A stretch of DNA of 64,000 nucleotides from a virus. The notes beneath the pieces were generated by a model. It was not told the DNA's origin and ran no database searches. It saw only the letters and a program-made list of their open reading frames with translations. A program made the position numbers and the translations under genes. Positions within the stretch are counted from its first letter, which is position 1, and every line of letters begins with the position of its first letter. The stretch lies in IMG/VR virus record IMGVR_UViG_3300044680_000048, positions 1 through 64,000 of that record. One strand, given 5' to 3'. Of this stretch, positions 1 to 64,000 are shown piece after piece.

Positions 1-127
1 AGTACATATTTAAACACTTTGGAAAGAATAAATAATGAACCTTAGGGAAAGAATAGAAGAAATTATTGCCGGAATATGGATAACACTTGAGTACATATTT
101 AAACACTTTGGAAAGAATAAATAATGA
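1..127 (+). repeat. 38-bp perfect direct repeat, copies 1-38 and 90-127 (period 89 bp)
   Basis: AGTACATATTTAAACACTTTGGAAAGAATAAATAATGA read at both positions; each copy spans a stop/start junction (..EYIFKHFGKNK, TAA overlapping ATG). Confidence 0.95.
35..124 (+). CDS. hypothetical small protein (29 aa); C-terminal 11 aa encoded by the repeat
   Basis: ATG 35, TAA 122-124, TAATG overlaps at both ends; below ORF-track cutoff. Confidence 0.3.
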   Translation: MNLRERIEEIIAGIWITLEYIFKHFGKNK

Positions 128-450
128 GCATTATAATTGATGAAGAAAGAATATTAAAGGACGTTCCGGAAAGGCTTAAGGCTGCTTTTGAGAAAAAGGA
201 AATGACTCCAGTAATACTTTCCCAAGGAGCTAGTCTTAATTTTAGACTTGATCTTTTCTATGATGTAATGGGGGAAGTTCAGGACCCAGATATTAGTTTC
301 AAGACTTATGATGATATCTTGGCTGCCAAAGTTGGTAGTAATGCAATATTGCCGTTTGATGGATCAGCTTTCCAATACGTTAAAGATTTAGAAAAAAGAG
401 TCTGGGAATTAGAATTCCAACTTCATATGCAGGAGGTTAGTGAGTTTTGA
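124..450 (+). CDS. hypothetical protein (108 aa)
   Basis: ORF track; ATG overlaps upstream stop (TAATG); first of a tightly packed co-directional array. Confidence 0.65.
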   Translation: MSIIIDEERILKDVPERLKAAFEKKEMTPVILSQGASLNFRLDLFYDVMGEVQDPDISFKTYDDILAAKVGSNAILPFDGSAFQYVKDLEKRVWELEFQLHMQEVSEF

Positions 451-1229
451 GTAAACAATTAGCAATAGTATCTCCCGTGGCGGATTTAAAGATATATTCC
501 AAAGACCTTCTTATAAATCTTCTAAATTCAATAGTTGAGGGGAAGACCTATGAAATTGCCGAAGTTATAATCTGCTTTGATGGGTGTCAAGAGAATTTCA
601 TAGATTTCTTTAGAGAGAAATTCCCGTTTATCCAAGCTATTGTCAATCCGGGAAAAAGACTAAACTTCTCTAAGAATAGTAATTTAGGGTTAAGATATGC
701 CCATAAAGAATTAAGGCTTCCGGTTCTCTTAGTTAATCAGGACTGTATTCTTCCGGCAAAAGAGCATATAGAAAAGCTTATAAACCCACCGGAAGTAGGA
801 ATAGTTACTCCTGAGACTACTACTCAAGTAGATGACCTCTTGAATAATAAAGAGGTAATCTTTACGGAAACTCAAGGATTATTTGCCTTTTATTGTCCCT
901 TTATCCCTCTAGAAGTAATGGATGAGATTGGATACATAGATCCAGGGTCTATAGCCTTCAGCGATGATAATTATTTAGTTAGAGCCTATCTTGCCGGATT
1001 CAAGGGTTATATCTGCAATATCAAGATACATCATGCCGGAAGCCATGTAGATCAGAATCAAATTGGTAGTAGCCTTTGTGGTTCTTATACAGGAGACCGG
1101 TTAAATATAGACCACCAAAGATTCTGTACTCAATGGCAGATAGACCCAAATAAAGTAGTCCATAAGGAGTATATCGCCCATATCCTAAAGAACTTTAAAT
1201 GGAATAAGGAGTTAATGTATGTCCATTAA
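447..1229 (+). CDS. glycosyltransferase-like protein (GT-A/GT2-like, tentative)
   Basis: 260-aa ORF, TTG start overlapping upstream TGA, AGGAGG 11 nt upstream; N-terminal beta-alpha-beta-like IVSPV..., acidic SDDNY motif; family call by eye only. Confidence 0.5.
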   Translation: MSKQLAIVSPVADLKIYSKDLLINLLNSIVEGKTYEIAEVIICFDGCQENFIDFFREKFPFIQAIVNPGKRLNFSKNSNLGLRYAHKELRLPVLLVNQDCILPAKEHIEKLINPPEVGIVTPETTTQVDDLLNNKEVIFTETQGLFAFYCPFIPLEVMDEIGYIDPGSIAFSDDNYLVRAYLAGFKGYICNIKIHHAGSHVDQNQIGSSLCGSYTGDRLNIDHQRFCTQWQIDPNKVVHKEYIAHILKNFKWNKELMYVH

Positions 1230-1506
1230 GATGGAATTTATTAAGGAGTTAGATAGTCTTCGGGCAGACGCTTACAATAAAGGACAAGTCTATTACAACA
1301 ATGACCACTATGTAGGGCATGAAGAAGAAGTCTATGAATGGGAAGAGTTCTATGAAAAATCTTACCAAGAAGATTATCAGAAATTTATTGACAAGTACAC
1401 TGGTGGAGAATACACCTTAGTTAAGACAGAGAAGTTAGAGATTCTCCATCGTTTAAATGTTGAGGGAATTGACTGTTCTTCCATTATCGCAGATTTGGAG
1501 AGTTAA
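1219..1506 (+). CDS. hypothetical protein (95 aa)
   Basis: ORF track; AAGGAG 7 nt upstream of ATG. Confidence 0.65.
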   Translation: MSIKMEFIKELDSLRADAYNKGQVYYNNDHYVGHEEEVYEWEEFYEKSYQEDYQKFIDKYTGGEYTLVKTEKLEILHRLNVEGIDCSSIIADLES

Positions 1507-1507
1507 G

Positions 1508-2074
1508 GTGACTTGTATTATAGGCTGGGGAGATGGGGATAGAGTAGTAATAGGTGGAGATTCTGCCGGAGTTTCTGGTTATGATGTTACTATCATGAAT
1601 AATCCTAAAGTGTTCAAATTAGGACCTTATGTTATTGGGTTTACTACATCCTTTCGAATGGGTCAATTATTACAGTATAACCTTTACCCTCCTGATCATC
1701 CAGAAAGTCAAAATGATATTGAACATTTAGTTAAAAACTTTATACCCGCTTTGAGGTCTTGTCTCAAAGAGCATGGATTCAGTAAGATAGATAATAATGA
1801 AGAATCCGGCGGAAGATTCATAGTAGGGTATAAGGGAAGAATCTATACCATTGAATCAGACTTTATGGTAGGAATCCCTTCTAAGGGTTATGATTCAGTA
1901 GGTTGCGGCTACAATGTGGCTTTAGGAGCTATGGATGCCCTACTAATCCCCTACTCAGAAGAATTTCAGGGATATGAAATTTTAAGAATTATGAGATTAT
2001 CCTTAGATATCGCAGCTGAACGTTCAGGAGGAGTAGCTCCTCCTTATGTATTTGAGGAGATGGTTAATGATTAA
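1508..2074 (+). CDS. HslV/proteasome-beta-like Ntn hydrolase (Thr-1 peptidase family)
   Basis: GTG at 1508, 2 nt after upstream stop, GGAG 8 nt upstream, gives M-TCIIGWGDGDRVVIGGDSAG.. (Thr at position 2). HslV-like blocks are present: VVIGGDS, KVFKL..VIGF, SVGCGYNVALGA, SLDIAAE. The track's ATG at 1457 would bury the nucleophile. Confidence 0.7.
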   Translation: MTCIIGWGDGDRVVIGGDSAGVSGYDVTIMNNPKVFKLGPYVIGFTTSFRMGQLLQYNLYPPDHPESQNDIEHLVKNFIPALRSCLKEHGFSKIDNNEESGGRFIVGYKGRIYTIESDFMVGIPSKGYDSVGCGYNVALGAMDALLIPYSEEFQGYEILRIMRLSLDIAAERSGGVAPPYVFEEMVND

Positions 2075-2240
2075 ATGGGAATATAAAACTTCCGCCTTGA
2101 CTGCTACGGAGCTTAATAAAGAAGGGCTTGCCGGATGGGAGTTAGTTTGCTGTACCAGCATGAACTATGTATTTAAGAGGGCTTTACTGGATGACGCTCC
2201 CTTTAGAAGGTTAACTACATTAGACGGGAATGAGTATTAA
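2067..2240 (+). CDS. DUF4177-like small protein
   Basis: MIKWEYK...GLAGWELV...VFKR signature; GAGGAG 7-8 nt upstream of ATG 2067. Confidence 0.65.
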   Translation: MIKWEYKTSALTATELNKEGLAGWELVCCTSMNYVFKRALLDDAPFRRLTTLDGNEY

Positions 2241-2458
2241 TGAGAATTATTGTGTACCACTCAGGATATGGTTGTGATACAGGTTGTTGTGGACATTGTG
2301 TAGAAATGCTTGATGGTGATAAAACAATTAAGGAAAAATTCTCCTTTGACCACACATATGGAGATGTTAGTAGTTTAGAACAAAAGAAAGACTTTGCCCG
2401 CAAGCTTATTAAAGAGGAGTTTGGGGAAGGCCATGTTAAGGATGAAATATCCAGATAG
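2240..2458 (+). CDS. hypothetical Cys-rich protein (72 aa)
   Basis: ORF track; TAATG overlap with upstream gene. Confidence 0.6.
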   Translation: MRIIVYHSGYGCDTGCCGHCVEMLDGDKTIKEKFSFDHTYGDVSSLEQKKDFARKLIKEEFGEGHVKDEISR

Positions 2459-2464
2459 TTTGTG

Positions 2465-2493
2465 TTGACACTTAGGTAAATTTAATATATAAT
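2465..2493 (+). promoter_or_regulatory. consensus sigma70-type promoter (TTGACA-17-TATAAT)
   Basis: TTGACA 2465-2470, 17-nt spacer, TATAAT 2488-2493, 30 nt upstream of ATG 2523. Confidence 0.75.
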
Positions 2494-2522
2494 GTGGAGA
2501 GTAACCTTACGGGAACTTATTT

Positions 2523-3839
2523 ATGAAAAAGTACTTAGCCTTATCTTTGAGTTTATTACTATATCTTCCGGCAATGGCGGATTCATTTGATTCCCTCAAT
2601 GTTGAACAAACTCAACTCTTTAATAAAGTAATGTCTGGAAGTGCTTCTAACACAGAAGTAGCTAGATTTCAGGAAGTTACTGCCCAAATTAAGAGAATGC
2701 AGGAAGAGCAGTTTAATAGTACCATCCAGCAAAGGAAGATGTTAGATGAAAACATGCGGAGAATCCAAGCTCAGAACGAGAGTATTAAAAATAGCCTCTT
2801 CGGTGGTAACCCTGTTAACAATATCAATAATATTGGTGGACCTGTTCCTGCTGTATCAGCCCCAGTTTCAGAAATTCCGGATAGTATTATGTCTAGCCCT
2901 ATATCTAGCCCAGATTCTAGTGTCCCTTTATCTATCAATACTGCTTCTGCCTCTAATGATAAAAGACTGAGTGGGAATATTTCCCGAATGTCTTATAAAT
3001 CTGATGACTTTCTGGATTTAGCTTTGGGAAAAAACCAAGATTACTTAGCCACTAAAGCCCAAGTAGAGTATTACGGTAAGCCAGTACAAAAGTTTGTAGC
3101 TTCCGCCAAAGATAATTTTAATTATTTGATTCCTTATAGAGGGTTTGAACCTTCCGCAGAGATGGGAAGGGCAATCTTAGATGAAGAACAAAAAGTAAAG
3201 AGTCTTGGAGCAGCCCTATATAAACAACAGTTAATTATTGACCAAGCCCACTTACAGATACAGATTGCTGTAATGCAAATGGCTCAGGAGGGTGGAGTAA
3301 AGAACGGTAAGGGATTTGTTTCCCTTAAGTCCCTAATTGGAGAAGAGGCGGCAATAAGAGTTAATCAATCCCTTATGGATTCAGATATTGACATTAAGGC
3401 AGATATCTGGGATATTAATACTATGCAAGAGAAACGGCAAATAATAATGAAGGCGGCAATAGATAAAGATCCTTCCATCCAAGAGATTGTAGATAGCCTC
3501 CACGGGTACACAAAGAAGGGAACTGCTTCTAAGATTATTATGCCCACTCTAGGAGCTATCTCAATGGTTCCAGTAATGGGAATAGGAGTTATGGCAAGAG
3601 GTGCTCTTGCAACATATATAATTGCTGCGGGCGGAACAAATGAAAAGAAGATGCTGGATGAATGTTATTTAGGTCAACGGTTAGAGTCTAGAATGACTTT
3701 AATAGCTCAAGAGTCTACTCTAGCCCTGGAAGCTCTTCAGATAGCTAAAGCCAAGAATAATCCAGTACTTGCTGCTGCTGCTGCTTCATTGATTGAACAA
3801 ATGTCTTCACCGGAAATAGTTAAACAGGTTTTACAATAA
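2523..3839 (+). CDS. secreted/membrane-associated protein (438 aa), function unknown
   Basis: N-terminal signal peptide MKKYLALSLSLLLYLPAMA/D; hydrophobic segment IIMPTLGAISMVPVMGIGVMARGALATYIIAAGG near the C-terminus. Confidence 0.75.
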   Translation: MKKYLALSLSLLLYLPAMADSFDSLNVEQTQLFNKVMSGSASNTEVARFQEVTAQIKRMQEEQFNSTIQQRKMLDENMRRIQAQNESIKNSLFGGNPVNNINNIGGPVPAVSAPVSEIPDSIMSSPISSPDSSVPLSINTASASNDKRLSGNISRMSYKSDDFLDLALGKNQDYLATKAQVEYYGKPVQKFVASAKDNFNYLIPYRGFEPSAEMGRAILDEEQKVKSLGAALYKQQLIIDQAHLQIQIAVMQMAQEGGVKNGKGFVSLKSLIGEEAAIRVNQSLMDSDIDIKADIWDINTMQEKRQIIMKAAIDKDPSIQEIVDSLHGYTKKGTASKIIMPTLGAISMVPVMGIGVMARGALATYIIAAGGTNEKKMLDECYLGQRLESRMTLIAQESTLALEALQIAKAKNNPVLAAAAASLIEQMSSPEIVKQVLQ

Positions 3840-4222
3840 TGAAGAAATCATGTAATGTAGAAAATATGACCAAACTTGTAGAAGCCCTAGAGTCTGGTAA
3901 TTACAAACAAACAACGGGAACCTTATGTAATGGAGAGTCTTTCTGCTGTTTGGGAGTAGCTACTGACCTATACGGTAAAGAGAAAACATACAACTGGGAG
4001 ACTTATTCTTCAGGGGGCTCTCGATTATTCAGAAACTTAAAAACCAATACAGACCTTATTGAAACGAATGTACTTCTCCCAGAAGTACAAGACTGGTTGG
4101 GGATAGACCAAGAAAATCCAGAACTATACTTTGAAGATGGGTGGATACAGGCTGCTACTTTAAATGATGAGGGGCTATCTTTTAAAGAGATAGCAAAGGC
4201 TTTCCGGGAGACTTATCTATAA
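3839..4222 (+). CDS. hypothetical protein (127 aa), GxxFCCLG motif family
   Basis: ORF track; TAATG coupling; motif shared with 5400..5786 and 5779..5958. Confidence 0.65.
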   Translation: MKKSCNVENMTKLVEALESGNYKQTTGTLCNGESFCCLGVATDLYGKEKTYNWETYSSGGSRLFRNLKTNTDLIETNVLLPEVQDWLGIDQENPELYFEDGWIQAATLNDEGLSFKEIAKAFRETYL

Positions 4223-4413
4223 TGGCTTGTGGATTCCATACCGTTCCCTCTAACAGTTGTACAAAATGTTTGCGGGAAATCATTGAAGATCAAGGTAAGA
4301 TCATAAATACCATGTATGACCGGCGGGAAGTCCTAGAACACAGATTCCCGTATCTTATACCAGAATTTATTAGATTAGAAGACGAAATACCACTAATGAG
4401 GAACTTGAAATGA
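4222..4413 (+). CDS. hypothetical protein (63 aa)
   Basis: ORF track; TAATG coupling. Confidence 0.6.
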   Translation: MACGFHTVPSNSCTKCLREIIEDQGKIINTMYDRREVLEHRFPYLIPEFIRLEDEIPLMRNLK

Positions 4414-4529
4414 AAGGGGCTGCTGCTGCTGCTAATGCTGCTGCTAGAGATAAAGAAAGGGAATGGCAAATCAATACATTAATAGACCTGATACAAGGAG
4501 TTCCGGAACATTGCAAATCCTTGAAGTAA
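4410..4529 (+). CDS. small Ala-rich protein (39 aa), paralog of the 10945 and 12055 C-terminal module
   Basis: ATGA coupling to upstream ORF; MKGAAAAANAAARDKEREWQINTLIDLIQGVPE aligns with ..AAADARDKVLSDFAEDVVQTLIKLKTPG.. (10945) ; below track cutoff; overlaps 4463 ORF. Confidence 0.4.
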   Translation: MKGAAAAANAAARDKEREWQINTLIDLIQGVPEHCKSLK

Positions 4530-5407
4530 CTTCTACCTTAATGAAGAGTAACGGTCTTGCCGTTCATCTTCAATCAAAAGTTGATAATGGGTATGCCCAA
4601 GAGAATACTCATCTAGTCTATGATGACTATTGCGGGAAGAGGTATATAGTTAACCGGAAACTCAATCCCGATAACCCTTGTTGGAAAGGTTTGCCGGAAG
4701 ACCTAGAAGAATTTGAAATGCCTTCCGCCCAAGAGGTAGTAGAACAATTTAAACCTCTATTCAAAGACCTTAAGCTAGTATTCCACAAGACTACACCTAG
4801 ACAAGGAATATCTAAAGCTAAGAATGTAGGTCTTCTTTATGCTGTAGAGAACAACTTTGATAGAGTAATGCTCTGGGATGATGATATTGAATTAATCAAG
4901 CCAGGACTCTATGAAGAATTAGAAGAGATTTCGGAAAAGAATAGAGGGCTTCCCCACATTACTGGAGTCTGGACAGAGGATAAAGCCTTTGAGAAACAGC
5001 AAACTCAAGGAGGAACTTGGACTGATAACTTTCCCGTAGAGGCGGAAGGGTATGGTATAACATGGCATGGCGGAAGCCATGGATGTGCTTCTTGGTTTAA
5101 GGTTGACTTAATCAAAGAAGTAGGCTACTATCCGCTGATGTCCGATCTTTACGGATTCGAGCATTCCCTAATGACTGCCCGCTGTATGAAATATATAGGA
5201 TTAACTCCTAGATGGCATCCACAGCATAAAACTTCTTATCGGTATTACATCGGGCAAAAACAGCCCATCCCAAATAATTATTTTGATACGGGTGAATCAA
5301 TTAAGAAAAATGATATTGACTATAACCGCCTCTTTCCTTTAATATGGCAGGGACGGGAAGTTATTAATAAGAATCACGGAATTAACTGGAAGGAGTATAA
5401 TGACTAA
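4463..5407 (+). CDS. glycosyltransferase-like protein (start uncertain: 4463 or 4541)
   Basis: 314-aa ORF; ISKAKNVGLLYAV..DRVMLWDDDIEL resembles the GT-A nucleotide-binding/DxD region; by-eye call. Confidence 0.55.
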   Translation: MANQYINRPDTRSSGTLQILEVTSTLMKSNGLAVHLQSKVDNGYAQENTHLVYDDYCGKRYIVNRKLNPDNPCWKGLPEDLEEFEMPSAQEVVEQFKPLFKDLKLVFHKTTPRQGISKAKNVGLLYAVENNFDRVMLWDDDIELIKPGLYEELEEISEKNRGLPHITGVWTEDKAFEKQQTQGGTWTDNFPVEAEGYGITWHGGSHGCASWFKVDLIKEVGYYPLMSDLYGFEHSLMTARCMKYIGLTPRWHPQHKTSYRYYIGQKQPIPNNYFDTGESIKKNDIDYNRLFPLIWQGREVINKNHGINWKEYND

Positions 5408-5786
5408 GAAAATAACACATGAAGAATTGAAAGCGGTTTGGAACCTGCCTGGATGTAATTGGAAACCTCATAATGGTGAAGGAGGGTTTTGTGCAGCAGG
5501 CAAACTGTGGCTTCTAGGAGTCAGCTTCTCGGATTTAAGCTCTCAAAAGCGACTTTCTATTTATAACCTGAATAATCAAGGAATCTACAGTGACAAACTT
5601 GAAGATTATGGAACTCCCTGCGGGAGTAGTTCATATGGTCCAGATAATCCAAAAGAGTGGAATAAACATGAAGCTGCCTTTAAACTTGCCCTCCAATACG
5701 CTATAGAAGAAGGTGTTATTGAGATAGAAGATGAAACAGCTAAAGAGTTTGGTTTATTGAATAAAGAGGTGCCGGTTAATGTATAA
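5400..5786 (+). CDS. hypothetical protein (128 aa), GGFCAAGK motif family
   Basis: ORF track; AAGGAG upstream of ATG. Confidence 0.65.
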   Translation: MTKKITHEELKAVWNLPGCNWKPHNGEGGFCAAGKLWLLGVSFSDLSSQKRLSIYNLNNQGIYSDKLEDYGTPCGSSSYGPDNPKEWNKHEAAFKLALQYAIEEGVIEIEDETAKEFGLLNKEVPVNV

Positions 5787-5958
5787 AATAAACTTAGATT
5801 TAGTGTGGAACCTTCTCCGAGGTACAGTAACCCTATCTAACACTGATGGAGAACATTGTGCTATTGGTAAAATCTGTGCCGGAATCAAAGGGAAACCCCT
5901 TGAAGGTAAAAACTATGATAGTCTTCCGGCAAAGGTAGAAGAAAAATGCAGGAGTTAG
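5779..5958 (+). CDS. hypothetical protein (59 aa), GEHCAIGK motif family
   Basis: ATG 5779, TAG 5956-5958; just below track cutoff; overlaps both neighbours by a few codons. Confidence 0.4.
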   Translation: MYKINLDLVWNLLRGTVTLSNTDGEHCAIGKICAGIKGKPLEGKNYDSLPAKVEEKCRS

Positions 5959-6359
5959 TCGGTAAGAAGGTCTTAGCAGTTAACTTTGACCATGAAGAAC
6001 ATCACTTTATCCAATTTAAAACAGAGGAAGGTAATTTCCTTTATTACACTTATGGAGAGTGCTGTTCCCATTCCTATTTTACAGATATTAATGGTGTTTC
6101 TTCCCTTATTGGGCATATCGTTATTTCTGTGGATAAAGTAGTATTGCCGGTTGTTATTGATAATGAAGAAGATATGGAGCATATACAAGCTTATGGGTAT
6201 AATATGAAGACCACCGGCGGTTATGTTAATTTTGTCTTCCATAATGAATCTAATGGCTACTATGGAGGGAGTTTGGATCTAGTTGAGAATTTAGAGGATT
6301 GGGAAATCAAACATGAATGTAATTCCCTAAAGCCCTTAATAGAGGACTTTTCACAATGA
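5946..6359 (+). CDS. hypothetical protein (137 aa)
   Basis: ORF track. Confidence 0.65.
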   Translation: MQELVGKKVLAVNFDHEEHHFIQFKTEEGNFLYYTYGECCSHSYFTDINGVSSLIGHIVISVDKVVLPVVIDNEEDMEHIQAYGYNMKTTGGYVNFVFHNESNGYYGGSLDLVENLEDWEIKHECNSLKPLIEDFSQ

Positions 6360-6610
6360 AGAATAGAGAAAGAAGTCTTCTATGGCTTGCTGTTATTGCT
6401 TCTTGGACTGTTTCTATTTCTTACGCTCAGTCTGTTTCAGATATTAAGGAAGGGGAAATTAAACTTCTCCGGCACACTATTGATTTATATATTGATGGAA
6501 TAGTTAGAGCAGCAAGACTCTCTGAAATTAAGGTCTATCCAGAGGGTATTGATAATGAAGATATTCCCGAATACTTAGTTCGAACATTAAAGAAACAGAT
6601 AAAGAAATGA
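6356..6610 (+). CDS. small exported/membrane protein (84 aa)
   Basis: ATGA coupling; N-terminal hydrophobic LLWLAVIASWTVSISYAQS. Confidence 0.6.
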   Translation: MKNRERSLLWLAVIASWTVSISYAQSVSDIKEGEIKLLRHTIDLYIDGIVRAARLSEIKVYPEGIDNEDIPEYLVRTLKKQIKK

Positions 6611-6713
6611 AGATAAAGAAAGCCAAATTGCGGAAGATTGAGGTATCCCGCGGTACTTGACTTATCCGTTACATGTAGTATGGTAGAGTTACCACTTAAA
6701 TGGAGTAAAGGCA

Positions 6714-7043
6714 TTGGAAAACAACATAACAGTCCTCATCTATGAAGACTCATTAGAAGACTTGATAGAGGTTGAGGTTTCTCCAGGAGTCTTTAAAAGC
6801 CTTTGTACCATAACTAAGATAGCTAAGATGCCCTTCAGCCACTTTGCTAAAACCGTAGCTCAGTACCAGGGCAGAACGGAAGCTGAATCTTATATGACCT
6901 ATGCTACTAGGGGCTTAGGGGAAGAACTGGATGATAATTTCCCCTGTTTCTCCCATAGAGTAGAAGTTGAGACTGTTTCAATTTGTTTACCTAACATCAG
7001 AGTTCAGCGGGAACTCTTGACTTTGAAATTCGACAGTGTATGA
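6714..7043 (+). CDS. hypothetical protein (109 aa), TTG start
   Basis: ORF track; GGAG 8 nt upstream; TTGACT..TATGGT promoter-like sequence at 6657-6684. Confidence 0.55.
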   Translation: MENNITVLIYEDSLEDLIEVEVSPGVFKSLCTITKIAKMPFSHFAKTVAQYQGRTEAESYMTYATRGLGEELDDNFPCFSHRVEVETVSICLPNIRVQRELLTLKFDSV

Positions 7044-7072
7044 TATGAATTACAAAACGGATGGGAGGCATT

Positions 7073-7273
7073 ATGGATGTCATACAAATTAAAGATGTAA
7101 ATAAGTTCGAATTTATGAATAAACTACTGAGGAAACCTAAAAATGAAAACCCTAATACACAAAAGAAAGATGATCGGAACCAAACAATCCAAAAGTTACA
7201 AACCTATGAAGGAACAACTCCAAGAAGTAGAAGCTTCTATCGAGCAAATGCTTTGGAACAGACTGGAAGTTAA
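7073..7273 (+). CDS. hypothetical basic protein (66 aa)
   Basis: GGGAGG 4 nt upstream of ATG 7073; C-terminal third overlaps the next ORF in another frame. Confidence 0.4.
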   Translation: MDVIQIKDVNKFEFMNKLLRKPKNENPNTQKKDDRNQTIQKLQTYEGTTPRSRSFYRANALEQTGS

Positions 7274-7496
7274 AAAAGAACAATTCTTAAGTAATCTTCT
7301 TAGGTTAACAGAACAACTTAAAGTAGGTACAGCCCATGAAGAGCATAAGGCTCAGTTGGAGATTGAAGGAAAGATTCCCGAAAACGAATCTCACCCTGTG
7401 GGTTCCCGCATGATTATCTGCGGGCAAGAAATTGAGGAAATGGGCAAACGTTGGCAGGTTGCCGGAAGGGCTCTAGAGAAACACAAGAGGGATTAA
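7143..7496 (+). CDS. hypothetical coiled-coil protein (start uncertain, 7143 or 7206)
   Basis: ORF track; helical, heptad-like sequence from MKEQLQEVEASIEQ. Confidence 0.5.
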   Translation: MKTLIHKRKMIGTKQSKSYKPMKEQLQEVEASIEQMLWNRLEVKKEQFLSNLLRLTEQLKVGTAHEEHKAQLEIEGKIPENESHPVGSRMIICGQEIEEMGKRWQVAGRALEKHKRD

Positions 7497-7533
7497 TCCC
7501 CCTCTTTCCCCCCTAAAATGGAGAATTAGAAAA

Positions 7534-7740
7534 ATGGAAATCTGTAAAGCTTGTAATAAAGAAGTAAAGGAACTGTGGAAAGTAGGTTTTGGGATTACCG
7601 GCTATTCCGTCCAGTGTTGTCTATCTTGTAATCTAGACCACAAGAATCTTAAAAATCTGCCGAGAACTTATACCCAACCAGTATCTATTAACTACTTAGA
7701 GAGTTGGGAAGAGCATCAAAAGCTCCATTCTAGGAAATAA
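7534..7740 (+). CDS. zinc-ribbon-like small protein (68 aa)
   Basis: CxxC...CxxC pattern (CKAC..CLSC); GGAGAA upstream. Confidence 0.6.
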   Translation: MEICKACNKEVKELWKVGFGITGYSVQCCLSCNLDHKNLKNLPRTYTQPVSINYLESWEEHQKLHSRK

Positions 7741-7741
7741 A

Positions 7742-8104
7742 ATGGGAACTAATTTTTACTTAGTTAAAAGATGCTCTTGCGGGGAAGCAATAGTGGGAGA
7801 TAAGATCCACTTAGGTAAATCCTCTGCCGGATGGAGTTTTTCATTCCGTGGCTATAGAGGTCCATACAATCCCTATCAAGTTGAGAATATCCAAGAGTGG
7901 AAAGACCTTATAGAGCAGAACTGCTATGAACTAGAAGATGAAAACGGAAATAAGTGGGACATTGATGAATTCTATAAGATCTCCATCGGGAAAGCTCAAA
8001 AAATGATTGACAACGGGAAAATTCCCCGCTATCATGCAAAGGAATTTTGGGAAGATTCTCAAATGATAGACGGGCACTCCTTCAGTTTCGGAGAATTCAG
8101 CTAA
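7742..8104 (+). CDS. hypothetical protein (120 aa)
   Basis: ORF track; AGGAAA upstream. Confidence 0.65.
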   Translation: MGTNFYLVKRCSCGEAIVGDKIHLGKSSAGWSFSFRGYRGPYNPYQVENIQEWKDLIEQNCYELEDENGNKWDIDEFYKISIGKAQKMIDNGKIPRYHAKEFWEDSQMIDGHSFSFGEFS

Positions 8105-8319
8105 TGGTAATGATGAAGATGTCTAGCTCAGCTATATTAAGTATTGATTTTGATCCTTTACAGAATCATCTTGATGTTTTATATAAAAATGAAAGTCTTT
8201 ACCGGTATTATGATATCCCACCGGAAATAGTAGAAGCATTAAACCAAGCAACCAGCAAAGGAAGATTCATTAATGAAACAATTAAGCCAAACTACAGATG
8301 CCAGAGGATTTACAGGTGA
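8104..8319 (+). CDS. KTSC domain protein
   Basis: SSAILSIDFDP..LDVLYKNESLYRYYDIPPEIVEALNQATSKGRFINETIK matches the KTSC signature; ATG 8104 overlaps the upstream TAA. Confidence 0.7.
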   Translation: MVMMKMSSSAILSIDFDPLQNHLDVLYKNESLYRYYDIPPEIVEALNQATSKGRFINETIKPNYRCQRIYR

Positions 8320-8413
8320 TAAATTAATCTGTATTTTCCTTTGGTCCCTCTTGCTTATTCCGTTCCTTGTGTTATCTTTTTTAGGTGGCTGTTTTTCAAT
8401 CTTGAGGCTTTAA

Positions 8414-8632
8414 ATGGATCACCTTCCGCCATATTGGGCATTATTGGACACTAAGAAACCCCTGGTACTTCAAGAACACTTCCAGCAGTGGCAATACTTA
8501 CCTTGCATCTACTGCGACGGGAAGGGAACTTGGAACAAAACAAACGATCCGCAAGAAGAAGAATTCTGCATTAAGTGTGACTCATCAGGTGTTTTAAGAG
8601 AAAGGAGATTTAGCTTATGTTCGAAAACCTAG
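8414..8632 (+). CDS. DnaJ-type CxxCxGxG zinc-finger small protein
   Basis: CIYCDGKG and CIKCDSSG motifs. Confidence 0.55.
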   Translation: MDHLPPYWALLDTKKPLVLQEHFQQWQYLPCIYCDGKGTWNKTNDPQEEEFCIKCDSSGVLRERRFSLCSKT

Positions 8633-8775
8633 AAATTTTTGAGTTTGCGGATGGTTGGGCAGCGAAAGCCCCCAACTTTCTCATCACTGCTGAAACAGAA
8701 GAGAAGTTAAATACACTCTTGGCGGAAATCCTACAAGAAGAATCGGCAAAAATTCTTTTAGGAGTAAAAGTATGA
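8617..8775 (+). CDS. hypothetical protein (52 aa)
   Basis: AAAGGAG 9 nt upstream of ATG 8617; ATGA coupling to the 8772 gene; below track cutoff. Confidence 0.55.
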   Translation: MFENLEIFEFADGWAAKAPNFLITAETEEKLNTLLAEILQEESAKILLGVKV

Positions 8776-9155
8776 AATACTTTCTTCAATACGAAGAGAC
8801 TAGAACCGGTGGAGATGTTTGTGAAGGAGATGAGGGGAACGTGTGGCCCTCATATGAGGATACGGATATTAACTTAGACCTTAAGTTTCTGGCTACAGAT
8901 AGAACAAACTGTACTCATTGGTGTATAGAAGAGTTTGAGTTAGAGCACCCCTTAGATTCCGCTTTTGTTTTAGTTGCTCGATATGCATTTGGAGATACTT
9001 TTAGCAGGACGTGTGGCAATTTTGAATTCTTGGGAATATTCAATTCTGAAGAAGAGGCTCAACTGAAAGCTTCTAAAATTAATGGACCCAAACGTTGGAA
9101 CGACTATTTCGGAGGATTTGAGGGGTTTGAGATAACAGAGGTTCCTATTAAATGA
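8772..9155 (+). CDS. hypothetical protein (127 aa)
   Basis: ORF track; ATGA coupling. Confidence 0.65.
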   Translation: MKYFLQYEETRTGGDVCEGDEGNVWPSYEDTDINLDLKFLATDRTNCTHWCIEEFELEHPLDSAFVLVARYAFGDTFSRTCGNFEFLGIFNSEEEAQLKASKINGPKRWNDYFGGFEGFEITEVPIK

Positions 9156-9370
9156 TCAGAATTGTCTGTCTAGTAAACTATGAGGATGTAGGCTGTTTTG
9201 CCGTAGCCTCTAAGCCTTATCGGAAGCAGGATAATGACTTTTTAACTGACCGGCGGGAAATACCCCTTAAATGGGCACAACAAGCAGTTAAAGCCTGGAT
9301 TAATAGAGGCGGAGATTACCTTTCTGCTCCTTTTGATGGAGTAGAAGATTTTAATCTAATAAGGGCTTGA
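9152..9370 (+). CDS. hypothetical protein (72 aa)
   Basis: ORF track; ATGA coupling. Confidence 0.6.
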   Translation: MIRIVCLVNYEDVGCFAVASKPYRKQDNDFLTDRREIPLKWAQQAVKAWINRGGDYLSAPFDGVEDFNLIRA

Positions 9371-9414
9371 TAATAGAGTATAATAGAATCTTCCCAAGGA
9401 GGGAAATATTTAAA

Positions 9415-9747
9415 ATGGAAAACAATAAAATAAACTGCTTCCGGCAAGGTGATGTTCTTATAGTTAAAATAGAAGAGCTTCCGGCAAACCTTAAACCAGT
9501 TAAACCCACCAAGGTAAGACCAAATCAACATGTTTTAGCATGGGGGGAGTCTACTGGAAATGCACATGCATTAGACGTTAAGGAGTCAAATCTTTTAGAA
9601 ACTCCGGAAGGAGTAAGGTATCTTCAAGTCTTAGAGAGAGCTTACTTGAAACATGAGGAACATCATACTATTGACATTCCTAAGGGAAACTATAGAATAG
9701 TTCAACAAGTTGAGTACCAAAAGGAATTTAGACCGGTAGTAGACTAA
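9415..9747 (+). CDS. hypothetical protein (110 aa from ATG 9415)
   Basis: AAGGAGGG upstream of ATG 9415; the track's TTG 9367 start is less likely. Confidence 0.6.
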   Translation: MENNKINCFRQGDVLIVKIEELPANLKPVKPTKVRPNQHVLAWGESTGNAHALDVKESNLLETPEGVRYLQVLERAYLKHEEHHTIDIPKGNYRIVQQVEYQKEFRPVVD

Positions 9748-9763
9748 CAGGAGCCGTTAAGAC

Positions 9764-10942
9764 ATGACTAAGATTAAAAAGTTGACCAACTGTCAAGAAC
9801 AGGATATGTTAATTTATAGAGAAATATGGTTAGATCAAGGAAGATCTACCGCTCCTCTAGACCTGTTAAGGGTTCAAGATTCTGTAAATGATTTATATTC
9901 TTTAATTGATCTAGAGGCTCCTGCTTTAGTCCATTGCCAGAGTCCTTGGCAAATGGCTTATATGGTTGCCAGTTTTAAGAAAATAGGCAAATTTGAAGGG
10001 AATAATCTAAGGAATAATCTATGGAATAATCTAGGGAATAATCTAAGGAATAATCTAGGGAATAATCTAAGGAATAATCTATGGAATAATCTAGGGAATA
10101 ATCTAGGGAATAATCTAAGGAATAATCTAAGGAATAATCTATGGAATAATCTAGGGAATAATCTAAGGAATAATCTAGGGAATAATCTAAGGAATAATCT
10201 ATGGAATAATCTAAGGGATAATGAATTAGACAAAGAGTTCGCCCAATTTGCAAAAGATTCACATAATTATTGGACGTTCTATTCTCAGTGGTACTTATAC
10301 TGGCTTTCTTTTTATGACTTTCCCCGCTCTATTGGAATTAAATATACGGAAGAAGAGAATAAACAGTTAGACATTTGGCTGGAAGTTTCCAGGTCTGTAT
10401 TTGGGTGTGCAACCTATGAGGGCATCTGTTTTGTTTGTGAACGTCCAACTACTTTAACTGTGGACGCCCAAGGAAGATTGCATAATGAATTAGGACCAGC
10501 TTTAGCCTTTTCGGACGGATATGAGTTATATTATTGGCATGGTATTCAACTCTTGCCGGAAGATTATTCTAAACCTCTTGAAGTAAAGAGAATTGATAAT
10601 GAATCTAATGTAGAAGTTAGAAGAGCATTAATTGAAAAATATGGTCAAGCTAAATATCTCTTAGACTCAGGAGCGGAAAAGCTTCATGAAGATGACTTTG
10701 GAGTACTTTACCGGAAACAGTTAACTGGAGATGAGTCGATCTTTATGGTAAAAGTAGTAAATAGTTCGCCGGAACCAGATGGAAGTTTTAAGGATTACTT
10801 CTTAGGGATTGATCCCAAAGCTTATAGGGATGCTAGTAAAATAACCGCTAAAGCAGCAGTAGCTAGTACTTGGAGATATGAAGGAAATACGGAATATGTT
10901 TTCCCGAATCCTGAAGATTATATTCCTCTAGTAGAGACTTAG
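9764..10942 (+). CDS. repeat protein: N-domain + 18 x NNL[R/W/G] tetrapeptide repeats + conserved C-terminal domain
   Basis: 392-aa ORF, AGGAG 10 nt upstream. The C-terminal region (CERP..LHNE.GPAL.FSDG..YWHG...NVEVRR..IEKYG..) recalls, from memory, a bacterial family of unknown function with period-4 repeats. Confidence 0.8.
   Translation: MTKIKKLTNCQEQDMLIYREIWLDQGRSTAPLDLLRVQDSVNDLYSLIDLEAPALVHCQSPWQMAYMVASFKKIGKFEGNNLRNNLWNNLGNNLRNNLGNNLRNNLWNNLGNNLGNNLRNNLRNNLWNNLGNNLRNNLGNNLRNNLWNNLRDNELDKEFAQFAKDSHNYWTFYSQWYLYWLSFYDFPRSIGIKYTEEENKQLDIWLEVSRSVFGCATYEGICFVCERPTTLTVDAQGRLHNELGPALAFSDGYELYYWHGIQLLPEDYSKPLEVKRIDNESNVEVRRALIEKYGQAKYLLDSGAEKLHEDDFGVLYRKQLTGDESIFMVKVVNSSPEPDGSFKDYFLGIDPKAYRDASKITAKAAVASTWRYEGNTEYVFPNPEDYIPLVET
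10001..10216 (+). repeat. 18 tandem 12-nt units AATAATCTA[A/T/G]GG
   Basis: Read directly: 11 of 12 nt are invariant in all 18 units and only position 10 varies. Order is R W G R G R W G G R R W G R G R W R; 60-nt higher-order copy 10001-10060 = 10121-10180. Confidence 0.97.
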
Positions 10943-10944
10943 AA

Positions 10945-11130
10945 ATGCCTAAATTCTATAAGGTATATGCTGTTGCTTATACTGTTAATGCTGCTTATGC
11001 TGCTAATGCTGCTAATGCTGCTGCTGCTGATGCTAGAGATAAAGTCTTATCGGATTTTGCGGAAGATGTAGTACAGACACTTATAAAACTTAAAACCCCA
11101 GGAAGTAAATATCTTAACTTAACGGAATGA
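10945..11130 (+). CDS. small Ala-rich protein (61 aa) with conserved tail ..AEDVVQTLIKLKTPGSKYLNLTE
   Basis: Starts 3 nt after the repeat-protein gene; tail nearly identical in pattern to the C-terminus of 12055..12984. Confidence 0.6.
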   Translation: MPKFYKVYAVAYTVNAAYAANAANAAAADARDKVLSDFAEDVVQTLIKLKTPGSKYLNLTE

Positions 11131-11238
11131 GAGTTTGGGATTAAGGTATAACTCGCATCCGGAAGCCTTCGTTATACGTTCCCAAAAGGTCAGGGTATTG
11201 ACCTTAAAAATACCCGCTAGCCTTAAATGAAGAGTGGG

Positions 11239-11285
11239 GGGAAGACTTATTCCTTTGTAATAGTCTTCCCGTCTTCTGTCTTTTC
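11239..11285 (+). terminator. candidate intrinsic terminator
   Basis: GGGAAGACT (11239-11247) pairs with AGTCTTCCC (11262-11270), then T-rich GTCTTCTGTCTTTT; the loop is long (14 nt). Confidence 0.45.
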
Positions 11286-11307
11286 AACTCCGAAGATGAT
11301 CCCGGCA

Positions 11308-11377
11308 CATAAAATAGTTACCATTTGACCTTTCCTTAAACTGTCTGATACCCTAGTAATGTTAACCAAATGAAGGG
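11308..11377 (+). repeat. copy A of a ~68-bp conserved intergenic element
   Basis: CATAAAATAGTTACCATTTGACCTTTCCTTAAACTGTCTGATACCCTAGTAATGTTAACCAAATG.. about 85-90% identical to 13461-13526. Confidence 0.85.
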
Positions 11378-11630
11378 GGGGGTGCATGGCAAGTGGATCA
11401 TCTTCCCTATTCTATTTTTTGGTGGTGGAGAGAGTTATGAGTTCTCTATCATCCCTAAATTCCATTACTATGGCTGCGCAGTCTCTTCAATCTGGTTAGG
11501 CGTAGAGTTCGTCCTAAGGACTCAATTCGTTTGGCTGCATGGACTGCTAAAACGCAAACACTAAAATAGAGTTGACATAACCTCTGAGATTTTGTACTCT
11601 GTAAGAGGTTGAAAGTCGAGGTAAAAAGTA

Positions 11631-11891
11631 ATGGACAAGCTAACATTGATATTCACCAGTGCTACATTTGGCACAGTGACAACTCTCAATTATGTTGTTA
11701 ATACAAAACAAGTATTTAACTCCGGCGTTCAAAAGGTCATCTCTACCCTCAAAAACAAACGAGAAGGTAGCTTGGACATCAAGCTGACTTTCGAAGATGG
11801 GTATGTTATCGAAGACCAGTATCAGTGTCACATTCCTCAATACCGAGAATCTGAAATCAGAGATGGCGTAGGAATGCTAATGGGCTCCTAG
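11631..11891 (+). CDS. hypothetical protein (86 aa)
   Basis: ORF track; GAGG upstream; TTGACA at 11572-11577 with weak -10 TACTCT. Confidence 0.6.
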   Translation: MDKLTLIFTSATFGTVTTLNYVVNTKQVFNSGVQKVISTLKNKREGSLDIKLTFEDGYVIEDQYQCHIPQYRESEIRDGVGMLMGS

Positions 11892-12054
11892 TCTCTAGGG
11901 ACACAGTCAACAAATCAGTTGACATAAGACAATGTTGTAAATAAAGGGGGAAATAATGCCTACGAACGTTAACAAATTCCGGTTAATCTGTAGCAATAAA
12001 TGATTAATCAAGGCCTGTCGGCTTTCCCACACCCTACTAATTTAGGAGGATAAT

Positions 12055-12984
<930 letters not shown>

Positions 12985-13078
12985 ACAAGAAATATTAATA
13001 AACTTTTCCTTCAATAAAGATTAGCGGCAAGTTAACGTAGTTAAATTATACAAAACAACATTCCGGAGGTTAATTAAG

Positions 13079-13246
13079 ATGTTCTTTGGACAAGATTATA
13101 GTAATATCCCATTATCAGACCTTCCGGGAACAAAGATTATCAGTATAAATAGATCAGATCAGCCGGAATACCCTCCTCAACATGTTCAAGTAGCTGTTAT
13201 TCTAGGGTATTTAAGAAAGTGCCATCGGTTGGAGATAGGAAAGTGA
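13079..13246 (+). CDS. hypothetical protein (55 aa)
   Basis: GGAGG 10 nt upstream of ATG 13079; below track cutoff. Confidence 0.45.
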   Translation: MFFGQDYSNIPLSDLPGTKIISINRSDQPEYPPQHVQVAVILGYLRKCHRLEIGK

Positions 13247-13460
13247 CTAAAAGAGAATTAGATAAGATTAATAAGGCAATTCTTAAGGCAAAGTCTGATA
13301 ATAAAAAATGGAAAAGGTCCATCAATTACATTGGGGATTGAAAAGTAAGAGAGAAAGGTTTATGTATTTTCATAAATTTCAATCAATCTTTGCGGAACCC
13401 TAATTATTAAGTGCTAAATGGAGATACTTTCTAAGTTATGCTTATGCTAGAGACATAGCC

Positions 13461-13526
13461 CATAAAATAGTTATCATTTGACCTTCCCTTAACTTCTGAT
13501 ACTCTAGTAATGTACCAAATGGGAGG
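13461..13526 (+). repeat. copy B of the ~68-bp conserved intergenic element
   Basis: Aligns with 11308-11377; ends at the RBS of the 13536 gene. Confidence 0.85.
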
Positions 13527-13535
13527 ATAGAGGCT

Positions 13536-13823
13536 ATGACAATCAAAGAAGCAATTTTAGGATATTTAACTATTAATTGCTGGGACAGTAAACACTCTAT
13601 TAATTCGGGCGTTAATAGTAAGTTTGGGCATAAAGTAGGATCTATACAGATAGATGAAGAATTAGACAAATTGACAAAAGAGGGATTGATTGTCTTTAGT
13701 CAGGTAAAGTTAAATAACCTAAGAGACACAAAAGGATATCAGACACAATTTCATAGAATTTGGAGATTAGCGAATAAAAACTCCAGCTACGTAGAATTAT
13801 TAACCTTTGCCGGAATGGTATAA
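13536..13823 (+). CDS. possible winged-helix DNA-binding protein (95 aa)
   Basis: GGGAGG upstream; ..EELDKLTKEGLIVFSQ.. helix-wing-like pattern; weak by-eye call. Confidence 0.55.
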   Translation: MTIKEAILGYLTINCWDSKHSINSGVNSKFGHKVGSIQIDEELDKLTKEGLIVFSQVKLNNLRDTKGYQTQFHRIWRLANKNSSYVELLTFAGMV

Positions 13824-14060
13824 AAGGAAGGGATTTATGGGTTTAGTTGGAATAATTGAACCCTGGGAAAGTGAGGCAAGAAATATGGTCCAATTCTTCT
13901 AATAGGCTCTAATTCGGACGATAACGTCAACACCACCAATCAGATCTATATATGCAATGTCCTGGTCTAAATACGCTTATAGTGATAAAGATAAGAAAGA
14001 TATACAAGTTTTGAGATAACTAGTTCCGGTAAACCTTACAAATAAAAGGGAAAACCTAAC

Positions 14061-14249
14061 ATGAATAAGATATTTGGAACCTATATAGATCATCATGACG
14101 GAAGGTTGTTTTCCGGATGGAATATAGAAGCTTCTGATTTTGATCAAGCTATGTTAAAAGTATCTACGATTAATGAATGCCTTGAAAATATAGGGATAAA
14201 CATAAATTTAAGAGTTAATGGCGAACTAGTGGAGACTATTCACCTATAA
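14061..14249 (+). CDS. hypothetical protein (62 aa)
   Basis: ORF track; AAGGGA upstream. Confidence 0.55.
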   Translation: MNKIFGTYIDHHDGRLFSGWNIEASDFDQAMLKVSTINECLENIGININLRVNGELVETIHL

Positions 14250-14257
14250 AATTTTAC

Positions 14258-14286
14258 TTGACAGGCGGGGAACCGGAAGCTATAGT
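14258..14286 (+). promoter_or_regulatory. sigma70-type promoter (TTGACA-17-TATAGT)
   Basis: TTGACA 14258-14263, TATAGT 14281-14286, upstream of the 14319 gene. Confidence 0.6.
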
Positions 14287-14318
14287 TTAAGAGTAAACCA
14301 AGTTGAGGTTACAGATTA

Positions 14319-14678
14319 ATGAATGTAGTTGAGTATAAATTTTGGTCTTACCGGCAAAACAATTCAGGCGGTAAATTTCATATAAATGATAAGGTAACAA
14401 TTCTGGTAGTAATTGAAGCGCCTGATCCTGAATATGCTGACTTCTTATTCGAACGAAATACTGGCGTAAATATAGATAGTCATCCCTATTGTGAATGTTG
14501 CGGGGAAAGATGGAATAATGCCTGGGGTGAAGGTAATGATCAGCCAAGCTCACGCTTCTCAGGCGATCCTATAATAAAGGAAGATGAATATTTAACCTGT
14601 TGGGTTAAGACCGGTGAACCTTACGTGCATATCTATTATTTCAACGGTAATAAGGAATCCTATATAAAAGAGACTTAA
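14319..14678 (+). CDS. hypothetical protein (119 aa) with YRQNNSGG / CECCGERW motifs
   Basis: ORF track; GAGG upstream. Confidence 0.65.
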   Translation: MNVVEYKFWSYRQNNSGGKFHINDKVTILVVIEAPDPEYADFLFERNTGVNIDSHPYCECCGERWNNAWGEGNDQPSSRFSGDPIIKEDEYLTCWVKTGEPYVHIYYFNGNKESYIKET

Positions 14679-14735
14679 TTTGCCTTCCGGTCAAGTTTTG
14701 TCTATGTTCTAGGAACAAAAGTGAGGTAATTCATC

Positions 14736-15032
14736 TTGTATATTCACTTAAAAGATATTATAAATGAGCATAAACCAAGGGTAGGTACTGATTCCTGTGG
14801 GAGAAACCTAGGACAATGGCATGATGAAGCAATAAAGGCTCTAATAGCACGGGATCTAAGGTTTAATACAAAAAATGGGCAAATTTGGGATAATAATCTA
14901 GGATTATTGGAAAGGTATAGTAATCCAAGTGATTATGAGCCTACGGAAGATCCAGCCACTATAATGGAATGGAATTTTAGCCGCTATATAAACAATTCTG
15001 CTAGTCGCATATCAAGAGGGTTTAAGCCATGA
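14736..15032 (+). CDS. hypothetical protein (98 aa), TTG start
   Basis: ORF track; GAGG about 11 nt upstream. Confidence 0.5.
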   Translation: MYIHLKDIINEHKPRVGTDSCGRNLGQWHDEAIKALIARDLRFNTKNGQIWDNNLGLLERYSNPSDYEPTEDPATIMEWNFSRYINNSASRISRGFKP

Positions 15033-15137
15033 GTGTGCATAGAGTATGGGCATTAGCGAAAGACAAGTTTAACATCCAAGGGAGAACAATTCATCAAATA
15101 GGGAAAGAGTAGGTTATAACCCCAAATAAATTATAGG

Positions 15138-15166
15138 TTGACAGTGCCAGAAAGGCGTGTTACCAT
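15138..15166 (+). promoter_or_regulatory. sigma70-type promoter (TTGACA-17-TACCAT)
   Basis: TTGACA 15138-15143, TACCAT 15161-15166. Confidence 0.5.
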
Positions 15167-15192
15167 AAATTTATTCCTGAGAGGTAATTCAA

Positions 15193-15522
15193 ATGGCATT
15201 AACATTAGAACAAGTTAAGAATTTATCATACGGCGACCGTGTATATTTCGTTCAAATGTATAAGCCCGTAGAAGGCACAAAAGTTAGGGAATTCCGGGTA
15301 TCTGGTAAGCCTAAAACTTGGAAAACAAGACCTAATGACGTAAAGGTGCCCGTAAAGTATGGTCTATACGAGAATGCTTATATAGGTACGGTTGATGAAT
15401 GTGAGCCGCTTGAAAGATTCTATATGACGCGGGAAGAGGTTGAAATTGAACTACCACCAGTAATCAAGGGTAAAATAGGAACCAAAAAACAAATTAAATC
15501 CCTTAATTCCCTATTGACATAA
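15193..15522 (+). CDS. hypothetical protein (109 aa)
   Basis: ORF track; GAGAGG upstream. Confidence 0.65.
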   Translation: MALTLEQVKNLSYGDRVYFVQMYKPVEGTKVREFRVSGKPKTWKTRPNDVKVPVKYGLYENAYIGTVDECEPLERFYMTREEVEIELPPVIKGKIGTKKQIKSLNSLLT

Positions 15523-15542
15523 AGACTAAGCGGTTTCATAAT
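15514..15542 (+). promoter_or_regulatory. sigma70-type promoter (TTGACA-17-CATAAT)
   Basis: TTGACA 15514-15519, CATAAT 15537-15542, overlapping the 3' end of the upstream gene. Confidence 0.55.
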
Positions 15543-15569
15543 GGTTCCATCAGCTAAGAGGTAAGTAAA

Positions 15570-15824
15570 ATGATAAAAGTTAACCAGGTTCAAGTATTTG
15601 TATTTCAAGCAACTACGGCTAGTAATTTTAGTGGAGTGCGGTTAAAGTCAGGAGATGGTATTAACCTTTACTTTGAGATGAGTAGTCAGGAATCTTTCAA
15701 TCTCGCATCTAAGCTTCTTAAACAGCTATCAAGAAACAGTCGCATGACCGAAAAGGTTCAAAAATTGTTAGAAGAAATTAATGAAGATTACAATCTTTCA
15801 ACTTTGGAGATGTTACGTCTCTAG
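15570..15824 (+). CDS. hypothetical protein (84 aa)
   Basis: ORF track; AAGAGG upstream. Confidence 0.6.
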   Translation: MIKVNQVQVFVFQATTASNFSGVRLKSGDGINLYFEMSSQESFNLASKLLKQLSRNSRMTEKVQKLLEEINEDYNLSTLEMLRL

Positions 15825-15972
15825 ACTCGGTTGACACTGATCTATTGGAATTAGGGAAGGATATTCCTCTAACTTTTGACTACACATATAGGGATGGCTG
15901 TTTTGATAATGACCAACTCTTTGCCGTCTACTCTAATCAAGATATCGCCAAACTCTGTGAGAGGTTATTAGC

Positions 15973-16155
15973 GTGTATGAATTGATTCTGCGTTGCGGGA
16001 AAACTGGTGAAACTATGTCCCCAGTAGTAATTTGCCGGAAGCACTTGTGGGATATCCCACTCAGCGGGCAAGATCTATTCTACGAGTCTGACGCTATTAC
16101 TAGTAATAGCGAGTTGTGTGAGTTTTGCATTCCAGAAATAGCTCTTAACAATTAG
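15973..16155 (+). CDS. hypothetical Cys-containing protein (60 aa), GTG start
   Basis: ORF track; see the finding on the start-less ORF 15785-15987. Confidence 0.45.
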   Translation: MYELILRCGKTGETMSPVVICRKHLWDIPLSGQDLFYESDAITSNSELCEFCIPEIALNN

Positions 16156-16184
16156 TTGACGGACAATAATTCCTAGTGTACAGT
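16156..16184 (+). promoter_or_regulatory. sigma70-type promoter (TTGACG-17-TACAGT)
   Basis: TTGACG 16156-16161, TACAGT 16179-16184. Confidence 0.5.
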
Positions 16185-16218
16185 TATTACATGAACTCCC
16201 AACTGAGGTTTAACTCTA

Positions 16219-17265
16219 ATGGCACATAAATTGGATAACGTACTAACTGTAGGCGACCGTGCTTGGCATGGTCTTGATCAAAACTTAGAGAGTATGTCCG
16301 TAGCGGACATACAAGAGAAAGTACTAAACTTTGAGCCGGTTTACTTTCCTCTAGGGATGACTGATCCGGTCACTGAGCAAATAGTTCAAGCAGAACATAG
16401 AGCGGTCTATCGCGTTCCTACTTCCGTATTTGACGCTTCTCACGTAGAGGATGAGGCGGGATACGAAAAATTTAGTCTCAAGACATGTAAAGGTCTTATC
16501 TCTAGCAATTTCGACAATTGCCGGGAATCCGTAGTTAAATTGTCGGAAGTCGGACCAAGCTATAACCCGCTCTATAATAGAGACCTCCTGAGAATCACAA
16601 GACCAATTTGGGAATCCGGGTTAGTCAATTTAGAGACGGCGGGAACCCTTTTCAATGGTAAGAAAGTTTGGATTCAGGGCAAATTAACCGAATATGAACC
16701 GGTTAAGGGGGATACAAGATTAGGTTATCTTGTAGCGATTAATGCTCACGATTCAAGTATCGCTCCCGGATTCGTTTTTACCGAAGTGCGGGTAGTCTGC
16801 AATAACACCTATAGATTAATGATGGATTCTAAAATTTCTCGGAGATTGCAAGTCAGACACTCTAGTCAAGTAGTTGAAAACTTTGAAGAACTAGCCGAAA
16901 CCTTAGATATGGTCAATGCTCAGTTCTTAGTCCACACCGAAAAACTCAAGAAGTTGGCGGAGATAACGATTCAGTCGGAAGAACAAATTAGACAAATATG
17001 CAAAGTAGCCTATGGCGTAACTGAGAGAAAAGGTCGTACAGAGGACGCGATTGTAGAAGCGTTTGAAACCGCACCCGGTAACAATCAAGAGGGAATCCGA
17101 GGAACGGGATTAGCCTTGCACGAAGCATTTACCTATTACCTGACTCACATCGCCGGAAACAAGAATACAACCGAGGATCACCGGAAGGATTCGAATCTCT
17201 TCAACACACTTAATGCCAAATTTGTAGGTAAGGTTGATGCGACAATCCTGGCAATAGCGGGCTAA
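16219..17265 (+). CDS. DUF932 / phage-plasmid-like protein (TIGR03299-like)
   Basis: 348 aa; N-terminus MAHKLDNVLTVGDRAWHGLDQNL matches the family's ..PWHGLG.. start; GAGG upstream. Confidence 0.75.
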   Translation: MAHKLDNVLTVGDRAWHGLDQNLESMSVADIQEKVLNFEPVYFPLGMTDPVTEQIVQAEHRAVYRVPTSVFDASHVEDEAGYEKFSLKTCKGLISSNFDNCRESVVKLSEVGPSYNPLYNRDLLRITRPIWESGLVNLETAGTLFNGKKVWIQGKLTEYEPVKGDTRLGYLVAINAHDSSIAPGFVFTEVRVVCNNTYRLMMDSKISRRLQVRHSSQVVENFEELAETLDMVNAQFLVHTEKLKKLAEITIQSEEQIRQICKVAYGVTERKGRTEDAIVEAFETAPGNNQEGIRGTGLALHEAFTYYLTHIAGNKNTTEDHRKDSNLFNTLNAKFVGKVDATILAIAG

Positions 17266-17305
17266 AGCCCTACAAACCGCTGGTAGACCGGTCAAAAGTC
17301 TACCG

Positions 17306-17334
17306 TTGACAAGTCTTGCCGGAAGGTATAAGAT
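17306..17334 (+). promoter_or_regulatory. sigma70-type promoter (TTGACA-17-TAAGAT)
   Basis: TTGACA 17306-17311, TAAGAT 17329-17334; the spacer contains TTGCCGGAA. Confidence 0.55.
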
Positions 17335-17365
17335 AAGAGAGTCAAGAGCAACTGAGGTTTATGTT

Positions 17366-17584
17366 ATGAGCAAATTAGAATCAGTATTCAATGGCTTTAC
17401 AAACAAACAGATACTTGTGTTGGGATATGCATTGAGCCAATACATCGAAGATTCAACTAATACTTACAATTTCATCTCAGGAACTGAAGCGGACGAGGCT
17501 CGGTTGCTACTCAATGCTTTGAGCGACTATCAAGATCTTAAGAAAAAGCTTGATAAACTCACAGAAGAGATGATGATCTACTAG
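17366..17584 (+). CDS. hypothetical protein (72 aa from ATG 17366)
   Basis: GAGG upstream of ATG 17366; the track start at 17306 is the -35 hexamer. Confidence 0.6.
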   Translation: MSKLESVFNGFTNKQILVLGYALSQYIEDSTNTYNFISGTEADEARLLLNALSDYQDLKKKLDKLTEEMMIY

Positions 17585-17625
17585 AGCGGGAGCCATACTG
17601 ATCTATACTAAAGGGAATAACCGCA

Positions 17626-17814
17626 ATGCAAGATCTTAAGAAAGAAGTTAAGAAGCAACATGCCCGGAAGGTCAATTCTTGGAATCGGCTGGTTACAAAC
17701 ATTTACTCAAAAGCCAACGAAAACCAGTATTATAAGGATCAGAGTGAATTTCAGCTCTCAGTTTTCAAGCTGGTAGAGGAATTCAAACTAATGAAACGTA
17801 GGGGGATGGTTTAA
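17626..17814 (+). CDS. hypothetical basic protein (62 aa)
   Basis: ORF track; AAGGGA upstream. Confidence 0.55.
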   Translation: MQDLKKEVKKQHARKVNSWNRLVTNIYSKANENQYYKDQSEFQLSVFKLVEEFKLMKRRGMV

Positions 17815-18022
17815 TGATAATTCAACCAAGACCAAGAAATATGATAGTCTACCGGAATTGAGAATGTCCCTTCAGACTTCCAAGGGGCTTTGGTCCAATC
17901 AAAGATTAGGAATTTTACCATACAAGATCTTACTGTTTGTATGCTATCTTGCGGGAAGGTCTTGATCCATACTTAAGAAGTAAGGGCAATTGAGTACCAA
18001 GTAATTATCAGGAGCAGCCAAA

Positions 18023-18253
18023 ATGACAAAACAAGATTACCTAGCTAAATTCGAGACACAAGCGGACGCCGTTGAATTCGAGACTCAGTACCTATCAATA
18101 GGCGATGAGTTCCTACCGCCATGCGCCCGGCTTGTGTGTGCTGGCGGTGAGCCTACAGCCAAATACTGGAAAACACTTTGTGAGCAAGTCTCAATTCTGA
18201 ACTCTACCCAAACGGCGTTGAAATCGCTGAAACTGTCAAATCTACATGGGTAG
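18023..18253 (+). CDS. hypothetical protein (76 aa), possibly frameshifted into 18184-18372
   Basis: AGGAG upstream; a protein-like start-less ORF continues in the -1 frame. Confidence 0.5.
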   Translation: MTKQDYLAKFETQADAVEFETQYLSIGDEFLPPCARLVCAGGEPTAKYWKTLCEQVSILNSTQTALKSLKLSNLHG

Positions 18254-18392
18254 GCTTTGGCAGACAAGCAAATGGCTCTCCGGTACTGGCTATCGAGAAG
18301 GCTACCTACGGACTAGCAATCGAAGCCGTCAAACAAGCAAAGGCGAAAGGACAAGTAGCATTTATTATCTAACAGTATGTATGCTATTTGCT

Positions 18393-18427
18393 AAGACTAG
18401 GTGATTATCACCTGGTCTTCCTTTTCT
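18393..18427 (+). terminator. intrinsic terminator
   Basis: AAGACTAGGTG..CACCTGGTCTT, an 11-13 bp stem (one G-U), followed by CCTTTTCT. Confidence 0.7.
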
Positions 18428-19145
18428 GAAGTAGGCTCCTACTTGGTCAGGCAATCCCTACTACAACTTGTAGTTGTCAACCCTTTGTCAACAAATATTA
18501 CATTAGAAGAAATTAACTTGACAAATACAAAAATATCCAAGACGCTTTGCCTGGCTGTTCAATTATGGTTTATAGTAGAATGTGCCCTTGCGGATGAACT
18601 TATATAGTGTAGTAAGCAGCGTCTTACTATTCCGGCAAGACAGTTTATTACTGTCTATCTTAGTAGGGTGAACGTCTTGGTTATGTGCTCGTTCTCGCCT
18701 GGAATGACTCCAGGAATCCCCATACACATTATTGTATCAATTACAAGTTATATATCTCTTATTTTGATGTTCCGGTCATCTTAGTATTGCCGCAAAGGCA
18801 ATACAGTATTACAATACAGAGCATTTGCCTTATACGGCGTCTTTTAGATGTTCTGCTTATGAGTACACCTTACCGGAAGATAGTTTATTAGAGACGCCTA
18901 GCAGGCGCCACAAGCTTATTACCTCTACTAGTAGTAGCTATTAGTTGTATTAGTAGGGCTAGAGGTATTATTTAACTTGACTTGCCGGCAAAGCAGTAGT
19001 AGGTTGACAAACCTACTACTATGTGGTAGATATCTACTGCCTTACCATACATCATCTTACTGTGTGTATGTATTGCCGGAAGGCAATACTATATCTGTAT
19101 GTGGTATATTGGAATAGTAAGGCACAAGACAAAGAGGGACCGGCA

Positions 19146-19271
19146 ATGTACAATATTATTCTTGATAATGGGCAAACAGTGCAGATGTCCGAAGATAACT
19201 ACAATCTAGTATCTGTATGGGACGGGGAAGCCGATACCCTTGCTATTATCCTCTCACTAGTAGGTGTCTAA
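19146..19271 (+). CDS. hypothetical small protein (41 aa)
   Basis: AAGAGGGA upstream of ATG 19146; the longer track ORF from 19023 is unlikely. Confidence 0.4.
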   Translation: MYNIILDNGQTVQMSEDNYNLVSVWDGEADTLAIILSLVGV

Positions 19272-19393
19272 TGAATAAGAAAGTAATTATGGCTAGATCA
19301 CTAGCACTGTCAATACAGTCCGGTAACTTGGGCTTGGAAAGAAAGAAAGAAGCTTTTATGTTCCTTGCCAGCTTACTGAAGCAATTGAAATAA
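19271..19393 (+). CDS. hypothetical small protein (40 aa)
   Basis: TAATG coupling; below track cutoff. Confidence 0.4.
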   Translation: MNKKVIMARSLALSIQSGNLGLERKKEAFMFLASLLKQLK

Positions 19394-19424
19394 CCCCGCC
19401 CCAGTACTGATAGCCACCCCTACT

Positions 19425-19454
19425 ATGCCGGAAAGACATTCCGGCATTATTTAT
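19425..19454 (+). terminator. intrinsic terminator built from an inverted GCCGGAA word pair
   Basis: ATGCCGGAA (19425-19433), loop AGACA, TTCCGGCAT (19439-19447), then TATTTAT. Confidence 0.65.
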
Positions 19455-19578
19455 ATGCTGATCTACTATAGGATATAGATGAACATCAGATGTTCAACTA
19501 CGGCGGGTAGTGGTTTTTTTCTACTACGGCGGATAGGAGATTACTAGGACGCCCCTCTAATTTAAAATTGTGGGGACC

Positions 19579-20847
19579 TGAGACCTACTTTTTTAAGCTG
19601 GGGGGGCTCTACTTTTTTATCAACCTAGACTAAACGACTTCAACTTTACTGTCGTCGCCAATCATCAATCTAAAGGCAATTGGTTTCATCATTCCGCGCG
19701 TCAGTTCTACGTTTACGCCGATCAAGCTGTCTTCGATGCGTCCGTGGAAATCTAAGATTTGGCAATTCTCACGAAGGATGCAGTGCCCGAGTTCTGTATG
19801 ACTTACCCGAGCGCGGTCGCCGATGGAGGTGAAAGGACCAACGTAGCTATCTTCCAACATGCAGTCTTCGCCGATCACTGCCGGTCCGCGCACGACACAG
19901 TTCTTCAAGACGCTGCCTTTGCCGACGTGAACGCGTCCGGAGATGCGCGAGTCACCTTCTGCGGTGCCCAGCATTGATACGTCGGTCATTTCGTCGAGAA
20001 CGACGCGGTTTGCTTCCAGCATGTCGTCTTTCTTTCCGGTATCGAGCCACCAGCTCTGCAAAACGTAGCTATCTACGTGGTGTCCGATGTTGATCAGATG
20101 CTGAATCGCGTCCGTTATTTCCAGTTCTCCGCGCTTGCTAGGCTTGATTTCGTCGATTGCGCGATGAATATTTTTGTTGAACAGATACACTCCAACCAGT
20201 GCCAGATTGGATTTCGGCTTGGCCGGCTTCTCTTCCAGGCAGATTATTCGCCCTTCTTCAGTCAGTTGAGCAACACCGAACGAGCTGGGATTCGCGACCT
20301 CCTTCAAAAGAATGAACGCATCGGCTGTGCCTTCGTTGAAGCGTTTGACCAGGGGCGCAACACCATCTTTGATCAAGTTGTCGCCGAGATACATGACGAA
20401 TGTGTCGTCGCCGAGAAATGGGCGAGCTGTCTTTACGGCGTGGGCAAGCCCTAGCGGCTGCGCCTGTTCGATATAGGTGATTTTGATGCCCCAGTGGCTG
20501 CCATCACCGACGACGGCTCTCACATCCGCTCCGGTTTCAGGGCTGATGATGATACCGATATCGTGTATTCCAGCGCTCTTAATGGCTTCGATGCCATAAT
20601 AAATGATCGGTTTATTCGCAACGGGAAGTAGCTGTTTAGCGGCTGTGTGCGTTATTGGCCGCATGCGAGTACCCTTGCCGCCGCTTAAAATTAGTCCTTT
20701 CATTTTTTGCGCCCTTTTGTGATTCAACCACGCTCTAGTAAGCGCCGCGTAGGACGCTTTTCTGTATAAATCTTAAGAATCAGTTCTACTTTTTTAAGCA
20801 CAACCTTGGCAATCAACTTATTAACACCTGAACTTTTTTAGGTCTCA
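19579..20847. other. GC-rich foreign cassette bracketed by repeats
   Basis: CTACTTTTTTAAGC at 19585-19598 and 20786-20799; TGAGACCTA 19579-19587 versus TAGGTCTCA 20839-20847; composition shifts at both ends. Confidence 0.6.
19630..20703 (-). CDS. rmlA: glucose-1-phosphate thymidylyltransferase, long form (nucleotidyltransferase + left-handed beta-helix)
   Basis: MKGLILSGGKGTRMRPIT..KQLLPVANKP.., LGLAHAV, EKP, hexapeptide-like C-terminal part; ATG 20703 with AAGGG upstream (the track's TTG 20727 is less likely). Confidence 0.88.
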   Translation of the reverse strand: MKGLILSGGKGTRMRPITHTAAKQLLPVANKPIIYYGIEAIKSAGIHDIGIIISPETGADVRAVVGDGSHWGIKITYIEQAQPLGLAHAVKTARPFLGDDTFVMYLGDNLIKDGVAPLVKRFNEGTADAFILLKEVANPSSFGVAQLTEEGRIICLEEKPAKPKSNLALVGVYLFNKNIHRAIDEIKPSKRGELEITDAIQHLINIGHHVDSYVLQSWWLDTGKKDDMLEANRVVLDEMTDVSMLGTAEGDSRISGRVHVGKGSVLKNCVVRGPAVIGEDCMLEDSYVGPFTSIGDRARVSHTELGHCILRENCQILDFHGRIEDSLIGVNVELTRGMMKPIAFRLMIGDDSKVEVV

Positions 20848-20853
20848 TATATT

Positions 20854-21438
20854 TTAAGTCCACTGGTCAGCCATGGCATTTGCAATACCTTGATAGGTCT
20901 TGGATCTTTCTTTCCACCTATTTTCAGAAGGTGGTAAGTAGTGGAGTCTTTGAGCCAAAGCTTTATTTTGGGGCAGTTCTACTATATTAGTAGGCTTTAA
21001 ATTTGGTAGATTCTTAAGCCACAAGCACGTAGCTTTCCTCTCAGGATGTCCATACTGGTATGGTTGAATTATCTGGTCCGGTTTTCTATAATTACTGGAC
21101 ATTACCCCAATAGGATTTTCTATTGCTACTTTAGGGATACTAGAATTGGCGAACAACATGAAGAACTTTATAGCCTCTTCCCTGTCTTGTACTCTAGTAG
21201 GGAATCTATCTTTGAATTCCGGTTTCATCCATTTATTACCTGATACAGTTAAAAAGGTACAAGGAGGATGAGCTATCATAAGGTCCCAAGATTCATCAAG
21301 GACTTCCCTTATGTCTCCTTGATAGTGAGGTCCCTCTCTCTCTGTAGGCAGTAAATCACAAGACATTGCATCATGACCCTTGGCAATAAATGCGTCTCTA
21401 ACTATTCCCGAATACTCACAAGCTATTAATATTTTCAT
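20854..21438 (-). CDS. small phage-type DNA (cytosine-5) methyltransferase-like protein
   Basis: MKILIACEYSG.VRDAF...GHDA.SCDL, AHPPCT (PC motif IV-like), ENP, RKPDQIIQP, TY.GIA.AMA.QW; family remembered from phage annotations. Confidence 0.6.
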   Translation of the reverse strand: MKILIACEYSGIVRDAFIAKGHDAMSCDLLPTEREGPHYQGDIREVLDESWDLMIAHPPCTFLTVSGNKWMKPEFKDRFPTRVQDREEAIKFFMLFANSSIPKVAIENPIGVMSSNYRKPDQIIQPYQYGHPERKATCLWLKNLPNLKPTNIVELPQNKALAQRLHYLPPSENRWKERSKTYQGIANAMADQWT

Positions 21439-22108
21439 TCTTTTTCATTGTTCCCCAAGGGTTATATTTACCTGGATAAGATCTCTGGGCGGAATAGTAC
21501 TTCCGGAAATAGAGGGGATATTTCTTCCCTAATCCCCGATTAGCGTAGTTATTCTCATGTTGTATTACTCGCCGGACTATATGATTAGCAACCTCAATTG
21601 GTGGAAGATTCTTGTAATTGAAGTGCCATAAGGTATCATTAAGATTCTTATATTCTCTGTACTGTATCCAGAACTTCCCGTCTTTATTAGTTCCTAATTT
21701 TAGATCTACACTCCTGTGCCGGATTAATTCAAATTGTATTCCAACCCAAGGAGATCCCTTTTGGATAGTTATTAACCAATCTTCATGGCGTATCCCCCAA
21801 CCTGTATGGTGAGAGACGGATTCCAGATAGAACCTCTCAGCAGCGGCAATAGCCTCTTCAGTTAAGTATTCATTTATTTCTTTTCGGAAGGAGTCAAATA
21901 AATCTCTGAACTTCTCTAGTTCAGATTTCCATTGAAGATATGCCCCTATTGCTGAATCAGTTTGAGTAGAAAAATGCTTAGGTGGGAACTCCATATCAGG
22001 ACCCAAAGCCATTCCGGTTGCGTCCATCCAAGTTTCAGTTTTTCTCTTTTCTCGGGCAGCATCAATCTGAAGTTGCCAAAACTCTATTAAACTTTCTATT
22101 TCTCTCAT
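21416..22108 (-). CDS. hypothetical protein (230 aa)
   Basis: ORF track; 23-nt overlap with the downstream MTase-like gene. Confidence 0.65.
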   Translation of the reverse strand: MREIESLIEFWQLQIDAAREKRKTETWMDATGMALGPDMEFPPKHFSTQTDSAIGAYLQWKSELEKFRDLFDSFRKEINEYLTEEAIAAAERFYLESVSHHTGWGIRHEDWLITIQKGSPWVGIQFELIRHRSVDLKLGTNKDGKFWIQYREYKNLNDTLWHFNYKNLPPIEVANHIVRRVIQHENNYANRGLGKKYPLYFRKYYSAQRSYPGKYNPWGTMKKNENINSL

Positions 22109-22269
22109 TAAACTTATCCTACTTTTTAAGGCTCAGGGTAATACTTTTTATATTCCTCATAAGCTTCTTCTGTTATATACACATCCCTTAATAAAAGAAA
22201 ACTTACTATAGCCCATTATTTAATGCCCCAAGTCATCTTCTAATTTCTTAATCATTTCCCACCTACAGC

Positions 22270-22446
22270 CTAACGTCCTAAAGTAGCAACTTTATTATAC
22301 AACCCTTCGGGGTCTACTGTCAAGTAGTCTCTGGGGGTTCTATAGTCAATATATGAATTAGGTGTATCCCACCATAATTTAATATTCTCAGGACTAAAAA
22401 AATCAGATAGTTGAAGATTAATTAATCTTTCCCAATCAATTGGCAC
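22270..22446 (-). CDS. small protein (58 aa) resembling an Xre/MbcA/ParS-type (DUF2384) toxin-binding domain
   Basis: GTG start overlapping the upstream TAG (TAGTG); ..LWWDTPNSYIDYRTPRDYLTVDPEGLYNKVATLGR fits the W..PN...TP.d.L...G...V...L.R pattern; below track cutoff. Confidence 0.4.
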   Translation of the reverse strand: MPIDWERLINLQLSDFFSPENIKLWWDTPNSYIDYRTPRDYLTVDPEGLYNKVATLGR

Positions 22447-22712
22447 TATTCATCCTCTATAAGGCTATAGTCCAGATGGTCAAATTGTTCCTTTAACTCT
22501 CTAATTAATTTCTTGGTTAGGCGGAAGAATGATCCATCTCCTCCATCTCCAGCACTTATATAATACCCGGCTTTATCCCATTGGGTATCCTCCGGGTAAT
22601 ATAGTAACTCCATACGCATCCCATATGTTGGGTCATACCAGCAACACAATTTCTGTTTCTTATTCCCATATGTATCCATTAGGTCTTCTCCAGCATCTAA
22701 GTTAAAGTTCAT
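22446..22712 (-). CDS. hypothetical protein (88 aa)
   Basis: ORF track; ATGA-type coupling. Confidence 0.6.
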   Translation of the reverse strand: MNFNLDAGEDLMDTYGNKKQKLCCWYDPTYGMRMELLYYPEDTQWDKAGYYISAGDGGDGSFFRLTKKLIRELKEQFDHLDYSLIEDE

Positions 22713-22966
22713 TCATCTAATCCTCTATAAAATTTCATCGCTATTCTCTTGATTTCATGTTCTTTATGTTCAGGGTAAAGATCAGATAGAAGGGCATTCA
22801 TACAAAAATATACAATATAACACCCCTTCATGATCTTCGGATCTTCATCTACATAAAAATTAAGATTCCGGTCCATGTAAAATCTACATTCTATAGGACT
22901 CCCGGCTTTGCGGTAAGCATCCATAAGATTATTATAGATCTCAGTTTCTAATGTACTCTTTATCAA
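22709..22966 (-). CDS. hypothetical protein (85 aa)
   Basis: ORF track. Confidence 0.6.
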   Translation of the reverse strand: MIKSTLETEIYNNLMDAYRKAGSPIECRFYMDRNLNFYVDEDPKIMKGCYIVYFCMNALLSDLYPEHKEHEIKRIAMKFYRGLDE

Positions 22967-23399
22967 TGAAGACTTCTCCGTTGAGGTGGTCTATTTCGTG
23001 TATGATACAGCGGGCAAGAAGTCCATCAGTAGATAATTGGTGAAGCTGTCCACGAAGGTCTTGGTACTTTACAAATATAGAGGAACTCCTCTTAATGTCA
23101 AGGTATATTCCGGGAAAACTTAAACAACCTTCCCGCCCAACCTCCTCAATAGTAGAAAAAGAACAAATCTCAGGATTAACCATAACTCCACTGAAGTTAG
23201 GCGGAACATCTACGACTATAACCCTCAAAGATTTTCCAACTTGAGGGGCGGCAAGACCTAAACCCTTATTGTCAAACATTACACTGAACATACCTTTTAC
23301 TAGAAGACGTAGATGTCCGTCAAACTCAGTGATAGGTTTAGCAATTTTCTTAAGAATAGGATCGGTAGATTTAACTAGTCTAAAGGTACTCATCAACAT
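22941..23399 (-). CDS. def: peptide deformylase
   Basis: All three PDF motifs are present: GLGLAAPQVG, EGCLSFPG, HEIDHLNG. Confidence 0.9.
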   Translation of the reverse strand: MLMSTFRLVKSTDPILKKIAKPITEFDGHLRLLVKGMFSVMFDNKGLGLAAPQVGKSLRVIVVDVPPNFSGVMVNPEICSFSTIEEVGREGCLSFPGIYLDIKRSSSIFVKYQDLRGQLHQLSTDGLLARCIIHEIDHLNGEVFIDKEYIRN

Positions 23400-23580
23400 G
23401 GGACTCTACCCATTCTCTTAACATTATTCCTACAGGGACTTTTAAGGTATCAGAAATTATGATAATTTTCTCAATGGTTTCCGGAGAGAGTTTAACAGTA
23501 AGTTGCCCTTTAGCGGCAATCCTTTTTCGTGTATCAATTCTAGACTGCTTTCTCCAAGCTTCTAATTTCTCTTTATCCAT
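23380..23580 (-). CDS. possible ribbon-helix-helix (CopG/BrnA-like) small protein
   Basis: ..LTVKLSPETIEKI...LREWVESHV pattern; weak. Confidence 0.45.
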   Translation of the reverse strand: MDKEKLEAWRKQSRIDTRKRIAAKGQLTVKLSPETIEKIIIISDTLKVPVGIMLREWVESHVDEYL

Positions 23581-23613
23581 TTAAGAATAACTCCGAATGT
23601 TCCTTAATAGACT

Positions 23614-23829
23614 CTAGGAGAGGTGGCAATATTCATCAATCATGTCCCTCAAAAGACTTATTTCTTCATCTGACAGTTCCCACATATTACCATCTTGGAC
23701 TCCATAACCTAAAGAAATTACAATTGAAGGCTTTAGGGGTTTTCCATCATCTGTTATTCCCTTAAAGGTTATCCCAATAGAAGAATCGGGACTCCCTAAA
23801 AAACTATATACCTTCCTATTAAAGACCAT
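23614..23829 (-). CDS. hypothetical protein (71 aa)
   Basis: ORF track. Confidence 0.55.
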   Translation of the reverse strand: MVFNRKVYSFLGSPDSSIGITFKGITDDGKPLKPSIVISLGYGVQDGNMWELSDEEISLLRDMIDEYCHLS

Positions 23830-24286
23830 TAATTAATTCATCCGTAGTGAGTTTCTTTATTACTGTAAAGTTAGAAGAAGTAGCCCCTCTTAGACCTTGC
23901 CGGACAATATTGCCAGGATAGAACATATCTACTGTCTCCATACCAGATTTAAGAAAAACGATAAGGGTCTCATACCCAGAAGAAACTAAGAAAAGACCGG
24001 AAGCCTTCTTAAGATCTAATTCCTCTTCTTTCCTAATCTGTTCTTCCAAATCTTGGACAACTTTCTTAGCCTCTTTAAGCTGTTCCGATAAAGCTGTGAC
24101 CACCAGAGTTAAGTTATTAGGGAAATATCCACCATTCATTTGGCCCATATTATTACGAACATCCCATTCTACATGTACATATGGCTCACCTATACGGACC
24201 ACATGTCCTATGGCATCTGTTCTTTTATCCGTTCTATAATTTGGTCCTAGTTGAACTTTATCTCCTACTTTAAATTTATTCTCCAA
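23819..24286 (-). CDS. hypothetical protein (155 aa)
   Basis: ORF track. Confidence 0.6.
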   Translation of the reverse strand: MENKFKVGDKVQLGPNYRTDKRTDAIGHVVRIGEPYVHVEWDVRNNMGQMNGGYFPNNLTLVVTALSEQLKEAKKVVQDLEEQIRKEEELDLKKASGLFLVSSGYETLIVFLKSGMETVDMFYPGNIVRQGLRGATSSNFTVIKKLTTDELINGL

Positions 24287-24479
24287 AGAATTCCTTCCTT
24301 TCTGTTTTAGTGAGGCTATTTTCCCAAGCTATATCCATTAAATTTCCTAACTGTTTTTGAACTTTCCGGACTTCTTCAATAAAGCTTGCCGGAAGATTAA
24401 CATTCTGATGAAATAGTTCCAATACATCATTAGAACAAGATACTCTTTCATAAATAGGAATCCAATCTTTTTTAACCAT
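24276..24479 (-). CDS. hypothetical protein (67 aa)
   Basis: ORF track. Confidence 0.55.
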   Translation of the reverse strand: MVKKDWIPIYERVSCSNDVLELFHQNVNLPASFIEEVRKVQKQLGNLMDIAWENSLTKTERKEFFGE

Positions 24480-24583
24480 TATCCCTCATCTATTTGAACA
24501 GGTTTTGCCTAGTATACCAAATAATGACTAGTAACATTACAATGAACGTAACCATTATTACGGTCAAGGTTAAATCATCCATC

Positions 24584-25018
24584 TTAAATCATTGTCCTAT
24601 TAAAGAGTTGAAAGTCTTGAAGTCTTCTTTCGTGGATAGAAGCAATTCCCTTATCAAGGGAGAACCATTTATTGATATTAGTCATGTCTTCCAACATACC
24701 AGACTTTAGTAGTTTTGTCAACCCTACGTTGAATAGAACATCAGCTAAGGCATTCCATTGATTTTGATTTAAGGGGACCGGAACCACCTTAGATAATTCT
24801 ACATCAACTTGAAGGATATCTTTATTAAATATTTCATAAACTTTCTGGTCATTAAGGGTAGCGGAAAGCATCCAACCCTCTGCGGGAAGAACTATATAAT
24901 GCCCAATTCCTATAGAGTGCCCCTTATTGTCTTTATAGGCTTCATATCTCTTCTTCTCGAAAGAAGCAATAAAATCTTTGCCGGATTGATCTGTATTCAT
25001 TTGTATGTAACTCCCCAA
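24584..25018 (-). CDS. T4-type lysozyme (GH24) endolysin
   Basis: FIASFEKKRYEAYKDNKGHSIGIGH matches the catalytic E...D...T/S-IGIGH core of GH24. Confidence 0.8.
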   Translation of the reverse strand: MGSYIQMNTDQSGKDFIASFEKKRYEAYKDNKGHSIGIGHYIVLPAEGWMLSATLNDQKVYEIFNKDILQVDVELSKVVPVPLNQNQWNALADVLFNVGLTKLLKSGMLEDMTNINKWFSLDKGIASIHERRLQDFQLFNRTMI

Positions 25019-25248
25019 ATTCGATTTCTAGTACGGGAACCCCTAGTTACTACTAGATTATTAGGAACAAAATAATGCTTATCCACTCTAATAAACTTTA
25101 TCCGCTTATTAGAAATAAGTCCATGTATGTCTTGTGTAGACCATAGTTCCCTGTGGCAGAACTCACTCAAGGAGATATAGTCTGCCGGAAGTCTACCTTC
25201 CTCTTTAAGAGTAGTGGTTTTCTTTTTTAAAAAAGCTAAAGTAGTCAT
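24997..25248 (-). CDS. hypothetical protein (83 aa)
   Basis: ORF track. Confidence 0.55.
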   Translation of the reverse strand: MTTLAFLKKKTTTLKEEGRLPADYISLSEFCHRELWSTQDIHGLISNKRIKFIRVDKHYFVPNNLVVTRGSRTRNRIWGVTYK

Positions 25249-25291
25249 GTTAGAATACTACCATAGTAATAGGTTAGAGGTCAAGATATAA

Positions 25292-25501
25292 ATGGTTACG
25301 ATTGCGGAAATTACTACAGTTCTAGATCAGCTTGTTGCTGATGCCCAGAAATTTGCTACGGTAGAGCCTACCTTTCTGACAGAACTTACGACAGCAGTAG
25401 CTGCTGTTAAGGCTGTTATTCCTACTAGTACTCTAAAAGGTCTAGAAGCAGGTGCAGTTGCAGATCTACATAAATTTGAAGCTCTTTTTAAAAAGAAATA
25501 A
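25292..25501 (+). CDS. hypothetical Ala/Val-rich helical protein (69 aa), lone + strand gene
   Basis: ORF track; followed by a strong terminator. Confidence 0.5.
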   Translation: MVTIAEITTVLDQLVADAQKFATVEPTFLTELTTAVAAVKAVIPTSTLKGLEAGAVADLHKFEALFKKK

Positions 25502-25527
25502 TCTTTTTTGCGGACTACTTAAAAATT

Positions 25528-25560
25528 AAGACTCCCAATTGGGAGTCTTTTTGTTGTTTA
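25528..25560 (+). terminator. intrinsic terminator
   Basis: AAGACTCCC-AATT-GGGAGTCTT followed by TTTGTTGTTT. Confidence 0.8.
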
Positions 25561-25580
25561 CTGTACAGTAAATATTAAAA

Positions 25581-25612
25581 AGGCTCCGTTTCCGAAGCCC
25601 TTTCTTTTTTTG
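25581..25612. terminator. bidirectional terminator-like hairpin
   Basis: GGCTCCG-TTTC-CGAAGCC (one mismatch) with T-runs on both strands; lies just after the minus-strand stop at 25617. Confidence 0.55.
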
Positions 25613-25616
25613 TCTA

Positions 25617-25949
25617 CTAGCTAGCCGGAGCTTCAGGAGCAGCTGGTACGGCATCGGCAGCATCTAGTGCAGCTTGTGCAGCAGCAATTGAAGCGCCTAC
25701 AGCAGTAGCCTGATCCACGTCACTTTGGGTGACAGAATTAGCCAGAGCAGCAGCATAATCAGCGGCTACACGGGCCACGTCTTGTGAAAGAGCAGCCGCA
25801 TCTGCTGTAGCAGCAGCAAGGGCACTCCTAAGTGAATCTATTAGAGCCATGGTTTCTTTTAATTCCTTATTGAGTAAATTGTACGTACAATACTGATTGT
25901 ATAACAAATCTGTAAAGGCGGAAAGCCTTTCCCTAATCCACTTCTTCAC
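25617..25949 (-). CDS. hypothetical Ala-rich protein (110 aa)
   Basis: ORF track. Confidence 0.55.
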   Translation of the reverse strand: MKKWIRERLSAFTDLLYNQYCTYNLLNKELKETMALIDSLRSALAAATADAAALSQDVARVAADYAAALANSVTQSDVDQATAVGASIAAAQAALDAADAVPAAPEAPAS

Positions 25950-26167
25950 TTTTCAACCCCTTCTTTAAATTCACAGGTAACAGTATAAATTCCCTTATTA
26001 ACTTCTTCTTGTAGACCCTTCTTCTTCCGGCCGAAGCAGGTACAACAAGCTACATATTCTTTGAATTCTTCCCTGGTAACGGCTACCTTCCAACCGAAGA
26101 TATTGAAATTATTGTCCTTTAACCACTTATGGTAATGAGGGAGGCAAACAAAACAGACTTCTATCAT
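25946..26167 (-). CDS. hypothetical Cys-rich protein (73 aa)
   Basis: ORF track; ATGA-type coupling. Confidence 0.55.
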   Translation of the reverse strand: MIEVCFVCLPHYHKWLKDNNFNIFGWKVAVTREEFKEYVACCTCFGRKKKGLQEEVNKGIYTVTCEFKEGVEK

Positions 26168-26418
26168 TTTATCCTCAGCTCTTGTACCCTTGCGCGAAAG
26201 CGCCTGAGGGCAGAAGCAATAATATTCTTCTTATAAGTAGCTTTCATTTTCCATTGTTTATAGTTCAAGCCTTGAAATTCTTCTTCCGGCACGTCATTTA
26301 TTTGAAAAAGAATGTCTTCTAAGCTATCGGAAAGCTCTAAAACAGCATCAACTGCGGATAAAAGGTCAAAATCTTCAGGTTTTGCTGTCAAAAGGTAATT
26401 TATATTGTCTTTATCCAC
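26164..26418 (-). CDS. hypothetical protein (84 aa)
   Basis: ORF track. Confidence 0.55.
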   Translation of the reverse strand: MDKDNINYLLTAKPEDFDLLSAVDAVLELSDSLEDILFQINDVPEEEFQGLNYKQWKMKATYKKNIIASALRRFRARVQELRIK

Positions 26419-26599
26419 TTACTATTCCCATAAATTCATTAGGTTCTAAGTAGAATTTTAACTCTTCCGGACTAAAGTACTCCAAAGGTGAACTTTCAAG
26501 AAGGGAAATACGGGATTCTAGGGCAATAATTCGGTCTTCTAACAGTTTTACTTGATTGTTAAGCTTATTAATCATACTATTTAGGGTTGTAGGGTTCAT
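26411..26599 (-). CDS. hypothetical coiled-coil protein (62 aa)
   Basis: ORF track. Confidence 0.55.
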   Translation of the reverse strand: MNPTTLNSMINKLNNQVKLLEDRIIALESRISLLESSPLEYFSPEELKFYLEPNEFMGIVSG

Positions 26600-26850
26600 T
26601 TTCTCCTCTTTCTCTCTTTCGGGAAGGTATCTAAGACCTTAGTAAGAGCCTTTTCTGCATTGAATAGTTCTTCTAGAGCCTTTCCGGTCTTCCAATCGCA
26701 AGACATGAACCAACTTTCATCTTTATAGTGGAGTTTTTTTAGATTTTCTTCATTTTCAAGCTTAAACCCATCAATTTCCATCCTCAATTCATGTAACCGG
26801 TGGATAAATCCACGAAATTGTTTAATATCCACTATGGTGTTTCCCGCCAA
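26596..26850 (-). CDS. hypothetical protein (84 aa)
   Basis: ORF track. Confidence 0.55.
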   Translation of the reverse strand: MAGNTIVDIKQFRGFIHRLHELRMEIDGFKLENEENLKKLHYKDESWFMSCDWKTGKALEELFNAEKALTKVLDTFPKERKRRK

Positions 26851-27089
26851 ACGTTAAAGTTGGAGTCTATGCAGTAGAACTTCCTAGTTTCAGGGTTATA
26901 ATGCTGCCGTAGCTCAAGTGTTTTCCCATTATCTTCATCTCCGGAAGGCCTAGAATAAGTAATCCCGAATTTAGAGAATCTCCCGCCTCCAATAGTAGCG
27001 GAAAAAACATCAAAAGGTCGGAATATTCTTCCACGGGAAAGTCCTACAAATTCCTGAACTGCCTCTTGACGGGAAGGAAGATTATCCAA
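26832..27089 (-). CDS. hypothetical protein (85 aa), TTG start
   Basis: ORF track. Confidence 0.5.
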   Translation of the reverse strand: MDNLPSRQEAVQEFVGLSRGRIFRPFDVFSATIGGGRFSKFGITYSRPSGDEDNGKTLELRQHYNPETRKFYCIDSNFNVWRETP

Positions 27090-27249
27090 CTATCACCTCT
27101 CTTTCTTCTATACTAGAACCATCATAGTGGCTAAATTCAGAAGGTTGAGGTAATCTATCTGTAATTTCATTCACTCTCACATCCCATTTAATACTATCCG
27201 GAAGCTTATCTCTCCAGTCTATCCAAGCCTTAACTAAATAAACTTTCAT
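27082..27249 (-). CDS. hypothetical protein (55 aa)
   Basis: ATG 27249 overlaps the upstream TGA (ATGA); below track cutoff. Confidence 0.45.
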   Translation of the reverse strand: MKVYLVKAWIDWRDKLPDSIKWDVRVNEITDRLPQPSEFSHYDGSSIEEREVIVG

Positions 27250-27443
27250 TTTCTATACTCATCCATATTAATAACATTCTCTTCCGGTCGGACTATTACT
27301 ATTTCATTTACTACAGAGGCATCTACTAGCTCATAAAGAAGGAGGGAAAAGATCTCCTTATTGTAGATTGAATCTTCATCCAGTGTAACAGATTCTAGGA
27401 GTAAAGGGAGCTGTAATCTAAGATCCTTTAATCTAACCTTCAT
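27246..27443 (-). CDS. hypothetical protein (65 aa from ATG 27443)
   Basis: The track's longer start (27530) would overlap rmlB by ~100 nt; the internal ATG overlaps by 11 nt. Confidence 0.45.
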   Translation of the reverse strand: MKVRLKDLRLQLPLLLESVTLDEDSIYNKEIFSLLLYELVDASVVNEIVIVRPEENVINMDEYRK

Positions 27444-28404
27444 CAAAGTAGCTGGTAGCAAAAGCCTTCTTATACCATTCGAGGAGTTCCGGAACACTTT
27501 CTTCAAGGGTGTACTCTGGTTTCCAACCAAGGTTCCTTAGCTTACTACTGTTGACAAAATAACGTAAGTCATAACCTGGTCTATCTTTCACAATTTTGAT
27601 GAGGTTAGAGAATCCGAACAACTCTACTACTTCTTGGGGAGACTTTTCGGCATTAGCAGAAACATTGTAGACTTCTCCGGCTTTCCCTTTCTCTATAACA
27701 GTAAAGATGGCGGAACAATGATCATAAACATGGAGCCAGTCTCTTAAAGCAGGAGTTTCAAAAATGGTAATCTCTTCTCCGGCAAGACCTTTCTTGATGA
27801 TAGTAGGAATTAACTTATCCTGTTGCCGGGTGCCAAAATTATTAGAACAGCGGGTAATTCTTACATCTAAACCATAAGTCTTATGGTAAGAAAGGGCAAG
27901 AAGATCACTAGCTGCTTTACTAGCAGAGTAGACAGAGGAAGGGTTAAGAATTTGGTCTTCATCAAAACCTAGTTCCTTGAGTTCACTACTCCAGTAGGAA
28001 GAATTACTAGACGTGCTATAGCTTCCATATACTTCATCACTCGAAACAATTATTAAAGGAATCTTAAATTCTTTAGCTATTTTACAGATACGGGAAGTAG
28101 CTAAGTAGTTAGTATCAAATAGTTCTGGGTCATCTATAGATGTGTCTACGTTAGACAAAGCTGAAAAATGAGTGATTAATTCCGGATTGTGTCCTTTACT
28201 TAAGATATCCGTATGGATAGAGAGGCATTCCACATTGGCAAAAATTTGATCACATTTAGCTTTTCTATTTTCATCTAGAAGGTTGCTTCCACAGCTTCCC
28301 TCTAACATTCCATCTACGCCCACAACTTTATGTCCAAGTTTGAGGGCAACATCTACAAAGTGGGAACCAATAAAACCAGCGTTTCCAGTAACTAATATTT
28401 CCAT
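27433..28404 (-). CDS. rmlB: dTDP-glucose 4,6-dehydratase-like SDR
   Basis: GNAGFIGSH Rossmann motif, SSDEVYG, YSASKAASD (YxxxK), CSNNFG, RDWLHVYDHC, DRPGYDLRY, LGWKP. Confidence 0.85.
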   Translation of the reverse strand: MEILVTGNAGFIGSHFVDVALKLGHKVVGVDGMLEGSCGSNLLDENRKAKCDQIFANVECLSIHTDILSKGHNPELITHFSALSNVDTSIDDPELFDTNYLATSRICKIAKEFKIPLIIVSSDEVYGSYSTSSNSSYWSSELKELGFDEDQILNPSSVYSASKAASDLLALSYHKTYGLDVRITRCSNNFGTRQQDKLIPTIIKKGLAGEEITIFETPALRDWLHVYDHCSAIFTVIEKGKAGEVYNVSANAEKSPQEVVELFGFSNLIKIVKDRPGYDLRYFVNSSKLRNLGWKPEYTLEESVPELLEWYKKAFATSYFDEG

Positions 28405-28442
28405 GTCTTGCGGGAACCTCTTATTCGTTACTTACTATCATA

Positions 28443-28697
28443 TCATGGATTTATAGTAGGTTCATTATTCTTTAAGGGTTTCCACCCGGTAGGTTTACAA
28501 CCTGTGCAGGTGGAACCTTTTCTCTTTCTTCTTTGTAGGGCAAAAGCAATAATATTTCTTGGAATACTAAGTTGTTCCCCTGTTTTAGTATGAATTACAA
28601 CTGCTCCATCTTTTATTTCAATATAGTCAAATTCTAGGATCACAGCTGGCGTACTAGGCTGTGGAATACTTTTTTTAGGTTTGTGGCTGTTTGTCAT
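28443..28697 (-). CDS. hypothetical protein (84 aa), last gene of the tail operon
   Basis: ORF track; ATGA-type coupling. Confidence 0.5.
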   Translation of the reverse strand: MTNSHKPKKSIPQPSTPAVILEFDYIEIKDGAVVIHTKTGEQLSIPRNIIAFALQRRKRKGSTCTGCKPTGWKPLKNNEPTINP

Positions 28698-31600
28698 GAA
28701 GTTAAGTGTTCTCCTAAAGGGTCTAATATATCTACTCCATTATATGGAATATACTCTGTTGGAATGTTTTTAAAATTCAGGGGTACAGAAGCACTTGGAG
28801 TATAGATTACACTTCCATTATTATCCAAAGATAACGTAATGATAATCAAGCTAAATGTGTTTGGGGGTGTACCACTAGGAGCACTAATGGGAGAATTGTC
28901 CGCATATAATCTAGTCATCTTGTAAACTGCTATTTTATTAGTATCATACAGCTGAACGGAAGATAAATAAACATGTTCTGGGTCATTTGACCCATCTGTA
29001 GCTGCTCCTAATTCTGTGTTAATGTCTCCTACACTATGTACACCATCTGAGACAAAAGGACGCAACCCTTGATCTGTTAGTAGTAGTGGAAAATTTGGTA
29101 AAAATCCTAATGCTGCGGGGTCAATATTACATATAGGGGCCCCTAAATTGTCAAAACTAATATATGCGTTATCCCATAAAAATGGAGCAATGGGTAAACC
29201 TCCAGCACCTAAACCTGTGAATTCTGGTACTTGTTCAAACGGATCAGAGGGTATAGGCTGGTATTCCTGAACTACTTCACCATAATCAGAGTCCCAATAA
29301 AAATTAACTGCCGTAGGATCGGTAAATGCTGACTCTCCTGGGCAAAATACCCGTTGTCTGAGTAGGGTGCGTTGACCCCCCTTTAGAAATCCAGCTAAGT
29401 ATGTTATATCTATCTCTTGAGTAACAATACTATCCCCAGTAAAGATAAAGTTTGAAAATATCTCCCCATCCGTAGGGAATTGGACAATAGAAGAGGAACC
29501 CCCTCCTAAATTTTTGAATAGAATCCCATAAAATCTGGATGCAAAAGAAGAATTAGCGAAATAATTACAAGGTGCTCCTAACCCCCCTATCTGTTGAAGT
29601 AGTGAACTTCCTTCAACAGATGTATACTGTGCTGTGGGTATAGTAATACTGGCTGAGTAACCATTAGCAACTGCATTTGGTAAATAAGGGTGTAATGTTT
29701 TGAAAGAAGGATCAGGTGGAGGAACTGGAAGGGGATTAGATAGACCATTCCAAATATTAAATACTCCATTAGAGCCTGGTACAACATCTAAAAATTCTGG
29801 ACCTGTATTTCCAGAAAAAGGATCTAGTATATCTGTAGAGTCATAGAATCTATTGTAAGTTAAAATAGGACCCACTCCTGGAGAATAAACTTGGTTAACC
29901 TTTAATGGGTTAATGTTTTTTTGTGGCACAGAGTTCCCACAGGTATAATCAGAGGGTTTCTGAGCAATACTACATACATAGGAGGAAAAACTAGTAGGGG
30001 TAGGCATCCAAGCTACTCTACTAGTCAAAGTTGTGGGAACTAGCGCATAACTTACTCCATTATTGGCAGCTATAGGTGGAAAAATAGTAGGATAGTCATT
30101 AGTGTTTAATACTCCTCTAACTGACCTAGAAGCAGTCAGTAAGGAATATGGACTACCTGATGTAGACCCATCACCACATGTAAAGGTAGCTGGAAGTTCC
30201 CTCTCTGTATCTGTAGTATTTTGTAGAAAATTTACAAAGTTGGAGGTATCAGGCATACATGCATCTACAAATACATCCTTTGAATTACCCTTCCAATCTG
30301 TAATGTTTATGGCAAAATCTTGAAGATAGTTGGGTTCAAGTCCACCACCTTCTATAACATCATAATTAAAGTATTGTTGGGCACCCCCCCAAGTAGCTGT
30401 TACGGGCAAGAGGGGGTAAGTGGTAGAAAGTTCTATTGCTTGATTAGGTAAAAAAACAAGTATAATGTTTTGGGAAAAGTCAAGAGCATTCCCCTGTTCA
30501 GGTGCAGGCGGAGGCCCATAAGTGTATTCACAGTCACTTGTAAAAGTCAAAGGGAGAAGACCCGTATAACCCCCATTAACCAGTTCAGTTACCCAAGAGT
30601 CTCCGAAGACATTAGAGGTATTAGCATCTAATCCATCATACGTCAAGTAATCAGCACCATTTGGACCTGTGGCGTTTTCATGTTTTAGTTTTACTACCTT
30701 ATGTACTGCTACATTCACTGTTACAGTATCAAAAACAACATCCATTACGGGATTATCATCAGAATCTGTCCCAGTAAGTACATAGGATGGAAGAGCCATA
30801 ACCTCTAACCAGTAATCTCTATTTAATAAATGTGGGAAATCAGAAGTAGCATCTTCATATGTGAATGTTAAATCTATACCACTTCTAGATGGATCAGGGT
30901 CTAAAAATCCTCCAATACCATTAGGGTACACTCCCGAACCCCAAGCATCAAAGGTTATAGACTCTTCCCAAAGGGGAGTTGGGGGAATATCAAAATCAAT
31001 TAAGTCATTTATATTTATACTTCCTGTAGTAATTGTGGAACTAGTAAATATTTTTTTATCATTATCTAGAGTGACATTCTTTAAAATCATCCAATGCCAA
31101 ATCATGGCGGATATATTATCATACGTATCATCAATTTGGAGTTCCGACCATAGATAATATAAATGGTTCCCACATTTAGCTACTGAAGGAAAAAGTACTT
31201 GCAGTCCAAATTCAACACCTGTAAGATTAGACGAAGCACTCACTGGTCTGGAAGGACCTAGAGTAGAAGTAATACTATTTAATATATTTGGGTCCATTTT
31301 ATATATATTGAACTTGGAAAGGTCTGGGTATACATTAGAATTACTAAACGGTATATAGTTTGTAGAAGTAGACAAATCTGTGGACTTAGAAACACTCAAA
31401 TATACATCTGCCACATTATTAGTTTTATACTGCGGATAATCAACAGTTAAAAATGTTTCTATATCATTAACATAGTCACTAACAAAGAGATCCCAAGCTA
31501 CAACACCACTTGTTCCCTCAACCGCAAAGAAATTAACTCCTGTTCCTATACAGAAGGCAGTAGTAGCAGAGGTCTTCCGGCAAAGGTCATATTCTTTAGG

Positions 31601-31792
31601 GTTTCCCGTATAGCCTGTTAGCTGATAAGTATTCCCTTGAGGATCAGTACAGGTTGTTCTATCAGCAGATATATGTCCAACAAATGTAACAGTTCCGGAA
31701 TTAGTGTTATTCTGGTTAAGGGTATATGCCTGCATAGCAAGAGCAGCAGCATAAGCTGCTTGTTTCTGGGTGTATTCTTTACCTCTTCCCAT
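28694..31792 (-). CDS. large tail fibre/baseplate-associated structural protein (1032 aa)
   Basis: Size and position distal to the tape measure; Ser/Thr/Asn/Gly-rich beta-type composition; positional inference. Confidence 0.6.
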   Translation of the reverse strand: MGRGKEYTQKQAAYAAALAMQAYTLNQNNTNSGTVTFVGHISADRTTCTDPQGNTYQLTGYTGNPKEYDLCRKTSATTAFCIGTGVNFFAVEGTSGVVAWDLFVSDYVNDIETFLTVDYPQYKTNNVADVYLSVSKSTDLSTSTNYIPFSNSNVYPDLSKFNIYKMDPNILNSITSTLGPSRPVSASSNLTGVEFGLQVLFPSVAKCGNHLYYLWSELQIDDTYDNISAMIWHWMILKNVTLDNDKKIFTSSTITTGSININDLIDFDIPPTPLWEESITFDAWGSGVYPNGIGGFLDPDPSRSGIDLTFTYEDATSDFPHLLNRDYWLEVMALPSYVLTGTDSDDNPVMDVVFDTVTVNVAVHKVVKLKHENATGPNGADYLTYDGLDANTSNVFGDSWVTELVNGGYTGLLPLTFTSDCEYTYGPPPAPEQGNALDFSQNIILVFLPNQAIELSTTYPLLPVTATWGGAQQYFNYDVIEGGGLEPNYLQDFAINITDWKGNSKDVFVDACMPDTSNFVNFLQNTTDTERELPATFTCGDGSTSGSPYSLLTASRSVRGVLNTNDYPTIFPPIAANNGVSYALVPTTLTSRVAWMPTPTSFSSYVCSIAQKPSDYTCGNSVPQKNINPLKVNQVYSPGVGPILTYNRFYDSTDILDPFSGNTGPEFLDVVPGSNGVFNIWNGLSNPLPVPPPDPSFKTLHPYLPNAVANGYSASITIPTAQYTSVEGSSLLQQIGGLGAPCNYFANSSFASRFYGILFKNLGGGSSSIVQFPTDGEIFSNFIFTGDSIVTQEIDITYLAGFLKGGQRTLLRQRVFCPGESAFTDPTAVNFYWDSDYGEVVQEYQPIPSDPFEQVPEFTGLGAGGLPIAPFLWDNAYISFDNLGAPICNIDPAALGFLPNFPLLLTDQGLRPFVSDGVHSVGDINTELGAATDGSNDPEHVYLSSVQLYDTNKIAVYKMTRLYADNSPISAPSGTPPNTFSLIIITLSLDNNGSVIYTPSASVPLNFKNIPTEYIPYNGVDILDPLGEHLTS

Positions 31793-32055
31793 TATTGGGC
31801 GATATAGGAGCCTTGTGCTCCTACTAGGCTTATGGTATCTCCAATTCCTAATGGTCTATTGGTTGCAAGGTAAACATTACTATAAGTGTTCCCATTGGCA
31901 GTTACTGTACAGACAGTATTTCCGGTAGAGTCTGTAGAAATAGCAGAAATGGTAGCCAAACTGGAAGAGTTGTTATTCAGGTTCCCCACAACATTGGCTA
32001 CTACCTGATTGGCTACTTCAAAGGAGATTTGTGTTATTTTATTCTTAAGTCCCAC
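31792..32055 (-). CDS. small structural protein (87 aa)
   Basis: ORF track; coupled within the tail operon. Confidence 0.55.
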   Translation of the reverse strand: MGLKNKITQISFEVANQVVANVVGNLNNNSSSLATISAISTDSTGNTVCTVTANGNTYSNVYLATNRPLGIGDTISLVGAQGSYIAQ

Positions 32056-34372
32056 TTGTTTTAGGTCCTACGTTGAGATAAGGAGTTACCCAGTTAATTT
32101 CTGCATATCTTGCTACTTGAAGAGTTAATATTCCCGGAGGAGTAAAGCTCACTGTTTCTATTATTCCGGTAACAGTCACTTCATCAACAGTAGCGGAAGC
32201 CAACATTCCAGGAACAGGCATTACGCCAAAGAAGACACAATTTATGGTCCCTTGGTAAGTTTTAACATATTGGGTTACATTAGAAGGTACTTGAACAGCC
32301 GCTGCTCCACTTAAACCTTTACGGGTAACAGCAATATCAAAAGAGAAGTTTCCGGCAGCTACATCTGGGTTATTTGCTGGGAAGAACCTACTATCAATGG
32401 TAATAATTGGGGTATACACATTTCCCCGCAAGACAGATGTAATATATGTATCAGCTAAAGGAACAGATTCCGCAAAGTTATACCAAAGTTCTGAATTAGT
32501 TGTAACAATGCTGTAGTTGTAGGAGGCTAGGGAGTTAAAAGAAGCACTTCCGGCATTATTAGGATCAGTAATGAGAATTCGGGCATACACCTCATCATAA
32601 TCAAATGGCAAGTCTATAACAACCGGTGGATCGGAAGTAGTTAATAATTTACTAATACTTCTGACCTGGGTTACGGGCTCAGATGAAGTTCCAGCCGATG
32701 GAGCATTGCCGGAATTACCAGAATTGGAAGGATTGGTTACAAAAATGACATTAGCAAAATTTAATACAGGAGTAGGTATCGAATATACTCCTTGGTTAGG
32801 ACTGAATGGGATAGGAGTCTCAACTCCACCAATTCCATATTCTAAGTCTTCTAATTCTTCCCAGAAGAGTCCATTAGCGGTAATAAGCTTGGCGGAAGGA
32901 ATCGCAAAAGCCCCAATAGAATAGTTAGGAGAACAGACAGTATAATTAAGACCACCACTCCATCTAAGAACTCCCCCTACATATCCCGCAAGAGATTGAA
33001 GAGCAGAGAGTAAAGTCATTGTTGGTTGAATAGTAAACTGTTGGCTTAAAGCATTGTCAAAAGTGGTCCAAGTTAGATTAATTCCCACTCTTCGGGCTAA
33101 AGCAAGAGCTGTTTCTTTAACAGAGAAGTATCTAGAGCTGGTAAGAGGAACTACAACTTCTTTACCCGAGGTGTCTACTGCCAGAGCAGTTTGAGAATTA
33201 GCGAATAGTAGCCCGTATTGGGAAAAATTAGCATTTAATTGATTAAATAACACCGTATTATATAGTACATCAGCAATAGAGGTTCCACCATTAGCACCCC
33301 TACCTAGAATAAAGGAAAGTTGCTTATTTAGTAGAGGACTGCTTGCAAATATCCCCCTAGAAGCATAACCCTTGGCAGAATTTGAAACAATGTTCTCTGA
33401 TCCATTACCACCAGCAGTGATAATTGCGCTTAATCCAAATACACCAATAATGTCCCCATCATTACCAACAGTATTGAGGGAAGTTACACTCCAAGTTCCT
33501 CCTAAATAGTCTAAGCTTAAGGAGAAATTAAACATTTGTCCCCAATTGTTATTAGGAACATTGGAGTTAGGAATATCCACATAAACAGCAGTAGAAGGTG
33601 TTGCCGGAGGCACTCCTATAATAGTTGTTCCCCCAACAGCAACATTAGGACTAAAGGTGTTAGGCTGATAAACTCCATTGATAGTAGTTCCACTAGCAGC
33701 AGTAACACCTACAAGAGTAGCTACCTGTCCCCCAATGTCTACGGTGTATTTACCACCCTCTAATAGGGTTTGACCATAGACCTTAGTAGTGTATGCGGGA
33801 CATTCCAAGATTTGCCCTACTATCTTAACAGTACACTGCCGGTTAAGAATAGGAAGGGGCTCAATAAAAGACTCTTCTGTTCCTAGATTTTCATAGTAGG
33901 TTAATTTGATTATCTGGGAATAATAACTATTAACACCGCTGTTTTCAAAGGAGATATCAGGAGAAGCAGAAGCATAGTTTTCTACTAAGCCCAGATTCTC
34001 ATAATAAGTTTGAGAAACTGTTTGGGTGAAGAAATCCCCAAAACCCCCTACTTCCGTTGCTATTGCCGGAAGTTCGGAATAAACATCCTGAGTTCCTACA
34101 TTTTCATAATATGTCTGACTAACTGTCTGGGAGTAGTAATCATTGAGTCCGGCATTCTCTATTACTGTTCCGGTGGCTATATTCGCAAAGGTCAGAAGAT
34201 ACTGAAACCCGGTATTCTTAAAAGAAGTATGAGTGGAAGTACTTCCTTCAGCAATAAAGGATTGGTAAGCTTTGGCGGAAGACTGATAAGGAGAAGTTAG
34301 TCCAGTATGGGTTGAATTACTGTTCTCATTCTGGAAATTAACATGTACTGGATTGATGTCAAAGTGGGACAC
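32045..34372 (-). CDS. tail/baseplate structural protein (775 aa) with N-terminal ..SQTYYEN.G.. repeats
   Basis: Four ~25-30 aa repeats near residues 70-180; position in the tail operon. Confidence 0.6.
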   Translation of the reverse strand: MSHFDINPVHVNFQNENSNSTHTGLTSPYQSSAKAYQSFIAEGSTSTHTSFKNTGFQYLLTFANIATGTVIENAGLNDYYSQTVSQTYYENVGTQDVYSELPAIATEVGGFGDFFTQTVSQTYYENLGLVENYASASPDISFENSGVNSYYSQIIKLTYYENLGTEESFIEPLPILNRQCTVKIVGQILECPAYTTKVYGQTLLEGGKYTVDIGGQVATLVGVTAASGTTINGVYQPNTFSPNVAVGGTTIIGVPPATPSTAVYVDIPNSNVPNNNWGQMFNFSLSLDYLGGTWSVTSLNTVGNDGDIIGVFGLSAIITAGGNGSENIVSNSAKGYASRGIFASSPLLNKQLSFILGRGANGGTSIADVLYNTVLFNQLNANFSQYGLLFANSQTALAVDTSGKEVVVPLTSSRYFSVKETALALARRVGINLTWTTFDNALSQQFTIQPTMTLLSALQSLAGYVGGVLRWSGGLNYTVCSPNYSIGAFAIPSAKLITANGLFWEELEDLEYGIGGVETPIPFSPNQGVYSIPTPVLNFANVIFVTNPSNSGNSGNAPSAGTSSEPVTQVRSISKLLTTSDPPVVIDLPFDYDEVYARILITDPNNAGSASFNSLASYNYSIVTTNSELWYNFAESVPLADTYITSVLRGNVYTPIITIDSRFFPANNPDVAAGNFSFDIAVTRKGLSGAAAVQVPSNVTQYVKTYQGTINCVFFGVMPVPGMLASATVDEVTVTGIIETVSFTPPGILTLQVARYAEINWVTPYLNVGPKTSGT

Positions 34373-34381
34373 ATTCTAAAC

Positions 34382-35617
34382 CTATGTACTATACCGGCTG
34401 ACATCCCAGAGGGCATTAGCCCCATCTCCAACCTTCACAACTTCAATTATGTTTCTCCCGGTAGGAAGTCTATAATTGCCCGGAGATTGAAAGTATGTGT
34501 CCAAAAGCCTAACTGCTGTCCCAGAAGTGTCATCAAAGATCATCAAACGGGCTAGTTGATTTACTCCTGCTATTTGAACTGTAACAGTTCTCACAACAGT
34601 TGAACGGGGAACAACATTAAATACATAGATCCTTTCAGCAGTCTGCTGAACAGCAAAAGCTAAATTAGTTCCAGCACAGAAGCCTGTAGAAACTACTTTA
34701 TTAGTAGCATTAGTGTAGAAAGTTCCACTGGCTGTTATAGTCTGAACGGGAGAAGTAGTAAAGTCCACCTCTTGGACGGTATTATTTTCTGTTGACGTAA
34801 TATTATTCCAAGCTACTAAAGTTTCTCCACTGGCAGAAGCACAAAAGACTGCTGCGGGAGTATTAGCTGCCTGATTTATAGGCATTTGCCAGATCATAGT
34901 TCCAGTAGAGTAATCATATACCTGTTGCATATGCTCAGTCTCTACATATAAGAGATTTCCATCATAACTCATGCCAGATATGGTTATAATCGCCAAATTG
35001 GAAACACTAGTAGTATTAAGACTGGACATGCTTATAGGATACTGAACGTCTATGTGGTTTAGTATATTTCCATTGGAATCTATCTCATAAATCTTTCCAA
35101 ATCTTCCTCCAACTAGCCAACTTCCGGTTGATCTTAGGATAATACAAGCGGGAAGAAAGTTAGCACATCCTTGAATAGTAATATTAGAGACAGTTTGGGA
35201 AGAAGCAACTATCCTAGTTAATTGGTTAGACGTACCAGTAACATAAAAGGCAATTCCCGAGGCAGTATCTGCCGCAATTCTTTGATTATCAAATGACCCT
35301 AAGGTATTACCTCCAGAGACATTGGTTCTATATCCAGAAGAGTTTTCAATAAAATCTACCGTAGAAACACCCGTACTGGATATAACAGAAGAGGCGGAAT
35401 TAATTAAACAAACAGCACCTGGTGAAGATAGGCATGTAACACTAGACCCCACCTGAGCTAATGTAGTCAGAGAGTATTTCCTAAAGGTAGGTCCTGTAGA
35501 CTCTACAATATAGACCTGTCCATTAGAGGGGTCGGCAATTCCAGCTTGTAGTGTCGTAGAGGTGAGCTGTATAACTCCGGTATAAGAGATCATGCTGTAA
35601 ACTCCCGTATATCCCAC
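34382..35617 (-). CDS. beta-propeller-like tail protein (411 aa), paralog of 35590..36786
   Basis: Shared motifs (GKIYEIDSNGNILNHI versus GKIVEIDSSGNTLKSI; GMSYDGNLLYV versus GLTYYGDVLSC). Confidence 0.6.
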   Translation of the reverse strand: MGYTGVYSMISYTGVIQLTSTTLQAGIADPSNGQVYIVESTGPTFRKYSLTTLAQVGSSVTCLSSPGAVCLINSASSVISSTGVSTVDFIENSSGYRTNVSGGNTLGSFDNQRIAADTASGIAFYVTGTSNQLTRIVASSQTVSNITIQGCANFLPACIILRSTGSWLVGGRFGKIYEIDSNGNILNHIDVQYPISMSSLNTTSVSNLAIITISGMSYDGNLLYVETEHMQQVYDYSTGTMIWQMPINQAANTPAAVFCASASGETLVAWNNITSTENNTVQEVDFTTSPVQTITASGTFYTNATNKVVSTGFCAGTNLAFAVQQTAERIYVFNVVPRSTVVRTVTVQIAGVNQLARLMIFDDTSGTAVRLLDTYFQSPGNYRLPTGRNIIEVVKVGDGANALWDVSRYST

Positions 35618-36786
35618 TGTTCAGGACTTCCGGGAATAAGGGAAATCTCTATGTAATTTCTATTATCGGTACATATTAGAGGTTGGGAACCGGAAGGAAG
35701 TGTTTGGTCTACTTCTACTATAGACCTGCCTATTCCCTCATCTCTGATTCTTATTACTCTTGTGGAAACATCCGTCCCCAGTGGATTCTGAGATCTTGAG
35801 GCTTCAGAAGTTTTCTGTACGGAAGTGATATTGTAAAGACGTAACTCTACTCCAAAGGATGCACCACTGTTACCTGTTATTCCCCAAGCTCTTGAATTAA
35901 TAGGTTCAATTTGAGCCTGGATAAATGGGTTAACAGATTCATTCATTGTCGGAAGGAATATTAAATGCCCACTAGCTGCAAAACACTCTGTTAGTCCCGT
36001 AGTAGCATTTGATGGTTGTCCACCTCCATGTGAAATTAAAAATGTTCCAGAAGCTGAATCACTAAAGCAGGGAGTAGTTGGACTAGAGGAACCTCTATTT
36101 GTAGTCTGATTACGACTTATAAGAGTTCCAGTAGAATACTGATATGTATAAATGCTTCCATGACCCGTTACACAGGATAGAACATCTCCATAGTAAGTAA
36201 GTCCAGTGACTACAATAGTAGGAGCAGTTATATAAGTATCTGTAGGCAACGATATTGACTTTAGAGTATTGCCGGAAGAGTCTATTTCTACTATCTTTCC
36301 ATTATTAGTTCCCATAATAAATGTAGAGGTATCTGGCCGGAAGATTATAGAAGCAGCTTGAGCAGAAGTGATTCCTGTGGGACTTAACTGAGTAAGGGTG
36401 AAATTAGAATTAACCTTTAGGACTTTGCCATTTGTTCCTGAAGTAGCAATAGCAATCTTGTTTACAATGTCTCCGGCCATTAGTTGTCCCGCTGGATAAT
36501 TAAAGACATTTAAGTAATTAGTAGTTACATTGGTTTTCTGATTAGTAGCCACATCTACATACATAATCCCACCAGAATAATTAACTATTGCAGAAGCGGG
36601 GGCAAGAAGACATATAGCATAGGGAAGATTGGCTACAGCAAGTGTAGGATTAACCTGTTGCCCAGACCAATTATAAATCCTAAATTCATCGTTATTATTA
36701 GCAGCATAGATGTAATTAACATCTGAAAACGCACAATAAAATGTTCCCGTATTACAGTTTATATCATGGTAGAGACTAAGAGTCAT
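35590..36786 (-). CDS. beta-propeller-like tail protein (398 aa)
   Basis: See paralog; tandem arrangement with a 28-nt overlap. Confidence 0.6.
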   Translation of the reverse strand: MTLSLYHDINCNTGTFYCAFSDVNYIYAANNNDEFRIYNWSGQQVNPTLAVANLPYAICLLAPASAIVNYSGGIMYVDVATNQKTNVTTNYLNVFNYPAGQLMAGDIVNKIAIATSGTNGKVLKVNSNFTLTQLSPTGITSAQAASIIFRPDTSTFIMGTNNGKIVEIDSSGNTLKSISLPTDTYITAPTIVVTGLTYYGDVLSCVTGHGSIYTYQYSTGTLISRNQTTNRGSSSPTTPCFSDSASGTFLISHGGGQPSNATTGLTECFAASGHLIFLPTMNESVNPFIQAQIEPINSRAWGITGNSGASFGVELRLYNITSVQKTSEASRSQNPLGTDVSTRVIRIRDEGIGRSIVEVDQTLPSGSQPLICTDNRNYIEISLIPGSPEQWDIREFTA

Positions 36787-36802
36787 AAAATCCTCCTAGT
36801 AC

Positions 36803-37429
36803 TTAAACCCTAATTATTGCAGTAACTTGGAGGATTGTAGTAGGACCAAGTGTTACCGGACTACCAAATACATACCTATCTAGATAATGACCAGAAGTTC
36901 CTGTATTAGTACCTGGGCAGGCTTTAGTATCATTGAGGGCAAATTCTTGGAAAGGTTGGTTAACATTTAGACTTACTGCCCCATTCCATTGAGCCATAAC
37001 TGCCCATTGGTAATAATAAGCATAAGGAGGAGAATAGGTGGAATCACTGAAAGAGCTTGCCGTAACAACCTTTGCGGAAGTTAAAGGAGAAGTTCCATCT
37101 GTATTAGTAAGAGCGGCACGGTTAGTATCAGCTATGAGTTCATACACTAACTGGGTCTGAGTATGCACTGCTGAGGTTGAAGAAGCTCCGGCAGCCATAA
37201 AAGCAATATTACCACTTCCGGCAAGAGCAAATAGGGTATTACCCATAAAGGCCCTACCAACATCTAAGATAACATTAAGGTTATCTTCAGTATCTATCTT
37301 AGGGTCATGCCAGAGTTCTGTATTTAGAACTTTCCCGTTTTCATCATAGTCAATTCTGTTATTAGGACCGGCATCATATAGACGACCATACCATTGTACT
37401 ATTTGACCATGATCTGCTTTAGTAGACAT
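36803..37429 (-). CDS. tail/baseplate structural protein (208 aa)
   Basis: ORF track; position. Confidence 0.55.
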   Translation of the reverse strand: MSTKADHGQIVQWYGRLYDAGPNNRIDYDENGKVLNTELWHDPKIDTEDNLNVILDVGRAFMGNTLFALAGSGNIAFMAAGASSTSAVHTQTQLVYELIADTNRAALTNTDGTSPLTSAKVVTASSFSDSTYSPPYAYYYQWAVMAQWNGAVSLNVNQPFQEFALNDTKACPGTNTGTSGHYLDRYVFGSPVTLGPTTILQVTAIIRV

Positions 37430-37460
37430 TATAATTCCTATTTAGACTAGTAGAATTCTA

Positions 37461-38330
37461 TCAAAACCGGGCTGCAACGGCAGCAGAGAAGCTCACGGCA
37501 AGGTTATAGAAGCTTGTGGCAACTCCTCCTAAAGTTCCTACGGGCATAGTGACCTGAGCCCAGAATTTCCGGGCTTGAACTTGTACTGTTTCCCCAATTG
37601 AATGGTTATAGTTTAACCCCGTAATGGTAAATGTACTTCCACTTATAGCCGTAACCTGGACATATTCAACTGTTGTACCCCCAGGATTTATTATTAAGTA
37701 GTCTCCGGGATAGAAGGTTCCATTAGTTCCAGAAGCTAGGTAAACCTGTATAGTTGTATTGAGGGCAGAAGCTGCGGCAGTTAGAGTTGTAGTAGCTGAG
37801 ATGGAATCTGTATAGATAGTAGCCCCAGTAGCTGCTAGGGTTCCTATAGAACCATCCACATTAGCACAGGCTAATTGTGTCCACATAAGCTGAGCACCAG
37901 CAGCAGATACCAGATTTTGAAAGAATATGGGGATTCCGGGAACACCTGGAGGGGGGAGATAGGCATTAACAGCTATATCCGCTCCATCATCTGCAAGATA
38001 GAAAGGAACTTGAATTGCATTAGCGTTGCCGGAAACACCTGCAACAGTAGTTTGGTCCCAAACAGGAAAGGGAAGACTGGCACTACTAGGAGCAATACCC
38101 TGTGATCCATTAGGAGGAGCACCAGTAAGTAATATTTGACTATTACTAGGAGTAACAAATCCACCCAAGGTTCTAATATAGTTTACTAAGTCAAATTGAA
38201 CTACACCCGCAAGAGTAGCTGCTGTATTATATTCTAGGGGAAATAACGTAGCTGAACCTGTACCTATAAACGTATCAGTCTCCCCGATTGGGGCAATAAA
38301 TGGAAAGCTAGGATAGAGGTTAAGAGACAT
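37461..38330 (-). CDS. tail/baseplate structural protein (289 aa)
   Basis: ORF track; position. Confidence 0.55.
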   Translation of the reverse strand: MSLNLYPSFPFIAPIGETDTFIGTGSATLFPLEYNTAATLAGVVQFDLVNYIRTLGGFVTPSNSQILLTGAPPNGSQGIAPSSASLPFPVWDQTTVAGVSGNANAIQVPFYLADDGADIAVNAYLPPPGVPGIPIFFQNLVSAAGAQLMWTQLACANVDGSIGTLAATGATIYTDSISATTTLTAAASALNTTIQVYLASGTNGTFYPGDYLIINPGGTTVEYVQVTAISGSTFTITGLNYNHSIGETVQVQARKFWAQVTMPVGTLGGVATSFYNLAVSFSAAVAARF

Positions 38331-38352
38331 AGTAAGAGTTTACCTTTTCCCG

Positions 38353-38997
38353 CTAAGGAGTATCTGCCATATATGTGATACTGTCTAGGGTCATAGACCA
38401 ACTCTTGAGAATGAGGTTATTCCCGCCTCCTTGTGGAATATCATAATCTCCATCTACGACAAAATCCCTAATAAGTGCATTAGTAATAGTTCCGAAGGTA
38501 TTACTATAGAAGGTTAGTCCGGTAACATATAAATAACTAAAGGTCTCTGCCTGAAGACTAATTAATTCTTGATAAGAGACATTCCCGGTAGAGTACTTTT
38601 GATGAGCATCAAACCTGTCTAAGTTCTGTTTATGAAGATTGAAGAAATAATTAGCATTAGTGACATCCATATTAGTAGAAGTAGTTCCGGTCAAGGTATA
38701 TCTGTTAATTTGGAATTTTTTATAAATATTAGTAAGGTCACTATCATCTGGAGTTAGCGGACGGACACTTGTACTAACAGCTCCAGTAGAAGTTATCTGT
38801 GCCGGAACCCCATAGATCATCTGTACAATTACTGGAGCTGTTCCGGTATTCTCTAATGCCTTCTTGAGGGCTTCATGTTTAAACTCATTCCGTTCAAAGG
38901 TTTGGGTAATTATTTCTTCCTTTATATCATTGCAATAAAGGGTAGCGGCAGAACCGGAAAGGGTTAACATAACATAACTTTGCTCAGGCTTAATCAA
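38353..38997 (-). CDS. distal-tail-position protein (214 aa)
   Basis: First gene after the tape measure; positional inference only. Confidence 0.5.
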   Translation of the reverse strand: MIKPEQSYVMLTLSGSAATLYCNDIKEEIITQTFERNEFKHEALKKALENTGTAPVIVQMIYGVPAQITSTGAVSTSVRPLTPDDSDLTNIYKKFQINRYTLTGTTSTNMDVTNANYFFNLHKQNLDRFDAHQKYSTGNVSYQELISLQAETFSYLYVTGLTFYSNTFGTITNALIRDFVVDGDYDIPQGGGNNLILKSWSMTLDSITYMADTP

Positions 38998-39042
38998 AGT
39001 AAAGGAGTTCCGCCATTATTGACAATAGTTTAATTGTAGTCC

Positions 39043-42000
39043 TTAAGCAAATTGAGAGTTTAAACTAATAGATGCACCGGTTGATATGGCATCTACCAAG
39101 TCCGTCTTAGAGAGTTGGGAAAGGGTCTTAGAGTTAGTAGCAAGATCCTCCTTTACCCCTTTTATTGCTTCATCAAAGTCTTTCTTTTGTCTATCTTTAT
39201 ATTGGGAAGCTGATTCATTGGCTCTTTTTTCTCCGGTTTTATTAAATCGGTTAACAACTTTGTTGGCCTGTTTTTTTCTAGTATCCTCCGCTTCTTCTTC
39301 TGAGGGAAGACTAAAGTCAAATCCTGAATCTTTCAGTTGGTCTTTAATGTTATTAACTCCAGGATCAACTATTGTTTTTCGTAGAAATGCCTTAAGGGCA
39401 GGATTAGAATCCCCTAATTGAGAAGTGAATTCTTGAGCTTGCCGGAGAAAACTAAATTGTGCATTTAATCTCTCGGTAGGGATGTTAGCTTTCTCTCTTC
39501 GGTTCTTTTTCTGAGATATGTTAAATTCAGATTCAGTATCTGCGTCCTCTTCGGAGCCTCTAAGGTCACTATTCCTATTTAGGGCAGATTGATACTGCTT
39601 TTCAGCCCTATCTCTCTCAAACTGCTTACGAAAGGGATTTTCTAAACCATCTAAACCAGGAAGAAGCGTAGCAGCATTTAGCCTAGATTGGGCAGCATTA
39701 AGTCTATCTGAGAAATCAAACTGGTCTTCTGCGGACTCACCTTTAGCAAGACGACTTCCACCTTGGTCTATTCCAAGAACACCATTTAAAGCCTTCTGAG
39801 CTTCATTAATTTCCCTTTGACGGGTAATGTTATCAGCAATAGACTTATCTAGTGCCTCAAAGCTGTTTTTAGTAATATCTATAACCTTTACTAACCCTTG
39901 AAGTTCGCCAGGAAGCCCTTGGACACTTCCGCCAAGTTCAGAAACTCTATCGGCAGCTGTTAGAATATTTTCTTGTCTATTTAGATGTCTAAGTTCACGT
40001 TCATCCTTAAAATCTTCTTGGGCACGCCCAGTTCTCCTATAGGAAATATCAAGACTTTTGGTCTTATCATCTAGGTCAGCCATGGTATCTTTAAGCTTAG
40101 TAAACCCCTCAATTAGATTAAGGGTAGAACCATAAACATCTAGGGGAAGCTTTTCTTGGTCCCTTTTAAGTCCAGCAAGCTTAGTTTGTTCAGATCTAAG
40201 TTGAGCTTGGTCTTCTTCATTATTACCTGTTCCGTTTGCGACTCTTTTTTTAAGAAGTTCAATGTTAGCTTGAGCAGATTTAATTCCAGCAGCATCAGCG
40301 GCATTTCTTCCACTGAATGTGAAAGTATCAAATCCTTGGGCTCTAATGTTATTTCTCTTTATTTCTAGGTCAATGGACTCTCTAACTGTGCGGGTACCTT
40401 CTGCTATTATCTGTTTACGTTTAAGCTCAGATTCTGCGGAAGCATTGGAGACGGCATTATACTCTTCCGTACCCTTGGTAAGAGTCTTCAACCTTTCAGC
40501 TAAATTAGAAGAAATTTCAGTTTGGGTCTTTAGCCTAGCGTTAATGTCTTGTTGGGCAGCAGAATTCGCCTCTCTGGCTCCACCAATGGTACTCGTGTCA
40601 TAAAGCTTCTGATGTTCTGACTGTAGTGAGGTTTGTCCCTCTTCTATCAAATTGAGAAGAGGTGTTCTCTTGCTTAATTGTTGTTCTTTAGAGAGCCTAG
40701 TTAAACCTGCCAGTCCAGCAGTTGCAGCAGCTATCTGACTAAATGGGTTTTTGCCGGAACTGGCTATAGAGGTAGAATCAAATTTATCTAAATCTTCGGG
40801 CTTAAGTCCATAATCTGCTAATATGTTGTTAAATTTAGCTAGGGGGTTCAACCCTGATTGGAGTCCTGGAGATGTATTCTTGAGATTACCAACATTACCC
40901 CCCGCAGCTTTTAACTTAGCGAGTTGTGCAGCATTAGTTTGCAGCCTCCCGATCTGATTATCTTCTTCTATATCCGCATTGACTTTATCACCAATGCCAG
41001 GAAAAAATGTATTGAGGGCTACACTGTTTTGAACTCCTAGTCCTTTCAAAACGGGATTGTTGCGAATAGTTTCTGAAATTAAGTTCTGTGTATTGGTGTT
41101 ATTTTGTCCTGTTTGTTCAATTAATTTAATAACAACAACAGTAGCAGTGGAGCTAAGATTTCCTATTGCAGCCGCTAAATTTTGAAGATTTTTAGTAATA
41201 GAAGGGTTGGAAATGAACTCATTGAACGCCTTAAGTCCTGGAAGGAGTGCCTTATTTAAGGATTCCCCAGCGTCTGCCTGGGCTGTATTTAGCTGAAACT
41301 GGGCCTTATAAATCTCTGTTAGGGGCTGATTACCATCTTTAATGGCTTGGTAAAACCCCCTTAGAGGTTCAATAGCCTTTTGAATATCTTCGGGAGTCCC
41401 GAAAGATAAAGCATTTTGTAAATCAGGGGCTAAAGCTTGGATAGTGGGTCCAACAGTTGTAGAACTTAATCTCTGTCCAGAACCAATATCACGTAACTCT
41501 CGTGCTTCTTTAGCTTCACCTAAATTGAAAGGCTTTAGGACTGCGGTCAAAACCGGTAGAACGTCCTTAAGTTCACCTTCGGTTGCTTTACCTCGCCTCC
41601 CCTCTTGATACGCCTGTGTTAGAAGAAATTCTTCTTTCCCTCCAACGCCTAGAGGAGCTAGTGCAACTCTAGCCGTCTTCTGAAAACGTGTGGCTATTCT
41701 CTCCTGCTCTCCTAATTGCTCAGCAGGAGATACTGGCTTACCATCTCTAGTAATTTCAGTAGTAGCTTGGAGAAGCCCTACAGTTCCAGCTACCGATTTC
41801 TCAAAATCAAGAGCTACTTCAGAGGCAGATTTAAGAGTATCGAATAACTTCTCAAAAGCTGCTGTAGTAGCAGATACAATAGAAGTTCCAGCCAGAACAC
41901 CCGTTGCTCCACCAAGAGTAGTAGCACCTATTGCTCCACCAATGGCATTAGCAGGACCCCCTAAAAGTCCTGAAAAGAATACAGCCTGTGCTGCTTCTTT

Positions 42001-42690
42001 ATCTTGAGTTAGTCTCTTTATATCAAAAGCTTTCCGGGAAGCTTGAAGCCGGGAAGGATCTAGTCCTTGAGCTAACTCTTCTCTTAAGGGGTTAAAAGAA
42101 AAAGCATCGGCAAGCCCTAACTTTTTATTCGCCTTAGTATACTTAAGATCTTCTGCATCGTTAAGGTCTCTCAATTTCTGAGCAGCAAGTTGAGAACGTC
42201 TAGCTTGAACCGCCTGATTTTCTGAATCCTTACGGAGAGTTTTTTGGATCTCCCCTAAAGGTTGATCTGTAAGACCAGTAGTAGAAGAAAAAGATCGAAT
42301 TCTTTGTAGCTGACTAGCGGCTATTGCCCTAGCTTGTGCAATTAAATTATCACCAATAACAGTATAGGCGGTTTCTACAGCCCTATTTAACACCTGTGGT
42401 GCAGCAGCCACAGGAGCATTACCAACTATTGGAGCATTACCTCCTGCGGGAACTCCATTATTATTTACATTTATTCGTAAACCATTCTGTGCAATATTAA
42501 GAAGTTGTCTTAACTCATCTCCTACAAAATTTAATCTAACATCAATGGTAATTCCGGTTCTAGCAGCAGCTAGAAGTTCTGCCAGTTGAGCATTAGGAGC
42601 CAAATTGGCAGTAACAGTAAGCCCTCTAAGTTGATCTTGGAGATCTGAAAGGTTACTGATCCTGGCTGTTATATCTATCTCTTTAGCCAC
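39043..42690 (-). CDS. tape measure protein (1215 aa)
   Basis: Very long, helical/coiled-coil, Ala/Gln/Leu/Lys-rich with Gly-rich hydrophobic stretch (GGPANAIGGAIGATTLGGATGVLAG); follows the G/GT chaperone region. Confidence 0.85.
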   Translation of the reverse strand: MAKEIDITARISNLSDLQDQLRGLTVTANLAPNAQLAELLAAARTGITIDVRLNFVGDELRQLLNIAQNGLRINVNNNGVPAGGNAPIVGNAPVAAAPQVLNRAVETAYTVIGDNLIAQARAIAASQLQRIRSFSSTTGLTDQPLGEIQKTLRKDSENQAVQARRSQLAAQKLRDLNDAEDLKYTKANKKLGLADAFSFNPLREELAQGLDPSRLQASRKAFDIKRLTQDKEAAQAVFFSGLLGGPANAIGGAIGATTLGGATGVLAGTSIVSATTAAFEKLFDTLKSASEVALDFEKSVAGTVGLLQATTEITRDGKPVSPAEQLGEQERIATRFQKTARVALAPLGVGGKEEFLLTQAYQEGRRGKATEGELKDVLPVLTAVLKPFNLGEAKEARELRDIGSGQRLSSTTVGPTIQALAPDLQNALSFGTPEDIQKAIEPLRGFYQAIKDGNQPLTEIYKAQFQLNTAQADAGESLNKALLPGLKAFNEFISNPSITKNLQNLAAAIGNLSSTATVVVIKLIEQTGQNNTNTQNLISETIRNNPVLKGLGVQNSVALNTFFPGIGDKVNADIEEDNQIGRLQTNAAQLAKLKAAGGNVGNLKNTSPGLQSGLNPLAKFNNILADYGLKPEDLDKFDSTSIASSGKNPFSQIAAATAGLAGLTRLSKEQQLSKRTPLLNLIEEGQTSLQSEHQKLYDTSTIGGAREANSAAQQDINARLKTQTEISSNLAERLKTLTKGTEEYNAVSNASAESELKRKQIIAEGTRTVRESIDLEIKRNNIRAQGFDTFTFSGRNAADAAGIKSAQANIELLKKRVANGTGNNEEDQAQLRSEQTKLAGLKRDQEKLPLDVYGSTLNLIEGFTKLKDTMADLDDKTKSLDISYRRTGRAQEDFKDERELRHLNRQENILTAADRVSELGGSVQGLPGELQGLVKVIDITKNSFEALDKSIADNITRQREINEAQKALNGVLGIDQGGSRLAKGESAEDQFDFSDRLNAAQSRLNAATLLPGLDGLENPFRKQFERDRAEKQYQSALNRNSDLRGSEEDADTESEFNISQKKNRREKANIPTERLNAQFSFLRQAQEFTSQLGDSNPALKAFLRKTIVDPGVNNIKDQLKDSGFDFSLPSEEEAEDTRKKQANKVVNRFNKTGEKRANESASQYKDRQKKDFDEAIKGVKEDLATNSKTLSQLSKTDLVDAISTGASISLNSQFA

Positions 42691-43136
42691 TAAATTGCTC
42701 CAAGGAAGTCATTCCAAGCATTATTCTGCCAGTCTTTAGTTGTATCCCCAGCACTTGAAGGGGTAAATCTTGCCACATCACTAATAGCAGATTTAGACCG
42801 CCGGAAATCCGTAGAGTCTAAATCTTGAGCAACTTCATCTAAAGTAGGTTTAGACTTCTGCCGGACTCCTCCAATAAAAGGATAAATAGTGGAGAAGTGG
42901 GTTACTTCTGGAAGGTATATAGAAACTTCAGCTCCATGAGAGCTGGAAGATAAACTTCGTTTAATATAATTCCGCAGTTCTTGAGTTCTTACCGGAACTT
43001 TAGACTGAAAGGCTTGGAGGGCAAGTTCTCCATACTCATTCCCTAACTCAATGGAGAGTTCAGCAAGAGTAGTAGGATTTAAATTCTTGGTTAAAGAGGA
43101 ATCAAAATTAATATTAATTTTTGCTAGGTCTGTCAT
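42690..43136 (-). CDS. hypothetical protein (148 aa) between chaperone and tape measure
   Basis: ORF track; start-stop coupling with the TMP gene. Confidence 0.55.
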   Translation of the reverse strand: MTDLAKININFDSSLTKNLNPTTLAELSIELGNEYGELALQAFQSKVPVRTQELRNYIKRSLSSSSHGAEVSIYLPEVTHFSTIYPFIGGVRQKSKPTLDEVAQDLDSTDFRRSKSAISDVARFTPSSAGDTTKDWQNNAWNDFLGAI

Positions 43137-43154
43137 ACCTATATTGTATACAAA

Positions 43155-43939
43155 TTACTCTTCGCCACCAAAGGCTTGGAAGATCTTACCGGCAGCTGCA
43201 AGAACGCCATGTTCAGACCCACTTGTGGTTTCCCCTTCTTCCCCTTTGTGGGCTAAGAGGGTAATAATTTCCATTAGGCGCCAACGGGGAAAGGAATCAA
43301 AAGAGTCCCAAGTGTTGAAATAAAATCCAGCAATATTTAACTCAAGGAATAGCTTATTATCTGCATCAATTTCTGCAATAGGGACAGGAGCCTGTATTTG
43401 CTTGAGAAGTTCAGAAAATCCGCTAATAGAATCACGGACTTTTTTAAACTCTTCTTCTAAAGCTAGTTTAGACTCCTTGGAGGTAAAAAAAGTACACCCA
43501 ATTCACACTCATTATTAATGAGAAGTTTGGCTAGAGCAAGTTTAGTTTTATCCCAGACACCCGCATCAAACCCTTCTTGAGTGACCTTAGCAGCTTGTCC
43601 AAACTGGTGGCCAAGGACGGAAAGGCAATCAAAGGCTAATTTCATAACATAAGATTCATTGTCTTCCGGCAAGACTCCATCTACGGCAGCTTGTTTCTCT
43701 TCCAAGATAGGGGTTATCCTTTCTTCATATTCAGCCATAGACTCATCTTCCAACTTAATCAAACGGGAAGAATATTCTTTATCTATTTCCCGAAGAGCTT
43801 TCTTCTGTTCTTCAAGCTTAGCATCGTGCTTAACTCCAACTTCTTTAATAGCCGCCCGAAGTTCCCTAGCCTTAGCTACAGTGATCATATCTGACTTGAT
43901 AACGAGTCTTTGGGCACCTAGAACAAATTCTGTATCCAT
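43155..43939 (-). CDS. tail assembly chaperone GT-like -1 frameshift product
   Basis: Hand translation: after T-TTT-TTA (43484-43490) the -1 frame stays open for ~110 codons (TSKESKLALEEEFKKVRDS...FQAFGGEE, stop 43155-43157) and has no start codon of its own near its 5' end. Confidence 0.65.
43463..43939 (-). CDS. tail assembly chaperone (G-like, 158 aa)
   Basis: Acidic helical protein immediately upstream of the TMP region; slippery heptamer near its 3' end. Confidence 0.7.
   Translation of the reverse strand: MDTEFVLGAQRLVIKSDMITVAKARELRAAIKEVGVKHDAKLEEQKKALREIDKEYSSRLIKLEDESMAEYEERITPILEEKQAAVDGVLPEDNESYVMKLAFDCLSVLGHQFGQAAKVTQEGFDAGVWDKTKLALAKLLINNECELGVLFLPPRSLN
43484..43490 (-). promoter_or_regulatory. 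programmed -1 ribosomal frameshift slippery site U UUU UUA
   Basis: Zero-frame codons CTT TTT TTA read on the minus strand; canonical X XXY YYZ. Confidence 0.6.
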
Positions 43940-43977
43940 TTATCCATCCTTATTGGGTAATCTAGTAGGTAGTTTAA

Positions 43978-44511
43978 CTAAAACGGACTAATGCCGGTTT
44001 GATTCATTAGAGTTATCAATGCTGAGTTAGCTTCTTTATGGAAGAGTTGGATAGTAGCGTCCCGCTGGTTCCAGAAAAAGTTTAGGGGAATATCTGTTTG
44101 TACTTTTTTACTTCTAACAATTTGCCAATTTACAATAACTTCACATTGGGGAATGAAAATACTGCTTCCGGAAGTATTAACTCCATCCCATAACAAGAGG
44201 GAATATTGTTGCCCAGAAGGAGGAGAATCTTGTGCTGCCGTAACCCAGTTAGACATTGCCAGGCAAATTGCCTGCGGATCATCGCTAATAAAGGTAAGGG
44301 AAACCTTGATTCCGGGAAGACCTTCTTGTACTGTTCCATTAACACAAGCTTTCCACCCAGACTTAGGAAGGTTATATCCTACCGTATAATTTCCCGTCCC
44401 AATAATATTCACTTGAGTTAGGGGAACTCCGGAAGCTCCATATTGACCCACATACATTGAAGTAAAGGGACCGAAAACAAATTTAAATACTGCCAAGAAA
44501 AAAATCCCCAC
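43978..44511 (-). CDS. tail tube / tail-module protein candidate (177 aa; true start possibly Met19)
   Basis: Position directly upstream of the chaperone, as for tube proteins; positional inference. Confidence 0.5.
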   Translation of the reverse strand: MGIFFLAVFKFVFGPFTSMYVGQYGASGVPLTQVNIIGTGNYTVGYNLPKSGWKACVNGTVQEGLPGIKVSLTFISDDPQAICLAMSNWVTAAQDSPPSGQQYSLLLWDGVNTSGSSIFIPQCEVIVNWQIVRSKKVQTDIPLNFFWNQRDATIQLFHKEANSALITLMNQTGISPF

Positions 44512-44554
44512 TTATTACAGTAGGGATTCTAACTTTTAGATTTTACTTAATTAG

Positions 44555-45478
44555 TTACTTTCTGCTGTAAGTGAATACAGTAGCTGAGTTATTAAACAAG
44601 TAATCTGATGGAACAGTGACAAAATGGTAGGGAGTAGGAGTTTGAGCTTTCTTGCTCCAGGCTTGTGTAATACTATCCAAATTCTTAAGGAAAAGGGAAG
44701 TAAACAGAACTTGTTCACTAACACCCGTCGCGGGGTCCGGAGGAGGAGTTACGATAAAGGGTCTGTTACCTTGGACAACAATTTGAGCAGTATTGGCCGC
44801 CAAATCCGCCTGTTGATAGACATGGCCATTTGCTGTAACTTGTGTATAGTCTCCGAAAGAGGCTCTACAGAAAGTCAAAACATCATTTGCCAGAACTTGA
44901 TACTGAACTTCAGCACTTCTACTAGAAATAGCATCAAAGTCAGCAGCATTGTTAGGACTGAATGTTACCTTGCCGGAAGGGTTAAATATGACATTAACCG
45001 TTTCCGTTGTAGGAGACTGTGTAACAAATTGGAAACCTTGCGGGTTTCTATCACCTAATTCTGGGTAAGAAGAGTTGGAACTAGAAGCTTGGAGGGTAGC
45101 AATTGGAATTTGAGTATATTGGGCCATTGGTTTAGCCTTAACTGTTACTACCATATCATTAATGGCATCTACAGCTACACACTCAGCTAGTTGGAATCCA
45201 CCTGAATTGGTCTTCAACCAAACACAGACAAAGGCCGCATTAGAAAAATTACTTGGCCAAGAGGCGTTAGATAAGTAAACATTTATAACGTTCTGTGAGC
45301 CAGTCAGAACGATGTTTCCGCTGGGACTAGTAGATACAGTGCTTGAATAACCATCAGTTGTAGTATCTTGTCCCGTGAGGGTTACTGCAACTTGGTAAGT
45401 ATCCGTCCGTAAAAGAGGAGCCCTAAAACTATTATAGAAAATGTTATCAGCTACGTAGCCACTGGCAACAAATGCCAT
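44555..45478 (-). CDS. major tail (or small sheath-like) protein candidate (307 aa)
   Basis: GAAGGA RBS; position two genes upstream of the chaperone; positional inference. Confidence 0.5.
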   Translation of the reverse strand: MAFVASGYVADNIFYNSFRAPLLRTDTYQVAVTLTGQDTTTDGYSSTVSTSPSGNIVLTGSQNVINVYLSNASWPSNFSNAAFVCVWLKTNSGGFQLAECVAVDAINDMVVTVKAKPMAQYTQIPIATLQASSSNSSYPELGDRNPQGFQFVTQSPTTETVNVIFNPSGKVTFSPNNAADFDAISSRSAEVQYQVLANDVLTFCRASFGDYTQVTANGHVYQQADLAANTAQIVVQGNRPFIVTPPPDPATGVSEQVLFTSLFLKNLDSITQAWSKKAQTPTPYHFVTVPSDYLFNNSATVFTYSRK

Positions 45479-45621
45479 TCCTTCTAAAGAGGGTATTGCT
45501 GATTGATTAGGTACACCAATTGCAACTCCGGCTGGACCTGCGCGAAAGGAAATTACTGAAATGGCCCTATACCCCGTATACGAGAAAGATTTGTTTTACA
45601 AATAGAATTGTAACTACAGGT

Positions 45622-46233
45622 TTAATATTTGAGTCTCTTTACTACTAATCTCTGGTAGAAGCAGTAAAAACGAACATAAAATTCTTTAGAGTCTTTCCCG
45701 ACAAGTCCATCCCAGTATGCTTTTACGTCTGATTGTGGATCTATAGTGAGGTCTGTAACAGGGATTTCCGGAATCCCGTTAACATTAGTTCCCCAGTTAT
45801 AGTCTATTAAGGATCTTATTCTTAGTTCCGCCAAGGCACATCTATCAGCATCAGCTTGAGAGACAGTTCCCCCAATCTTTAAGTAGATGAAGACTTCCGC
45901 AAACTCTGCTCCAGTAGCATTACTCTTAGGTCCTATATCTACAGGAGAGTCACATTGGTCCATTATTCTATTAGTTTGGACATCTATAGTCCTGCTTCCC
46001 GATTGACCAACTCCAAAGGAATCAGTTACCATTCCCGCCCATTGAGTATTTGTATAGCCGGAAGAGGGAGTTCCGGAAAGCCATATATCCTTTATACAGG
46101 TATAGAGATATGTAGGAACAGCTGAAGCAGCATTAAACTGTAGAGGATAAGCAGCTACATAACTAGAAGCGAAAAGTGTAGTAACGTCATTCCGCAAGAC
46201 ATCAGCAAGGCATTTACCTATTCCGGTAGACAT
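45622..46233 (-). CDS. virion structural protein (203 aa), head-tail joining/terminator position
   Basis: ORF track; coupled ATG/stop with the upstream gene. Confidence 0.5.
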   Translation of the reverse strand: MSTGIGKCLADVLRNDVTTLFASSYVAAYPLQFNAASAVPTYLYTCIKDIWLSGTPSSGYTNTQWAGMVTDSFGVGQSGSRTIDVQTNRIMDQCDSPVDIGPKSNATGAEFAEVFIYLKIGGTVSQADADRCALAELRIRSLIDYNWGTNVNGIPEIPVTDLTIDPQSDVKAYWDGLVGKDSKEFYVRFYCFYQRLVVKRLKY

Positions 46234-46853
46234 TATGTTCTATCCGCCTGTTCTAGGTTGAGGATACAAATATTATCCTTATAATCTACTAGGGTAATTT
46301 GCCATACATCATTGGACCCAACTCCAGGAGTTTGGTCTATTAATTTCATCCCTTCAACTATTCCGGCACGTTTATAAATTACTGCTCTTTTAGTAGGAGT
46401 ATTGAGGGAAGTAGTTTGAGCAGGAAAAGTATCCCTTCCGGCAATGAGATTAATGGAATACTCAAATAGGACATTAGAGTATATAGTATTCTGTCCATCA
46501 GTAATACTTCCGGTTTTAGTAGTCTTAAATCCTAGAAATTGATGCATTTCTGGGACTTGTAGCATGGTCATTACCGGAAAGTCATTAGTGGTGGTTTCTT
46601 GGATTATATAACCAGGAGAGAGGGAAGTTCTATCCCCACAGACTATGAATAACTCCATATCTCTATACTTATCTTGGGCAAATTTATCATTACAAGCTTC
46701 TACATGAAGCTTTCTTCCCGTCAAGTAGGGTTGAGGAGTTCCGTCCACCCTAGTGTATATGGGGGAAGAGATATTCCAATAGTAATCCCCGCCTGCCAAT
46801 TTGGCAGTCATTATCTTATAGGTATACTCTATTCGGCTTAGGCGGTTAGACAT
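46233..46853 (-). CDS. virion structural protein (206 aa)
   Basis: ORF track. Confidence 0.5.
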   Translation of the reverse strand: MSNRLSRIEYTYKIMTAKLAGGDYYWNISSPIYTRVDGTPQPYLTGRKLHVEACNDKFAQDKYRDMELFIVCGDRTSLSPGYIIQETTTNDFPVMTMLQVPEMHQFLGFKTTKTGSITDGQNTIYSNVLFEYSINLIAGRDTFPAQTTSLNTPTKRAVIYKRAGIVEGMKLIDQTPGVGSNDVWQITLVDYKDNICILNLEQADRT

Positions 46854-46854
46854 A

Positions 46855-47862
46855 TTAGTTCAAAATAACGTATTCGGACAATTCCCCTCTAATCTGGTCA
46901 ATCAGGGGAGTATCCTTAAATGTAACTTTCCAAGAGCCATCTTGGAGGGAAGATATTCCGGCATTGTTCTCTAAGATTGCTGACATTAATCTGTAGAGAG
47001 CAGCCTGAACTGTTACTGGGATTTTATAGTTTCCGCCAACATAAGAAATCTTAATTTCATTACCAAAGCTAGAGGGCTCATACGAGTAATAAGCATTCTG
47101 GGAAGGTATGTATTGTAATTCTCCGGTTCTTCTAATATAGTTCCACATAACACTGGCGGAACCCCCTAAGAAAATACCAAAGAGGGAAAAGGTATAAGGG
47201 CGTTTAGCCCATACTCCATCAAACCAGAGGCCGGGAATAGATTCCCTAAGGAAGAATGACCGCTGCCAATAGCCCGCCTCTTCATGGACCCTACATGTCA
47301 TTACTATGCGGTTATTGAGCATTGATATAAGTCTTGAGGAAGCAATTTCAATCAAACTTATAATCTGAGTATTAGTTAGAGGGGTACCATTAACATCAGT
47401 TAAGACTAATCCATTAATAGGACCTTCATTTTGGGCTTCCGCTAACGTACATAAAAGAGGAGTTTCGGAAATCTTATAAAGGATTCCGGTTGAATCATTA
47501 ATGAGGGAAATCTCATAGTCACATTCACTAAAGAAGGTGAGGACATTCTCTGAGATGTTTACTCTCCAGAGGGCTAAACCCAACTGAGAGCTGAAGACGG
47601 GGAATCCATTAGGATCAATTGTACTGTTGCTAGTAAATTGCGGTTGCCCCGTAAATAAAAATCCATACTGCTGTAACTGTATAGTCAGCTGGGTTTGAGC
47701 GGCAAAAGCCACAGCGTTTTCGTTCATAGAAGTCACAATTCCAGTTACAGGTAAATTAAATAGAACTTGATTAAACGCAGCATCAATACTTTGAAATTGG
47801 ATTGAAAAACCACCAGAAGAGGCCGCACTTTGACAAATGCTAAGTGAAATTAATCTTTCCAA
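46855..47862 (-). CDS. virion structural protein (335 aa), first gene of the tail operon; start uncertain (TTG)
   Basis: ORF track; no in-frame ATG near the 5' end; AAGG directly abuts the TTG. Confidence 0.5.
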   Translation of the reverse strand: MERLISLSICQSAASSGGFSIQFQSIDAAFNQVLFNLPVTGIVTSMNENAVAFAAQTQLTIQLQQYGFLFTGQPQFTSNSTIDPNGFPVFSSQLGLALWRVNISENVLTFFSECDYEISLINDSTGILYKISETPLLCTLAEAQNEGPINGLVLTDVNGTPLTNTQIISLIEIASSRLISMLNNRIVMTCRVHEEAGYWQRSFFLRESIPGLWFDGVWAKRPYTFSLFGIFLGGSASVMWNYIRRTGELQYIPSQNAYYSYEPSSFGNEIKISYVGGNYKIPVTVQAALYRLMSAILENNAGISSLQDGSWKVTFKDTPLIDQIRGELSEYVILN

Positions 47863-48100
47863 CCTTGGTTTTCCTAAACATTGTAGTATACTATTGATTG
47901 TAGTCTAACAGGAGCTTAACAGAGATTGGTACAAGAAAGAGAAAATTTAATAGGAGTATGCTAAAACTGGTTCTTATACTGCCTCCTTAGAAGACGTTAA
48001 GAAACATATTCAAAAGCATGGTGGGAAAGTAGAAATTTACTGCTAATGGGTAGTACTCTTCCCATTAAGCCCCGTTTTAAGAGTTAATGGGTACACATTA

Positions 48101-48126
48101 ACAGAAAAACCTCCCTCAGGGGAGGC
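48101..48126 (-). terminator. minus-strand intrinsic terminator inside the ORF-free region
   Basis: Minus strand reads CCTCCC-CTGA-GGGAGG followed by TTTTTCTGT; no T-run on the plus strand. Confidence 0.6.
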
Positions 48127-48690
48127 TACTACTAATGTTATTTTAGTATCTGCGGCAGTCTTACGACTACCCACCACCAACTTTCGTCGATGGGGCCTAA
48201 GAGCAAGTCTTAGGGTGGATTTCCTTCTACGTTATTCCGGCTAGTTACTTAAAACTCTCCATCGGTATACCCCAAGGGACCAAGAATAACGGCTTATGAA
48301 GGAAGTTAAATGAAGAAGGGGTTCGAACCTTTAGTTTCCCTTAAAGAAACTCCTTAATCATTTAATTACTCTTCCGGCAAGATTTTACTTGCATCTTCCT
48401 CTGTACAATCGAGGGCTTTAATTAAGCGACGGAAGTTAGATTGTCTTCCACGGTGGTCACGATCATTACCTACCCTGAAGACTTTGTAGGTTATCAACCT
48501 ACAACTTAAAGTTGATTTCCGAAATAAGAACGTCATATCAACTTAATAGCTAGATATTTTAGTACTACTATTTAGCTATCTTGGGGGGAAGAAGTACGCA
48601 GAATTCTGTTCCCTCTTCCTTGTATATTTATTTTACCATACCTTTCCGGAAGTTACAATCTCAAAAGTGTTAAATTTTTAGGAGAAGAAG

Positions 48691-49071
48691 ATGAAACGAC
48701 CGGAAGGTTACTTTGGAAAACTACTAACAGTAGATTTTCTAGGTATAAGATCTGAACTCCTAGTAGATAAAGAGTTAATGGCTGAGGTTTCCCGTCAAGT
48801 TATTAGTCTTGCGGCAATGACCATAATACAAGGTCCAGACATTTTCTATTATGAGCACCCAACAGACCCATTAGAGAGTGGACTTACCGGATGTACTATC
48901 CTCTCAGAAAGTCACTTCACATTTCACTCGTTCCAGAGAAGCGGGTTCCTAACCCTAGATCTGTATAGCTGTTCAGATTTTATTCCGGAAACAATTATAA
49001 GTTACCTAAAGGGTGTATTTAACCCAACTTCAATGGAAACTAATGTTCACCTTAGAGGGAAGGGATACTAG
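48691..49071 (+). CDS. speD: S-adenosylmethionine decarboxylase proenzyme (small pyruvoyl type)
   Basis: ..GLTGCTILSESHFTFHSF...LTLDLYSCS.. aligns with the ..VISESHLTIHTWPE...IDLFTCG self-cleavage and active-site core. Confidence 0.8.
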   Translation: MKRPEGYFGKLLTVDFLGIRSELLVDKELMAEVSRQVISLAAMTIIQGPDIFYYEHPTDPLESGLTGCTILSESHFTFHSFQRSGFLTLDLYSCSDFIPETIISYLKGVFNPTSMETNVHLRGKGY

Positions 49072-49493
49072 GGTTTAATAACTCCTGCTTCTAGTTCGTC
49101 TCTTGTATATTCTATTTGTTCATCAATAAGTCCTGGGTCATAATAAGGTTCCGGAAAGTTAATTAATTTAACTGTTTGAGAATATGTATTGTAGATGCCT
49201 ACAGCTATTCCCGTAGGAATATGTAGAGTACCACCAGTAGCTAAAACGTACTCTTTGGGTCCTGGTATACCTGGTTTGAAGAGAGTTACCTTTGCTGTTC
49301 CTTCTACACAGACATAATTAGAAGCTCTAATCTTATGTAGGTGAAACCCCTTGAAACAGTAGGGCTTAACGGTAGTCAAATAGGCTACTGTATGCTCCCC
49401 GTCTTTCTTTAATTCCATTAACTCACCATTAGTGAGATAGCCGGAAGAGTAGGTAATAACCTGCTTAGCCCAGCCAAGTTTTCCAAATTCCAT
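49068..49493 (-). CDS. RmlC-like cupin (sugar epimerase/ketoisomerase-like)
   Basis: 141 aa; KGFHLHK...YVCVEGTAKVTLF...LHIPTGIAVG cupin motifs; by-eye call. Confidence 0.55.
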   Translation of the reverse strand: MEFGKLGWAKQVITYSSGYLTNGELMELKKDGEHTVAYLTTVKPYCFKGFHLHKIRASNYVCVEGTAKVTLFKPGIPGPKEYVLATGGTLHIPTGIAVGIYNTYSQTVKLINFPEPYYDPGLIDEQIEYTRDELEAGVIKP

Positions 49494-49495
49494 AA

Positions 49496-49762
49496 TTATC
49501 TAACCTCTTGAAGCATACGTGCTAGACGGGGATGGCAATAATAACCTTCCTTTTCTAGTAAAACTTTAACAGCAAGAAGGGCGTCATGTCCATTCATTAG
49601 ACGCTTATACTTCTCTAAAGGCATATATCTTACTTTACCCTTAATCTTGCCGGAAGTATTTCTTTTCTTGCTATTAAAGTTATTCCGGCACCTAATAGTG
49701 CAGTAGATATGAGCCGGATGTTTCATCTCAAACTGCCTTCCGCAATTGTCACAGATATCCAT
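49496..49762 (-). CDS. zinc-ribbon small protein (88 aa)
   Basis: CDNCGRQF...YCTIRC pattern. Confidence 0.55.
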   Translation of the reverse strand: MDICDNCGRQFEMKHPAHIYCTIRCRNNFNSKKRNTSGKIKGKVRYMPLEKYKRLMNGHDALLAVKVLLEKEGYYCHPRLARMLQEVR

Positions 49763-49774
49763 GAAAAATTCCTC

Positions 49775-50077
49775 CTAATTGTTACCTAACTTTTTTAACT
49801 TGAAGAACTTTATAATCCGTTTAAGTGTTTTTGGTATATCATAACCTTCGGTTATATCTTCCATATATGAAACAGTCTCTCTATAACCTATATGTAAGTC
49901 TATGTAAGCCTCATTATCAATTAAAGATATATCTGCCCGAAGGTTCTTCCGGACCCAGGAGAAATAAATACAGTTACTATCTACTATCTTAAAATAGTCC
50001 TTATTTAATTTGGGTTCCATTGACTCTAGCCAAACTTCTAGAGCCTTGGATCGATTTTCACATAAATTGGTTCTCAT
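49775..50077 (-). CDS. hypothetical protein (100 aa)
   Basis: ORF track. Confidence 0.55.
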   Translation of the reverse strand: MRTNLCENRSKALEVWLESMEPKLNKDYFKIVDSNCIYFSWVRKNLRADISLIDNEAYIDLHIGYRETVSYMEDITEGYDIPKTLKRIIKFFKLKKLGNN

Positions 50078-50193
50078 ACATTTAATACCATGCTTAGTTC
50101 AAGAAGAAGAAGTCCACGTTCTAGGGGGTCTTTCTCTTCCAGAAACCTTTTAAGAATTTGAGAAGCTAACCTCACCACATCACCGCTTTCCAT
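50074..50193 (-). CDS. hypothetical small protein (39 aa)
   Basis: ATGA coupling to the 49775..50077 gene; below track cutoff. Confidence 0.35.
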   Translation of the reverse strand: MESGDVVRLASQILKRFLEEKDPLERGLLLLELSMVLNV

Positions 50194-50315
50194 AGATGAA
50201 CTCCTGTTGGTTTACAGAAATCAATATACAACAACCGGAATCTATTGTCAATACAGAAAAACCTCCCATTTCTGGTAGGTCTTTAAGTTCATAATCGAGA
50301 CAGTAATATTTTAAC

Positions 50316-50834
50316 TTACTTGACTTTTGGTTCTTTGACAGAAGTGTTAAGTTTTTCTTCCTTTTTCAAATCAAGAGCAGTCTTACGGGTCTTAAGCTTA
50401 GCTTTTTCGGTCAATTCGACTTCCATCTCTTTGAGGATATCTCTTGGGGAAGTTTTATCCAACATAGAGGTATAGAGATTCATATACTTCTGATTCTTAA
50501 CTGAAATGGGGTCTGAATTGAAGACACCGGAACGGTAATGGCAAGAACGCATTACTCTCTTGGCAAACTCCTTATCATTAGTATCAATAATCCCGTCTTC
50601 ACTTTCCGCTACCCAAGAAGCCACAAGATGCTCTTCTGTATGAAGATGTTCTGGAATGATAGGTTGGCCGGTAGCCGTAGCCCCTAGCTTATTCTTCTTA
50701 CTAAGGATTTCTTGATATTCTTCACAGAGAGTGGGATCAAAGAATTGAGCTTCTCCGGAAATCTGCCCATCAAGGTCAATTTTTGCGCCGTCTTTAGCCG
50801 GTCTAACAGCTAGTCGATAAAATGAAAGCTTCAT
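50316..50834 (-). CDS. hypothetical protein (172 aa)
   Basis: ORF track; divergent promoter region 50835-50899. Confidence 0.65.
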   Translation of the reverse strand: MKLSFYRLAVRPAKDGAKIDLDGQISGEAQFFDPTLCEEYQEILSKKNKLGATATGQPIIPEHLHTEEHLVASWVAESEDGIIDTNDKEFAKRVMRSCHYRSGVFNSDPISVKNQKYMNLYTSMLDKTSPRDILKEMEVELTEKAKLKTRKTALDLKKEEKLNTSVKEPKVK

Positions 50835-50899
50835 TTAATATTCAAATTCCTATATAGGTGGTATACTATGTATGTTAGAAGCTAGTGGGTCAATAAGAA

Positions 50900-51220
50900 A
50901 TGGATGATAAATTTAAGCTTAAAAGAACTGGAACACCCTTATCCGAAATTTGGAGCATTTACTCTGGACCCACAGGTAGAAGCGACTACCTATTAAAAGA
51001 ATTAGAGGGTTTAGGATTTGATTCTGTGGAGAGGCTTTATAGTAGTATTATAGGGTCTCCCGAAGCTTTTCAAGTGTTTTTTAAAGTTCATGGGGAAAAC
51101 CTAAGTACCCTTATAGGGATACTTGAAGCGTATCTTCCCGTTTCTTTTATTAAAGAGGTTAAGGAGTATATAGCTCCTGAATATGGTATGGGTCTAGTCT
51201 TGCCGGAAGACTTTGGATAG
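50900..51220 (+). CDS. hypothetical protein (106 aa)
   Basis: ORF track; TTCAAA-17-TACTAT promoter-like sequence upstream. Confidence 0.6.
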   Translation: MDDKFKLKRTGTPLSEIWSIYSGPTGRSDYLLKELEGLGFDSVERLYSSIIGSPEAFQVFFKVHGENLSTLIGILEAYLPVSFIKEVKEYIAPEYGMGLVLPEDFG

Positions 51221-51555
51221 TGGGACAGCGGGGAGAATATGAAGACCTTATGGGAAAGACTTTTACTGATCTATATGTAGAGGGTCCGGCAGACTCTAGA
51301 TGGGAATCCGGAAAGGTTAAATACTACTGGACAGTAAGATGTTCCTGTGGTACTATTTTTGAGGCTAGGGGGTCAGCACTTAAGCACGGTTCCCCCCAAT
51401 CTTGTTTTCCCTGTGGAAGAAAGAGAGCCGGAAGAACTAATCACATCAGAAAATCTAAAATTATGCAGTGTATTAGAGAAACTGTTAAGGACATGTATGA
51501 TGCTGGAGTTATGTCAGAAGAAGAATTTACAAACTTTAAGGATATATTTGTATGA
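51220..51555 (+). CDS. zinc-ribbon protein (111 aa), GTG start
   Basis: CSCG...CFPCG pattern; TAGTG overlap. Confidence 0.55.
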   Translation: MGQRGEYEDLMGKTFTDLYVEGPADSRWESGKVKYYWTVRCSCGTIFEARGSALKHGSPQSCFPCGRKRAGRTNHIRKSKIMQCIRETVKDMYDAGVMSEEEFTNFKDIFV

Positions 51556-51767
51556 AGATTGAAAGATACGAGAACTATTATGGAGAGCAAGAGCTAACTT
51601 TCTGGTTTGGTAATAATTATTTCATGTTTGACTCCAAGGGTAACTTTGAATTCTTAGCTGCAGGTTATGGTAGTGGTTATGAAGTTGTTCCAGATATAAC
51701 TAAACGGGACACACTTAGCAAAGAAGAACGGGAAATCCTTATTAAATTCCTTCAGGAGATTGAATGA
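51552..51767 (+). CDS. hypothetical protein (71 aa)
   Basis: ATGA coupling. Confidence 0.55.
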   Translation: MKIERYENYYGEQELTFWFGNNYFMFDSKGNFEFLAAGYGSGYEVVPDITKRDTLSKEEREILIKFLQEIE

Positions 51768-52246
51768 AAGGACAGAAGCAAGTATTCTCTAGTACATATC
51801 AAAATTGGGAGACTCCTAAACCTTTATTTAATAGGTTACATGAAAGATTTAATTTTACTATAGATCTTGCCGCAAGCCCTGATAACCATCTATTACCTAG
51901 ATTCTATACAGAAGAAGATAATTCCCTAATTCAATCTTGGGTAGATGAACGGGGGTTCACTAACCCTCCTTATAATATAGCTCCAGAATTCATTGAAAAG
52001 TCCTATATGGAAGTAGCTTATGGGTGTATGGAGTTGAATCTTTTATTGGTTCCGGCAAGAACTAGTAACAAAGAGTGGGAAGAATTTGTATTCCCTCATG
52101 CGGAGGAGTTGATTTTTATCAATGGACGTGTTAAGTTTGGTAATAGTCCAACCGGTGCTCCTTTTCCTTCTGTTTGTATACTCTTCCGGGAAGACAATTG
52201 CGGGAAAGGTCCTAAAGTCAGTTGGATATCAGTAAGAGGTGAATAA
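51764..52246 (+). CDS. dam: phage-type DNA N6-adenine methyltransferase
   Basis: ..YQNWETPKPLF..FNFTIDLAAS..N.....YTEEDNSL...W....FTNPPY (NPPY catalytic motif); ATGA coupling. Confidence 0.82.
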   Translation: MKGQKQVFSSTYQNWETPKPLFNRLHERFNFTIDLAASPDNHLLPRFYTEEDNSLIQSWVDERGFTNPPYNIAPEFIEKSYMEVAYGCMELNLLLVPARTSNKEWEEFVFPHAEELIFINGRVKFGNSPTGAPFPSVCILFREDNCGKGPKVSWISVRGE

Positions 52247-52317
52247 TGGGGATAGATAGAAGCGCGGCAGTCTGTTTTGGGGCAAAGATTCCCTATAAAC
52301 TTATGCAGGAAAGTTAG

Positions 52318-52578
52318 ATGAAACGGGAAGATTTTAAAATTGGAGAACAGTTTTATACAGGTTCCGGAAGATGGATATGTACAGATAAAGGTACTAAGAA
52401 TATACTAGCAATAAAGACGGAAGACCATTCCGGCAAGGCTCTTTTAAGTAATCAAGACTGGGAATGGATTAAGGGGAAACATGAAGACATGCTTCATGTT
52501 TCAATCTTCCATATTAATGATTGGGATGGATGTTCCTTAAAGAATGATTGGGCTAATAGAGTAAGGCGGGAAAGATGA
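52318..52578 (+). CDS. hypothetical protein (86 aa)
   Basis: ORF track; AGGAAAG upstream. Confidence 0.55.
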   Translation: MKREDFKIGEQFYTGSGRWICTDKGTKNILAIKTEDHSGKALLSNQDWEWIKGKHEDMLHVSIFHINDWDGCSLKNDWANRVRRER

Positions 52579-52702
52579 TTGAAATTAAAATTCCTTTTTG
52601 ATATAGGGCAAGATGTCTACCCTATTAGATTATTTGATTACGAAATCATAACCTGCCCCAATTAAACATGATGAGAGTCCTAAAAGAGAAATAACCTAAA
52701 GG

Positions 52703-52730
52703 AAAGCCTCCCAATTGGGAGGCTTTTTAT
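52703..52730. terminator. bidirectional intrinsic terminator between convergent operons
   Basis: AAAGCCTCCC-AATT-GGGAGGCTTT with T-runs on both strands. Confidence 0.85.
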
Positions 52731-52760
52731 TGGTCTTATTTGGTAACTAACAGAACACGC

Positions 52761-53954
52761 CTAAGAATGCCCTGTGAGCAAACAGCGGCTCTGAGCAAGG
52801 GGGTCACATAACGATATTAAATCGAACAGAACACTCAAGTGATAGAGGTTAGTTACTGGCCTTTCCACTAAAAAACTTCCAGGCTTGCCTTGCATATGGA
52901 ACTTAGCCAGTTGAGGAAGCGAAGCACGGAAGAACATAGTAGTTCCGGTAGGCATCTGCATATCTCTGATGAAGGGGATAGCAAGTCCGTTATTGTCTTC
53001 GTAGATCATTTGGATATCGCCAGGCTCAAGTCCTAGTCCGGCAAGTCTCTTTACGAGTACTTCGTCATAGCCCATTTTTGCCAGCGGCTCATTGCCGGGG
53101 TAGCGGTTGATCATCAAGTTACGGATAACAGGGATCTGGGTGTTATTGGTTAAAGCAACAACATCATTTAGAGCGTCAAAACCGAAGAAGGCAGCTAACT
53201 GTGTGATAGCTTGAGCAATCAAAGCATCAGTGAGGTTTCCCCCGCCTACTGCAATTGGTCCTACGGTTGATCTCGTTACCATACCACCAAGAGATGGGAT
53301 ATTAGGGAGAGCTTCATCGGTATTTTCCAGAGCACTCAAGAGCAGAGGGTTCATGGTCCGTTCCATACGGATCATTGCTTTCTGGATTTGTGCTTGGAGT
53401 TCATTCCGGCGGTAAGGTGATTGAGCAGCAAGTTCTTCCGCCATAAAAGAAACGTTAATCTGTTGACCGATAGCCATCAGGGTATTAGTTCTTTCCGACA
53501 AGACTGACTGTTGAACTGCTGGGAGATTACCTTCTACGTTGAAAGCTGACAATTGGTCATTACCAATGGTTTCTTCCGGAATCCGGATCTGATAATCAGT
53601 TGCCGGGAAAGAAGGTTTCTTTTTCAGGATGTTAAGGAATTTGGCTTCCGTATTAACAATCTGAGCAATATAAGGATAGAGACTTACGATTCTTACTGGA
53701 CCAAGGTCTACTCCGGTAACGTCTTTATTAACTACCATAGTAGAGAATGCGTCCGAGGAGTCGGTATTCATTCTTACCGGCATATTCTTTAGAAGACGGC
53801 TAACCTTTTCACGGGTTTGGCTATCTTTGCACTCTTGGTACAAGATAACATCGATAGGTTGCGGATCAGCTTTCTGAATCGGAACCAGAGCTTGGTTCCC
53901 CGCACTCTTGTTTTGAAGATTAGATACCAGATCTTCTGCGCCAAATTGAGACAT
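52761..53954 (-). CDS. major capsid protein candidate (397 aa)
   Basis: Strong AAGGAG RBS; directly downstream of the protease/scaffold gene; higher GC/codon bias typical of a highly expressed gene; positional inference. Confidence 0.65.
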   Translation of the reverse strand: MSQFGAEDLVSNLQNKSAGNQALVPIQKADPQPIDVILYQECKDSQTREKVSRLLKNMPVRMNTDSSDAFSTMVVNKDVTGVDLGPVRIVSLYPYIAQIVNTEAKFLNILKKKPSFPATDYQIRIPEETIGNDQLSAFNVEGNLPAVQQSVLSERTNTLMAIGQQINVSFMAEELAAQSPYRRNELQAQIQKAMIRMERTMNPLLLSALENTDEALPNIPSLGGMVTRSTVGPIAVGGGNLTDALIAQAITQLAAFFGFDALNDVVALTNNTQIPVIRNLMINRYPGNEPLAKMGYDEVLVKRLAGLGLEPGDIQMIYEDNNGLAIPFIRDMQMPTGTTMFFRASLPQLAKFHMQGKPGSFLVERPVTNLYHLSVLFDLISLCDPLAQSRCLLTGHS

Positions 53955-53964
53955 TAATAACTCC

Positions 53965-56139
53965 TTACTGTTGGGCCCAATTGGCCATGATGAAACTGTC
54001 TAGTGTGTTTGCCGGTTGAGTAGCTTTATTTACTTCAACAGCTTTGTTCTGGATCTCAAGAACTTTTTCTACAAGTTCTTCCGCACTGGTGGAAGCAGCG
54101 GCTTCTACAGCCTTACTAATTGATTCGACCATTTTGGCAAGCTCCCCAATCAGTTTTGATTGATCAGCCTGGATTGATTTCTGTGCTTCTACAGCAGCGA
54201 CAAGCTTGTTGACTTTTTCAACAGCTTCCTTGTTAGAAGCAACAAGAGACTTTATTGTTAGGTTGGTTTCCGGAGAGAGTGAAGCTTCTACAGATTTACC
54301 AAGCTTTACGGAAGTCGGATCTTTATCTTCCGATTTTCCTAGTTTGACGGAAGTAGGGTCACTATCTTCGTTAGTAATTTTCTTAGTGTCGTTATCACCG
54401 TCGCGGTCTTCACCGCCAACACCCTCATCACCATCAGGTTCTTTGTGGGCCTTAACACACTCATCATCTTCTTCAGACTTCATGCACTCATCTTCTTCAG
54501 CAGAAGCTTTAGTGGAAACATCTTCGTACTTAGAAGGATCAGCATCACCGGAACCCGGATTTAGCTTAACCGCATCTTTTTCTTCTTTTGCCACTGATTT
54601 ACTATCCTGTATAGTGTTAACGTTAATTATTGTAGCGGAGGATTTATTTTGTGTTAAATTATCTCTCAAAGAAGAGGCATGAACATTTAGAAGTGTCCCA
54701 AAAGCCTCATAAGAATTAACTGCCCCTTCTGGCAATTCCATATTATGTGTCCAGATGGTAGGGCGTTCAGCAGATTTAGCAGCTTCAAGACGATGATGAC
54801 CATCAATCATATAGATATCTCCATTGCGGGAGATAGTCATTCCACCATCAAAATTTCCTTCTTTAACAAATTGTGCAACTTTTTCTGCGTCTACGGCAGA
54901 CTGAGTTGGTTTAACTTGTTCCGGACGAACCTGAACAAGGGGAAGACCCTTATATAATCCTGGATTACTAATCAATGCCTTAACAACAGAAAACTCAAAT
55001 TCACTTTTAAGAAAGTCTGGATACAGGGTTTTATTGATGGATTCTGTTAAAGATTTCTGTTCAGGAGGTCCGGAAGAATCTATTTCTCTTTTCCAAGCAG
55101 CCTTAATCTTAGATTTTATATGAGAAAGTTCTTCAGAGGAGTACTCTGAAGAATTCCTTTCTTGATGAATGTAATTCCAAGCTGCTCTGATGTGCTCTTC
55201 TGTATCTATAGGATAACGAGGTTTTTTATCTTCCTGGTAACCAGGATCTGCGTATTCTACATCCCCATAAGGTTTTTTCGCTTTCATCATTGCTGCTTCA
55301 GGAGCATTATCACACTCATGAGCATTATCTTCCGGTTCATCTCTATAGGCTTCTGGATCAGTAACTCCACCACCATTAGGGGGAGAAATAGTAGCTTTAT
55401 CCTCAAGGGCTTTTTGTTGAAGAGATTTGATTGCGGTTTTCATTCGAGCGGGAACATTTACAACCGATCTTTCTAGGTAGCGGGCAACTTTATTAATAGT
55501 TACTGAAACAGGTTTGCCGGATTCATCCACCTGTCCCGGTTCATGTGGGCAGGCATAAGAATAAATAGACATGTTACAGGAACTACAAACTTTATGGTTG
55601 GGGTCTACTAAAATACCTACAGAAATAGAACGAACAGTACCGTTTTTTATTCCTTTTATAAGAGGAGCATGGTAATCCTCAAGAGGAATGCCCCATGTTT
55701 CTCTAGGACCTTCTTTAGTCATCCTAGAAGAAAGGCAGATACCTAATGGAGGGAGATTATTAAGATTATGTGAATGATCCATGAGGACGGGAGTAGCTGG
55801 TCCACCGTCTACTATGTCCTGTTCAGCATCTTTGGAGAACTTATCTCCTTGTACATCAACCTCATTTCCAAGGCCTAGAACGTTAATATTACGTAAAACC
55901 ATCCACTGGTGGGCTTCTTGGGGCACAACAGAAAATTCATTAATGAGTTTCATTTCTTCCATAGAAGGAGATAAACTTTGATTCTCCTCTACCATTGTCT
56001 TAGCAGCTTTAAGAGTTCCGGTACTTCCCATACTCTTATACATAACTAAGCCGGTCTCTTCTTCAGGTTCCGGCAAAGACTTCTTGATAGAAACTGCTCT
56101 TACTTCTTCCGGAAGGACTTTTTTAAATTCTTCTACCAC
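53965..56139 (-). CDS. prohead protease (HK97/S78-like) - ParB/Srx-like domain - acidic linker - coiled-coil scaffold fusion (724 aa); GTG start uncertain
   Basis: Protease block ..PVLMDHSHN..PPLG...GTVRSISVG; YADPGYQ..KPRYPIDT..HIRAA motif; ParB-like ..VRPEQVKPTQ...IDGHHRLEAAK (about 54740-54950); Asp/Glu-rich linker; helical C-terminus. Confidence 0.72.
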   Translation of the reverse strand: MVEEFKKVLPEEVRAVSIKKSLPEPEEETGLVMYKSMGSTGTLKAAKTMVEENQSLSPSMEEMKLINEFSVVPQEAHQWMVLRNINVLGLGNEVDVQGDKFSKDAEQDIVDGGPATPVLMDHSHNLNNLPPLGICLSSRMTKEGPRETWGIPLEDYHAPLIKGIKNGTVRSISVGILVDPNHKVCSSCNMSIYSYACPHEPGQVDESGKPVSVTINKVARYLERSVVNVPARMKTAIKSLQQKALEDKATISPPNGGGVTDPEAYRDEPEDNAHECDNAPEAAMMKAKKPYGDVEYADPGYQEDKKPRYPIDTEEHIRAAWNYIHQERNSSEYSSEELSHIKSKIKAAWKREIDSSGPPEQKSLTESINKTLYPDFLKSEFEFSVVKALISNPGLYKGLPLVQVRPEQVKPTQSAVDAEKVAQFVKEGNFDGGMTISRNGDIYMIDGHHRLEAAKSAERPTIWTHNMELPEGAVNSYEAFGTLLNVHASSLRDNLTQNKSSATIINVNTIQDSKSVAKEEKDAVKLNPGSGDADPSKYEDVSTKASAEEDECMKSEEDDECVKAHKEPDGDEGVGGEDRDGDNDTKKITNEDSDPTSVKLGKSEDKDPTSVKLGKSVEASLSPETNLTIKSLVASNKEAVEKVNKLVAAVEAQKSIQADQSKLIGELAKMVESISKAVEAAASTSAEELVEKVLEIQNKAVEVNKATQPANTLDSFIMANWAQQ

Positions 56140-56188
56140 TAAATTTGCCTATTATAAAGATAACAGTCTAAATTTTAGCTGTTACTTC

Positions 56189-56197
56189 TGGTATAAT
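56189..56197 (+). promoter_or_regulatory. extended -10 promoter (TGgTATAAT) for the tRNA
   Basis: TG 56189-56190, TATAAT 56192-56197, 6 nt upstream of the tRNA 5' end. Confidence 0.55.
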
Positions 56198-56203
56198 AAA
56201 ATT

Positions 56204-56282
56204 AGTAGGGTAGGGGAGTCTGGTCGTCCCCGCAAGGCTCATAACCTTGAGATCGTGAGTTCAAATCTCACCCTTGCAACCA
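56204..56282 (+). tRNA. tRNA with CAU anticodon (Met; Ile2/initiator not excluded), encoded CCA
   Basis: Hand-folded cloverleaf. Acceptor 56204-10/56272-78 has 6 of 7 pairs with an A1xA72 mismatch. D stem GGGG/CCCC. Anticodon stem CAAGG/CCTTG with loop CTCATAA. Variable loop AGATC. T arm GTGAG-TTCAAAT-CTCAC. Discriminator A plus CCA. Confidence 0.78.
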
Positions 56283-56284
56283 AT

Positions 56285-56608
56285 TTAGATAAAAGAACTA
56301 TCATGCCTATCTATTAGGGACATAATTTCTTCTTGGGTGGCATCTGGATGATGGGGGATAGAGGTTTCCCGTCTCCATACTTCCGGATGATTAGGGTCAA
56401 TGGGATTAACTCCATTCCCATAAACCACTATTACATGATTATCTAGGTTAGGGTGTTTACTAACACTCATTATTTGGGCTTTCTTTTGCCCTCTATATTG
56501 AGGAGTAGAAGTTCTTTCTATGACTCTTGTGGCAATCAAATCTATATCATCATCGGTTAATTCATACCGGAAGAGATTCCATAACCACTCTTTCACTTTT
56601 TTAAACAT
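56285..56608 (-). CDS. hypothetical protein (107 aa)
   Basis: ORF track. Confidence 0.55.
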   Translation of the reverse strand: MFKKVKEWLWNLFRYELTDDDIDLIATRVIERTSTPQYRGQKKAQIMSVSKHPNLDNHVIVVYGNGVNPIDPNHPEVWRRETSIPHHPDATQEEIMSLIDRHDSSFI

Positions 56609-56610
56609 AT

Positions 56611-57033
56611 TTAGAGGGCATCTCCCAATAAGGTTACTGTTGATGCCGTAGTAGCATCAGCACTTCTAAGAGTAACCTTGATCCACCCACCTGTCTGAGC
56701 TAGGTTAACATTGAAGACAGTATTAACTGTTTGAGGACTTCCATCATTAGCTACTATAGGATTAAGGACAACAGTTTGTCCAACACTGTCATAGGCAGGA
56801 GTTATGGGATTCCCGCCATTAACATAAAATCCAGGTTGTCCATTAGGGACCGCCGGTCCAAAACCATTAGTAACATTACAGGTAAAACCCGTAATAGAAG
56901 AAGTGGAAGCAAAGGTTATAGAAGTTTCTACCTGAAGTTCATTGAAGACAGTGGCATCTATTTCTATAATAAGAGTTCCGGAAGCAGCTACTGAATAGGT
57001 TCCATAATTCGTGTAATTAGAATGCGAAGCCAT
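56611..57033 (-). CDS. beta-rich small virion protein (140 aa), distant paralog of 62840..63244
   Basis: Shared AASG.., ..N...G.G.., W[IV][KR][VF]....GD C-terminal pattern. Confidence 0.55.
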   Translation of the reverse strand: MASHSNYTNYGTYSVAASGTLIIEIDATVFNELQVETSITFASTSSITGFTCNVTNGFGPAVPNGQPGFYVNGGNPITPAYDSVGQTVVLNPIVANDGSPQTVNTVFNVNLAQTGGWIKVTLRSADATTASTVTLLGDAL

Positions 57034-57179
57034 TAATAACTCCCTACATAGAAGGCAGTTGTTTGGGAACCAAAGCCTAAACTATACCTTTCTCCGGAAA
57101 CATCCATATTTCCCGCTCCGTCATCTACCCATTGAACAGTTTGACTATCAGAAGAACCACCGGAAAGAAATACCAACAT
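57033..57179 (-). CDS. hypothetical small protein (48 aa)
   Basis: Hand translation; TAATG coupling to the 56611..57033 gene. Confidence 0.35.
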   Translation of the reverse strand: MLVFLSGGSSDSQTVQWVDDGAGNMDVSGERYSLGFGSQTTAFYVGSY

Positions 57180-57221
57180 ATTAAACCTCAAATCTTAAAC
57201 TATGTAGAATTTTAGCTTTAG

Positions 57222-58061
57222 CTAAAAGCTGCCCCTTAAGGTTTCATAGGCTAACTCATATCCATGGTTTATTAGGGACTTCCGGTCCTTCTTATAGTTA
57301 AAGTCTATTAAATTACGCTGAATATTACTCTCTGCCTTTACTACTATAACTTTAACCTCTCTAAACCGAGAGTTGGTAGATACTATGGAGTTGATTGTCT
57401 CAACAAATTTAAGTTCTTTCGATATGGAGATATAAGACGGTAATGATAAACCAGCCTGCATTACATCTAAAATACTGTTTATCTTGTAACAAGTCTCCGG
57501 CACTTGAGGTTGAAACAAGACAACAACATCGGCGCCCATTTCTACTGCCTGAGAAACCGAGAAGTTATTACTTAGCCCACCATCTAGGTATTGTTGACCA
57601 TTAAGAGAAACAGGCTCAAATAAAACTGGAGGTGAAGCAGATGCTCGTAAGAACGCCGGCAAGTCTTCTCCTAACTCATGAACGTCTTTAGTAACACCGC
57701 TCCAATCTGTAAAATTAGTAACGTTAATTAAGAATTTCTTAGGGTTTCCGGCAACTTTACCATTATCTATATATTTCTTTAATGTTCTTTCCAGAGGAGA
57801 AGAGTCGTATAAACAGAACTTACCGGAAAGAAAGTTACCAAATGGGTTTAAACTATAAACATCCGGATTCTTAATATTCATCCACAGATCTAGCATTTCA
57901 TCTATTCTATTTTGATGAAGAAAAAGACCATTCAGGCTACCAACGGAAGTTCCATGAAGAACGTCATAAGTAAGTCCTAATTCATGCCAAGCTTTAATCA
58001 TCCCGGCTTGTAGGATGCCCATTGAACCGCCGCCGGAAAGACATAGGTGGATATTAGACAT
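57222..58061 (-). CDS. patatin-like phospholipase
   Basis: All four patatin blocks are present: SGGGSMG (oxyanion hole), GTSVG (GxSxG nucleophile), ASASPP, YLDGG (catalytic Asp). Confidence 0.85.
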   Translation of the reverse strand: MSNIHLCLSGGGSMGILQAGMIKAWHELGLTYDVLHGTSVGSLNGLFLHQNRIDEMLDLWMNIKNPDVYSLNPFGNFLSGKFCLYDSSPLERTLKKYIDNGKVAGNPKKFLINVTNFTDWSGVTKDVHELGEDLPAFLRASASPPVLFEPVSLNGQQYLDGGLSNNFSVSQAVEMGADVVVLFQPQVPETCYKINSILDVMQAGLSLPSYISISKELKFVETINSIVSTNSRFREVKVIVVKAESNIQRNLIDFNYKKDRKSLINHGYELAYETLRGSF

Positions 58062-58494
58062 TGATTAGAGGAATGTTGTATTGCACAGCAAGTGATTCCG
58101 CCATGGTTATTACTGTAGGAGTCAACCAAGTGGGATTGGTTGCTTTTAGCCCCGTCCAATACTGAGAAATTGCTAGTGGATAGGTCGTAATAAATTTGTC
58201 TACTAGCGGGAAGGCTTGAGAGAGATTTATAGCGGCTTCGGTTAGTCCTTGAGCCAGCAATCCCTGAAATAAAGATCCCTGGAACATGTCGGGATTTGGG
58301 ACGGCGACGTTAGTCGGAATGTAGATCAGCACTCCATTCACGATTTTGTAATTCGTGATATTCTGGTCGCCGTTATACGACATGAACGGCGCCCAAGTGT
58401 CTTCCGCTGATGGCGTATCAACACCAGGCACGATGGTTGCTTGGTTGTTTGTGCCGGTGCAATTTGTTTGTCCGGCGAATTGAATTACGTTCAT
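58054..58494 (-). CDS. hypothetical protein (146 aa) downstream of the fibre; possible fibre accessory/chaperone
   Basis: GGAG RBS; the N-terminal two-thirds share the GC-richer composition of the fibre C-terminus. Confidence 0.55.
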   Translation of the reverse strand: MNVIQFAGQTNCTGTNNQATIVPGVDTPSAEDTWAPFMSYNGDQNITNYKIVNGVLIYIPTNVAVPNPDMFQGSLFQGLLAQGLTEAAINLSQAFPLVDKFITTYPLAISQYWTGLKATNPTWLTPTVITMAESLAVQYNIPLINV

Positions 58495-58497
58495 TAT

Positions 58498-61400
58498 TTA
58501 CTCCGCATCCATAAAGACTGACTTTGTAGCTATGTTGACAGCCGTTGTGCTTAGTGTGGTGATCGTCTCGACATTGCACGCAACACCTGATATCGGGACA
58601 TCTGTCGTTGTAGACGCAGCTAGTACTGACGCACCGCCGTTAGTACTGATGTAGAAACTTACTGTGCCAGGTATAGAGCAATCAACCGCCATTGTGTATA
58701 CGGTGTTGTAATTTATTGGGACCGTCGTAGTGATCACGTTTTGCGCTGAGCCTGTGCCAGTTACACAACGCCAGTACTGAGTAGCATCTACTGCGGGCGA
58801 GTAGCGAAATGCGGCCACGCTAACTGCGGTCCCAGGTGTATTCGTTCCTGTGCAATATGCAGCACCACCGCCTAGCATCCCCACCCAGATCCGGCAATTC
58901 TGAATGTCTGTAGAACTTGATCCGGTCCTAATAGTCGCTATATATCTCGGTCCTGGGTACGTATTATTGAATACTCCCCAGTTTGCATTTGCTTGCGAAG
59001 AGCTACCGGCGTAGGTGCCCGAGGTAGTTGAAGTAGCAAAGTTGACTGCGAAATCTAATCCAGCAGTACCCCACAGCGTCGTAGCAGTGCCCGAATTTGT
59101 GGGACTAACTGTGTTCAAACCTCCCGAAAAATATACAGAAGTCGTTGCGACTGCTGGATAACTATAGGTTCCCCATCGCCGCGGACGAGCGCAGGTGATT
59201 GACGGGAACATATAACTATTAACCCACGCACCCGTCCCAGATCCAGTATTTTGAATTGTCTGCCCGATGTTGCCACCGGATGGTAAGCCGCCTCCACCTC
59301 CACCAGAGGCTGTAGAGGCAATAGTTATTGTGCTATTAGTAGAATTAAGAGTTAATGTAGTATTGGACCCGGCAACTAATGCATTAGTTAAAGCTGAGTA
59401 TATATCAGTAGCTACAGGTGCTCTAAAAGTAGGCTTGTTTGCAGCTCCTGTTGTAGGTCCAAATAACCCTGTTCCTGAAGCTTGATTAATTAGAGAAAGT
59501 TGAAGAGTTCCGTTAGCTGTAAGAGGAGAATTTGTTGCTGGAGAGGTAAAAATTACATTATCTGTAGTTAATCCAACAGAGGTTAAAGCCCCAGAAGCAT
59601 AATTACTTAAGGTTATAGAATTAGCCGCATTACTAACTGTAATTCCTACACCAGTTATATTAGCCGGACTATAAGATCCTCCAGAAGTAGATCCTATAGG
59701 TATTTGACCATCTGTAGGGACAGTAGAAACTCCAGTTCCACCTGAGTAGACACTGGCTATCTGAGGCTTGATAGTTCTCCAACCACTAATTCCATCACTT
59801 ATAACGCCCATGACTTGGAATTTCAGCATGGTTTTGGATGTAGAACCGCCATCAAAGGTATCGGTTCCATTAGTAGTTACAGTACAAGCATTAGTCCCAG
59901 TAACAGTATTATTATTAAAATAAAATACTTCTGCTACAACACTTGAAGCAGCCGGGAGAATCAAGGTTACAGGAGCAGTTGAGGCATCCATATTCTGGTA
60001 GCCCGGAGAAGTATTGGTTAAAGTTGCACTAACTGTAGCTGAAGCGAATCCTTGGAATAAATTAACATAAGCCGGGAGTCCATTAACTACTCCTATTGCT
60101 TGAGAAGTTAAACCAACTCCTAAAGCAGACTCTACATTGGCATTTGTGAAGTAAGGAATATCTCCCATAGTTCCTACTGCCGAAAGATTAATCTGTGGAG
60201 TTGAAGTTGAATTGGTTACATTAACTGCAATTGAAGGAATAGAACTACTGGCAGATACAGAACTTACTGTGCCGGAACCTCCTCCTGAAGCAGTAGAGGC
60301 AATAGTAATAACACTTCCATTATTAGTTAGAGTAATATTATTTCCGGCAGCTAGGGCTCCAGTAAGATCACTACCCGTAAGGTTCCTAAATGTAGGAGCT
60401 GCATTACCACCACTTGCTGGACCGGCAAAGATAAGTCCTGAGGCTTGATTTACAAAAGTTCCTGTTAAAGTTCCAGAATTTATAACAGGAGAGCCTGAAA
60501 CAGTAAATATGGTATTAGGGAGACTTAATGCTACAGAGGTAACTGTCCCATTGGTATTTGAGCTTCCGGCATTAGAAATAATGTTTAAAGTATTTCCATT
60601 GTTTGTTAATGAAAGGTTACTTCCACTAACTGTAATTGCATTAGTTAGGTCACTTCCTACTATATTGCGATAAATTGGAGAATTTGGACTTCCAGAAGCT
60701 GGACCACTTAAGAAAGTACCAGAGGCTGCACTTGATAGATTAAAACTTAAAGTTGGCGTAGTATTTGAAGTGCTAACTGATGTTGTAAAAATTGGATTGG
60801 CAGTGCCCGCTGAAAAAGAAGTTACTGTCCCACTAGTATTAGAAGAACCAGCAGCGCTGATAATAACATTAGAACCATTGTTATTGACTGTAACATTAGT
60901 TCCGGCTTGAATAATTGATCCTAAATCATATCCAACTAAATTCCTGTAAGAAGGACTTCCCACAGCCCCACTTGCAGGTCCAGATAAAATTTGACCAGAA
61001 GCTGTATTGGATAGACTAAAACTTAAAACTGGAGTAGTAGTTGAATTAGCAACTGAAGTTGTGAACACGGGATTAGCCGAACCAGCCGAAAAGTTTGTAA
61101 CGGTTCCTGAACTAGAGCCACTTCCAGCTACTGCTGAAATAGTTAGAACTCCTCCACTATTATTAAAGTTTATATTAGCCCCAGCAGCAAGACTTCCAAT
61201 TAAATCATTACTATTTAATGTCCTATAAGTAGGAGCAGTAGAACTACCTGAAGTTGGACCAGCTAAAAAGGTTGCCGAAGCTGCATTGGAAATAGTATAA
61301 GAAATGGAAGGTGCAGTAGTAGGGTTAGAAACCGCACTTGTAAATATAGGAGCTAGGTTTCCAGAAGAGACAGAAGTGACTGAACCATTCCCGCTCGATG

Positions 61401-62838
61401 TTGAAGATATTATTATATTTCCATCGGAATTTCCAATGTTTATATTACTTCCAGCAGTTAAGCTATTAGGAACCCAACCTGTGGCAGATCCTATTAACAG
61501 TTGTCCAGGACTATTACCTTGAGGAAGATCTGTTAAGACCATTGCTCGAAAATTAGGAGTTCCAGAAGTGGAACTTGGTGAAGCAAATATCTGTCCAGAA
61601 GATTGTGAAGATAAGGTGTGAGAAATTACGGGAGTAGTAGTAGGGTTAGTTGTACTAGAAGTAAACAGTCCGGTAAGTCCTGAGTCACTTACGGAAGTTA
61701 CTGAACCTGAAGCATTATTAGTAGCAGTAATTGTTATCTGAGAACCATTATTGCTTAAACTGATCCCAGAACCATTATTGAAGTTTCCGAAAATATCATT
61801 ACTGATAATTCCCCGATAACTTGGGGCTCCAGCAGTGCCAGAAGCAGGTCCGGCAAGAAATTGTCCTGAGGCTTGATTTGTTAGAGAAAAAGTAGTACTA
61901 GGTGTTGTAGTTGAAGTAGCTGTGGTGGAAGTAAAGATAGGAGAAAGGTTGCCAACAGCGACACTTGTTACTGACCCACTAGCTAAACCAGTTGCGGAAA
62001 TAGTTCCACCAGAAGATATGTTTATATTACTTCCAGCAGTTAAAGTAGGAACTACATCAGAAGCTGTTAATGGTCTAAATCCAGGAGTGGCATTTCCACC
62101 AGAGATTGGTCCAGCATACACCTGCCCTGAAGCTTGACTAGTAACAGTAAAGGTTAAATTAGGTGTGCTGGTGGGTGTAGCTACGGATGTAGTAAAAAGC
62201 CCACCAGCATTTCCAGAAGTGAAACTACTTACTGTTCCACTACCACCAGAAGAGGCAATGACTAGGCTACTTCCCACTAAGGTTAGAGTAATATTTGAAC
62301 CCGCAGAGAGGGCAGAAATTAAATCTGAACCAACATGTAATCTATAGTATGGAGTTGCCGCAGACCCTGTTACAGGTCCTGCTAAAAACTGACCAGAAGG
62401 AGCAGAAGATAAGAGAAAACTTAATGCTGGTGTGGAAGTGGGATTGGAAACTGAAGTGGTGAATATAGGATTTGCTATTCCAGCCGAAAAGTTTGTTACT
62501 GTTCCTAATCCAGCTCCAGAAGACCCAATAGTTAATGTATTGGTCCCAGCAGTTAGAGAGATTCCGGCACCTGCTACTAACTTGAAAGAATTAGGAAGGT
62601 TGGACGTTTCATTAGCTTGAGTTACATAGGTGCCGGAAGGATAACCTCCACCAGCAGCCGAGACTGTTAAATTTCCACCTGAGAAGGTTAACGTGATATT
62701 ACTTCCGGCAGCAATAACACTTGCTCCGGTAAGAGTAGAGTTAGAAGAAGTTAATAGATAAGGAGCATTCGTAGGCGCTCCACCAGAGCTTCCTCCGGTA
62801 GATGAACTAAAGAATATTGGGGGAAAGAAAAACTTCAC
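58498..62838 (-). CDS. giant repeat fibre protein (1446 aa), GTG start
   Basis: At least 9 tandem ~88-100 aa modules (G[ST]V[TS][SN][VF]...IFT[TS]..[ST]TP..[SF]...Q/A-ASG..[FL].GP.SG....P.[YF]R......D......AG.N[IV]...) plus a 262-aa distinct C-terminal domain. Confidence 0.8.
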   Translation of the reverse strand: MKFFFPPIFFSSSTGGSSGGAPTNAPYLLTSSNSTLTGASVIAAGSNITLTFSGGNLTVSAAGGGYPSGTYVTQANETSNLPNSFKLVAGAGISLTAGTNTLTIGSSGAGLGTVTNFSAGIANPIFTTSVSNPTSTPALSFLLSSAPSGQFLAGPVTGSAATPYYRLHVGSDLISALSAGSNITLTLVGSSLVIASSGGSGTVSSFTSGNAGGLFTTSVATPTSTPNLTFTVTSQASGQVYAGPISGGNATPGFRPLTASDVVPTLTAGSNINISSGGTISATGLASGSVTSVAVGNLSPIFTSTTATSTTTPSTTFSLTNQASGQFLAGPASGTAGAPSYRGIISNDIFGNFNNGSGISLSNNGSQITITATNNASGSVTSVSDSGLTGLFTSSTTNPTTTPVISHTLSSQSSGQIFASPSSTSGTPNFRAMVLTDLPQGNSPGQLLIGSATGWVPNSLTAGSNINIGNSDGNIIISSTSSGNGSVTSVSSGNLAPIFTSAVSNPTTAPSISYTISNAASATFLAGPTSGSSTAPTYRTLNSNDLIGSLAAGANINFNNSGGVLTISAVAGSGSSSGTVTNFSAGSANPVFTTSVANSTTTPVLSFSLSNTASGQILSGPASGAVGSPSYRNLVGYDLGSIIQAGTNVTVNNNGSNVIISAAGSSNTSGTVTSFSAGTANPIFTTSVSTSNTTPTLSFNLSSAASGTFLSGPASGSPNSPIYRNIVGSDLTNAITVSGSNLSLTNNGNTLNIISNAGSSNTNGTVTSVALSLPNTIFTVSGSPVINSGTLTGTFVNQASGLIFAGPASGGNAAPTFRNLTGSDLTGALAAGNNITLTNNGSVITIASTASGGGSGTVSSVSASSSIPSIAVNVTNSTSTPQINLSAVGTMGDIPYFTNANVESALGVGLTSQAIGVVNGLPAYVNLFQGFASATVSATLTNTSPGYQNMDASTAPVTLILPAASSVVAEVFYFNNNTVTGTNACTVTTNGTDTFDGGSTSKTMLKFQVMGVISDGISGWRTIKPQIASVYSGGTGVSTVPTDGQIPIGSTSGGSYSPANITGVGITVSNAANSITLSNYASGALTSVGLTTDNVIFTSPATNSPLTANGTLQLSLINQASGTGLFGPTTGAANKPTFRAPVATDIYSALTNALVAGSNTTLTLNSTNSTITIASTASGGGGGGLPSGGNIGQTIQNTGSGTGAWVNSYMFPSITCARPRRWGTYSYPAVATTSVYFSGGLNTVSPTNSGTATTLWGTAGLDFAVNFATSTTSGTYAGSSSQANANWGVFNNTYPGPRYIATIRTGSSSTDIQNCRIWVGMLGGGAAYCTGTNTPGTAVSVAAFRYSPAVDATQYWRCVTGTGSAQNVITTTVPINYNTVYTMAVDCSIPGTVSFYISTNGGASVLAASTTTDVPISGVACNVETITTLSTTAVNIATKSVFMDAE
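59290..62505 (-). repeat. tandem ~270-290-nt coding modules of the fibre gene
   Basis: Repeats are evident in the protein and in the periodic antisense shadow ORFs of the track. Confidence 0.85.
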
Positions 62839-62839
62839 C

Positions 62840-63244
62840 TTACGGAATATCTCCTACTACTTTTATTGTGGCAGGGTTTGCCGGATCAGGATTAGAAATT
62901 ACAAATCTTACCCACCTAGGAACCATGTAACAAAGTACTTCAATAAAGTCTGTATTGGTTAAACTAGAGCCGGAAGAAAGTTGATAAGTAGTTGCGCCTG
63001 TCTCATATATAGGTACGTTACTTCCTCCTATTACTATAGGAAGGGTTCCATTAGCGGTTGGGTCACTATTGCCGCAACCTGCATAACAATTTACTACCAG
63101 ACCAGAAGCCAGAAGAGAGGCATAGGTAGCACTTACGCCAATTGTTACTGGACTATTTTGGAAATTAAAAGTGTCTACATCGAAAGTATAACTGCCGCTA
63201 GCTGCGAGAGTTGAAACAGGAACAATTATCTGAAAATTGGACAT
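62840..63244 (-). CDS. beta-rich small virion protein (134 aa), distant paralog of 56611..57033
   Basis: See paralog; immediately upstream of the fibre gene. Confidence 0.55.
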   Translation of the reverse strand: MSNFQIIVPVSTLAASGSYTFDVDTFNFQNSPVTIGVSATYASLLASGLVVNCYAGCGNSDPTANGTLPIVIGGSNVPIYETGATTYQLSSGSSLTNTDFIEVLCYMVPRWVRFVISNPDPANPATIKVVGDIP

Positions 63245-63370
63245 TTATTGTCCCTTTTTCTTCTTTTTTTTCTTTTCCGATTTAGGTTTATCAAGCCCTT
63301 TAGCAAGGAAAATCAGTTCCGTAGATTCTGACTTCTGCACTTCAGCAACTTTTTTATCAGTATTAATCAT
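63245..63370 (-). CDS. hypothetical small protein (41 aa) with poly-Lys tail
   Basis: Hand translation MINTDKKVAEVQKSESTELIFLAKGLDKPKSEKKKKKKKGQ; TAAATG junction. Confidence 0.45.
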   Translation of the reverse strand: MINTDKKVAEVQKSESTELIFLAKGLDKPKSEKKKKKKKGQ

Positions 63371-63401
63371 TATATATCCTTAAGAGACACCTGAATTGTA
63401 A

Positions 63402-64000
63402 CTAGATATCTTGGTATGGAAGAGTATCAATTACAGCTTCTTCCCCTACTGGTAGTTTCATAGGAGTTGCCGGAGGTACTACTTCAGAAGCAACTGAGAT
63501 ATTGGGAAGAACCCTTAGAGGTTTCTTACCAGCAGTTCCACCTAGAGGAGGAAGTTTAGCTATTTCAGTTCTGGCTTCATCAACAGACATAAATCCATCC
63601 AATTTACCAATATCAACTAAGGACTTAGCCATATTCATAGTAAAGGAATTGAATCTATCCCTTGCCCGAATCTGTACGTCTTTTATTCCGGCTCTGGGAA
63701 GGATTTCAGAATTAATGAAATTATCAACTATCTTAACTACTTGATAGATAGCTTTATCAAAGATATCAGCAGCTTCATCAGCAAGAGAAGCAGCATGGTA
63801 TTGCTGATTAGCATTAGTAATAATTCCTAAACGTTCATGGGGGACACCCATTACATGAGCAACCTGTTTAGCAGCTTTATCAGAAGTTTTGTGGAAGGCT
63901 CCATCTAAGTCAGCCAGATTATTCATCTGTTTAATATCACGGGCACCCGTAAGGACTACAGTATCAAATCCGGCTCTGGCTCCAGAATGGTTTGCCCGAA
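63402..64000 (-). CDS. portal protein, C-terminal part (ORF continues beyond the window end)
   Basis: The frame stays open upstream of Met 63926 to position 64000; ..HVMGVPHERLGII...Y....L.....F......V...F.N.EILP resembles the HK97-type portal C-terminal region. Confidence 0.6.
   Translation of the reverse strand, partial: RANHSGARAGFDTVVLTGARDIKQMNNLADLDGAFHKTSDKAAKQVAHVMGVPHERLGIITNANQQYHAASLADEAADIFDKAIYQVVKIVDNFINSEILPRAGIKDVQIRARDRFNSFTMNMAKSLVDIGKLDGFMSVDEARTEIAKLPPLGGTAGKKPLRVLPNISVASEVVPPATPMKLPVGEEAVIDTLPYQDI

What the first reader, a model, noticed from the sequence alone, without database searches (positions are those of the whole stretch)
47863..48690. 828-bp region without any ORF of 60 aa or more in six frames, containing stable hairpins and a minus-strand terminator
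This is among the largest non-coding gaps in a very dense genome. It lies between the divergent tail operon start (47862) and speD (48691).

It contains a unidirectional minus-strand terminator: CCTCCC-CTGA-GGGAGG plus TTTTTCTGT, at 48101-48126. Nothing annotated could end there.

Several strong stems are also present: CCTAAGA-GCAAG-TCTTAGG at 48196-48214, TGTAGGTT-ATC-AACCTACA at 48485-48503, and GTTTC-CCTTAAA-GAAAC at 48334-48350.

Two readings fit. One is a ~0.5-kb structured ncRNA transcribed on the minus strand; large ornate RNAs are known from phages. The other is read-through antisense to speD from the 50834-49068 operon.
Basis: partly seen in the sequence, partly recalled or inferred. 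Interest (0 to 1): 0.6.

Follow-up and report, generated by a model that had tools for sequence, protein, structure and literature searches.

The report
Orphan structured noncoding RNA unit in phage
The largest gene-free stretch of this uncultured 112-kb peat phage most likely makes a roughly 0.5-kb, strongly folded RNA with no protein product, but no related copy exists elsewhere, so its fold and function cannot yet be checked.

Summary
Window 47863-48690 has no ORF of 60 aa or more, no coding signal and no protein-family match. It is the largest ORF-free stretch of a 111,990-bp phage genome with terminal repeats. All four hairpins are at the stated coordinates.

Every relative of the adjacent structural gene lacks this stretch. 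A cupin-like gene abuts the structural gene there, so speD plus the 828 nt is an insertion private to this phage.

The minus strand folds far better than shuffles (528 nt, z -6.3). Window 48100-48349 (minus) ranks 1 of 447 genome-wide, and two GNRA-capped hairpins fold only on that strand.

A sigma-70-like promoter (48658-48630) and a good intrinsic terminator (48127-48108) bracket about 515 nt. Contigs from two metatranscriptomes cover 48276-48608 and both stop at 48607/8, while DNA contigs run on.

Rfam gives nothing (GOLLD, ROOL, tmRNA, riboswitches); tRNA scores below threshold.

Best reading (about 0.5): an autonomous, ORF-less promoter-to-terminator unit, an "RNA moron", at the head of the 22-kb structural operon. 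The RNA's strand and 3' end are not shown, and covariation is untestable.

Rivals: a terminated leader of the late operon, a plus-strand speD leader, or a 56-aa orphan ORF. The scan has noted similar orphan phage RNA units on other DNA.

The parts
48630..48658 (-). Promoter-like site for the noncoding unit: -35 TTGTAA (48658-48653), 17-nt spacer, TG-extended -10 TAAAAT (48635-48630). The predicted start is near 48623.
   Evidence: 9 of 12 matches, TG present; sequence read. It is a consensus match only, and such sites are not enriched over shuffles here. RNA contigs end 15 nt downstream of the predicted start.
48443..48619 (-). 5' part of the RNA: five consecutive hairpins.
   Evidence: MFE and centroid structures agree. 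Strand preference is weak in this part.
48306..48435 (-). Two cloverleaf-like modules. F (48371-48435) is a 6-bp closing stem with three arms.
   Evidence: The Rfam tRNA model scores only 15.4 bits against a gathering score of 29. ARAGORN finds them only at relaxed thresholds.
48130..48304 (-). 3' domain, the best-folding and most strand-specific part. H 48221-48304 (84-nt branched), I 48196-48214, J 48174-48193 (GAAA loop), K 48151-48173 (GUAA loop), L 48130-48148 (A/U-rich).
   Evidence: 150-nt windows give z -5.6 and -5.2 on minus against -2.0 and -1.2 on plus. It ranks 1 of 447 genome-wide. J and K fold only on the minus strand.
48100..48127 (-). Intrinsic terminator: 8-bp stem AGCCUCCC/GGGAGGUU, CUGA loop, then UUUCUGUU.
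   Evidence: In a genome-wide census of 13 such hairpins, 6 lie in the ~7% intergenic DNA. They include operon-end terminators at 44501-44530 (-) and 25528-25549, and a look-alike at 64976-64997 (-).
48276..48608 (.). Stretch present in RNA libraries: a 333-nt contig (depth 7.8) in X3 and a 192-nt contig (48416-48607) in X5.
   Evidence: Both contigs stop at 48607/8 without loose ends, while DNA contigs of X2 and X4 cross that point. Contigs do not give the strand.
48366..48536 (-). 56-aa ATG ORF inside the transcribed stretch; doubtful as a gene.
   Evidence: No homologue in 1.84 billion representatives. No Pfam or PHROG match. Coding score falls in the lowest ~10%. AlphaFold pLDDT is 59. The Atlas feature hit to Cro/XRE HTH proteins scores 0.90 with only 134 of 256 shared features.
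48632..48659 (+). Promoter-like site for speD (TTTACC, 16 nt, TACAAT), back to back with the minus-strand promoter.
   Evidence: consensus match only.
48691..49071 (+). speD (S-adenosylmethionine decarboxylase proenzyme, 126 aa), co-inserted with the noncoding stretch. It overlaps the stop of the convergent cupin-like gene by 4 nt.
   Evidence: PF02675 at 1.3e-18. No close homologue in the 5.8-billion-protein word-index search. The best phage matches are 29-33% identical.
47863..48099 (-). Poorly folded, AT-rich spacer between the terminator and the first structural gene. It holds a promoter-like site (TAGACT, 16 nt, TACAAT, 47907-47880) and a tandem TAKACTACAAT pair.
   Evidence: D11; z about 0 to +1.
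46855..47862 (-). First gene (335 aa, TTG start) of the 26-gene minus-strand structural block 47862-25617.
   Evidence: Its homologues in relatives sit directly downstream of a cupin-like gene.

Best explanation
The gap holds an autonomous, protein-less transcription unit on the minus strand, best described as a moron whose payload is an RNA.

A sigma-70-type promoter (48658-48630) is predicted to start transcription near 48623. The transcript folds co-transcriptionally into about 13 consecutive local modules (A-M), and the intrinsic terminator at 48127-48108 ends it, giving an RNA of about 515 nt.

The unit was inserted, together with the oppositely oriented speD gene, between a cupin-like gene and the first gene of the 22-kb structural operon. 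These two genes are adjacent in all known relatives.

What is shown:
- the stretch is noncoding;
- it is an insertion;
- it folds exceptionally well, and in its 3' half only on the minus strand;
- part of it is present in RNA libraries with a sharp shared boundary near the predicted start.

What is inferred:
- the strand of the detected RNA;
- that one transcript runs from the promoter to the terminator;
- that the RNA acts in trans, as a stable scaffold, decoy or base-pairing RNA whose A/U-rich stretch plus terminator resembles an sRNA 3' end;
- that its terminator also shields the structural operon from upstream and antisense-speD transcription.
For: Noncoding:
- no ORF of 60 aa or more;
- codon-usage score mostly in the lowest 1-12% of genome windows, one window (48050-48199) near the 37th percentile;
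- no Pfam or PHROG match for any frame;
- no homologue of the 62-aa or 56-aa frames.

Insertion: seven relatives (41-62% identical structural gene) have only 40-170 nt upstream of that gene, five of them directly after a cupin-like gene. None shows DNA or translated similarity to the gap.

Structure:
- z -7.3 for 828 nt and -6.3 for 528 nt on the minus strand;
- MFE and centroid structures agree on the modules;
- 48100-48349 (minus) ranks 1 of 447 genome-wide, against 95 of 447 for the plus strand;
- hairpins J and K, with GAAA and GUAA loops, fold at -9.9 and -11.8 kcal/mol on minus against -1.0 and -5.7 on plus.

Signals: an extended -10 promoter and a terminator lie on the same strand 515 nt apart. 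Terminators of this type are strongly enriched in intergenic DNA of this genome.

Expression: RNA-library contigs cover 48276-48608 and 48416-48607 in two samples and share an end at 48607/8, 15 nt from the predicted start. DNA contigs cross that point. No RNA contig lies over speD, over its antisense, or over the structural gene.
Against: - The strand of the RNA contigs is unknown, and they do not reach the terminator. The best-folded part (48100-48275) has no RNA contig.
- Both RNA runs come from one study, and the runs were selected for holding this stretch.
- Promoter-like and terminator-like consensus hits are no more frequent here than in shuffles.
- No homologue was found anywhere, so there is no covariation evidence at all.
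- The 5' half (48350-48620) folds only moderately and without strand preference.
- A 56-aa ORF lies wholly inside the RNA-covered stretch.
Confidence: 0.5

Rival explanations
1. Terminated leader of the late structural operon. The minus-strand promoter at 48658-48630 is the operon's promoter, the 515-nt structured RNA is its leader, and the terminator at 48127-48108 is a conditional stop. A phage factor or the leader's own fold would override it, as in lambda PR'-6S RNA-tR' with Q, HK022 put, or the conditionally terminated 5'UTR RNAs of phiKZ.
For: The unit sits directly upstream of, and points the same way as, a 26-gene block. That block also has an internal intrinsic terminator at 44501-44530, which long transcripts would have to pass. 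RNA contigs cover the leader but not the first structural gene, as expected for premature termination. Short, conditionally terminated 5'UTR RNAs are documented in phiKZ (PMC10914365).
Against: The terminator lies 245 nt from the first start codon, with a separate promoter-like site in between (47907-47880). Relatives run the same operon without any such leader. No antiterminator gene, alternative antiterminator pairing or pause signal was identified; none was systematically searched for.
Confidence: 0.2
2. Plus-strand leader of speD. The RNA over 48276-48608 is a long 5' leader that ends at the plus-strand hairpin 48587-48619 followed by a U-rich tract, acting as an attenuator or riboswitch-like control of speD.
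For: The RNA contigs stop about 15-20 nt short of where such a plus-strand hairpin terminator would release RNA, and speD itself has no RNA contig. The plus strand folds slightly better than minus in 48450-48599, and window 48350-48599 (plus) ranks 9 of 447.
Against: No plus-strand promoter-like site lies between 47863 and 48276, while one sits just upstream of speD at 48632-48659, downstream of the supposed attenuator. The hairpin is weaker on plus (-9.3 against -12.2 kcal/mol, an A.C mismatch in place of G.U) and its T-tract is interrupted. No riboswitch family matches. The strongest structure, 48100-48300, is minus-specific.
Confidence: 0.1
3. mRNA of a small orphan protein. The transcript mainly serves to express the 56-aa ORF at 48366-48536 (minus), possibly a minimal Cro/XRE-like DNA-binding protein placed between divergent promoters.
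For: The RNA contig 48276-48608 encloses the ORF completely. Atlas language-model features place it next to Cro/C1-type HTH clusters at 0.90.
Against: - No homologue in 1.84 billion representatives.
- No Pfam match even at E up to 10.
- Only 134 of 256 shared features, a range the tool describes as typical of chance hits.
- Low coding score.
- No Shine-Dalgarno sequence, and the AUG is buried in stem C.
- A perfect 9-bp hairpin lies inside the frame.
- AlphaFold pLDDT is 59.
- It would explain only 171 of 828 nt, and not the best-folded 3' domain.
Confidence: 0.1
4. Non-functional leftover. The stretch is decayed foreign DNA (for example a dead tRNA cluster or dead genes) dragged in with speD, and it is transcribed only incidentally.
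For: The region is private to one phage. Two cloverleaf-like modules with a GGUUCGAACC motif give a weak tRNA hit and relaxed ARAGORN calls. No function can be assigned.
Against: No residual coding signal or frame similarity remains. Only one weak tRNA hit (15.4 bits, E = 7) was found over the whole stretch. Decay should erode folding, not leave the best-folding, strand-specific window of the genome bracketed by an intact promoter-like site and terminator. The sequence is 99-100% identical in contigs from a 2018 peat sample and from a lake-water sample.
Confidence: 0.1

Closest known systems
Phage morons: autonomous promoter-gene-terminator units inserted between conserved late genes (Juhala et al. 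2000 as cited in PMC10914365; Cumby et al. 2012, PMC3594210)
   Same: It is extra DNA absent from relatives, inserted between two genes that are adjacent in related phages, inside the structural region. It has its own promoter-like site and factor-independent terminator.
   Different: The payload has no credible ORF. G+C is not distinct from the rest of the genome. The phage has terminal repeats and no sign of lysogeny was examined, so expression from a repressed prophage, the classic moron setting, is not shown.
Lambda PR'-6S RNA-tR' late leader (Q antitermination), and conditionally terminated 5'UTR RNAs of phiKZ (PMC10914365)
   Same: A promoter-proximal, terminated, ORF-less transcript lies directly upstream of, and points the same way as, a long late or structural operon.
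   Different: It is 515 nt rather than 194 nt or less. It lies 245 nt from the first gene, with another promoter-like site in between. It is absent from relatives that have the same operon, and no antiterminator was identified.
Large ornate RNAs of phages and prophages: GOLLD (RF01998) and ROOL (RF03087)
   Same: Size class (about 0.5 kb), phage location, many helices including GNRA-capped hairpins, and no known partner protein.
   Different: No covariance-model match at any threshold. The predicted fold is a string of local hairpins without the long-range multi-stem architecture of those RNAs. No family of homologues exists.
tRNA genes or tRNA-like elements (RF00005)
   Same: Modules F and G draw as cloverleaves of about 65 nt, and G carries GGUUCGAACC, a T-loop-like word.
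   Different: The score is 15.4 bits against a threshold of 29. The D arm and conserved tertiary nucleotides are missing, and the T stem is 2 bp or mismatched. ARAGORN at default settings finds only the genuine tRNA-Met at 56204.

Membership tests
GOLLD / ROOL / HEARO / OLE / raiA and all other Rfam 15 families | Match to the family covariance model at or above its gathering score | tested here: not met
   The whole window at gathering thresholds gives only tRNA-Met at 56204. Region 47600-48900 at E up to 10 gives three sub-threshold chance-level hits. The rest of the genome gives none.
tRNA | RF00005 score of 29 bits or more, or an ARAGORN call at default settings; canonical D, anticodon and T arms | tested here: not met
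   15.4 bits, E = 7, at 48311-48375 on minus. ARAGORN at default settings finds none. Calls appear only at relaxed settings (-ps80, or mitochondrial mode), with defective arms.
tmRNA | tRNA-like domain plus tag reading frame, detected by ARAGORN or the Rfam tmRNA models | tested here: not met
   No call at default settings. No Rfam match. Only a meaningless permuted call on the plus strand at the relaxed ARAGORN setting -ps80.
Phage moron | Present in this phage but absent between the same two genes in relatives | tested here: met
   In loci L004, L005, L006 and L008 the homologue of the structural gene follows its upstream neighbour within about 40-80 nt (a cupin-like gene in L004, L005, L008). 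L002 and L003 carry other small inserts at the same spot.
Phage moron | Own promoter | tested here: inconclusive
   TTGTAA, 17 nt, TG-extended TAAAAT, and an RNA contig boundary 15 nt downstream of the predicted start in two samples. It remains a consensus match only, and the RNA's strand is unknown.
Phage moron | Own factor-independent terminator | tested here: met
   An 8-bp, GC-rich stem with a tetraloop and T-run at 48127-48100, of the same type as the operon-end terminators of this genome. This holds by sequence; termination was not measured.
Phage moron | A protein-coding payload | tested here: not met
   No credible ORF.
Phage moron | Base composition different from the surrounding genome | tested here: not met
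   G+C is 0.33-0.46 across the gap against 0.32-0.47 in the flanks.
Lambda-type late leader with processive antitermination | A terminated leader upstream of the late operon, plus an antiterminator (Q-like protein with its binding and pause site, or a put-like RNA) | not tested
   The architecture fits, but no search for an antiterminator protein or pause element was made. Read-through cannot be measured with these tools.
Riboswitch or attenuator leader of speD | A plus-strand transcript from an upstream promoter, a known aptamer, and a terminator just before the gene | tested here: not met
   No aptamer family matches. No plus-strand promoter-like site lies upstream of 48276. The plus-strand hairpin is weaker than its minus-strand counterpart. 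The strand of the RNA is untested.
Cro/XRE-type HTH protein (56-aa ORF) | Match to HTH_3 / HTH_26 or to homologous proteins; a confident helical fold | tested here: not met
   No Pfam match at E up to 10. phmmer against 1.84 billion proteins finds only the ORF itself. pLDDT is 59. The Atlas feature score of 0.90 comes with a low shared-feature count.

The most novel reading that the evidence does not exclude
The stretch encodes the founding member of an undescribed class of large (~0.5 kb), multi-module phage RNA. It would be carried on a mobile, ORF-less cassette and would either gate expression of the 22-kb structural operon through its terminator, or act in trans as a decoy or scaffold against a host factor, for example through its tRNA-like modules F and G.
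Probability: 0.12. Interest if true: 0.65.

Novelty: new member of a known kind. Interest (0 to 1): 0.42.

Why it matters
Phage genomes are usually annotated for proteins only. Promoter-to-terminator units with no ORF are increasingly seen by transcript-end mapping (PMC10914365), but few have a function.

This case has two uncommon points. Comparison with relatives shows that the RNA unit is a recent insertion at a known hotspot for accessory genes. It also sits exactly at the head of the structural operon, so it may both add a function and rewire late transcription.

If the RNA proves stable and functional, it would show that morons can carry RNA payloads. It would also add a new large structured RNA to a very short list.

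As it stands it is a single orphan sequence, so the value is that of a well-defined candidate for experiment, not of a demonstrated new system.

Tried and rejected
Homologue searches, all empty:
- blastn ('distant' mode) against 50,697 phage records;
- blastn and tblastx against seven relatives' loci and against the phage's own genome;
- the scan's own index of look-alike stretches;
- exact-word scans of viral contigs (the two hits are chance 18-mers), of metagenome contigs and of genome contigs;
- The search for related loci with the structural protein and with speD;
- speD has no close homologue that could carry the same neighbour.

Hypotheses rejected:
- Decayed gene: no residual frame, family match or coding signal.
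- tRNA array: one sub-threshold hit only.
- Mobile element with terminal inverted repeats: the only end-to-end pairing is between the two divergent ribosome-binding sites.
- Replication origin: no iterons, no GC-skew extreme near 48 kb, and folding that is strand-specific and therefore acts at RNA level.
- Csr/Rsm-type sponge: the many GGA words are mostly paired with UCC and reflect the genome-wide excess of CTTCCGG-type words.
- Genome-wide promoter motif around ACTACAAT: not repeated elsewhere.
- Conserved upstream region shared with relatives: no alignment.

Parts of the laid stretch without RNA contigs (speD, its antisense, the structural gene, 48100-48275) are not evidence of silence.

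X4 (lake water) has 99-100% identical pieces at 48129-48338 and 48565-48747, next to a diverged piece of the structural gene. At depth 2.6-4 this cannot distinguish 'the same phage' from 'a conserved cassette in another phage'.

Full report
**Source and observation.** The window is the first 64 kb of a 111,990-bp virus record with direct terminal repeats. Near-identical DNA occurs in peat metagenomes.

Window 47863-48690 has no ORF of 60 aa or more in six frames. The longest ORFs with a start codon are 56, 45 and 30 aa, and the longest stop-to-stop frames are 62 and 65 aa.

The right flank is a 126-aa S-adenosylmethionine decarboxylase proenzyme (PF02675, 1.3e-18). The left flank is the first of 26 consecutive minus-strand genes, 47862 down to 25617.

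The stretch is the largest ORF-free one in the genome. The single longer 'gap' from my crude gene caller contains an open 247-aa family-2 glycosyltransferase frame.

**It is not coding.** A codon-usage log-odds score trained on the phage's own genes puts most of the gap in the lowest 1-12% of genome windows; the one exception, 48050-48199, reaches the 37th percentile. No frame is sustained.
- No stop-free frame matches Pfam or PHROGs, even at E = 1.
- The 62-aa frame has no homologue.
- The 56-aa ORF has none among 1.84 billion representatives.
- The three minus-strand frames show no shifted remnants of a gene.

**It is an insertion.** The 335-aa structural protein has eight relatives at 41-62% identity. 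I fetched seven loci.
- In L004, L005 and L008 a cupin-like gene, the homologue of window 49068-49493, ends about 40-60 nt before the structural gene on the same strand.
- L002 and L003 carry other small genes at that spot, including an RNA ligase.
- None has a large noncoding stretch there, and none shows DNA or translated similarity to the gap.

So speD (opposite strand) plus the 828 nt is extra DNA at a hotspot for accessory insertions.

**Folding.**
- The 828 nt fold at -239.9 kcal/mol on minus (z -7.3) and -230.5 on plus (z -4.4), with 20 shuffles each.
- The 528 nt from the predicted start to the terminator give z -6.3 with 100 shuffles, and the MFE and centroid structures agree on nearly all helices.
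- In 150-nt windows the signal peaks at 48050-48250: z -5.6 and -5.2 on minus, against -2.0 and -1.2 on plus.
- Across the whole genome in 250-nt windows, adjusted for G+C, 48100-48349 (minus) ranks 1 of 447 (plus: 95). Window 48350-48599 ranks 18 on minus and 9 on plus.

The fold is a string of 13 local modules, A-M. Modules J and K are adjacent hairpins with GAAA and GUAA loops. They are stable only on the minus strand (-9.9 and -11.8 kcal/mol against -1.0 and -5.7), because their G.U pairs become A.C on the other strand.

This strand specificity argues for selection at the RNA level on the minus strand, at least for 48100-48300. The 5' half is only moderately structured and shows no strand preference.

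**Signals.** On the minus strand, TTGTAA, a 17-nt spacer and a TG-extended TAAAAT (48658-48630) predict a start near 48623. About 515 nt downstream lies an 8-bp GC-rich hairpin with a tetraloop and T-run (48127-48100).

The loose consensus scans are not enriched over shuffles in this region. A stricter genome-wide census finds only 13 such terminators, 6 of them in the ~7% of DNA that is intergenic. They include hairpins at the ends of gene blocks (44501-44530, 25528-25549) and a close look-alike at 64976-64997. The terminator is therefore probably real.

A plus-strand promoter-like site for speD (48632-48659) lies back to back with the minus-strand one. Another promoter-like site (47907-47880) lies between the terminator and the structural gene.

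**Expression.** Of seven public runs that hold part of the stretch, two are metatranscriptomes from one study. Over 46500-50000:
- X3 has a 333-nt contig at 48276-48608 (depth 7.8) and a 151-nt contig at 49502-49652.
- X5 has one contig, at 48416-48607.
- Both stop at 48607/8 without loose ends, whereas DNA contigs of X2 and X4 run across that point.

A shared boundary within 1 nt in two samples is unlikely for stray DNA. It lies 15 nt inside the predicted minus-strand start, about what short-read assemblies lose at a transcript end.

Contigs give no strand, however. The same boundary would also fit a plus-strand RNA ending at the hairpin 48587-48619. The contigs also do not reach the terminator. 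I therefore treat transcription of 48276-48608 as shown, and its strand and full extent as inferred.

**Comparison with known families.** Rfam 15 gives nothing at gathering thresholds except the genuine tRNA-Met at 56204. At E up to 10 there are only three chance-level hits, the best-known being tRNA at 15.4 bits against a gathering score of 29, over module G.

ARAGORN at default settings finds no tRNA or tmRNA in the gap. Relaxed settings draw modules F, G and D as defective cloverleaves. Membership in GOLLD, ROOL, tmRNA, tRNA or any riboswitch family is therefore tested and not met.

By architecture the unit matches the definition of a moron: an independently acquired module with its own promoter and terminator, inserted between conserved genes (PMC3594210; PMC10914365). 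The differences are that its payload is not a protein and its G+C is not distinct.

Its position also recalls promoter-proximal terminated leaders of late operons, such as the lambda 6S RNA (my own knowledge) and the conditionally terminated 5'UTR RNAs of phiKZ (PMC10914365).

**The 56-aa ORF.** The ORF at 48366-48536 (minus) lies wholly inside the RNA contig, so I tested it. The evidence against it:
- no homologue;
- no family match;
- a weak PDB hit at E = 1.3;
- pLDDT of 59;
- low coding score;
- no ribosome-binding site, and a start codon buried in stem C.

The only point in its favour is an Atlas feature similarity of 0.90 to Cro/XRE HTH clusters. It comes with 134 of 256 shared features, a range the tool itself flags as typical of chance hits. 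I give it about 10%.

It remains an orphan. No homologue was found by any available route, so the fold has no comparative support and the function is open.

The rivals, with my confidence in each:
- a terminated leader of the structural operon (0.2);
- a plus-strand speD leader (0.1);
- an mRNA for the small ORF (0.1);
- a functionless leftover (0.1).

Earlier notes of this scan describe comparable orphan promoter-to-terminator RNA units in other phages. They are on unrelated DNA and were not tested here.

Noticed in passing
whole genome, e.g. window 48371, 48644, 48646, 48700, 49149: CCGG-centred words are hugely over-represented. TTCCGG/CCGGAA occurs 310 times against about 30 expected, and the palindrome TTCCGGAA 33 times against about 1.4. 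They occur in all codon phases and in intergenic DNA, while CpG overall is depleted (observed/expected 0.52). About 22% of all CG dinucleotides sit in CCGG. Earlier readers of this scan noted the same thing.
   Followed up: partly
window 11260-11369 and 13430-13535: Two gene starts share a near-identical promoter cassette of about 40 nt (ATTTGACCyTTCCCTTAA...CTAGTAATG). Other block-start genes (25248, 50834, 69157) carry TTGACC as a -35 box. The phage therefore seems to use host sigma-70-type promoters with a TTGACC / TAGTA(A)T flavour.
   Followed up: no
window 49068-49071: speD (+) and the cupin-like gene (-) converge and overlap by 4 nt, with no terminator between them. speD transcripts must therefore run antisense into the cupin operon, and the reverse.
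   Followed up: no
L004:5930-5975, L005:5945-5985, L006:900-930, L008:1395-1420: In the relatives, the short spacer between the cupin-like gene and the structural gene contains a hairpin (for example AGAATCCT/AGGATTCT in L004). A processing or attenuation signal at this junction may therefore be ancestral.
   Followed up: no
genome 85731-86673 (L010:1731-2673), outside the window: A simple ATG/GTG/TTG ORF caller leaves a 943-nt hole here, but the stretch holds an open 247-aa frame with a strong family-2 glycosyltransferase match (6.6e-28). The start codon or upstream frame of this gene deserves a look.
   Followed up: partly
genome 70350-70599 (+), 75100-75349, window 18850-19099, 33850-34099: These are other 250-nt windows with unusually low GC-adjusted folding energy (z -2.3 to -3.5). 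Window 25350-25599 also stands out and contains the bidirectional terminator at 25528-25549.
   Followed up: no
window 44501-44530 (-): A strong intrinsic terminator (12-bp stem followed by TTTTTTCTT) lies just downstream of the 307-aa gene, inside the 26-gene minus-strand structural block. It divides the block into an upstream part (47862-44555) and a downstream part.
   Followed up: no

Follow-up and report, generated by a model that had tools for sequence, protein, structure and literature searches.

A probable prohead protease-scaffold gene with inserted DUF6582 and ParB/sulfiredoxin-fold modules in an uncultured tailed phage

The fusion gene and its neighbourhood

The DNA analysed here, referred to as the window, is a viral stretch of 64,000 nucleotides, and its minus strand contains at 53965..56139 a gene of 724 codons which begins with GTG, has no internal stop and encodes a divergent prohead protease domain followed by a DUF6582 domain, a ParB/sulfiredoxin (Srx)-fold domain, an acidic linker and a helical C-terminal domain. 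A preliminary description of this DNA had claimed a single open reading frame (ORF) made up of four parts, and each of the four withstood such tests as were feasible, while the frameshift or stop that it had named as capable of splitting the ORF is absent, the reading frame being unbroken. The DUF6582 domain, a zinc-knuckle-like CxxC...CxH insert in the protease and a conserved internal start codon had been overlooked in that description. Furthermore, the N-termini of the orthologues P0003-P0006 align with the start of the ORF, and the same unbroken fusion of protease, ParB domain, linker and tail is found in P0002, P0003, P0005 and P0121, each of which stems from another sample, meaning that five independent assemblies, the window included, share it.

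The major capsid protein (MCP) gene is found 10 nt downstream (52761..53954, minus; PF17236 SU10_MCP, E 1.2e-7), and its product is 50-61% identical to those of the MCP genes next to the orthologues. An MCP gene follows the fusion gene directly in the window and at the loci L001, L007, L008 and L013, the ORF downstream of the orthologue at L010 being unannotated, and a portal gene (PF04860) is found upstream at L007, L008 and L011, in the former two at a distance of 6-8 kb; a location between portal and major capsid genes is that expected of S78 proteases. L011 is a distant relative and the one useful locus that a profile search for related loci returned from metagenomes, viral contigs having returned none, and it encodes the protease with its zinc knuckle and a coiled coil, without any cargo, between portal and MCP genes. 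Beyond the end of the capsid gene a hairpin rich in GC (52701..52728, not assigned to a strand), which has a 12-bp stem with 6 GC pairs and is a consensus match only, likely ends the protease/scaffold-MCP transcription unit. Neither the whole ORF nor its DUF6582 and ParB segments or the MCP gave a tblastn match among 50,697 INPHARED phage records, and since a Dam-methylase used as positive control matched 1512 records these negative results are taken to be real for that collection. Likewise, an NCBIfam profile search of the 724-residue protein returned nothing, and neither did a search of the PHROGs with 10 neighbouring structural ORFs.

The protease domain and the two accessory modules

The protease region, previously placed at about 55450-55950, corresponds to a conserved block of residues 58-245 (55405..55968, minus), and the assignment is supported by fold ranking and by hhalign, where a profile of 8 family members matched one built from 85 S78 domains taken from PF04586 proteins with a probability of 82.6% and an E value of 9.6e-6; with 6 query sequences the match to the same 85-domain profile was weaker (E 0.003). 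The motifs aligned to S78 are D-x-x-G-D, a His, S-[VI]-G and E-x-S-x-V-x-x-P-A. The candidates for catalysis are His122 (55774-55776, minus) of a DHSH motif, in which the neighbouring His124 is likewise invariant, and Ser173 (55621-55623, minus) of an S-V-G motif. His122 and Ser173 are invariant among the orthologues and align to the S78 motifs MHQ and S-I-G. A His followed by a Ser is hence found in motifs and at a spacing typical of S78, since the two are 51 residues apart and the catalytic H65 and S114 of HK97 gp4 are 49 apart. As hmmscan gave no match for the domain in Pfam, NCBIfam or PHROGs, it is not an S78 member by the curated Pfam threshold, and homology to S78/PF04586 is likely on the strength of the profile alignment. 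The AF2 model of the domain is of moderate quality (pLDDT 69.7) and its top Foldseek matches, herpesvirus proteases and T4 gp21 (U9/S77), which cleaves after Glu, are weak (E 0.04-0.3, TM about 0.3).

The zinc-knuckle-like insert (55543..55587, minus) consists of Cys185, Cys188, Cys197 and His199, which are invariant in 6 orthologues and also present at L011, while hhalign alignments have a gap at this point in typical S78 domains. For HK97 gp4 (S78, PF04586) homology to the window protease is likely at the profile level, with aligned His/Ser motifs, but gp4 is small (about 225 residues) and stand-alone, and in HK97 the capsid protein itself supplies the scaffold through its delta domain, whereas the window protease has no Pfam match, an added zinc knuckle, a 57-residue leader and about 480 extra residues. 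The HK97 protease is, as Duda, Oh and Hendrix reportedly found in 2013, delivered into the procapsid by way of a C-terminal targeting region, as would also apply to the window protease.

The first of the two modules inserted between protease and linker, here called cargo modules, is DUF6582 (PF20223; residues 285-355, 55075..55287, minus). It is the sole part of the 724-residue protein above a Pfam threshold, residues 285-351 matching with an E value of 3.8e-17 and 62.8 bits against a cut-off of 27.3. The domain is carried by P0001 and P0004, is N-terminal in P0002 and is absent from P0003, P0005, P0006 and P0121, and its identity is 60-77% across very different phages. Among 119 matches listed, it is joined to protease or scaffold proteins of the types S78 (47), S78_2 alone (2), Mu-I (7) and DUF2213 (6) and to portal proteins (4), and other head proteins with DUF6582 bear 2H/Acb1-like or rubrerythrin domains. 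A comparison with PDB sequences gave a chance-level match only, and a literature search on DUF6582 found no paper.

The second module (residues 361-495, 54655..55059, minus) contains the segment which had been described as ParB-like with a DGHHR motif at about 54740-54950. This segment corresponds to residues 398-467, with PTQ at residues 411-413 and DGHHR at residues 446-450 (54790-54804, minus), and the description agrees with the AF2 model (pLDDT 92.7, pTM 0.84), for which the best 50 Foldseek matches listed from the PDB all belong to the ParB/Srx superfamily (best E 1.4e-4, probability 0.90-1.00 and nearly always 1.00). They include Srx, ParB, Noc, Atu1540, 1vk1, SerK, SbnI and KorB, and in BFVD the module matches phage ParB/Srx proteins. 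The ParB/Srx fold of residues 361-495 is thus well supported by modelling, and the profile searches, to which the earlier account had looked for a possible refutation, do not reject it. ParBc_2 (PF08857) matches the isolated segment with an E value of 2e-4 and 22.0 bits, just under the gathering cut-off of 23.6 bits, and ranks first in Pfam for 18 of the 21 members of the module family; further matches are to PHROG 1033 (E 1.2e-4) and to PDB entry 4umk (E 0.005). ParB_N (PF02195) does not match the window domain, which falls outside curated Pfam membership. The G-x-x-R phosphate-binding signature of the ParB/Srx superfamily, which takes the form GERR, GCHR or DGHHR, and its upstream Gln motif are both present, as DGHHR and PTQ, and Q53, D86, G87, H89 and R90 (alignment numbering) are invariant in all 21 family members. 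The ParBc_2/DGHHR branch (PF08857; 1vk1, SerK, SbnI) has the same fold and the same D-G-H-H-R at a strand-helix junction, but SerK and SbnI have a C-terminal domain that the window module lacks, and the N-terminal helix of the module is specific to its own family.

A canonical partition ParB, which would have an HTH DNA-binding domain, a C-terminal dimerisation domain, a ParA-binding motif and parA and parS as partners, was considered and rejected, as the module comprises only about 125 residues between DUF6582 and the acidic linker and has no match to TIGR00180 or any other NCBIfam. Its alignment with ParB structures covers the ParB N-terminal domain only. The last two helices of the module (residues 477-494) resemble a short HTH-like pair, and this region is conserved in free-standing relatives. 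Relatives at E <= 1e-3 amount to just 96 representatives in 1.84 billion and are mostly free-standing proteins of about 150 residues, but the same DGHHR subfamily also occurs in three copies in the MuF-domain protein P0165 and in proteins of more than 1000 residues. The free-standing relatives lie on contigs of about 1 kb, the gene contexts of which are uninformative, and in P0138 a ParB-like domain is fused to DUF6166 beside an endonuclease VII gene, which is a non-structural context. Since the relatives are mostly free-standing and the readable context is non-structural, the domain is not specific to virions, a point against the cargo reading proposed below.

The module is present in P0001, P0002, P0003, P0005 and P0121 and absent from P0004 and P0006. 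The cargo is in other words modular, and its presence varies between orthologues.

The putative scaffold region, the predicted nested start and the candidate cleavage sites

A highly acidic stretch had been claimed to precede a helical C-terminus adjoining the capsid gene, and both were recovered. The former covers residues 496-615 (minus strand), with 32 D+E against 18 K+R and a pI of 4.4. The latter covers residues 616-724 (53968..54294, minus) and ends 10 nt before the capsid gene; residues 625-705 contain no proline and a single glycine, and the a/d heptad occupancy is 6/8. The C-terminal 110 residues or so are conserved in all orthologues, and at L011 an obvious coiled coil is found at the same place. 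The domain is predicted to bind capsid protein or act as scaffold; none of the known scaffolds shows detectable homology to it. Two other candidates were rejected, namely a tail assembly chaperone at the C-terminus, as the matches in question (PF17388, E 0.24; phrog_393, E 0.045) are helical low-complexity matches, and a delta-domain scaffold on the MCP, the N-terminus of which contains proline, is poorly conserved and has a 15-residue insertion in the window copy.

A conserved site predicted to start translation internally is found at 54592..54608 (minus), where a Shine-Dalgarno-like AGGA (54605-54608) precedes an in-frame GTG (54592-54594) that is codon 516. An in-frame start codon occurs at the aligned position in all seven orthologues (five GTG, one TTG and one ATG), in each case 7-12 nt downstream of GAGGA, AAGGA, AGGA or AAGG, and while GTG makes up 9.9% of the valine codons in these genes it accounts for all five of those at the internal start. 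The region of codon 516 is the sole positionally conserved site with both a start and a Shine-Dalgarno motif, and all cargo modules are encoded upstream of it. Because start codon and Shine-Dalgarno-like motif are conserved in 7/7 orthologues after the ParB module, the gene probably yields a second, nested scaffold product of about 200 residues. In the window it would comprise 209 residues (53965..54594, minus), an acidic part followed by a helical part, and in all orthologues its predicted length is 181-227 residues, whereas the full-length protein varies from 466 to 729. A sigma-70-like site is also seen upstream of the internal start, at 54657-54629, and is given no weight since such matches are rarer than in shuffled sequence (2 vs 7.8).

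This organization is reminiscent of lambda gpC/Nu3, where protease and scaffold likewise form the N-terminal and C-terminal parts of one frame directly upstream of the capsid gene, and where a shorter scaffold is made from an internal in-frame start, the counterpart of which is predicted in the window. Nu3 is nested in-frame in lambda C, as is also the case for Mu gpI/gpZ, and P2 gpO is a single protease-scaffold protein. In lambda, Mu and P2 there are however no folded accessory domains between protease and scaffold, whereas the window gene has two. The single-gene arrangement of the lambda protease and scaffold is stated in PMC8508860, citing Shaw & Murialdo 1980, and the lambda protease is furthermore ClpP/S49-like (MD8 and lambda are aligned to ClpP in PMC8508860), while that of the window is likely of S78 type.

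Inside the nested scaffold region the peptide DPTSVKLGKS is duplicated in tandem (54283..54360, minus; residues 594-619), the two units being 54322-54360 and 54283-54321 (minus); TRF gives a 39-nt repeat in 2.0 copies at 54293-54369 with 78% matches. The duplication had been described as one of 13 residues, DPTSVKLGKSE(D/V), and although the repeat is real, identity extends over just 10 residues, which are followed by EDK in copy 1 and by VEA in copy 2. The copies had also been said to differ in synonymous codons, and indeed 7 of the 10 shared codons differ, all silently and with no replacement, whereas 7 random substitutions are all silent with a P of about 2e-5 in simulation. The repeat is under selection at the peptide level. 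P0121 contains two similar motifs, DPT[SR]L[KR], and in P0005 there is one, in the form DPI.

As a candidate cleavage site, the motif K-S-[LVIM] is better supported than the repeat peptide, which the preliminary description had proposed for this role and of which only copy 2 matches the motif fully, copy 1 reading KSE. The window protein contains the motif at 8 positions, where 1.35 would be expected, a roughly 6-fold enrichment that 0 of 2000 shuffles reach, and the motif is likewise enriched in 4 of 6 orthologues, the exceptions being P0005 and P0006. The sites, which fall outside the three folded domains, are at residues 20, 35, 238, 362, 514 and 615 in leader and linkers and at residues 630 and 654 in the helical tail (minus strand), and some orthologues have the motif inside the zinc knuckle of the protease as well. 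The HK97 cleavage site, K103/S104 followed by L105 (PMC10275583), is identical to the candidate K/S-L sites of the window, and the related phi12 protease likewise cuts after K or R (PMC8569155).

A possible route for loading cargo into the capsid

On balance, and with modest confidence, we read this as a head-assembly gene of an uncultured tailed phage that, like lambda C/Nu3, most likely gives rise to two products from one reading frame and thereby loads cargo into the capsid. The long product of 724 residues would consist of an S78-type protease, DUF6582, a ParB/Srx nucleotide-binding domain and, after an acidic linker, a helical tail that binds capsid protein, and the short product of about 209 residues (from the GTG at 54594) would consist of linker and tail and make up the bulk scaffold. 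Since both have the same C-terminal tail, the long product would co-assemble with the scaffold in the procapsid interior, bringing along the protease and its covalently attached cargo at protease stoichiometry, and as cargo is present in some orthologues only and is encoded upstream of the internal start, it would ride on the long, protease-bearing isoform only. With the shell complete, the protease would cut the linkers between domains, probably at K/S-[LVIM] as in HK97, destroying the scaffold and releasing both DUF6582 and the ParB/Srx domain, still folded, into the head interior. Being too large to exit through the shell, these would be retained in the head and enter the host together with the DNA, and in the cell the ParB/Srx domain may then be an effector that binds NTPs and works as a nuclease, an NTPase or an enzyme of the phosphotransferase type.

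That the ParB domain is packaged and released, as the preliminary description had suggested, is plausible. The same ParB subfamily is found in MuF-anchored and giant polyvalent phage proteins. ParB domains are known from head-packaged polyvalent proteins and from P1 DdrB, and the polyvalent effector proteins are predicted to be packaged and injected, as stated by Iyer, Burroughs, Anand, de Souza & Aravind 2017 (PMC5512222). Like the effectors anchored by polyvalent, MuF or portal proteins, the ParB/Srx domain of the window is joined covalently to what would be an internal part of the head, with its gene lying among the late ones, and with two accessory domains in a head module the gene displays putative effectors on a virion-internal anchor in the late-gene context by which polyvalent proteins are recognized. 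It differs from these proteins in that the anchor is a maturation protease with a scaffold tail and in that there are just two cargo modules, and text searches of PMC5512222 did not find such an anchor for effectors. The internal proteins IPI-III and Alt of T4, which are non-essential, are directed to the core of the scaffold and cut down by the prohead protease; they then stay in the head and are injected against host defences (PMC12373910). Each of them is however the product of a gene of its own and carries a short N-terminal sequence for capsid targeting, whereas the cargo of the window is fused in-line. A paper on phage 7-7-1 which names both ParB and prohead protease was rejected as a precedent, these being separate genes there, and in the text of the PNAS 2025 survey of ParB folds the word capsid is absent and protease occurs once.

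It is unlikely, if conceivable, that the ParB/Srx and DUF6582 domains instead work within the capsid or during packaging, where possible roles would be binding or organising the incoming DNA, contacting portal or terminase or gating the exit of scaffold by nucleotide binding. The classical function of ParB-fold proteins is that of an NTP switch associated with DNA (PMC12704722), the conserved HTH-like pair of residues 477-494 would fit such a role, and the domain would sit right at the site of DNA entry. However, the ParB module is dispensable, being missing from P0004, P0006 and L011, and at L007 no copy that might replace it lies within 10 kb of the gene. Variation of this kind is what one typically sees in accessory conflict genes and not in core assembly parts. 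In addition, true ParB has an HTH domain and a dimerisation domain, neither of which the module has in full.

A similarly low probability is given to the cargo acting in the cytoplasm late in infection, for instance by degrading host DNA, depleting nucleotides or blunting late-acting immunity, with the copies borne by the procapsid being digested along with the scaffold. HK97-type proteases usually self-digest, so that the cargo could simply be degraded, which is a point against its release under the reading that we prefer. Prohead proteases and scaffold or capsid proteins are furthermore reported as triggers of CBASS in bioRxiv titles and abstracts, and the Acb1-like 2H phosphodiesterase of some DUF6582 head proteins would fit well beside such a trigger. 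Fusion to a capsid-targeting tail would however sequester an enzyme from the cytoplasm, and the fact that the same domains are fused to portal and MuF proteins favours a location in the head.

That the modules are non-enzymatic and serve as passive filler or spacers tuning internal volume or protease geometry is in agreement with the free variation of cargo content among orthologues, but it is made very improbable by the invariant nucleotide-binding residues of the 21 ParB family members and by the 60-77% identity of DUF6582 across very different phages, which together indicate strong functional constraint. Finally, the possibility that the fusion is an artefact, arising from a missed frameshift or stop or from a chimeric assembly joining separate genes, is effectively refuted, as no point was found in its support, the ORF is continuous, the fusion recurs in four other samples and assemblies, and conservation at the codon level runs across the domain junctions.

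The window gene would belong with two kinds already described, protease genes with a scaffold gene nested in them and effectors packaged in the head, and its architecture hints at a means, so far little noticed, by which phages may bring enzymes into their capsids. More tentatively, and with doubt prevailing, it may exemplify a general and undescribed arming route in which effectors are placed between the prohead protease and the nested scaffold start, enter the procapsid at protease stoichiometry, are freed by the protease at K/S sites and are injected along with the DNA as anti-defence or takeover factors that strike first. The effectors would in that case be the ParB/Srx NTPase or nuclease, the very widespread DUF6582, the 2H/Acb1-like phosphodiesterase and rubrerythrin. 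If the cargo reading is true, the protease-scaffold gene would be a natural modular loader of capsid-internal proteins and a third way of anchoring them, in addition to targeting peptides of the T4 type and fusions to MuF or portal proteins, and the role of DUF6582 on hundreds of head proteins would be explained. It would furthermore provide new candidates for injected anti-defence enzymes, among them the Acb1-like phosphodiesterase, and a packaging rule for HK97-fold capsids, according to which a foreign protein with K/S-L sites on its flanks would be placed after the protease and ahead of the internal start of the scaffold.

The gene and its genomic setting

The putative protease-cargo-scaffold ORF (53965..56139, minus strand) encodes 724 aa from a GTG start without internal stops, and this start is backed by the aligned N-termini of the orthologues P0003-P0006. 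The single fused reading frame proposed in the preliminary description is hence borne out, and all four of its parts, a protease, a ParB-like segment, an acidic stretch and a helical C-terminus, are likewise supported, but the division had overlooked a DUF6582 domain at aa 285-351. An assembly artefact behind the fusion can be ruled out, since four orthologues from other sequencing runs (P0002, P0003, P0005 and P0121) have the same unbroken arrangement. Directly 3' of each of these four genes lies a capsid-sized ORF, which Pfam assigns to SU10_MCP for P0005 and leaves unannotated for the others, and in the window a 397-aa capsid gene matching the SU10 major-capsid family (E 1.2e-7) begins 10 nt past the ORF end and has a GC-rich hairpin on its 3' side (52701-52728). 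The window capsid protein has a 15-aa insertion in its N-terminal region (LLKNMPVRMNTDSSD..., aa ~57-75, window 53730-53790) that is absent from three orthologous capsid proteins.

Just downstream of the capsid gene a small plus-strand island (50900-52578) breaks the minus-strand structural genes, and within it lies a Dam-type N6-adenine methyltransferase (51764-52246, plus strand; PF05869, E 1.1e-23). This methylase was the positive control for tblastn against 50,697 deposited phage genomes and worked; among the same genomes neither the window ORF, the window capsid protein nor DUF6582 had any match, and the window protein family has no representative there. The source is an uncultured phage with a contig of 111,990 bp and a GC content of ~0.36-0.46 in 2-kb windows. 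A patatin-like phospholipase gene (57222-58061, minus strand; PF01734, E 8.5e-30) separates the head genes from a giant Ser/Thr/Gly/Ala-rich ORF of 1446 aa (58498-62838, minus strand). This ORF is built from numerous divergent repeats at the protein level, of the form '...GSVTSVS.G.L.P.FTS.V.NPTT.P..S..L..Q.SG..LAGP.SG....P.YR', shows no DNA-level repeat by TRF and has no Pfam or PHROG match; its product is possibly a fibre or head-fibre protein. At the orthologous locus L008 a GDSL lipase (7981-9201) takes the position of the patatin-like gene and a similar 1632-aa gene that of the repetitive ORF. It appears that the structural module conserves a lipase of one family or the other.

The protease domain and its accessory modules

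When searched against curated libraries, the protease domain (aa 58-245) gave zero matches. Its invariant blocks in the orthologue alignment (D-H-x-H, P-x-G, S-V-G and E-x-S-x-x-N-x-P-x-R) nevertheless pair with the S78 His, Ser and E-x-S-x-V-x-x-P-A motifs in profile-profile comparison with 85 S78 domains from PF04586-annotated proteins, the E-value being 0.003 with six query sequences and 9.6e-6 (probability 82.6%, 143 columns) once P0121 and the distant relative L011 were added. The AF2 model is of moderate quality (pLDDT 69.7), and T4 gp21 and herpesvirus proteases head and dominate its Foldseek list, albeit weakly (E 0.04 and above). Going by alignment and model, the region is likely a divergent HK97/S78-type prohead protease with His122 and Ser173 as candidate catalytic residues. 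It should also be mentioned that a CxxC...CxH zinc-knuckle-like insert (55543-55587, minus strand; aa 185-199) is invariant in the orthologues and present in L011, yet absent from typical S78 proteases.

DUF6582 (55075-55287, minus strand; Pfam match at aa 285-351, 62.8 bits, E 3.8e-17) is the sole part of the protein that exceeds a Pfam threshold. The results of the first homology search, 470 proteins at E <= 0.001, were mainly due to it, this domain of ~70 aa retaining 60-77% identity in many matches across very different phages and prophages. Among 119 listed non-self matches, by our count, it occurs together with the S78 protease family PF04586 in 47, with PF14550 (S78_2) alone in 2, with PF10123 (Mu protease I) in 7, with PF09979 (DUF2213) in 6, with the capsid family PF05065 in 5, each time with PF04586 also present, and with the portal families PF06074 and PF05136 in 4. 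Judged by these partners, DUF6582 appears to occur on proteins facing the capsid interior, nearly always fused to head-interior proteases, scaffolds, protease-capsid fusions or portals. A literature search for the domain returned zero papers, and no relative was found among PDB sequences.

For the ParB/Srx domain (aa 361-495) the sequence evidence alone is weak, consisting of matches to ParBc_2 (E 2e-4, 22.0 bits, under the 23.6-bit cut-off), PHROG 1033 (E 1.2e-4) and H. pylori ParB (4umk, E 0.005). The AF2 model from an alignment of 21 relatives is confident (pLDDT 92.7, pTM 0.84), and its listed top 50 Foldseek matches in the PDB all belong to the ParB/Srx superfamily (best E 1.4e-4, nearly all with probability 1.00), among them sulfiredoxin, ParB, Noc, Atu1540, 1vk1, SerK, SbnI, KorB and PadC, which supports the fold anticipated from the DGHHR motif. 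Matches in the viral structure library are phage ParB/Srx proteins, several of them of >1000 aa and one named as bearing a polyvalent-protein-associated domain. Q53, D86, G87, H89 and R90 (PTQ and DGHHR) are invariant throughout the family. A partition ParB identity was rejected, the module being without HTH, dimerisation domain and ParA context. Relatives are few, a profile search turning up 96 among 1.84 billion representatives at E <= 1e-3, and most are free-standing proteins of ~150 aa that share the whole module including its family-specific N-terminal helix; the subfamily is furthermore found in three copies in the MuF-domain protein P0165 and within a 3092-aa ORF on a viral contig.

Both modules come and go. 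The ParB module is found in the window protein, P0002, P0003, P0005 and P0121 and is missing from P0004 and P0006, with no free-standing copy within 10 kb of the P0004 gene (L007) and no second copy in the window, while DUF6582 is found in the window protein, in P0004 and at the extreme N-terminus of P0002, and is missing from P0003, P0005, P0006 and P0121. In L011 there is a bare 328-aa chassis of protease, knuckle and coiled coil within a portal-X-MCP module. Three head proteins, P0015, P0088 and P0105 (L009 6001-8745), have between an S78-like N-terminal region and DUF6582 a 2H phosphoesterase whose two HxT motifs are readable in the sequence, P0015 matching the anti-CBASS Acb1 family below threshold (E 2e-4), and P0065, also with DUF6582, joins a rubrerythrin/ferritin domain to a Mu-type protease. 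These architectures suggest that protease-scaffold proteins bear enzyme cargo more widely.

A conserved internal start codon and the predicted nested tail

The motif VNTIEDS(I)V is kept even in cargo-less orthologues, and a constraint at the nucleotide level was therefore checked. In 7/7 orthologues a Shine-Dalgarno-like motif is found 7-12 nt upstream of an in-frame internal start codon, which is GTG in the window (54594; AGGA), P0002 (GAGGA), P0003 (AAGG), P0005 (GAGGA) and P0121 (AAGGA), TTG in P0004 (GAGGA) and ATG in P0006 (GAGGA). GTG accounts for 28/282 Val codons in these genes (9.9%) and for 5/5 at the internal start, and no second positionally conserved start with such a motif was found in them. 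The predicted nested product is of 181-227 aa in all orthologues, the full-length proteins being of 466-729 aa; that of the window would be a scaffold protein of 209 aa (53965-54594, minus strand). All cargo modules lie upstream of the internal start and are thus confined to the long, protease-bearing isoform. In lambda, Nu3 is translated in-frame from within C, and Mu I/Z is a like case. The arrangement predicted for the window gene resembles that of lambda, in which a single gene serves for both protease and scaffold (PMC8508860).

As the preliminary description had it, there is a strongly acidic stretch (aa 496-615, net charge -14). It has small motifs that are kept in the orthologues, namely ATI..VNTIEDS and, at window 54400-54560 (aa ~527-580), LNPG.GDADP.KYE, GDEGVGGED.DGD.DTK and a repeated (E/D)DDEC(M/V)K with invariant Cys; the motifs of aa ~527-580 may bind metal or dock onto capsid or portal. 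The predicted nested product also covers a 39-nt tandem duplication (54283-54360, minus strand; TRF, 78% matches). A duplicated peptide with differing synonymous codons had been claimed and is indeed present, except that the exact identity covers the decapeptide DPTSVKLGKS and not 13 aa. Since 7/10 third codon positions differ between the copies with zero replacements (simulation P about 2e-5), we can conclude that this peptide is under purifying selection; a pair of related DPT[SR]L[KR] motifs stands at this position in P0121, and P0005 has a single DPI variant.

Every orthologue conserves the last ~110 residues, which are Pro-free and almost Gly-free and show heptad-like hydrophobic spacing, and L011 has a plain coiled coil in their place. 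The suggestion of a scaffold-like helical C-terminus thus fits in composition, spacing and proximity to the capsid gene, but the searches found no named scaffold protein homologous to it; we infer a scaffold role from its position and composition and from a capsid protein that lacks a delta domain.

Candidate cleavage sites and the proposed fate of the cargo

In HK97 the protease cleaves the capsid protein between K103 and S104, the next residue being L105 (PMC10275583), and the related phi12 protease likewise cuts after K or R (PMC8569155). The window protein has 8 K-S-[LVIM] tripeptides where 1.35 would be expected (~6-fold; 0/2000 composition-preserving shuffles reach 8), and enrichment is likewise seen in P0002, P0003, P0004 and P0121 and not in P0005 and P0006. 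The sites are at aa 20 and 35, at aa 238 just past the protease, at aa 362 after DUF6582, at aa 514 after the ParB module and next to the internal start, and at aa 615 in repeat copy 2, with two more in the helical tail (aa 630 and 654); 0/8 are inside the three folded domains. By motif and placement they are candidate cleavage sites. Caution comes from the two orthologues that show no enrichment, from a KSI that falls within the zinc knuckle of some orthologues and from copy 1 of the repeat, which has KSE. The capsid proteins have a common K-S-(A/G) at about residue 16.

There is precedent in HK97 gp4, which is encapsidated through its C-terminus. In the window phage the short product would build the scaffold and the long product would join it via the shared tail, carrying protease and cargo into the procapsid, whereupon the protease would cut the linkers and the folded cargo would be retained in the head and enter the host together with the DNA. 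We lean, by a modest degree, towards such co-assembly, release and delivery. T4 internal proteins are a precedent for retained and injected head cargo (PMC12373910), as are P1 DdrB and ParB-bearing polyvalent proteins (PMC5512222).

It is improbable that the cargo instead acts late in the cytoplasm, any packaged cargo being degraded, and an action of the modules within the capsid or in packaging seems equally improbable, a core assembly role being disfavoured by the combination of dispensable modules and strictly conserved motifs. The same combination speaks against the inserted modules being inert filler, which we regard as very unlikely indeed.

Both nested protease/scaffold genes and ParB-fold effectors packaged in the head are known separately, but no case that combines the two, with accessory enzyme domains placed in-line after an S78-type protease and ahead of a nested scaffold start, was found in the searchable literature. 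The general version of this proposal, that DUF6582 and other enzymes are scaffold-borne capsid cargo, would be the more important one, if true.

Follow-up and report, generated by a model that had tools for sequence, protein, structure and literature searches.

A minimal patatin-like phospholipase encoded between the fibre and head genes of an uncultured phage, and its possible role as an accessory lysis factor

A gene for a complete and apparently catalytically competent patatin-like phospholipase was found between the fibre and head genes of a phage in the 64 000 nt stretch of DNA analysed here (the window). We tentatively propose that the patatin may be a soluble hydrolase of membrane lipids, acting late and assisting the breakdown of the envelope at lysis; its enzyme activity, timing, substrate and role in lysis are all properties that we infer. 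The sequence-only reading had suggested three roles, namely a virion-associated lipase for penetration of the envelope, an accessory to lysis or a captured defence effector, and the second is the best of these because of the gene neighbourhoods found in the closest relatives. Counted in its favour were the identity and fold of the protein, a base composition like that of the phage backbone, the neighbourhoods in relatives, the single-domain architecture and a precedent in phage WO. Counted against it were the 32 kb between patatin and endolysin, the lack of a neighbouring holin, transmembrane (TM) or peptidoglycan (PG) hydrolase gene, the loss of the catalytic Glu in the GH73-like partners of relatives, the number of independent associations with lysis genes (about three), a distant clade located in head-neck modules and a MazE/AbrB-like partner at one locus (L009).

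Identity and predicted structure of the patatin

The patatin gene (57222..58061, minus strand) is an ORF that starts with ATG and encodes 279 aa. The product matches the Pfam family PF01734 (Patatin) far beyond chance, with an E value of 8.5e-30 and a score of 104.8 bits (cut-off 27.7), and the match extends over residues 6–172, which correspond to positions 1–190 of the 191 in the profile. It had been described as a complete patatin-like phospholipase, and both this assignment and the fold described below confirm the description. The four catalytic blocks reported to be intact are indeed all present, namely the glycine-rich oxyanion hole GGGxxG (G10-G-G-S-M-G15), the nucleophile elbow GxSxG (G37-T-S39-V-G41), ASxxxP (A140-S-A-S-P-P145) and DGG (D160-G-G162), which includes the Asp of the dyad. 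The residues G10, G12, G37, S39, G41, S141, A142, S143, P145, D160 and G162 do not vary across a 14-member alignment of the subfamily, and G15 is almost invariant.

An AlphaFold2 model of the protein (pLDDT 87.5, pTM 0.89) was matched by Foldseek to PlpD, CapV/CapE and potato patatin (Pat17), with E values of 6e-15 to 1e-10 and TM-scores of 0.6–0.73. PlpD was the top match (E 6e-15), and a profile match to PlpD was also obtained (E 1.8e-22). The patatin domain takes up all 279 aa, making this a minimal, single-domain protein in which no signal peptide, TM segment or further domain was found, and neither Pfam nor the model revealed a domain for virion attachment or ligand sensing. The protein is predicted to be a soluble lipid acyl hydrolase of a PlpD/RssA-like branch, using a Ser39-Asp160 dyad.

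The PlpD/RssA-type proteins (PDB 5fqu and 5fya; NF007623) are the best matches in both sequence and structure, have the four blocks and the Ser-Asp dyad in common with the window patatin, and possess a catalytic domain of similar size. However, they are bacterial whereas the window patatin is phage-encoded, and its score against the RssA equivalog NF007623, the best-scoring named family in NCBIfam, is sub-threshold (55.2 bits versus a cut-off of 272), so that it is not a member. PlpD, which is secreted by the type Vd route, also has a signal peptide, a POTRA domain and a 16-strand beta-barrel translocator, all of which are absent from the window patatin. The N-terminus of the latter is not hydrophobic, and its GGGxxG motif begins at residue 10.

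Patatin effectors are established as killing via membranes in CBASS, and a protein with this fold could be a toxic effector for superinfection exclusion, abortive infection or addiction, comparable to CapV/CapE or to the toxin of a toxin-antitoxin pair. CapV/CapE share the patatin fold and catalytic blocks with the window patatin (Foldseek E values of 1e-12 to 1e-10), there are weak matches to PADLOC phospholipase effectors (E 4e-9), and an ORF of the MazE/AbrB-like antitoxin type lies upstream of the L009 patatin and overlaps its start. However, the window patatin is ~50–80 residues shorter than CapV/CapE and does not have their extra C-terminal region, and the sequence match stops at residue 170. 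The score with the NCBIfam CBASS_lipase model (NF041079) was only 33.9 bits, where the cut-off is 200. Of the eight flanking ORFs, none contains a nucleotidyltransferase, CD-NTase-like or sensor domain according to Pfam, and the four that were compared with PADLOC gave no match. CBASS lipase was consequently ruled out as a family assignment and, with PlpD and not CapV as the closest solved structure, the earlier suggestion of a captured CBASS-type defence effector is not supported. Matches in a scan of a genome collection, which reaches close relatives only, were just 22–28 % identical (Fusobacteriaceae, Flavobacterium and Demequinaceae MAGs). The G+C content of the gene (38.3 %, with 34.6 % at third codon positions) and its codon use are those of the phage backbone, and it sits within a late structural operon of a phage that looks large and of the lytic type. 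A toxic effector of any of these kinds is, in our assessment, very unlikely.

The subfamily to which the window patatin belongs comprises ~100–300 clusters at 50 % identity (~317 representatives at E <= 1e-30), and the highest identity of any member to the window patatin is 44 %. All of the members seen in this analysis are on phage-like or on uncharacterised metagenomic contigs. No PHROG family was found for the patatin or for its small neighbour ORFs.

Gene order around the patatin

The patatin gene is part of a run of minus-strand genes that includes a fibre gene. The fibre-like protein of 1446 aa (58498..62838, minus strand) was recognized from phrog_9625 and from tblastn matches to annotated tail fibres. 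It consists of ~9–10 repeats of ~90 aa, spaced 87–94 aa apart, and a C-terminal domain of ~260 aa with a possible role in receptor binding. Both the repeat units and the C-terminal domain are common to annotated tail fibres of phiRSL1, Cylindrospermopsis phages and others (tblastn). An ORF of 134 aa (62840..63244, minus strand) is immediately upstream of the fibre gene and is kept beside the fibre in a related phage, L040. The end of the fibre gene is 437 nt upstream of the patatin, and a 146-aa ORF (58054..58494, minus strand), which overlaps the patatin start, lies between them. This ORF is associated with the fibre tip, and its product may be a chaperone or an assembly factor for the fibre. 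It matched nothing in Pfam, PHROG, NCBIfam or PADLOC, the AlphaFold2 model of its product is poor (pLDDT 48.7), and a PDB profile search with its family was empty. A profile-profile comparison of this family with the GH73-like family found beside patatins in other phages was also negative (probability 0.5 %). A homologue (31 % identity, E 3e-8) does occur in two related contigs, L002/L035, where it follows a large ORF that is a fibre gene by position.

Directly downstream of the patatin are a small ORF of 48–52 aa with no TM segment (57033..57191, minus strand), a 140-aa ORF (56611..57033, minus strand) that is weakly paralogous to the 134-aa ORF (BLASTP, 25 % identity, E 3e-5), and a 107-aa ORF (56285..56608, minus strand), the last of the run. 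A tRNA-Met gene (CAT) on the opposite strand (56204..56282, plus strand; ARAGORN, and Rfam RF00005 with 49.5 bits) parts the fibre-patatin run from the head genes. These include the gene for a 724-aa protein with a DUF6582 and a ParB-like nuclease domain (53965..56139, minus strand), the position of which, just upstream of the capsid gene, is kept in related phages. The major capsid protein (52761..53954, minus strand) is of the SU10 type (PF17236, 31.9 bits versus a cut-off of 24.1), 22 homologues of it were found, most with PF17236, and its gene is 3.3 kb downstream of the patatin. PDB searches with the 724-aa protein and with the putative portal of L040 were uninformative.

The patatin had been said to be translationally linked to the ORF upstream by an 8-nt overlap. 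The overlap (ATGTCTAA), which joins the patatin start to the 146-aa ORF, is real, and the patatin is probably translated by coupling to that ORF. Coupling fits because no Shine-Dalgarno-like motif is present at the patatin start, while such motifs are found at several neighbours, including the fibre gene, the 146-aa ORF, the 140-aa ORF and the capsid gene. The missing motif and the backbone-like composition together make coupled late expression plausible. A scan for promoters and terminators over 55.9–64 kb found sites no more commonly than when the sequence was shuffled, and the fibre gene is not separated from the patatin by a terminator.

The fibre-tip cassette and the accessory status of the patatin

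A composition profile revealed a GC island (58000..59300, no strand assigned) of 45–55 % G+C against a background of 38–40 %. It covers the C-terminal domain of the fibre and the entire 146-aa ORF, with its lower edge at the patatin start codon. Within the fibre-tip region, 509 nt are 95 % identical to L034, a contig that is otherwise unrelated, and the first ~63 codons of the 146-aa ORF were transferred together with the fibre tip. The island is a horizontally exchanged host-range cassette made up of the fibre tip and the 146-aa ORF. As the GC seam coincides with its start, the patatin falls outside the swapped cassette.

In the related phages L040 and L041, the order of fibre, variable slot and head genes is kept, but there is no patatin within 20 kb. 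The slot in these phages holds additional tailspike- or fibre-like proteins, a designation based only on N-terminal sequences and paralogy. The patatin gene is therefore optional cargo that is resident in the phage backbone, in a variable slot between the fibre and head genes, and does not belong to the conserved virion genes. As L040 and L041 do without it, it is not needed for assembly of the virion. Thus, the description of the gene as lying inside the virion gene block is accurate for its position between fibre and head genes, but its accessory status limits what can be read from that position.

This bears on the possibility of a virion-associated entry lipase, located on or near the fibre, perhaps via the 146-aa protein, and hydrolysing envelope lipids at adsorption or during delivery of the genome. 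The location within the fibre gene run, the 8-nt overlap with an ORF associated with the fibre tip and the filling of the same slot by tailspike- or fibre-like proteins in related phages (again from N-termini and paralogy) are all in keeping with such a role. So are the patatins of L004 and L002/L035, whose genes closely follow tailspike or fibre genes, and those of a more distant clade, found within head-neck modules. However, the enzyme domain is the whole protein, with no structural or adaptor domain, and the L034 contig has the fibre tip and the 146-aa ORF without a patatin, which is itself excluded from the cassette by the GC seam. The absence of the patatin from L040 and L041 indicates that it is dispensable for building a virion, most patatins of close relatives are among replication or lysis-type genes and not structural ones, and no virion-borne phage patatin was found in the literature searched. 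Hence, an entry lipase appears unlikely. The more specific proposal that the patatin is a virion passenger, recruited by the 146-aa protein and hydrolysing outer-membrane lipids at the point of attachment, for which the capsid-borne phospholipase A2 of parvoviruses offers a likeness, is doubtful and we give it little weight.

Neighbourhoods of patatin genes in related phages

The patatins of the closest relatives are 33–47 % identical among themselves and 33–44 % identical to the window protein. L002/L035 are contigs of lambda-like siphophages in which the order is the large ORF (fibre by position), ORFs of 151, 105 and 112 aa, a Phage_lysozyme gene and the patatin. The 151-aa ORF is the homologue of the 146-aa ORF of the window, and the 112-aa product has two weakly hydrophobic helices. 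The patatin overlaps the lysozyme gene by 4 nt and ends the tail operon. In lambdoid phages, spanin genes are placed after the endolysin, and the patatin of L002/L035, which closes the operon directly behind the endolysin, occupies the spanin slot.

Six loci from large phages (L003, L005, L006/7, L008, L037 and L038) encode patatins that are less than 50 % identical to each other. In all six, the patatin is followed by a GH73/Glucosaminidase-like ORF and then RecA. The GH73-like ORF overlaps or abuts the patatin except in L038, where it is ~110 nt away. Small TM proteins are encoded just upstream of the patatin in several of the six, and an Amidase_2 or lysozyme gene is within ~1–5.5 kb in five of them; neither was seen in L038, a contig of 8 kb with 1.5 kb upstream of the patatin. 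However, the GH73-like partners have R, K, M or A at the position of the FlgJ catalytic Glu and may, because of this replacement, not be hydrolases. A further locus, L010, has an Amidase_2-like gene two genes from the patatin. Overall, 126 neighbours within three genes of a patatin included six matches to PG-hydrolase families, all of them in the close subfamily. As the six large-phage loci represent one lineage, the number of independent associations with lysis genes is only about three. The more distant clade of phage patatins (25–31 % identity) is found in head-neck modules without lysis genes. PHROGs gave nothing useful for the small membrane ORFs beside the patatins of L005, L011 and L012.

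The large-phage loci and RM378, in which the patatin is likewise among DNA-metabolism genes, would also be compatible with an auxiliary metabolic gene (AMG), whose product frees fatty acids or remodels host membranes during infection and not at lysis, to supply energy or precursors or to reorganize membranes. The presence in this phage of other genes for metabolism or host takeover, namely those for peptide deformylase, AdoMet decarboxylase and sugar-nucleotide enzymes, the frequency of patatins in giant viruses and the flagging of patatins from environmental viromes as putative AMGs (PMC9469726) point the same way. However, remodelling leaves it unexplained why lysozyme or GH73-like genes and small membrane proteins repeatedly accompany the patatin, an early, unregulated cytoplasmic phospholipase would harm a cell that the phage still needs, and the patatin of the window is in a fibre/late gene run. 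We regard remodelling of host lipids as rather unlikely.

A possible role in lysis

The recognizable endolysin of the window, a T4-type lysozyme (24584..25018, minus strand; PF00959, E 4.4e-14; phrog_7, E 5e-16), is 32 kb from the patatin. It is directly followed by an ORF of 30 aa with a single TM segment in a hydropathy scan (24490..24582, minus strand), a candidate small holin or membrane partner. A search for spanins and holins by hydropathy and lipobox, covering 64 of ~112 kb, found only this ORF and no convincing spanin. The patatin has no holin-like, TM or PG-hydrolase gene beside it. The four ORFs on each side contain no TM segments, the 134-aa ORF alone having a hydrophobic stretch, which is marginal, and searches of the window by tblastn and with an HMM of the lysozyme, amidase and GH73-like partners recovered just the distant endolysin. 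Consequently, the suggestion of a lysis accessory draws support from the closest relatives but not from the placement of the endolysin in this phage.

If the patatin does act at lysis, its position suggests late expression, together with the fibre genes, and, having no export signal, it would be synthesized in the cytoplasm. It could reach the membrane phospholipids after the envelope had been opened by the holin and endolysin, and would then cleave the acyl esters of these lipids, helping to dismantle the inner and/or outer membrane and to free the progeny. A stricter form of this proposal, in which the patatin is an enzymatic substitute for spanins that performs a lipolytic third step of Gram-negative lysis, appears more likely than a virion passenger.

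The proposed step, removal of the last membrane barrier, is that of the spanins Rz/Rz1, and the patatin of L002/L035 is in the same position, closing the lysis cassette behind the endolysin. However, spanins act by membrane fusion, whereas the patatin would act by lipid hydrolysis and has neither a TM segment nor a lipobox. In mycobacteriophages, lysis is completed by the lipolytic enzyme LysB, which follows the endolysin in action and cuts a lipid linkage of the outer envelope, and the patatin of L002/L035 follows the endolysin as lysB follows lysA. The analogy is functional only. LysB belongs to the cutinase-like alpha/beta hydrolases and uses a Ser-Asp-His triad, while the patatin has an unrelated fold and a Ser-Asp dyad. 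The substrate of LysB, mycolyl-arabinogalactan, is specific to the mycolata, and the window patatin is not beside the endolysin.

A closer precedent is phage WO, where the patatin gp45 is at the edge of the tail module and a 'patatin-based lytic cassette' has been proposed to serve in lysis or in entry (PMC9203015, PMC3173496). Both patatins are at the border of a tail/fibre module, with a proposed action on membranes at exit or entry. However, holin-like TM and ankyrin proteins are encoded next to the WO patatin and not beside that of the window, where Pfam found no ankyrin domain in the flanking ORFs. Phage WO has also been argued to use its patatin because canonical endolysins are missing, whereas the window phage has a normal lysozyme endolysin. 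No phage WO record was among the phage-database matches at E <= 1e-3, in a collection that may hold none. A phage patatin with a tested function was not found in the literature searched.

Phage-encoded patatins were thus already known, from phage WO (PMC9203015, PMC3173496), from RM378 and from lists of AMGs in viromes (PMC9469726). What is new here is the delineation of a subfamily of minimal patatins, of ~280 aa, that recur beside lysozyme, GH73-like and small membrane proteins. If lysis is indeed finished by lipid hydrolysis, this would be a third, enzymatic route to disruption of the outer membrane, beside spanins and disruptin-type peptides, and the subfamily would also provide compact membrane-active enzymes. 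For annotation, a patatin beside a fibre gene should not be taken as structural or as defence by default.

The source phage

The phage is novel and uncultured. Near-identical DNA to 52–64 kb was not found among GenBank phages, nor were matches to the capsid or to a 1215-aa protein, and no cultured relative could therefore be used as a guide. The window also encodes a peptide deformylase, an AdoMet decarboxylase and sugar-nucleotide enzymes. The best phage match of the deformylase is from a Synechococcus phage (44 %), which is not decisive for the host. The closest relative of the capsid protein is P0169, with 73 % identity, on a 47-kb contig.

Identity and distribution of the patatin

The minus-strand gene at 57222..58061 has an ATG start and encodes 279 aa. 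Its product matches the Pfam Patatin profile (PF01734) almost end to end (E 8.5e-30, 104.8 bits; cut-off 27.7 bits). The sequence-only reading of a complete patatin-like phospholipase was borne out, as all four catalytic blocks are present (G10GGSMG15, G37TS39VG41, A140SASPP145 and D160GG162) and G10, G12, G37, S39, G41, S141, A142, S143, P145, D160 and G162 are invariant across 14 aligned members of the subfamily. An AlphaFold2 model made from this alignment is confident (pLDDT 87.5, pTM 0.89). Foldseek ranked Pseudomonas PlpD first for the model (E 6e-15), ahead of CapV/CapE and potato patatin, and a sequence-profile search of the PDB gave the same ranking (PlpD 1.8e-22, VipD about 1e-10, CapV 5e-8). 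By every sequence and fold test applied, the protein belongs to the patatin-like phospholipase family, as a minimal intact patatin with a Ser39-Asp160 dyad. Export signals, membrane anchors and domains for sensing or virion attachment are all absent.

The threshold for the RssA equivalog was not reached, the defining domains of PlpD-type autotransporters are absent, and membership of the CBASS lipases was rejected (33.9 bits against a threshold of 200). A role as a toxin or defence-type effector would fit weak PADLOC effector matches and one related contig, L009, where a 64-aa MazE/AbrB (SpoVT)-like ORF (5798-5992) overlaps the patatin start by 4 nt. This toxin-antitoxin-like arrangement is unlike every other patatin context. 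However, the low CBASS_lipase score, the lack of any cyclase-like or sensor domain in the flanking ORFs and the closer match to PlpD than to CapV make such a role very unlikely, and the earlier suggestion of a captured CBASS-type effector was not upheld.

A word-indexed search of 5.8 billion proteins recovered only about 14 close relatives, all metagenomic and 33-43 % identical. When 1.84 billion cluster representatives were searched exhaustively with HMMER, 42,007 superfamily matches came up, 317 of them at E <= 1e-30. Full-length proteins (260-300 aa) at E <= 1e-45 number about 100, and none of these matches is >44 % identical to the window protein. With the single protein as query, a scan sensitive to close relatives only, 185,579 species genomes yielded nothing beyond matches of 22-28 % identity. 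There is no PHROGs family for this patatin, and just 16 of 50,697 GenBank phage records gave a tblastn patatin match of any kind. The same records contain no DNA match to the window phage, recovered as a 111,990-nt metagenomic contig, and no match to its capsid or large structural proteins. On these comparisons, it is very distant from all cultured phages.

Gene order and the fibre-tip cassette

The minus-strand run, read from a 174-aa ORF (63402..63926), continues with a 134-aa ORF (62840..63244), a 1446-aa repeat-rich protein (58498..62838), a 146-aa ORF (58054..58494) and the patatin. These are followed by a 48-52-aa ORF, a 140-aa ORF (56611..57033), a 107-aa ORF, an opposite-strand tRNA-Met, a 724-aa protein (53965..56139) and an SU10-type major capsid protein (52761..53954). 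The 1446-aa protein contains about 9-10 repeats of ~90 aa, and the repeats and C-terminal domain match annotated tail fibres of phiRSL1, Cylindrospermopsis phages and others. Given these matches and the head-gene neighbours, the earlier placement of the patatin inside a virion gene block and next to a fibre is a fair description of its location.

The 134-aa and 140-aa ORFs, which bracket the fibre-patatin block, are weak paralogues (25 % identity, E 3e-5), and a 134-aa type ORF is also kept beside the fibre in L040, a related phage. The tRNA-Met (CAT; 56204-56282, plus strand; ARAGORN, Rfam 49.5 bits) is antisense to the neighbouring late genes and separates the fibre-patatin run from the head genes. 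Encoded ahead of the capsid gene, the 724-aa protein includes DUF6582 and a weak ParB-like nuclease domain, and its C-terminal half is acidic and repeat-containing. Homologues of 420-451 aa hold the equivalent position in L040 and a second related phage, L041.

The patatin start overlaps the stop of the 146-aa ORF by 8 nt (ATGTCTAA), which verifies the reported overlap with a fibre-associated ORF upstream. The 20 nt ahead of the patatin start contain no GGAG-like motif, whereas the fibre and capsid genes and the 146-aa and 140-aa ORFs each have one. From the overlap and the missing motif, we reasonably infer that patatin translation is coupled to that of the 146-aa ORF.

An unrelated 8-kb contig (L034, positions 3-511) matches window positions 58309..58816 over 509 nt with 95 % identity. 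The shared stretch takes in the last ~106 fibre codons (98 % amino acid identity) and continues for ~63 codons into the start of the 146-aa ORF; beyond it L034 diverges, and the remainder of that contig contains no patatin. The fibre tip and the N-terminus of its partner ORF thus look like a recently exchanged receptor-binding cassette. A GC island at 58000-59300 (45-55 % vs 38-40 % background) spans the fibre C-terminal domain and the entire 146-aa ORF, and falls off exactly at the patatin start. The patatin has the phage-average composition (38.3 % GC, 34.6 % GC3), whereas the 146-aa ORF is an outlier (46 % and 49 %). Judged by this contrast, the fibre tip and 146-aa ORF form a host-range cassette that has been swapped, while the patatin is resident backbone across the seam.

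The capsids of L040 and L041 are 37-38 % identical to that of the window phage, and most of the module order is retained. L040 carries all five elements, with homologues of the 63402-ORF, 134-aa ORF and fibre, a variable slot, then 724-aa and capsid homologues; in L041, the fibre homologue is followed by those of the 724-aa protein and then the capsid. A patatin-subfamily HMM detected no patatin in 20 kb of these phages. The slot is occupied by other ORFs, described as tailspike/fibre-like solely from N-terminal sequences and paralogy: a protein of 697 aa whose N-terminus is tailspike-like in L040 (5158-7251) and three paralogous ~330-aa proteins in L041 (2805-5817). This appears to mark a hypervariable host-interaction cargo region. 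The shared cassette lacking a patatin, the GC seam and the patatin-free relatives show that the patatin is accessory cargo outside the fibre module, so the earlier placement holds for location only.

Neighbourhoods of related phage patatins

A distant IMG/VR clade (L011-L028; 25-31 % identity, catalytic residues intact) occupies head-neck regions of myoviruses, where head-tail adaptor, Neck1, tail terminator and sheath genes are close by. In 12 loci (L016-L028), a conserved ~200-230-aa ORF without a Pfam family is always immediately upstream of the patatin (e.g. L018 2139-2792; L016 5379-5987). This neck location, the position of the window patatin beside the fibre and the tailspike-like appearance of the cargo in its relatives would suit a virion-borne entry lipase. 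That role is nevertheless unlikely: the protein has no attachment domain, the GC seam and L034 match count against it, and related virion modules contain no patatin; a fibre-associated virion phospholipase is improbable.

In two lambda-like siphophage contigs (L002/L035), the patatin closes an operon that includes a GpJ-type tail protein and, later, ORFs of 490 aa (taken as the fibre from its position), 151 aa, 105 aa and 112 aa, then Phage_lysozyme, which the patatin overlaps by 4 nt. The 151-aa ORF is a homologue of the window 146-aa ORF (31 % identity, E 3e-8), and the 112-aa ORF has two weakly hydrophobic helices. Lambdoid phages carry their spanins in the slot after the endolysin; by gene order, this patatin occupies that lysis-cassette position.

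Six large-phage loci (L003, L005, L006/7, L008, L037 and L038), with patatins <50 % identical among themselves, also encode RecA/UvsX, and some encode RNR, Cpn10 or Thy1. In all six, the patatin is followed by a Glucosaminidase/GH73-like ORF (~125-190 aa) and then RecA. The GH73-like ORFs (L003 10830-11345, L005 8858-9427, L006 8458-8979, L008 8759-9268, L037 8861-9364 and L038 2463-2843) overlap or abut the patatin, with a gap of about 110 nt in L038. Several loci have small single-TM proteins just upstream of the patatin, and in five of them an Amidase_2 or lysozyme gene lies at a distance of about 1-5.5 kb; none was seen in the sixth, L038, with only 1.5 kb upstream. The DNA-metabolism setting of these patatins, and the other takeover genes of the window phage, could point to a lipid-remodelling auxiliary gene. 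We consider this rather unlikely, as it leaves the cell-wall partners unexplained.

The GH73-like partners match FlgJ weakly (E about 3e-4) and have R, K, M or A where the FlgJ LETGWG motif has the catalytic Glu. They may bind peptidoglycan (PG) rather than cut it, and may be pseudo-enzymes or PG-binding partners of the patatin. Elsewhere, an Amidase_2-like gene is two genes upstream of the patatin (L010). In L004, the patatin comes after a Pel9A-like beta-helix protein and a TM protein of 153 aa; a nearby K1-lyase_C protein shows a match to the window fibre. Overall, 6/126 genes within three positions of phage patatins match PG-hydrolase families (Glucosaminidase 4, Phage_lysozyme 1, Amidase_2 1), all six in the close subfamily. 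Because the six large-phage loci represent one lineage, the independent associations of this type number about three.

Possible role in lysis

We tentatively favour a late lysis accessory that hydrolyses membrane lipids. The basis is the backbone-like composition, the start lacking a Shine-Dalgarno motif and overlapping the preceding gene of the fibre run, the accessory status, and the recurrence of cell-wall-directed genes and of small membrane proteins beside its closest homologues. The patatin would build up late in the cytoplasm and reach membrane phospholipids once holin and endolysin breach the envelope. Cleavage of acyl esters (PLA or lysophospholipase activity) would then make the inner and/or outer membrane collapse sooner and speed progeny release. 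The window patatin itself is not flanked by any GH73-like, lysozyme, amidase or TM protein. The sole recognisable endolysin in the window, a T4-type lysozyme (24584..25018; PF00959 4e-14; phrog_7), is 32 kb away; a 30-aa single-TM ORF directly follows (MDDLTLTVIMVTFIVMLLVIIWYTRQNLFK; together 24490-25018, minus strand), and no spanin-like pair was seen nearby.

The logic is analogous to that of mycobacteriophage LysB. The same idea, a patatin-based lytic cassette, has been put forward, as a proposal, for Wolbachia phage WO (PMC9203015, PMC3173496). The WO patatin is likewise at a tail-module border, but the holin-like and ankyrin neighbours seen in WO are missing from the window, where a normal endolysin is also encoded. 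The literature searched contained no phage patatin whose function had been tested. The chief interest lies in the subfamily-level pattern of patatins with lysozyme or GH73-like partners and in lipolytic envelope disruption as a testable idea.

Other features of the window

Host-like auxiliary genes encode a peptide deformylase (22941-23399), an AdoMet decarboxylase (48691-49071), a sugar-nucleotide NTP transferase with a hexapeptide domain (19630-20727) and a GDP-mannose-dehydratase/epimerase-type enzyme (27433-28404). GC content is raised (about 44 %) at 18-22 kb. A 12-nt tandem repeat (x18.7, 92 % matches; 9999-10222) lies within a DUF6745 ORF (9764..10942), and a GCT-rich long repeat of ~350 nt (12502-12855) within the ORF at 12055..12984.
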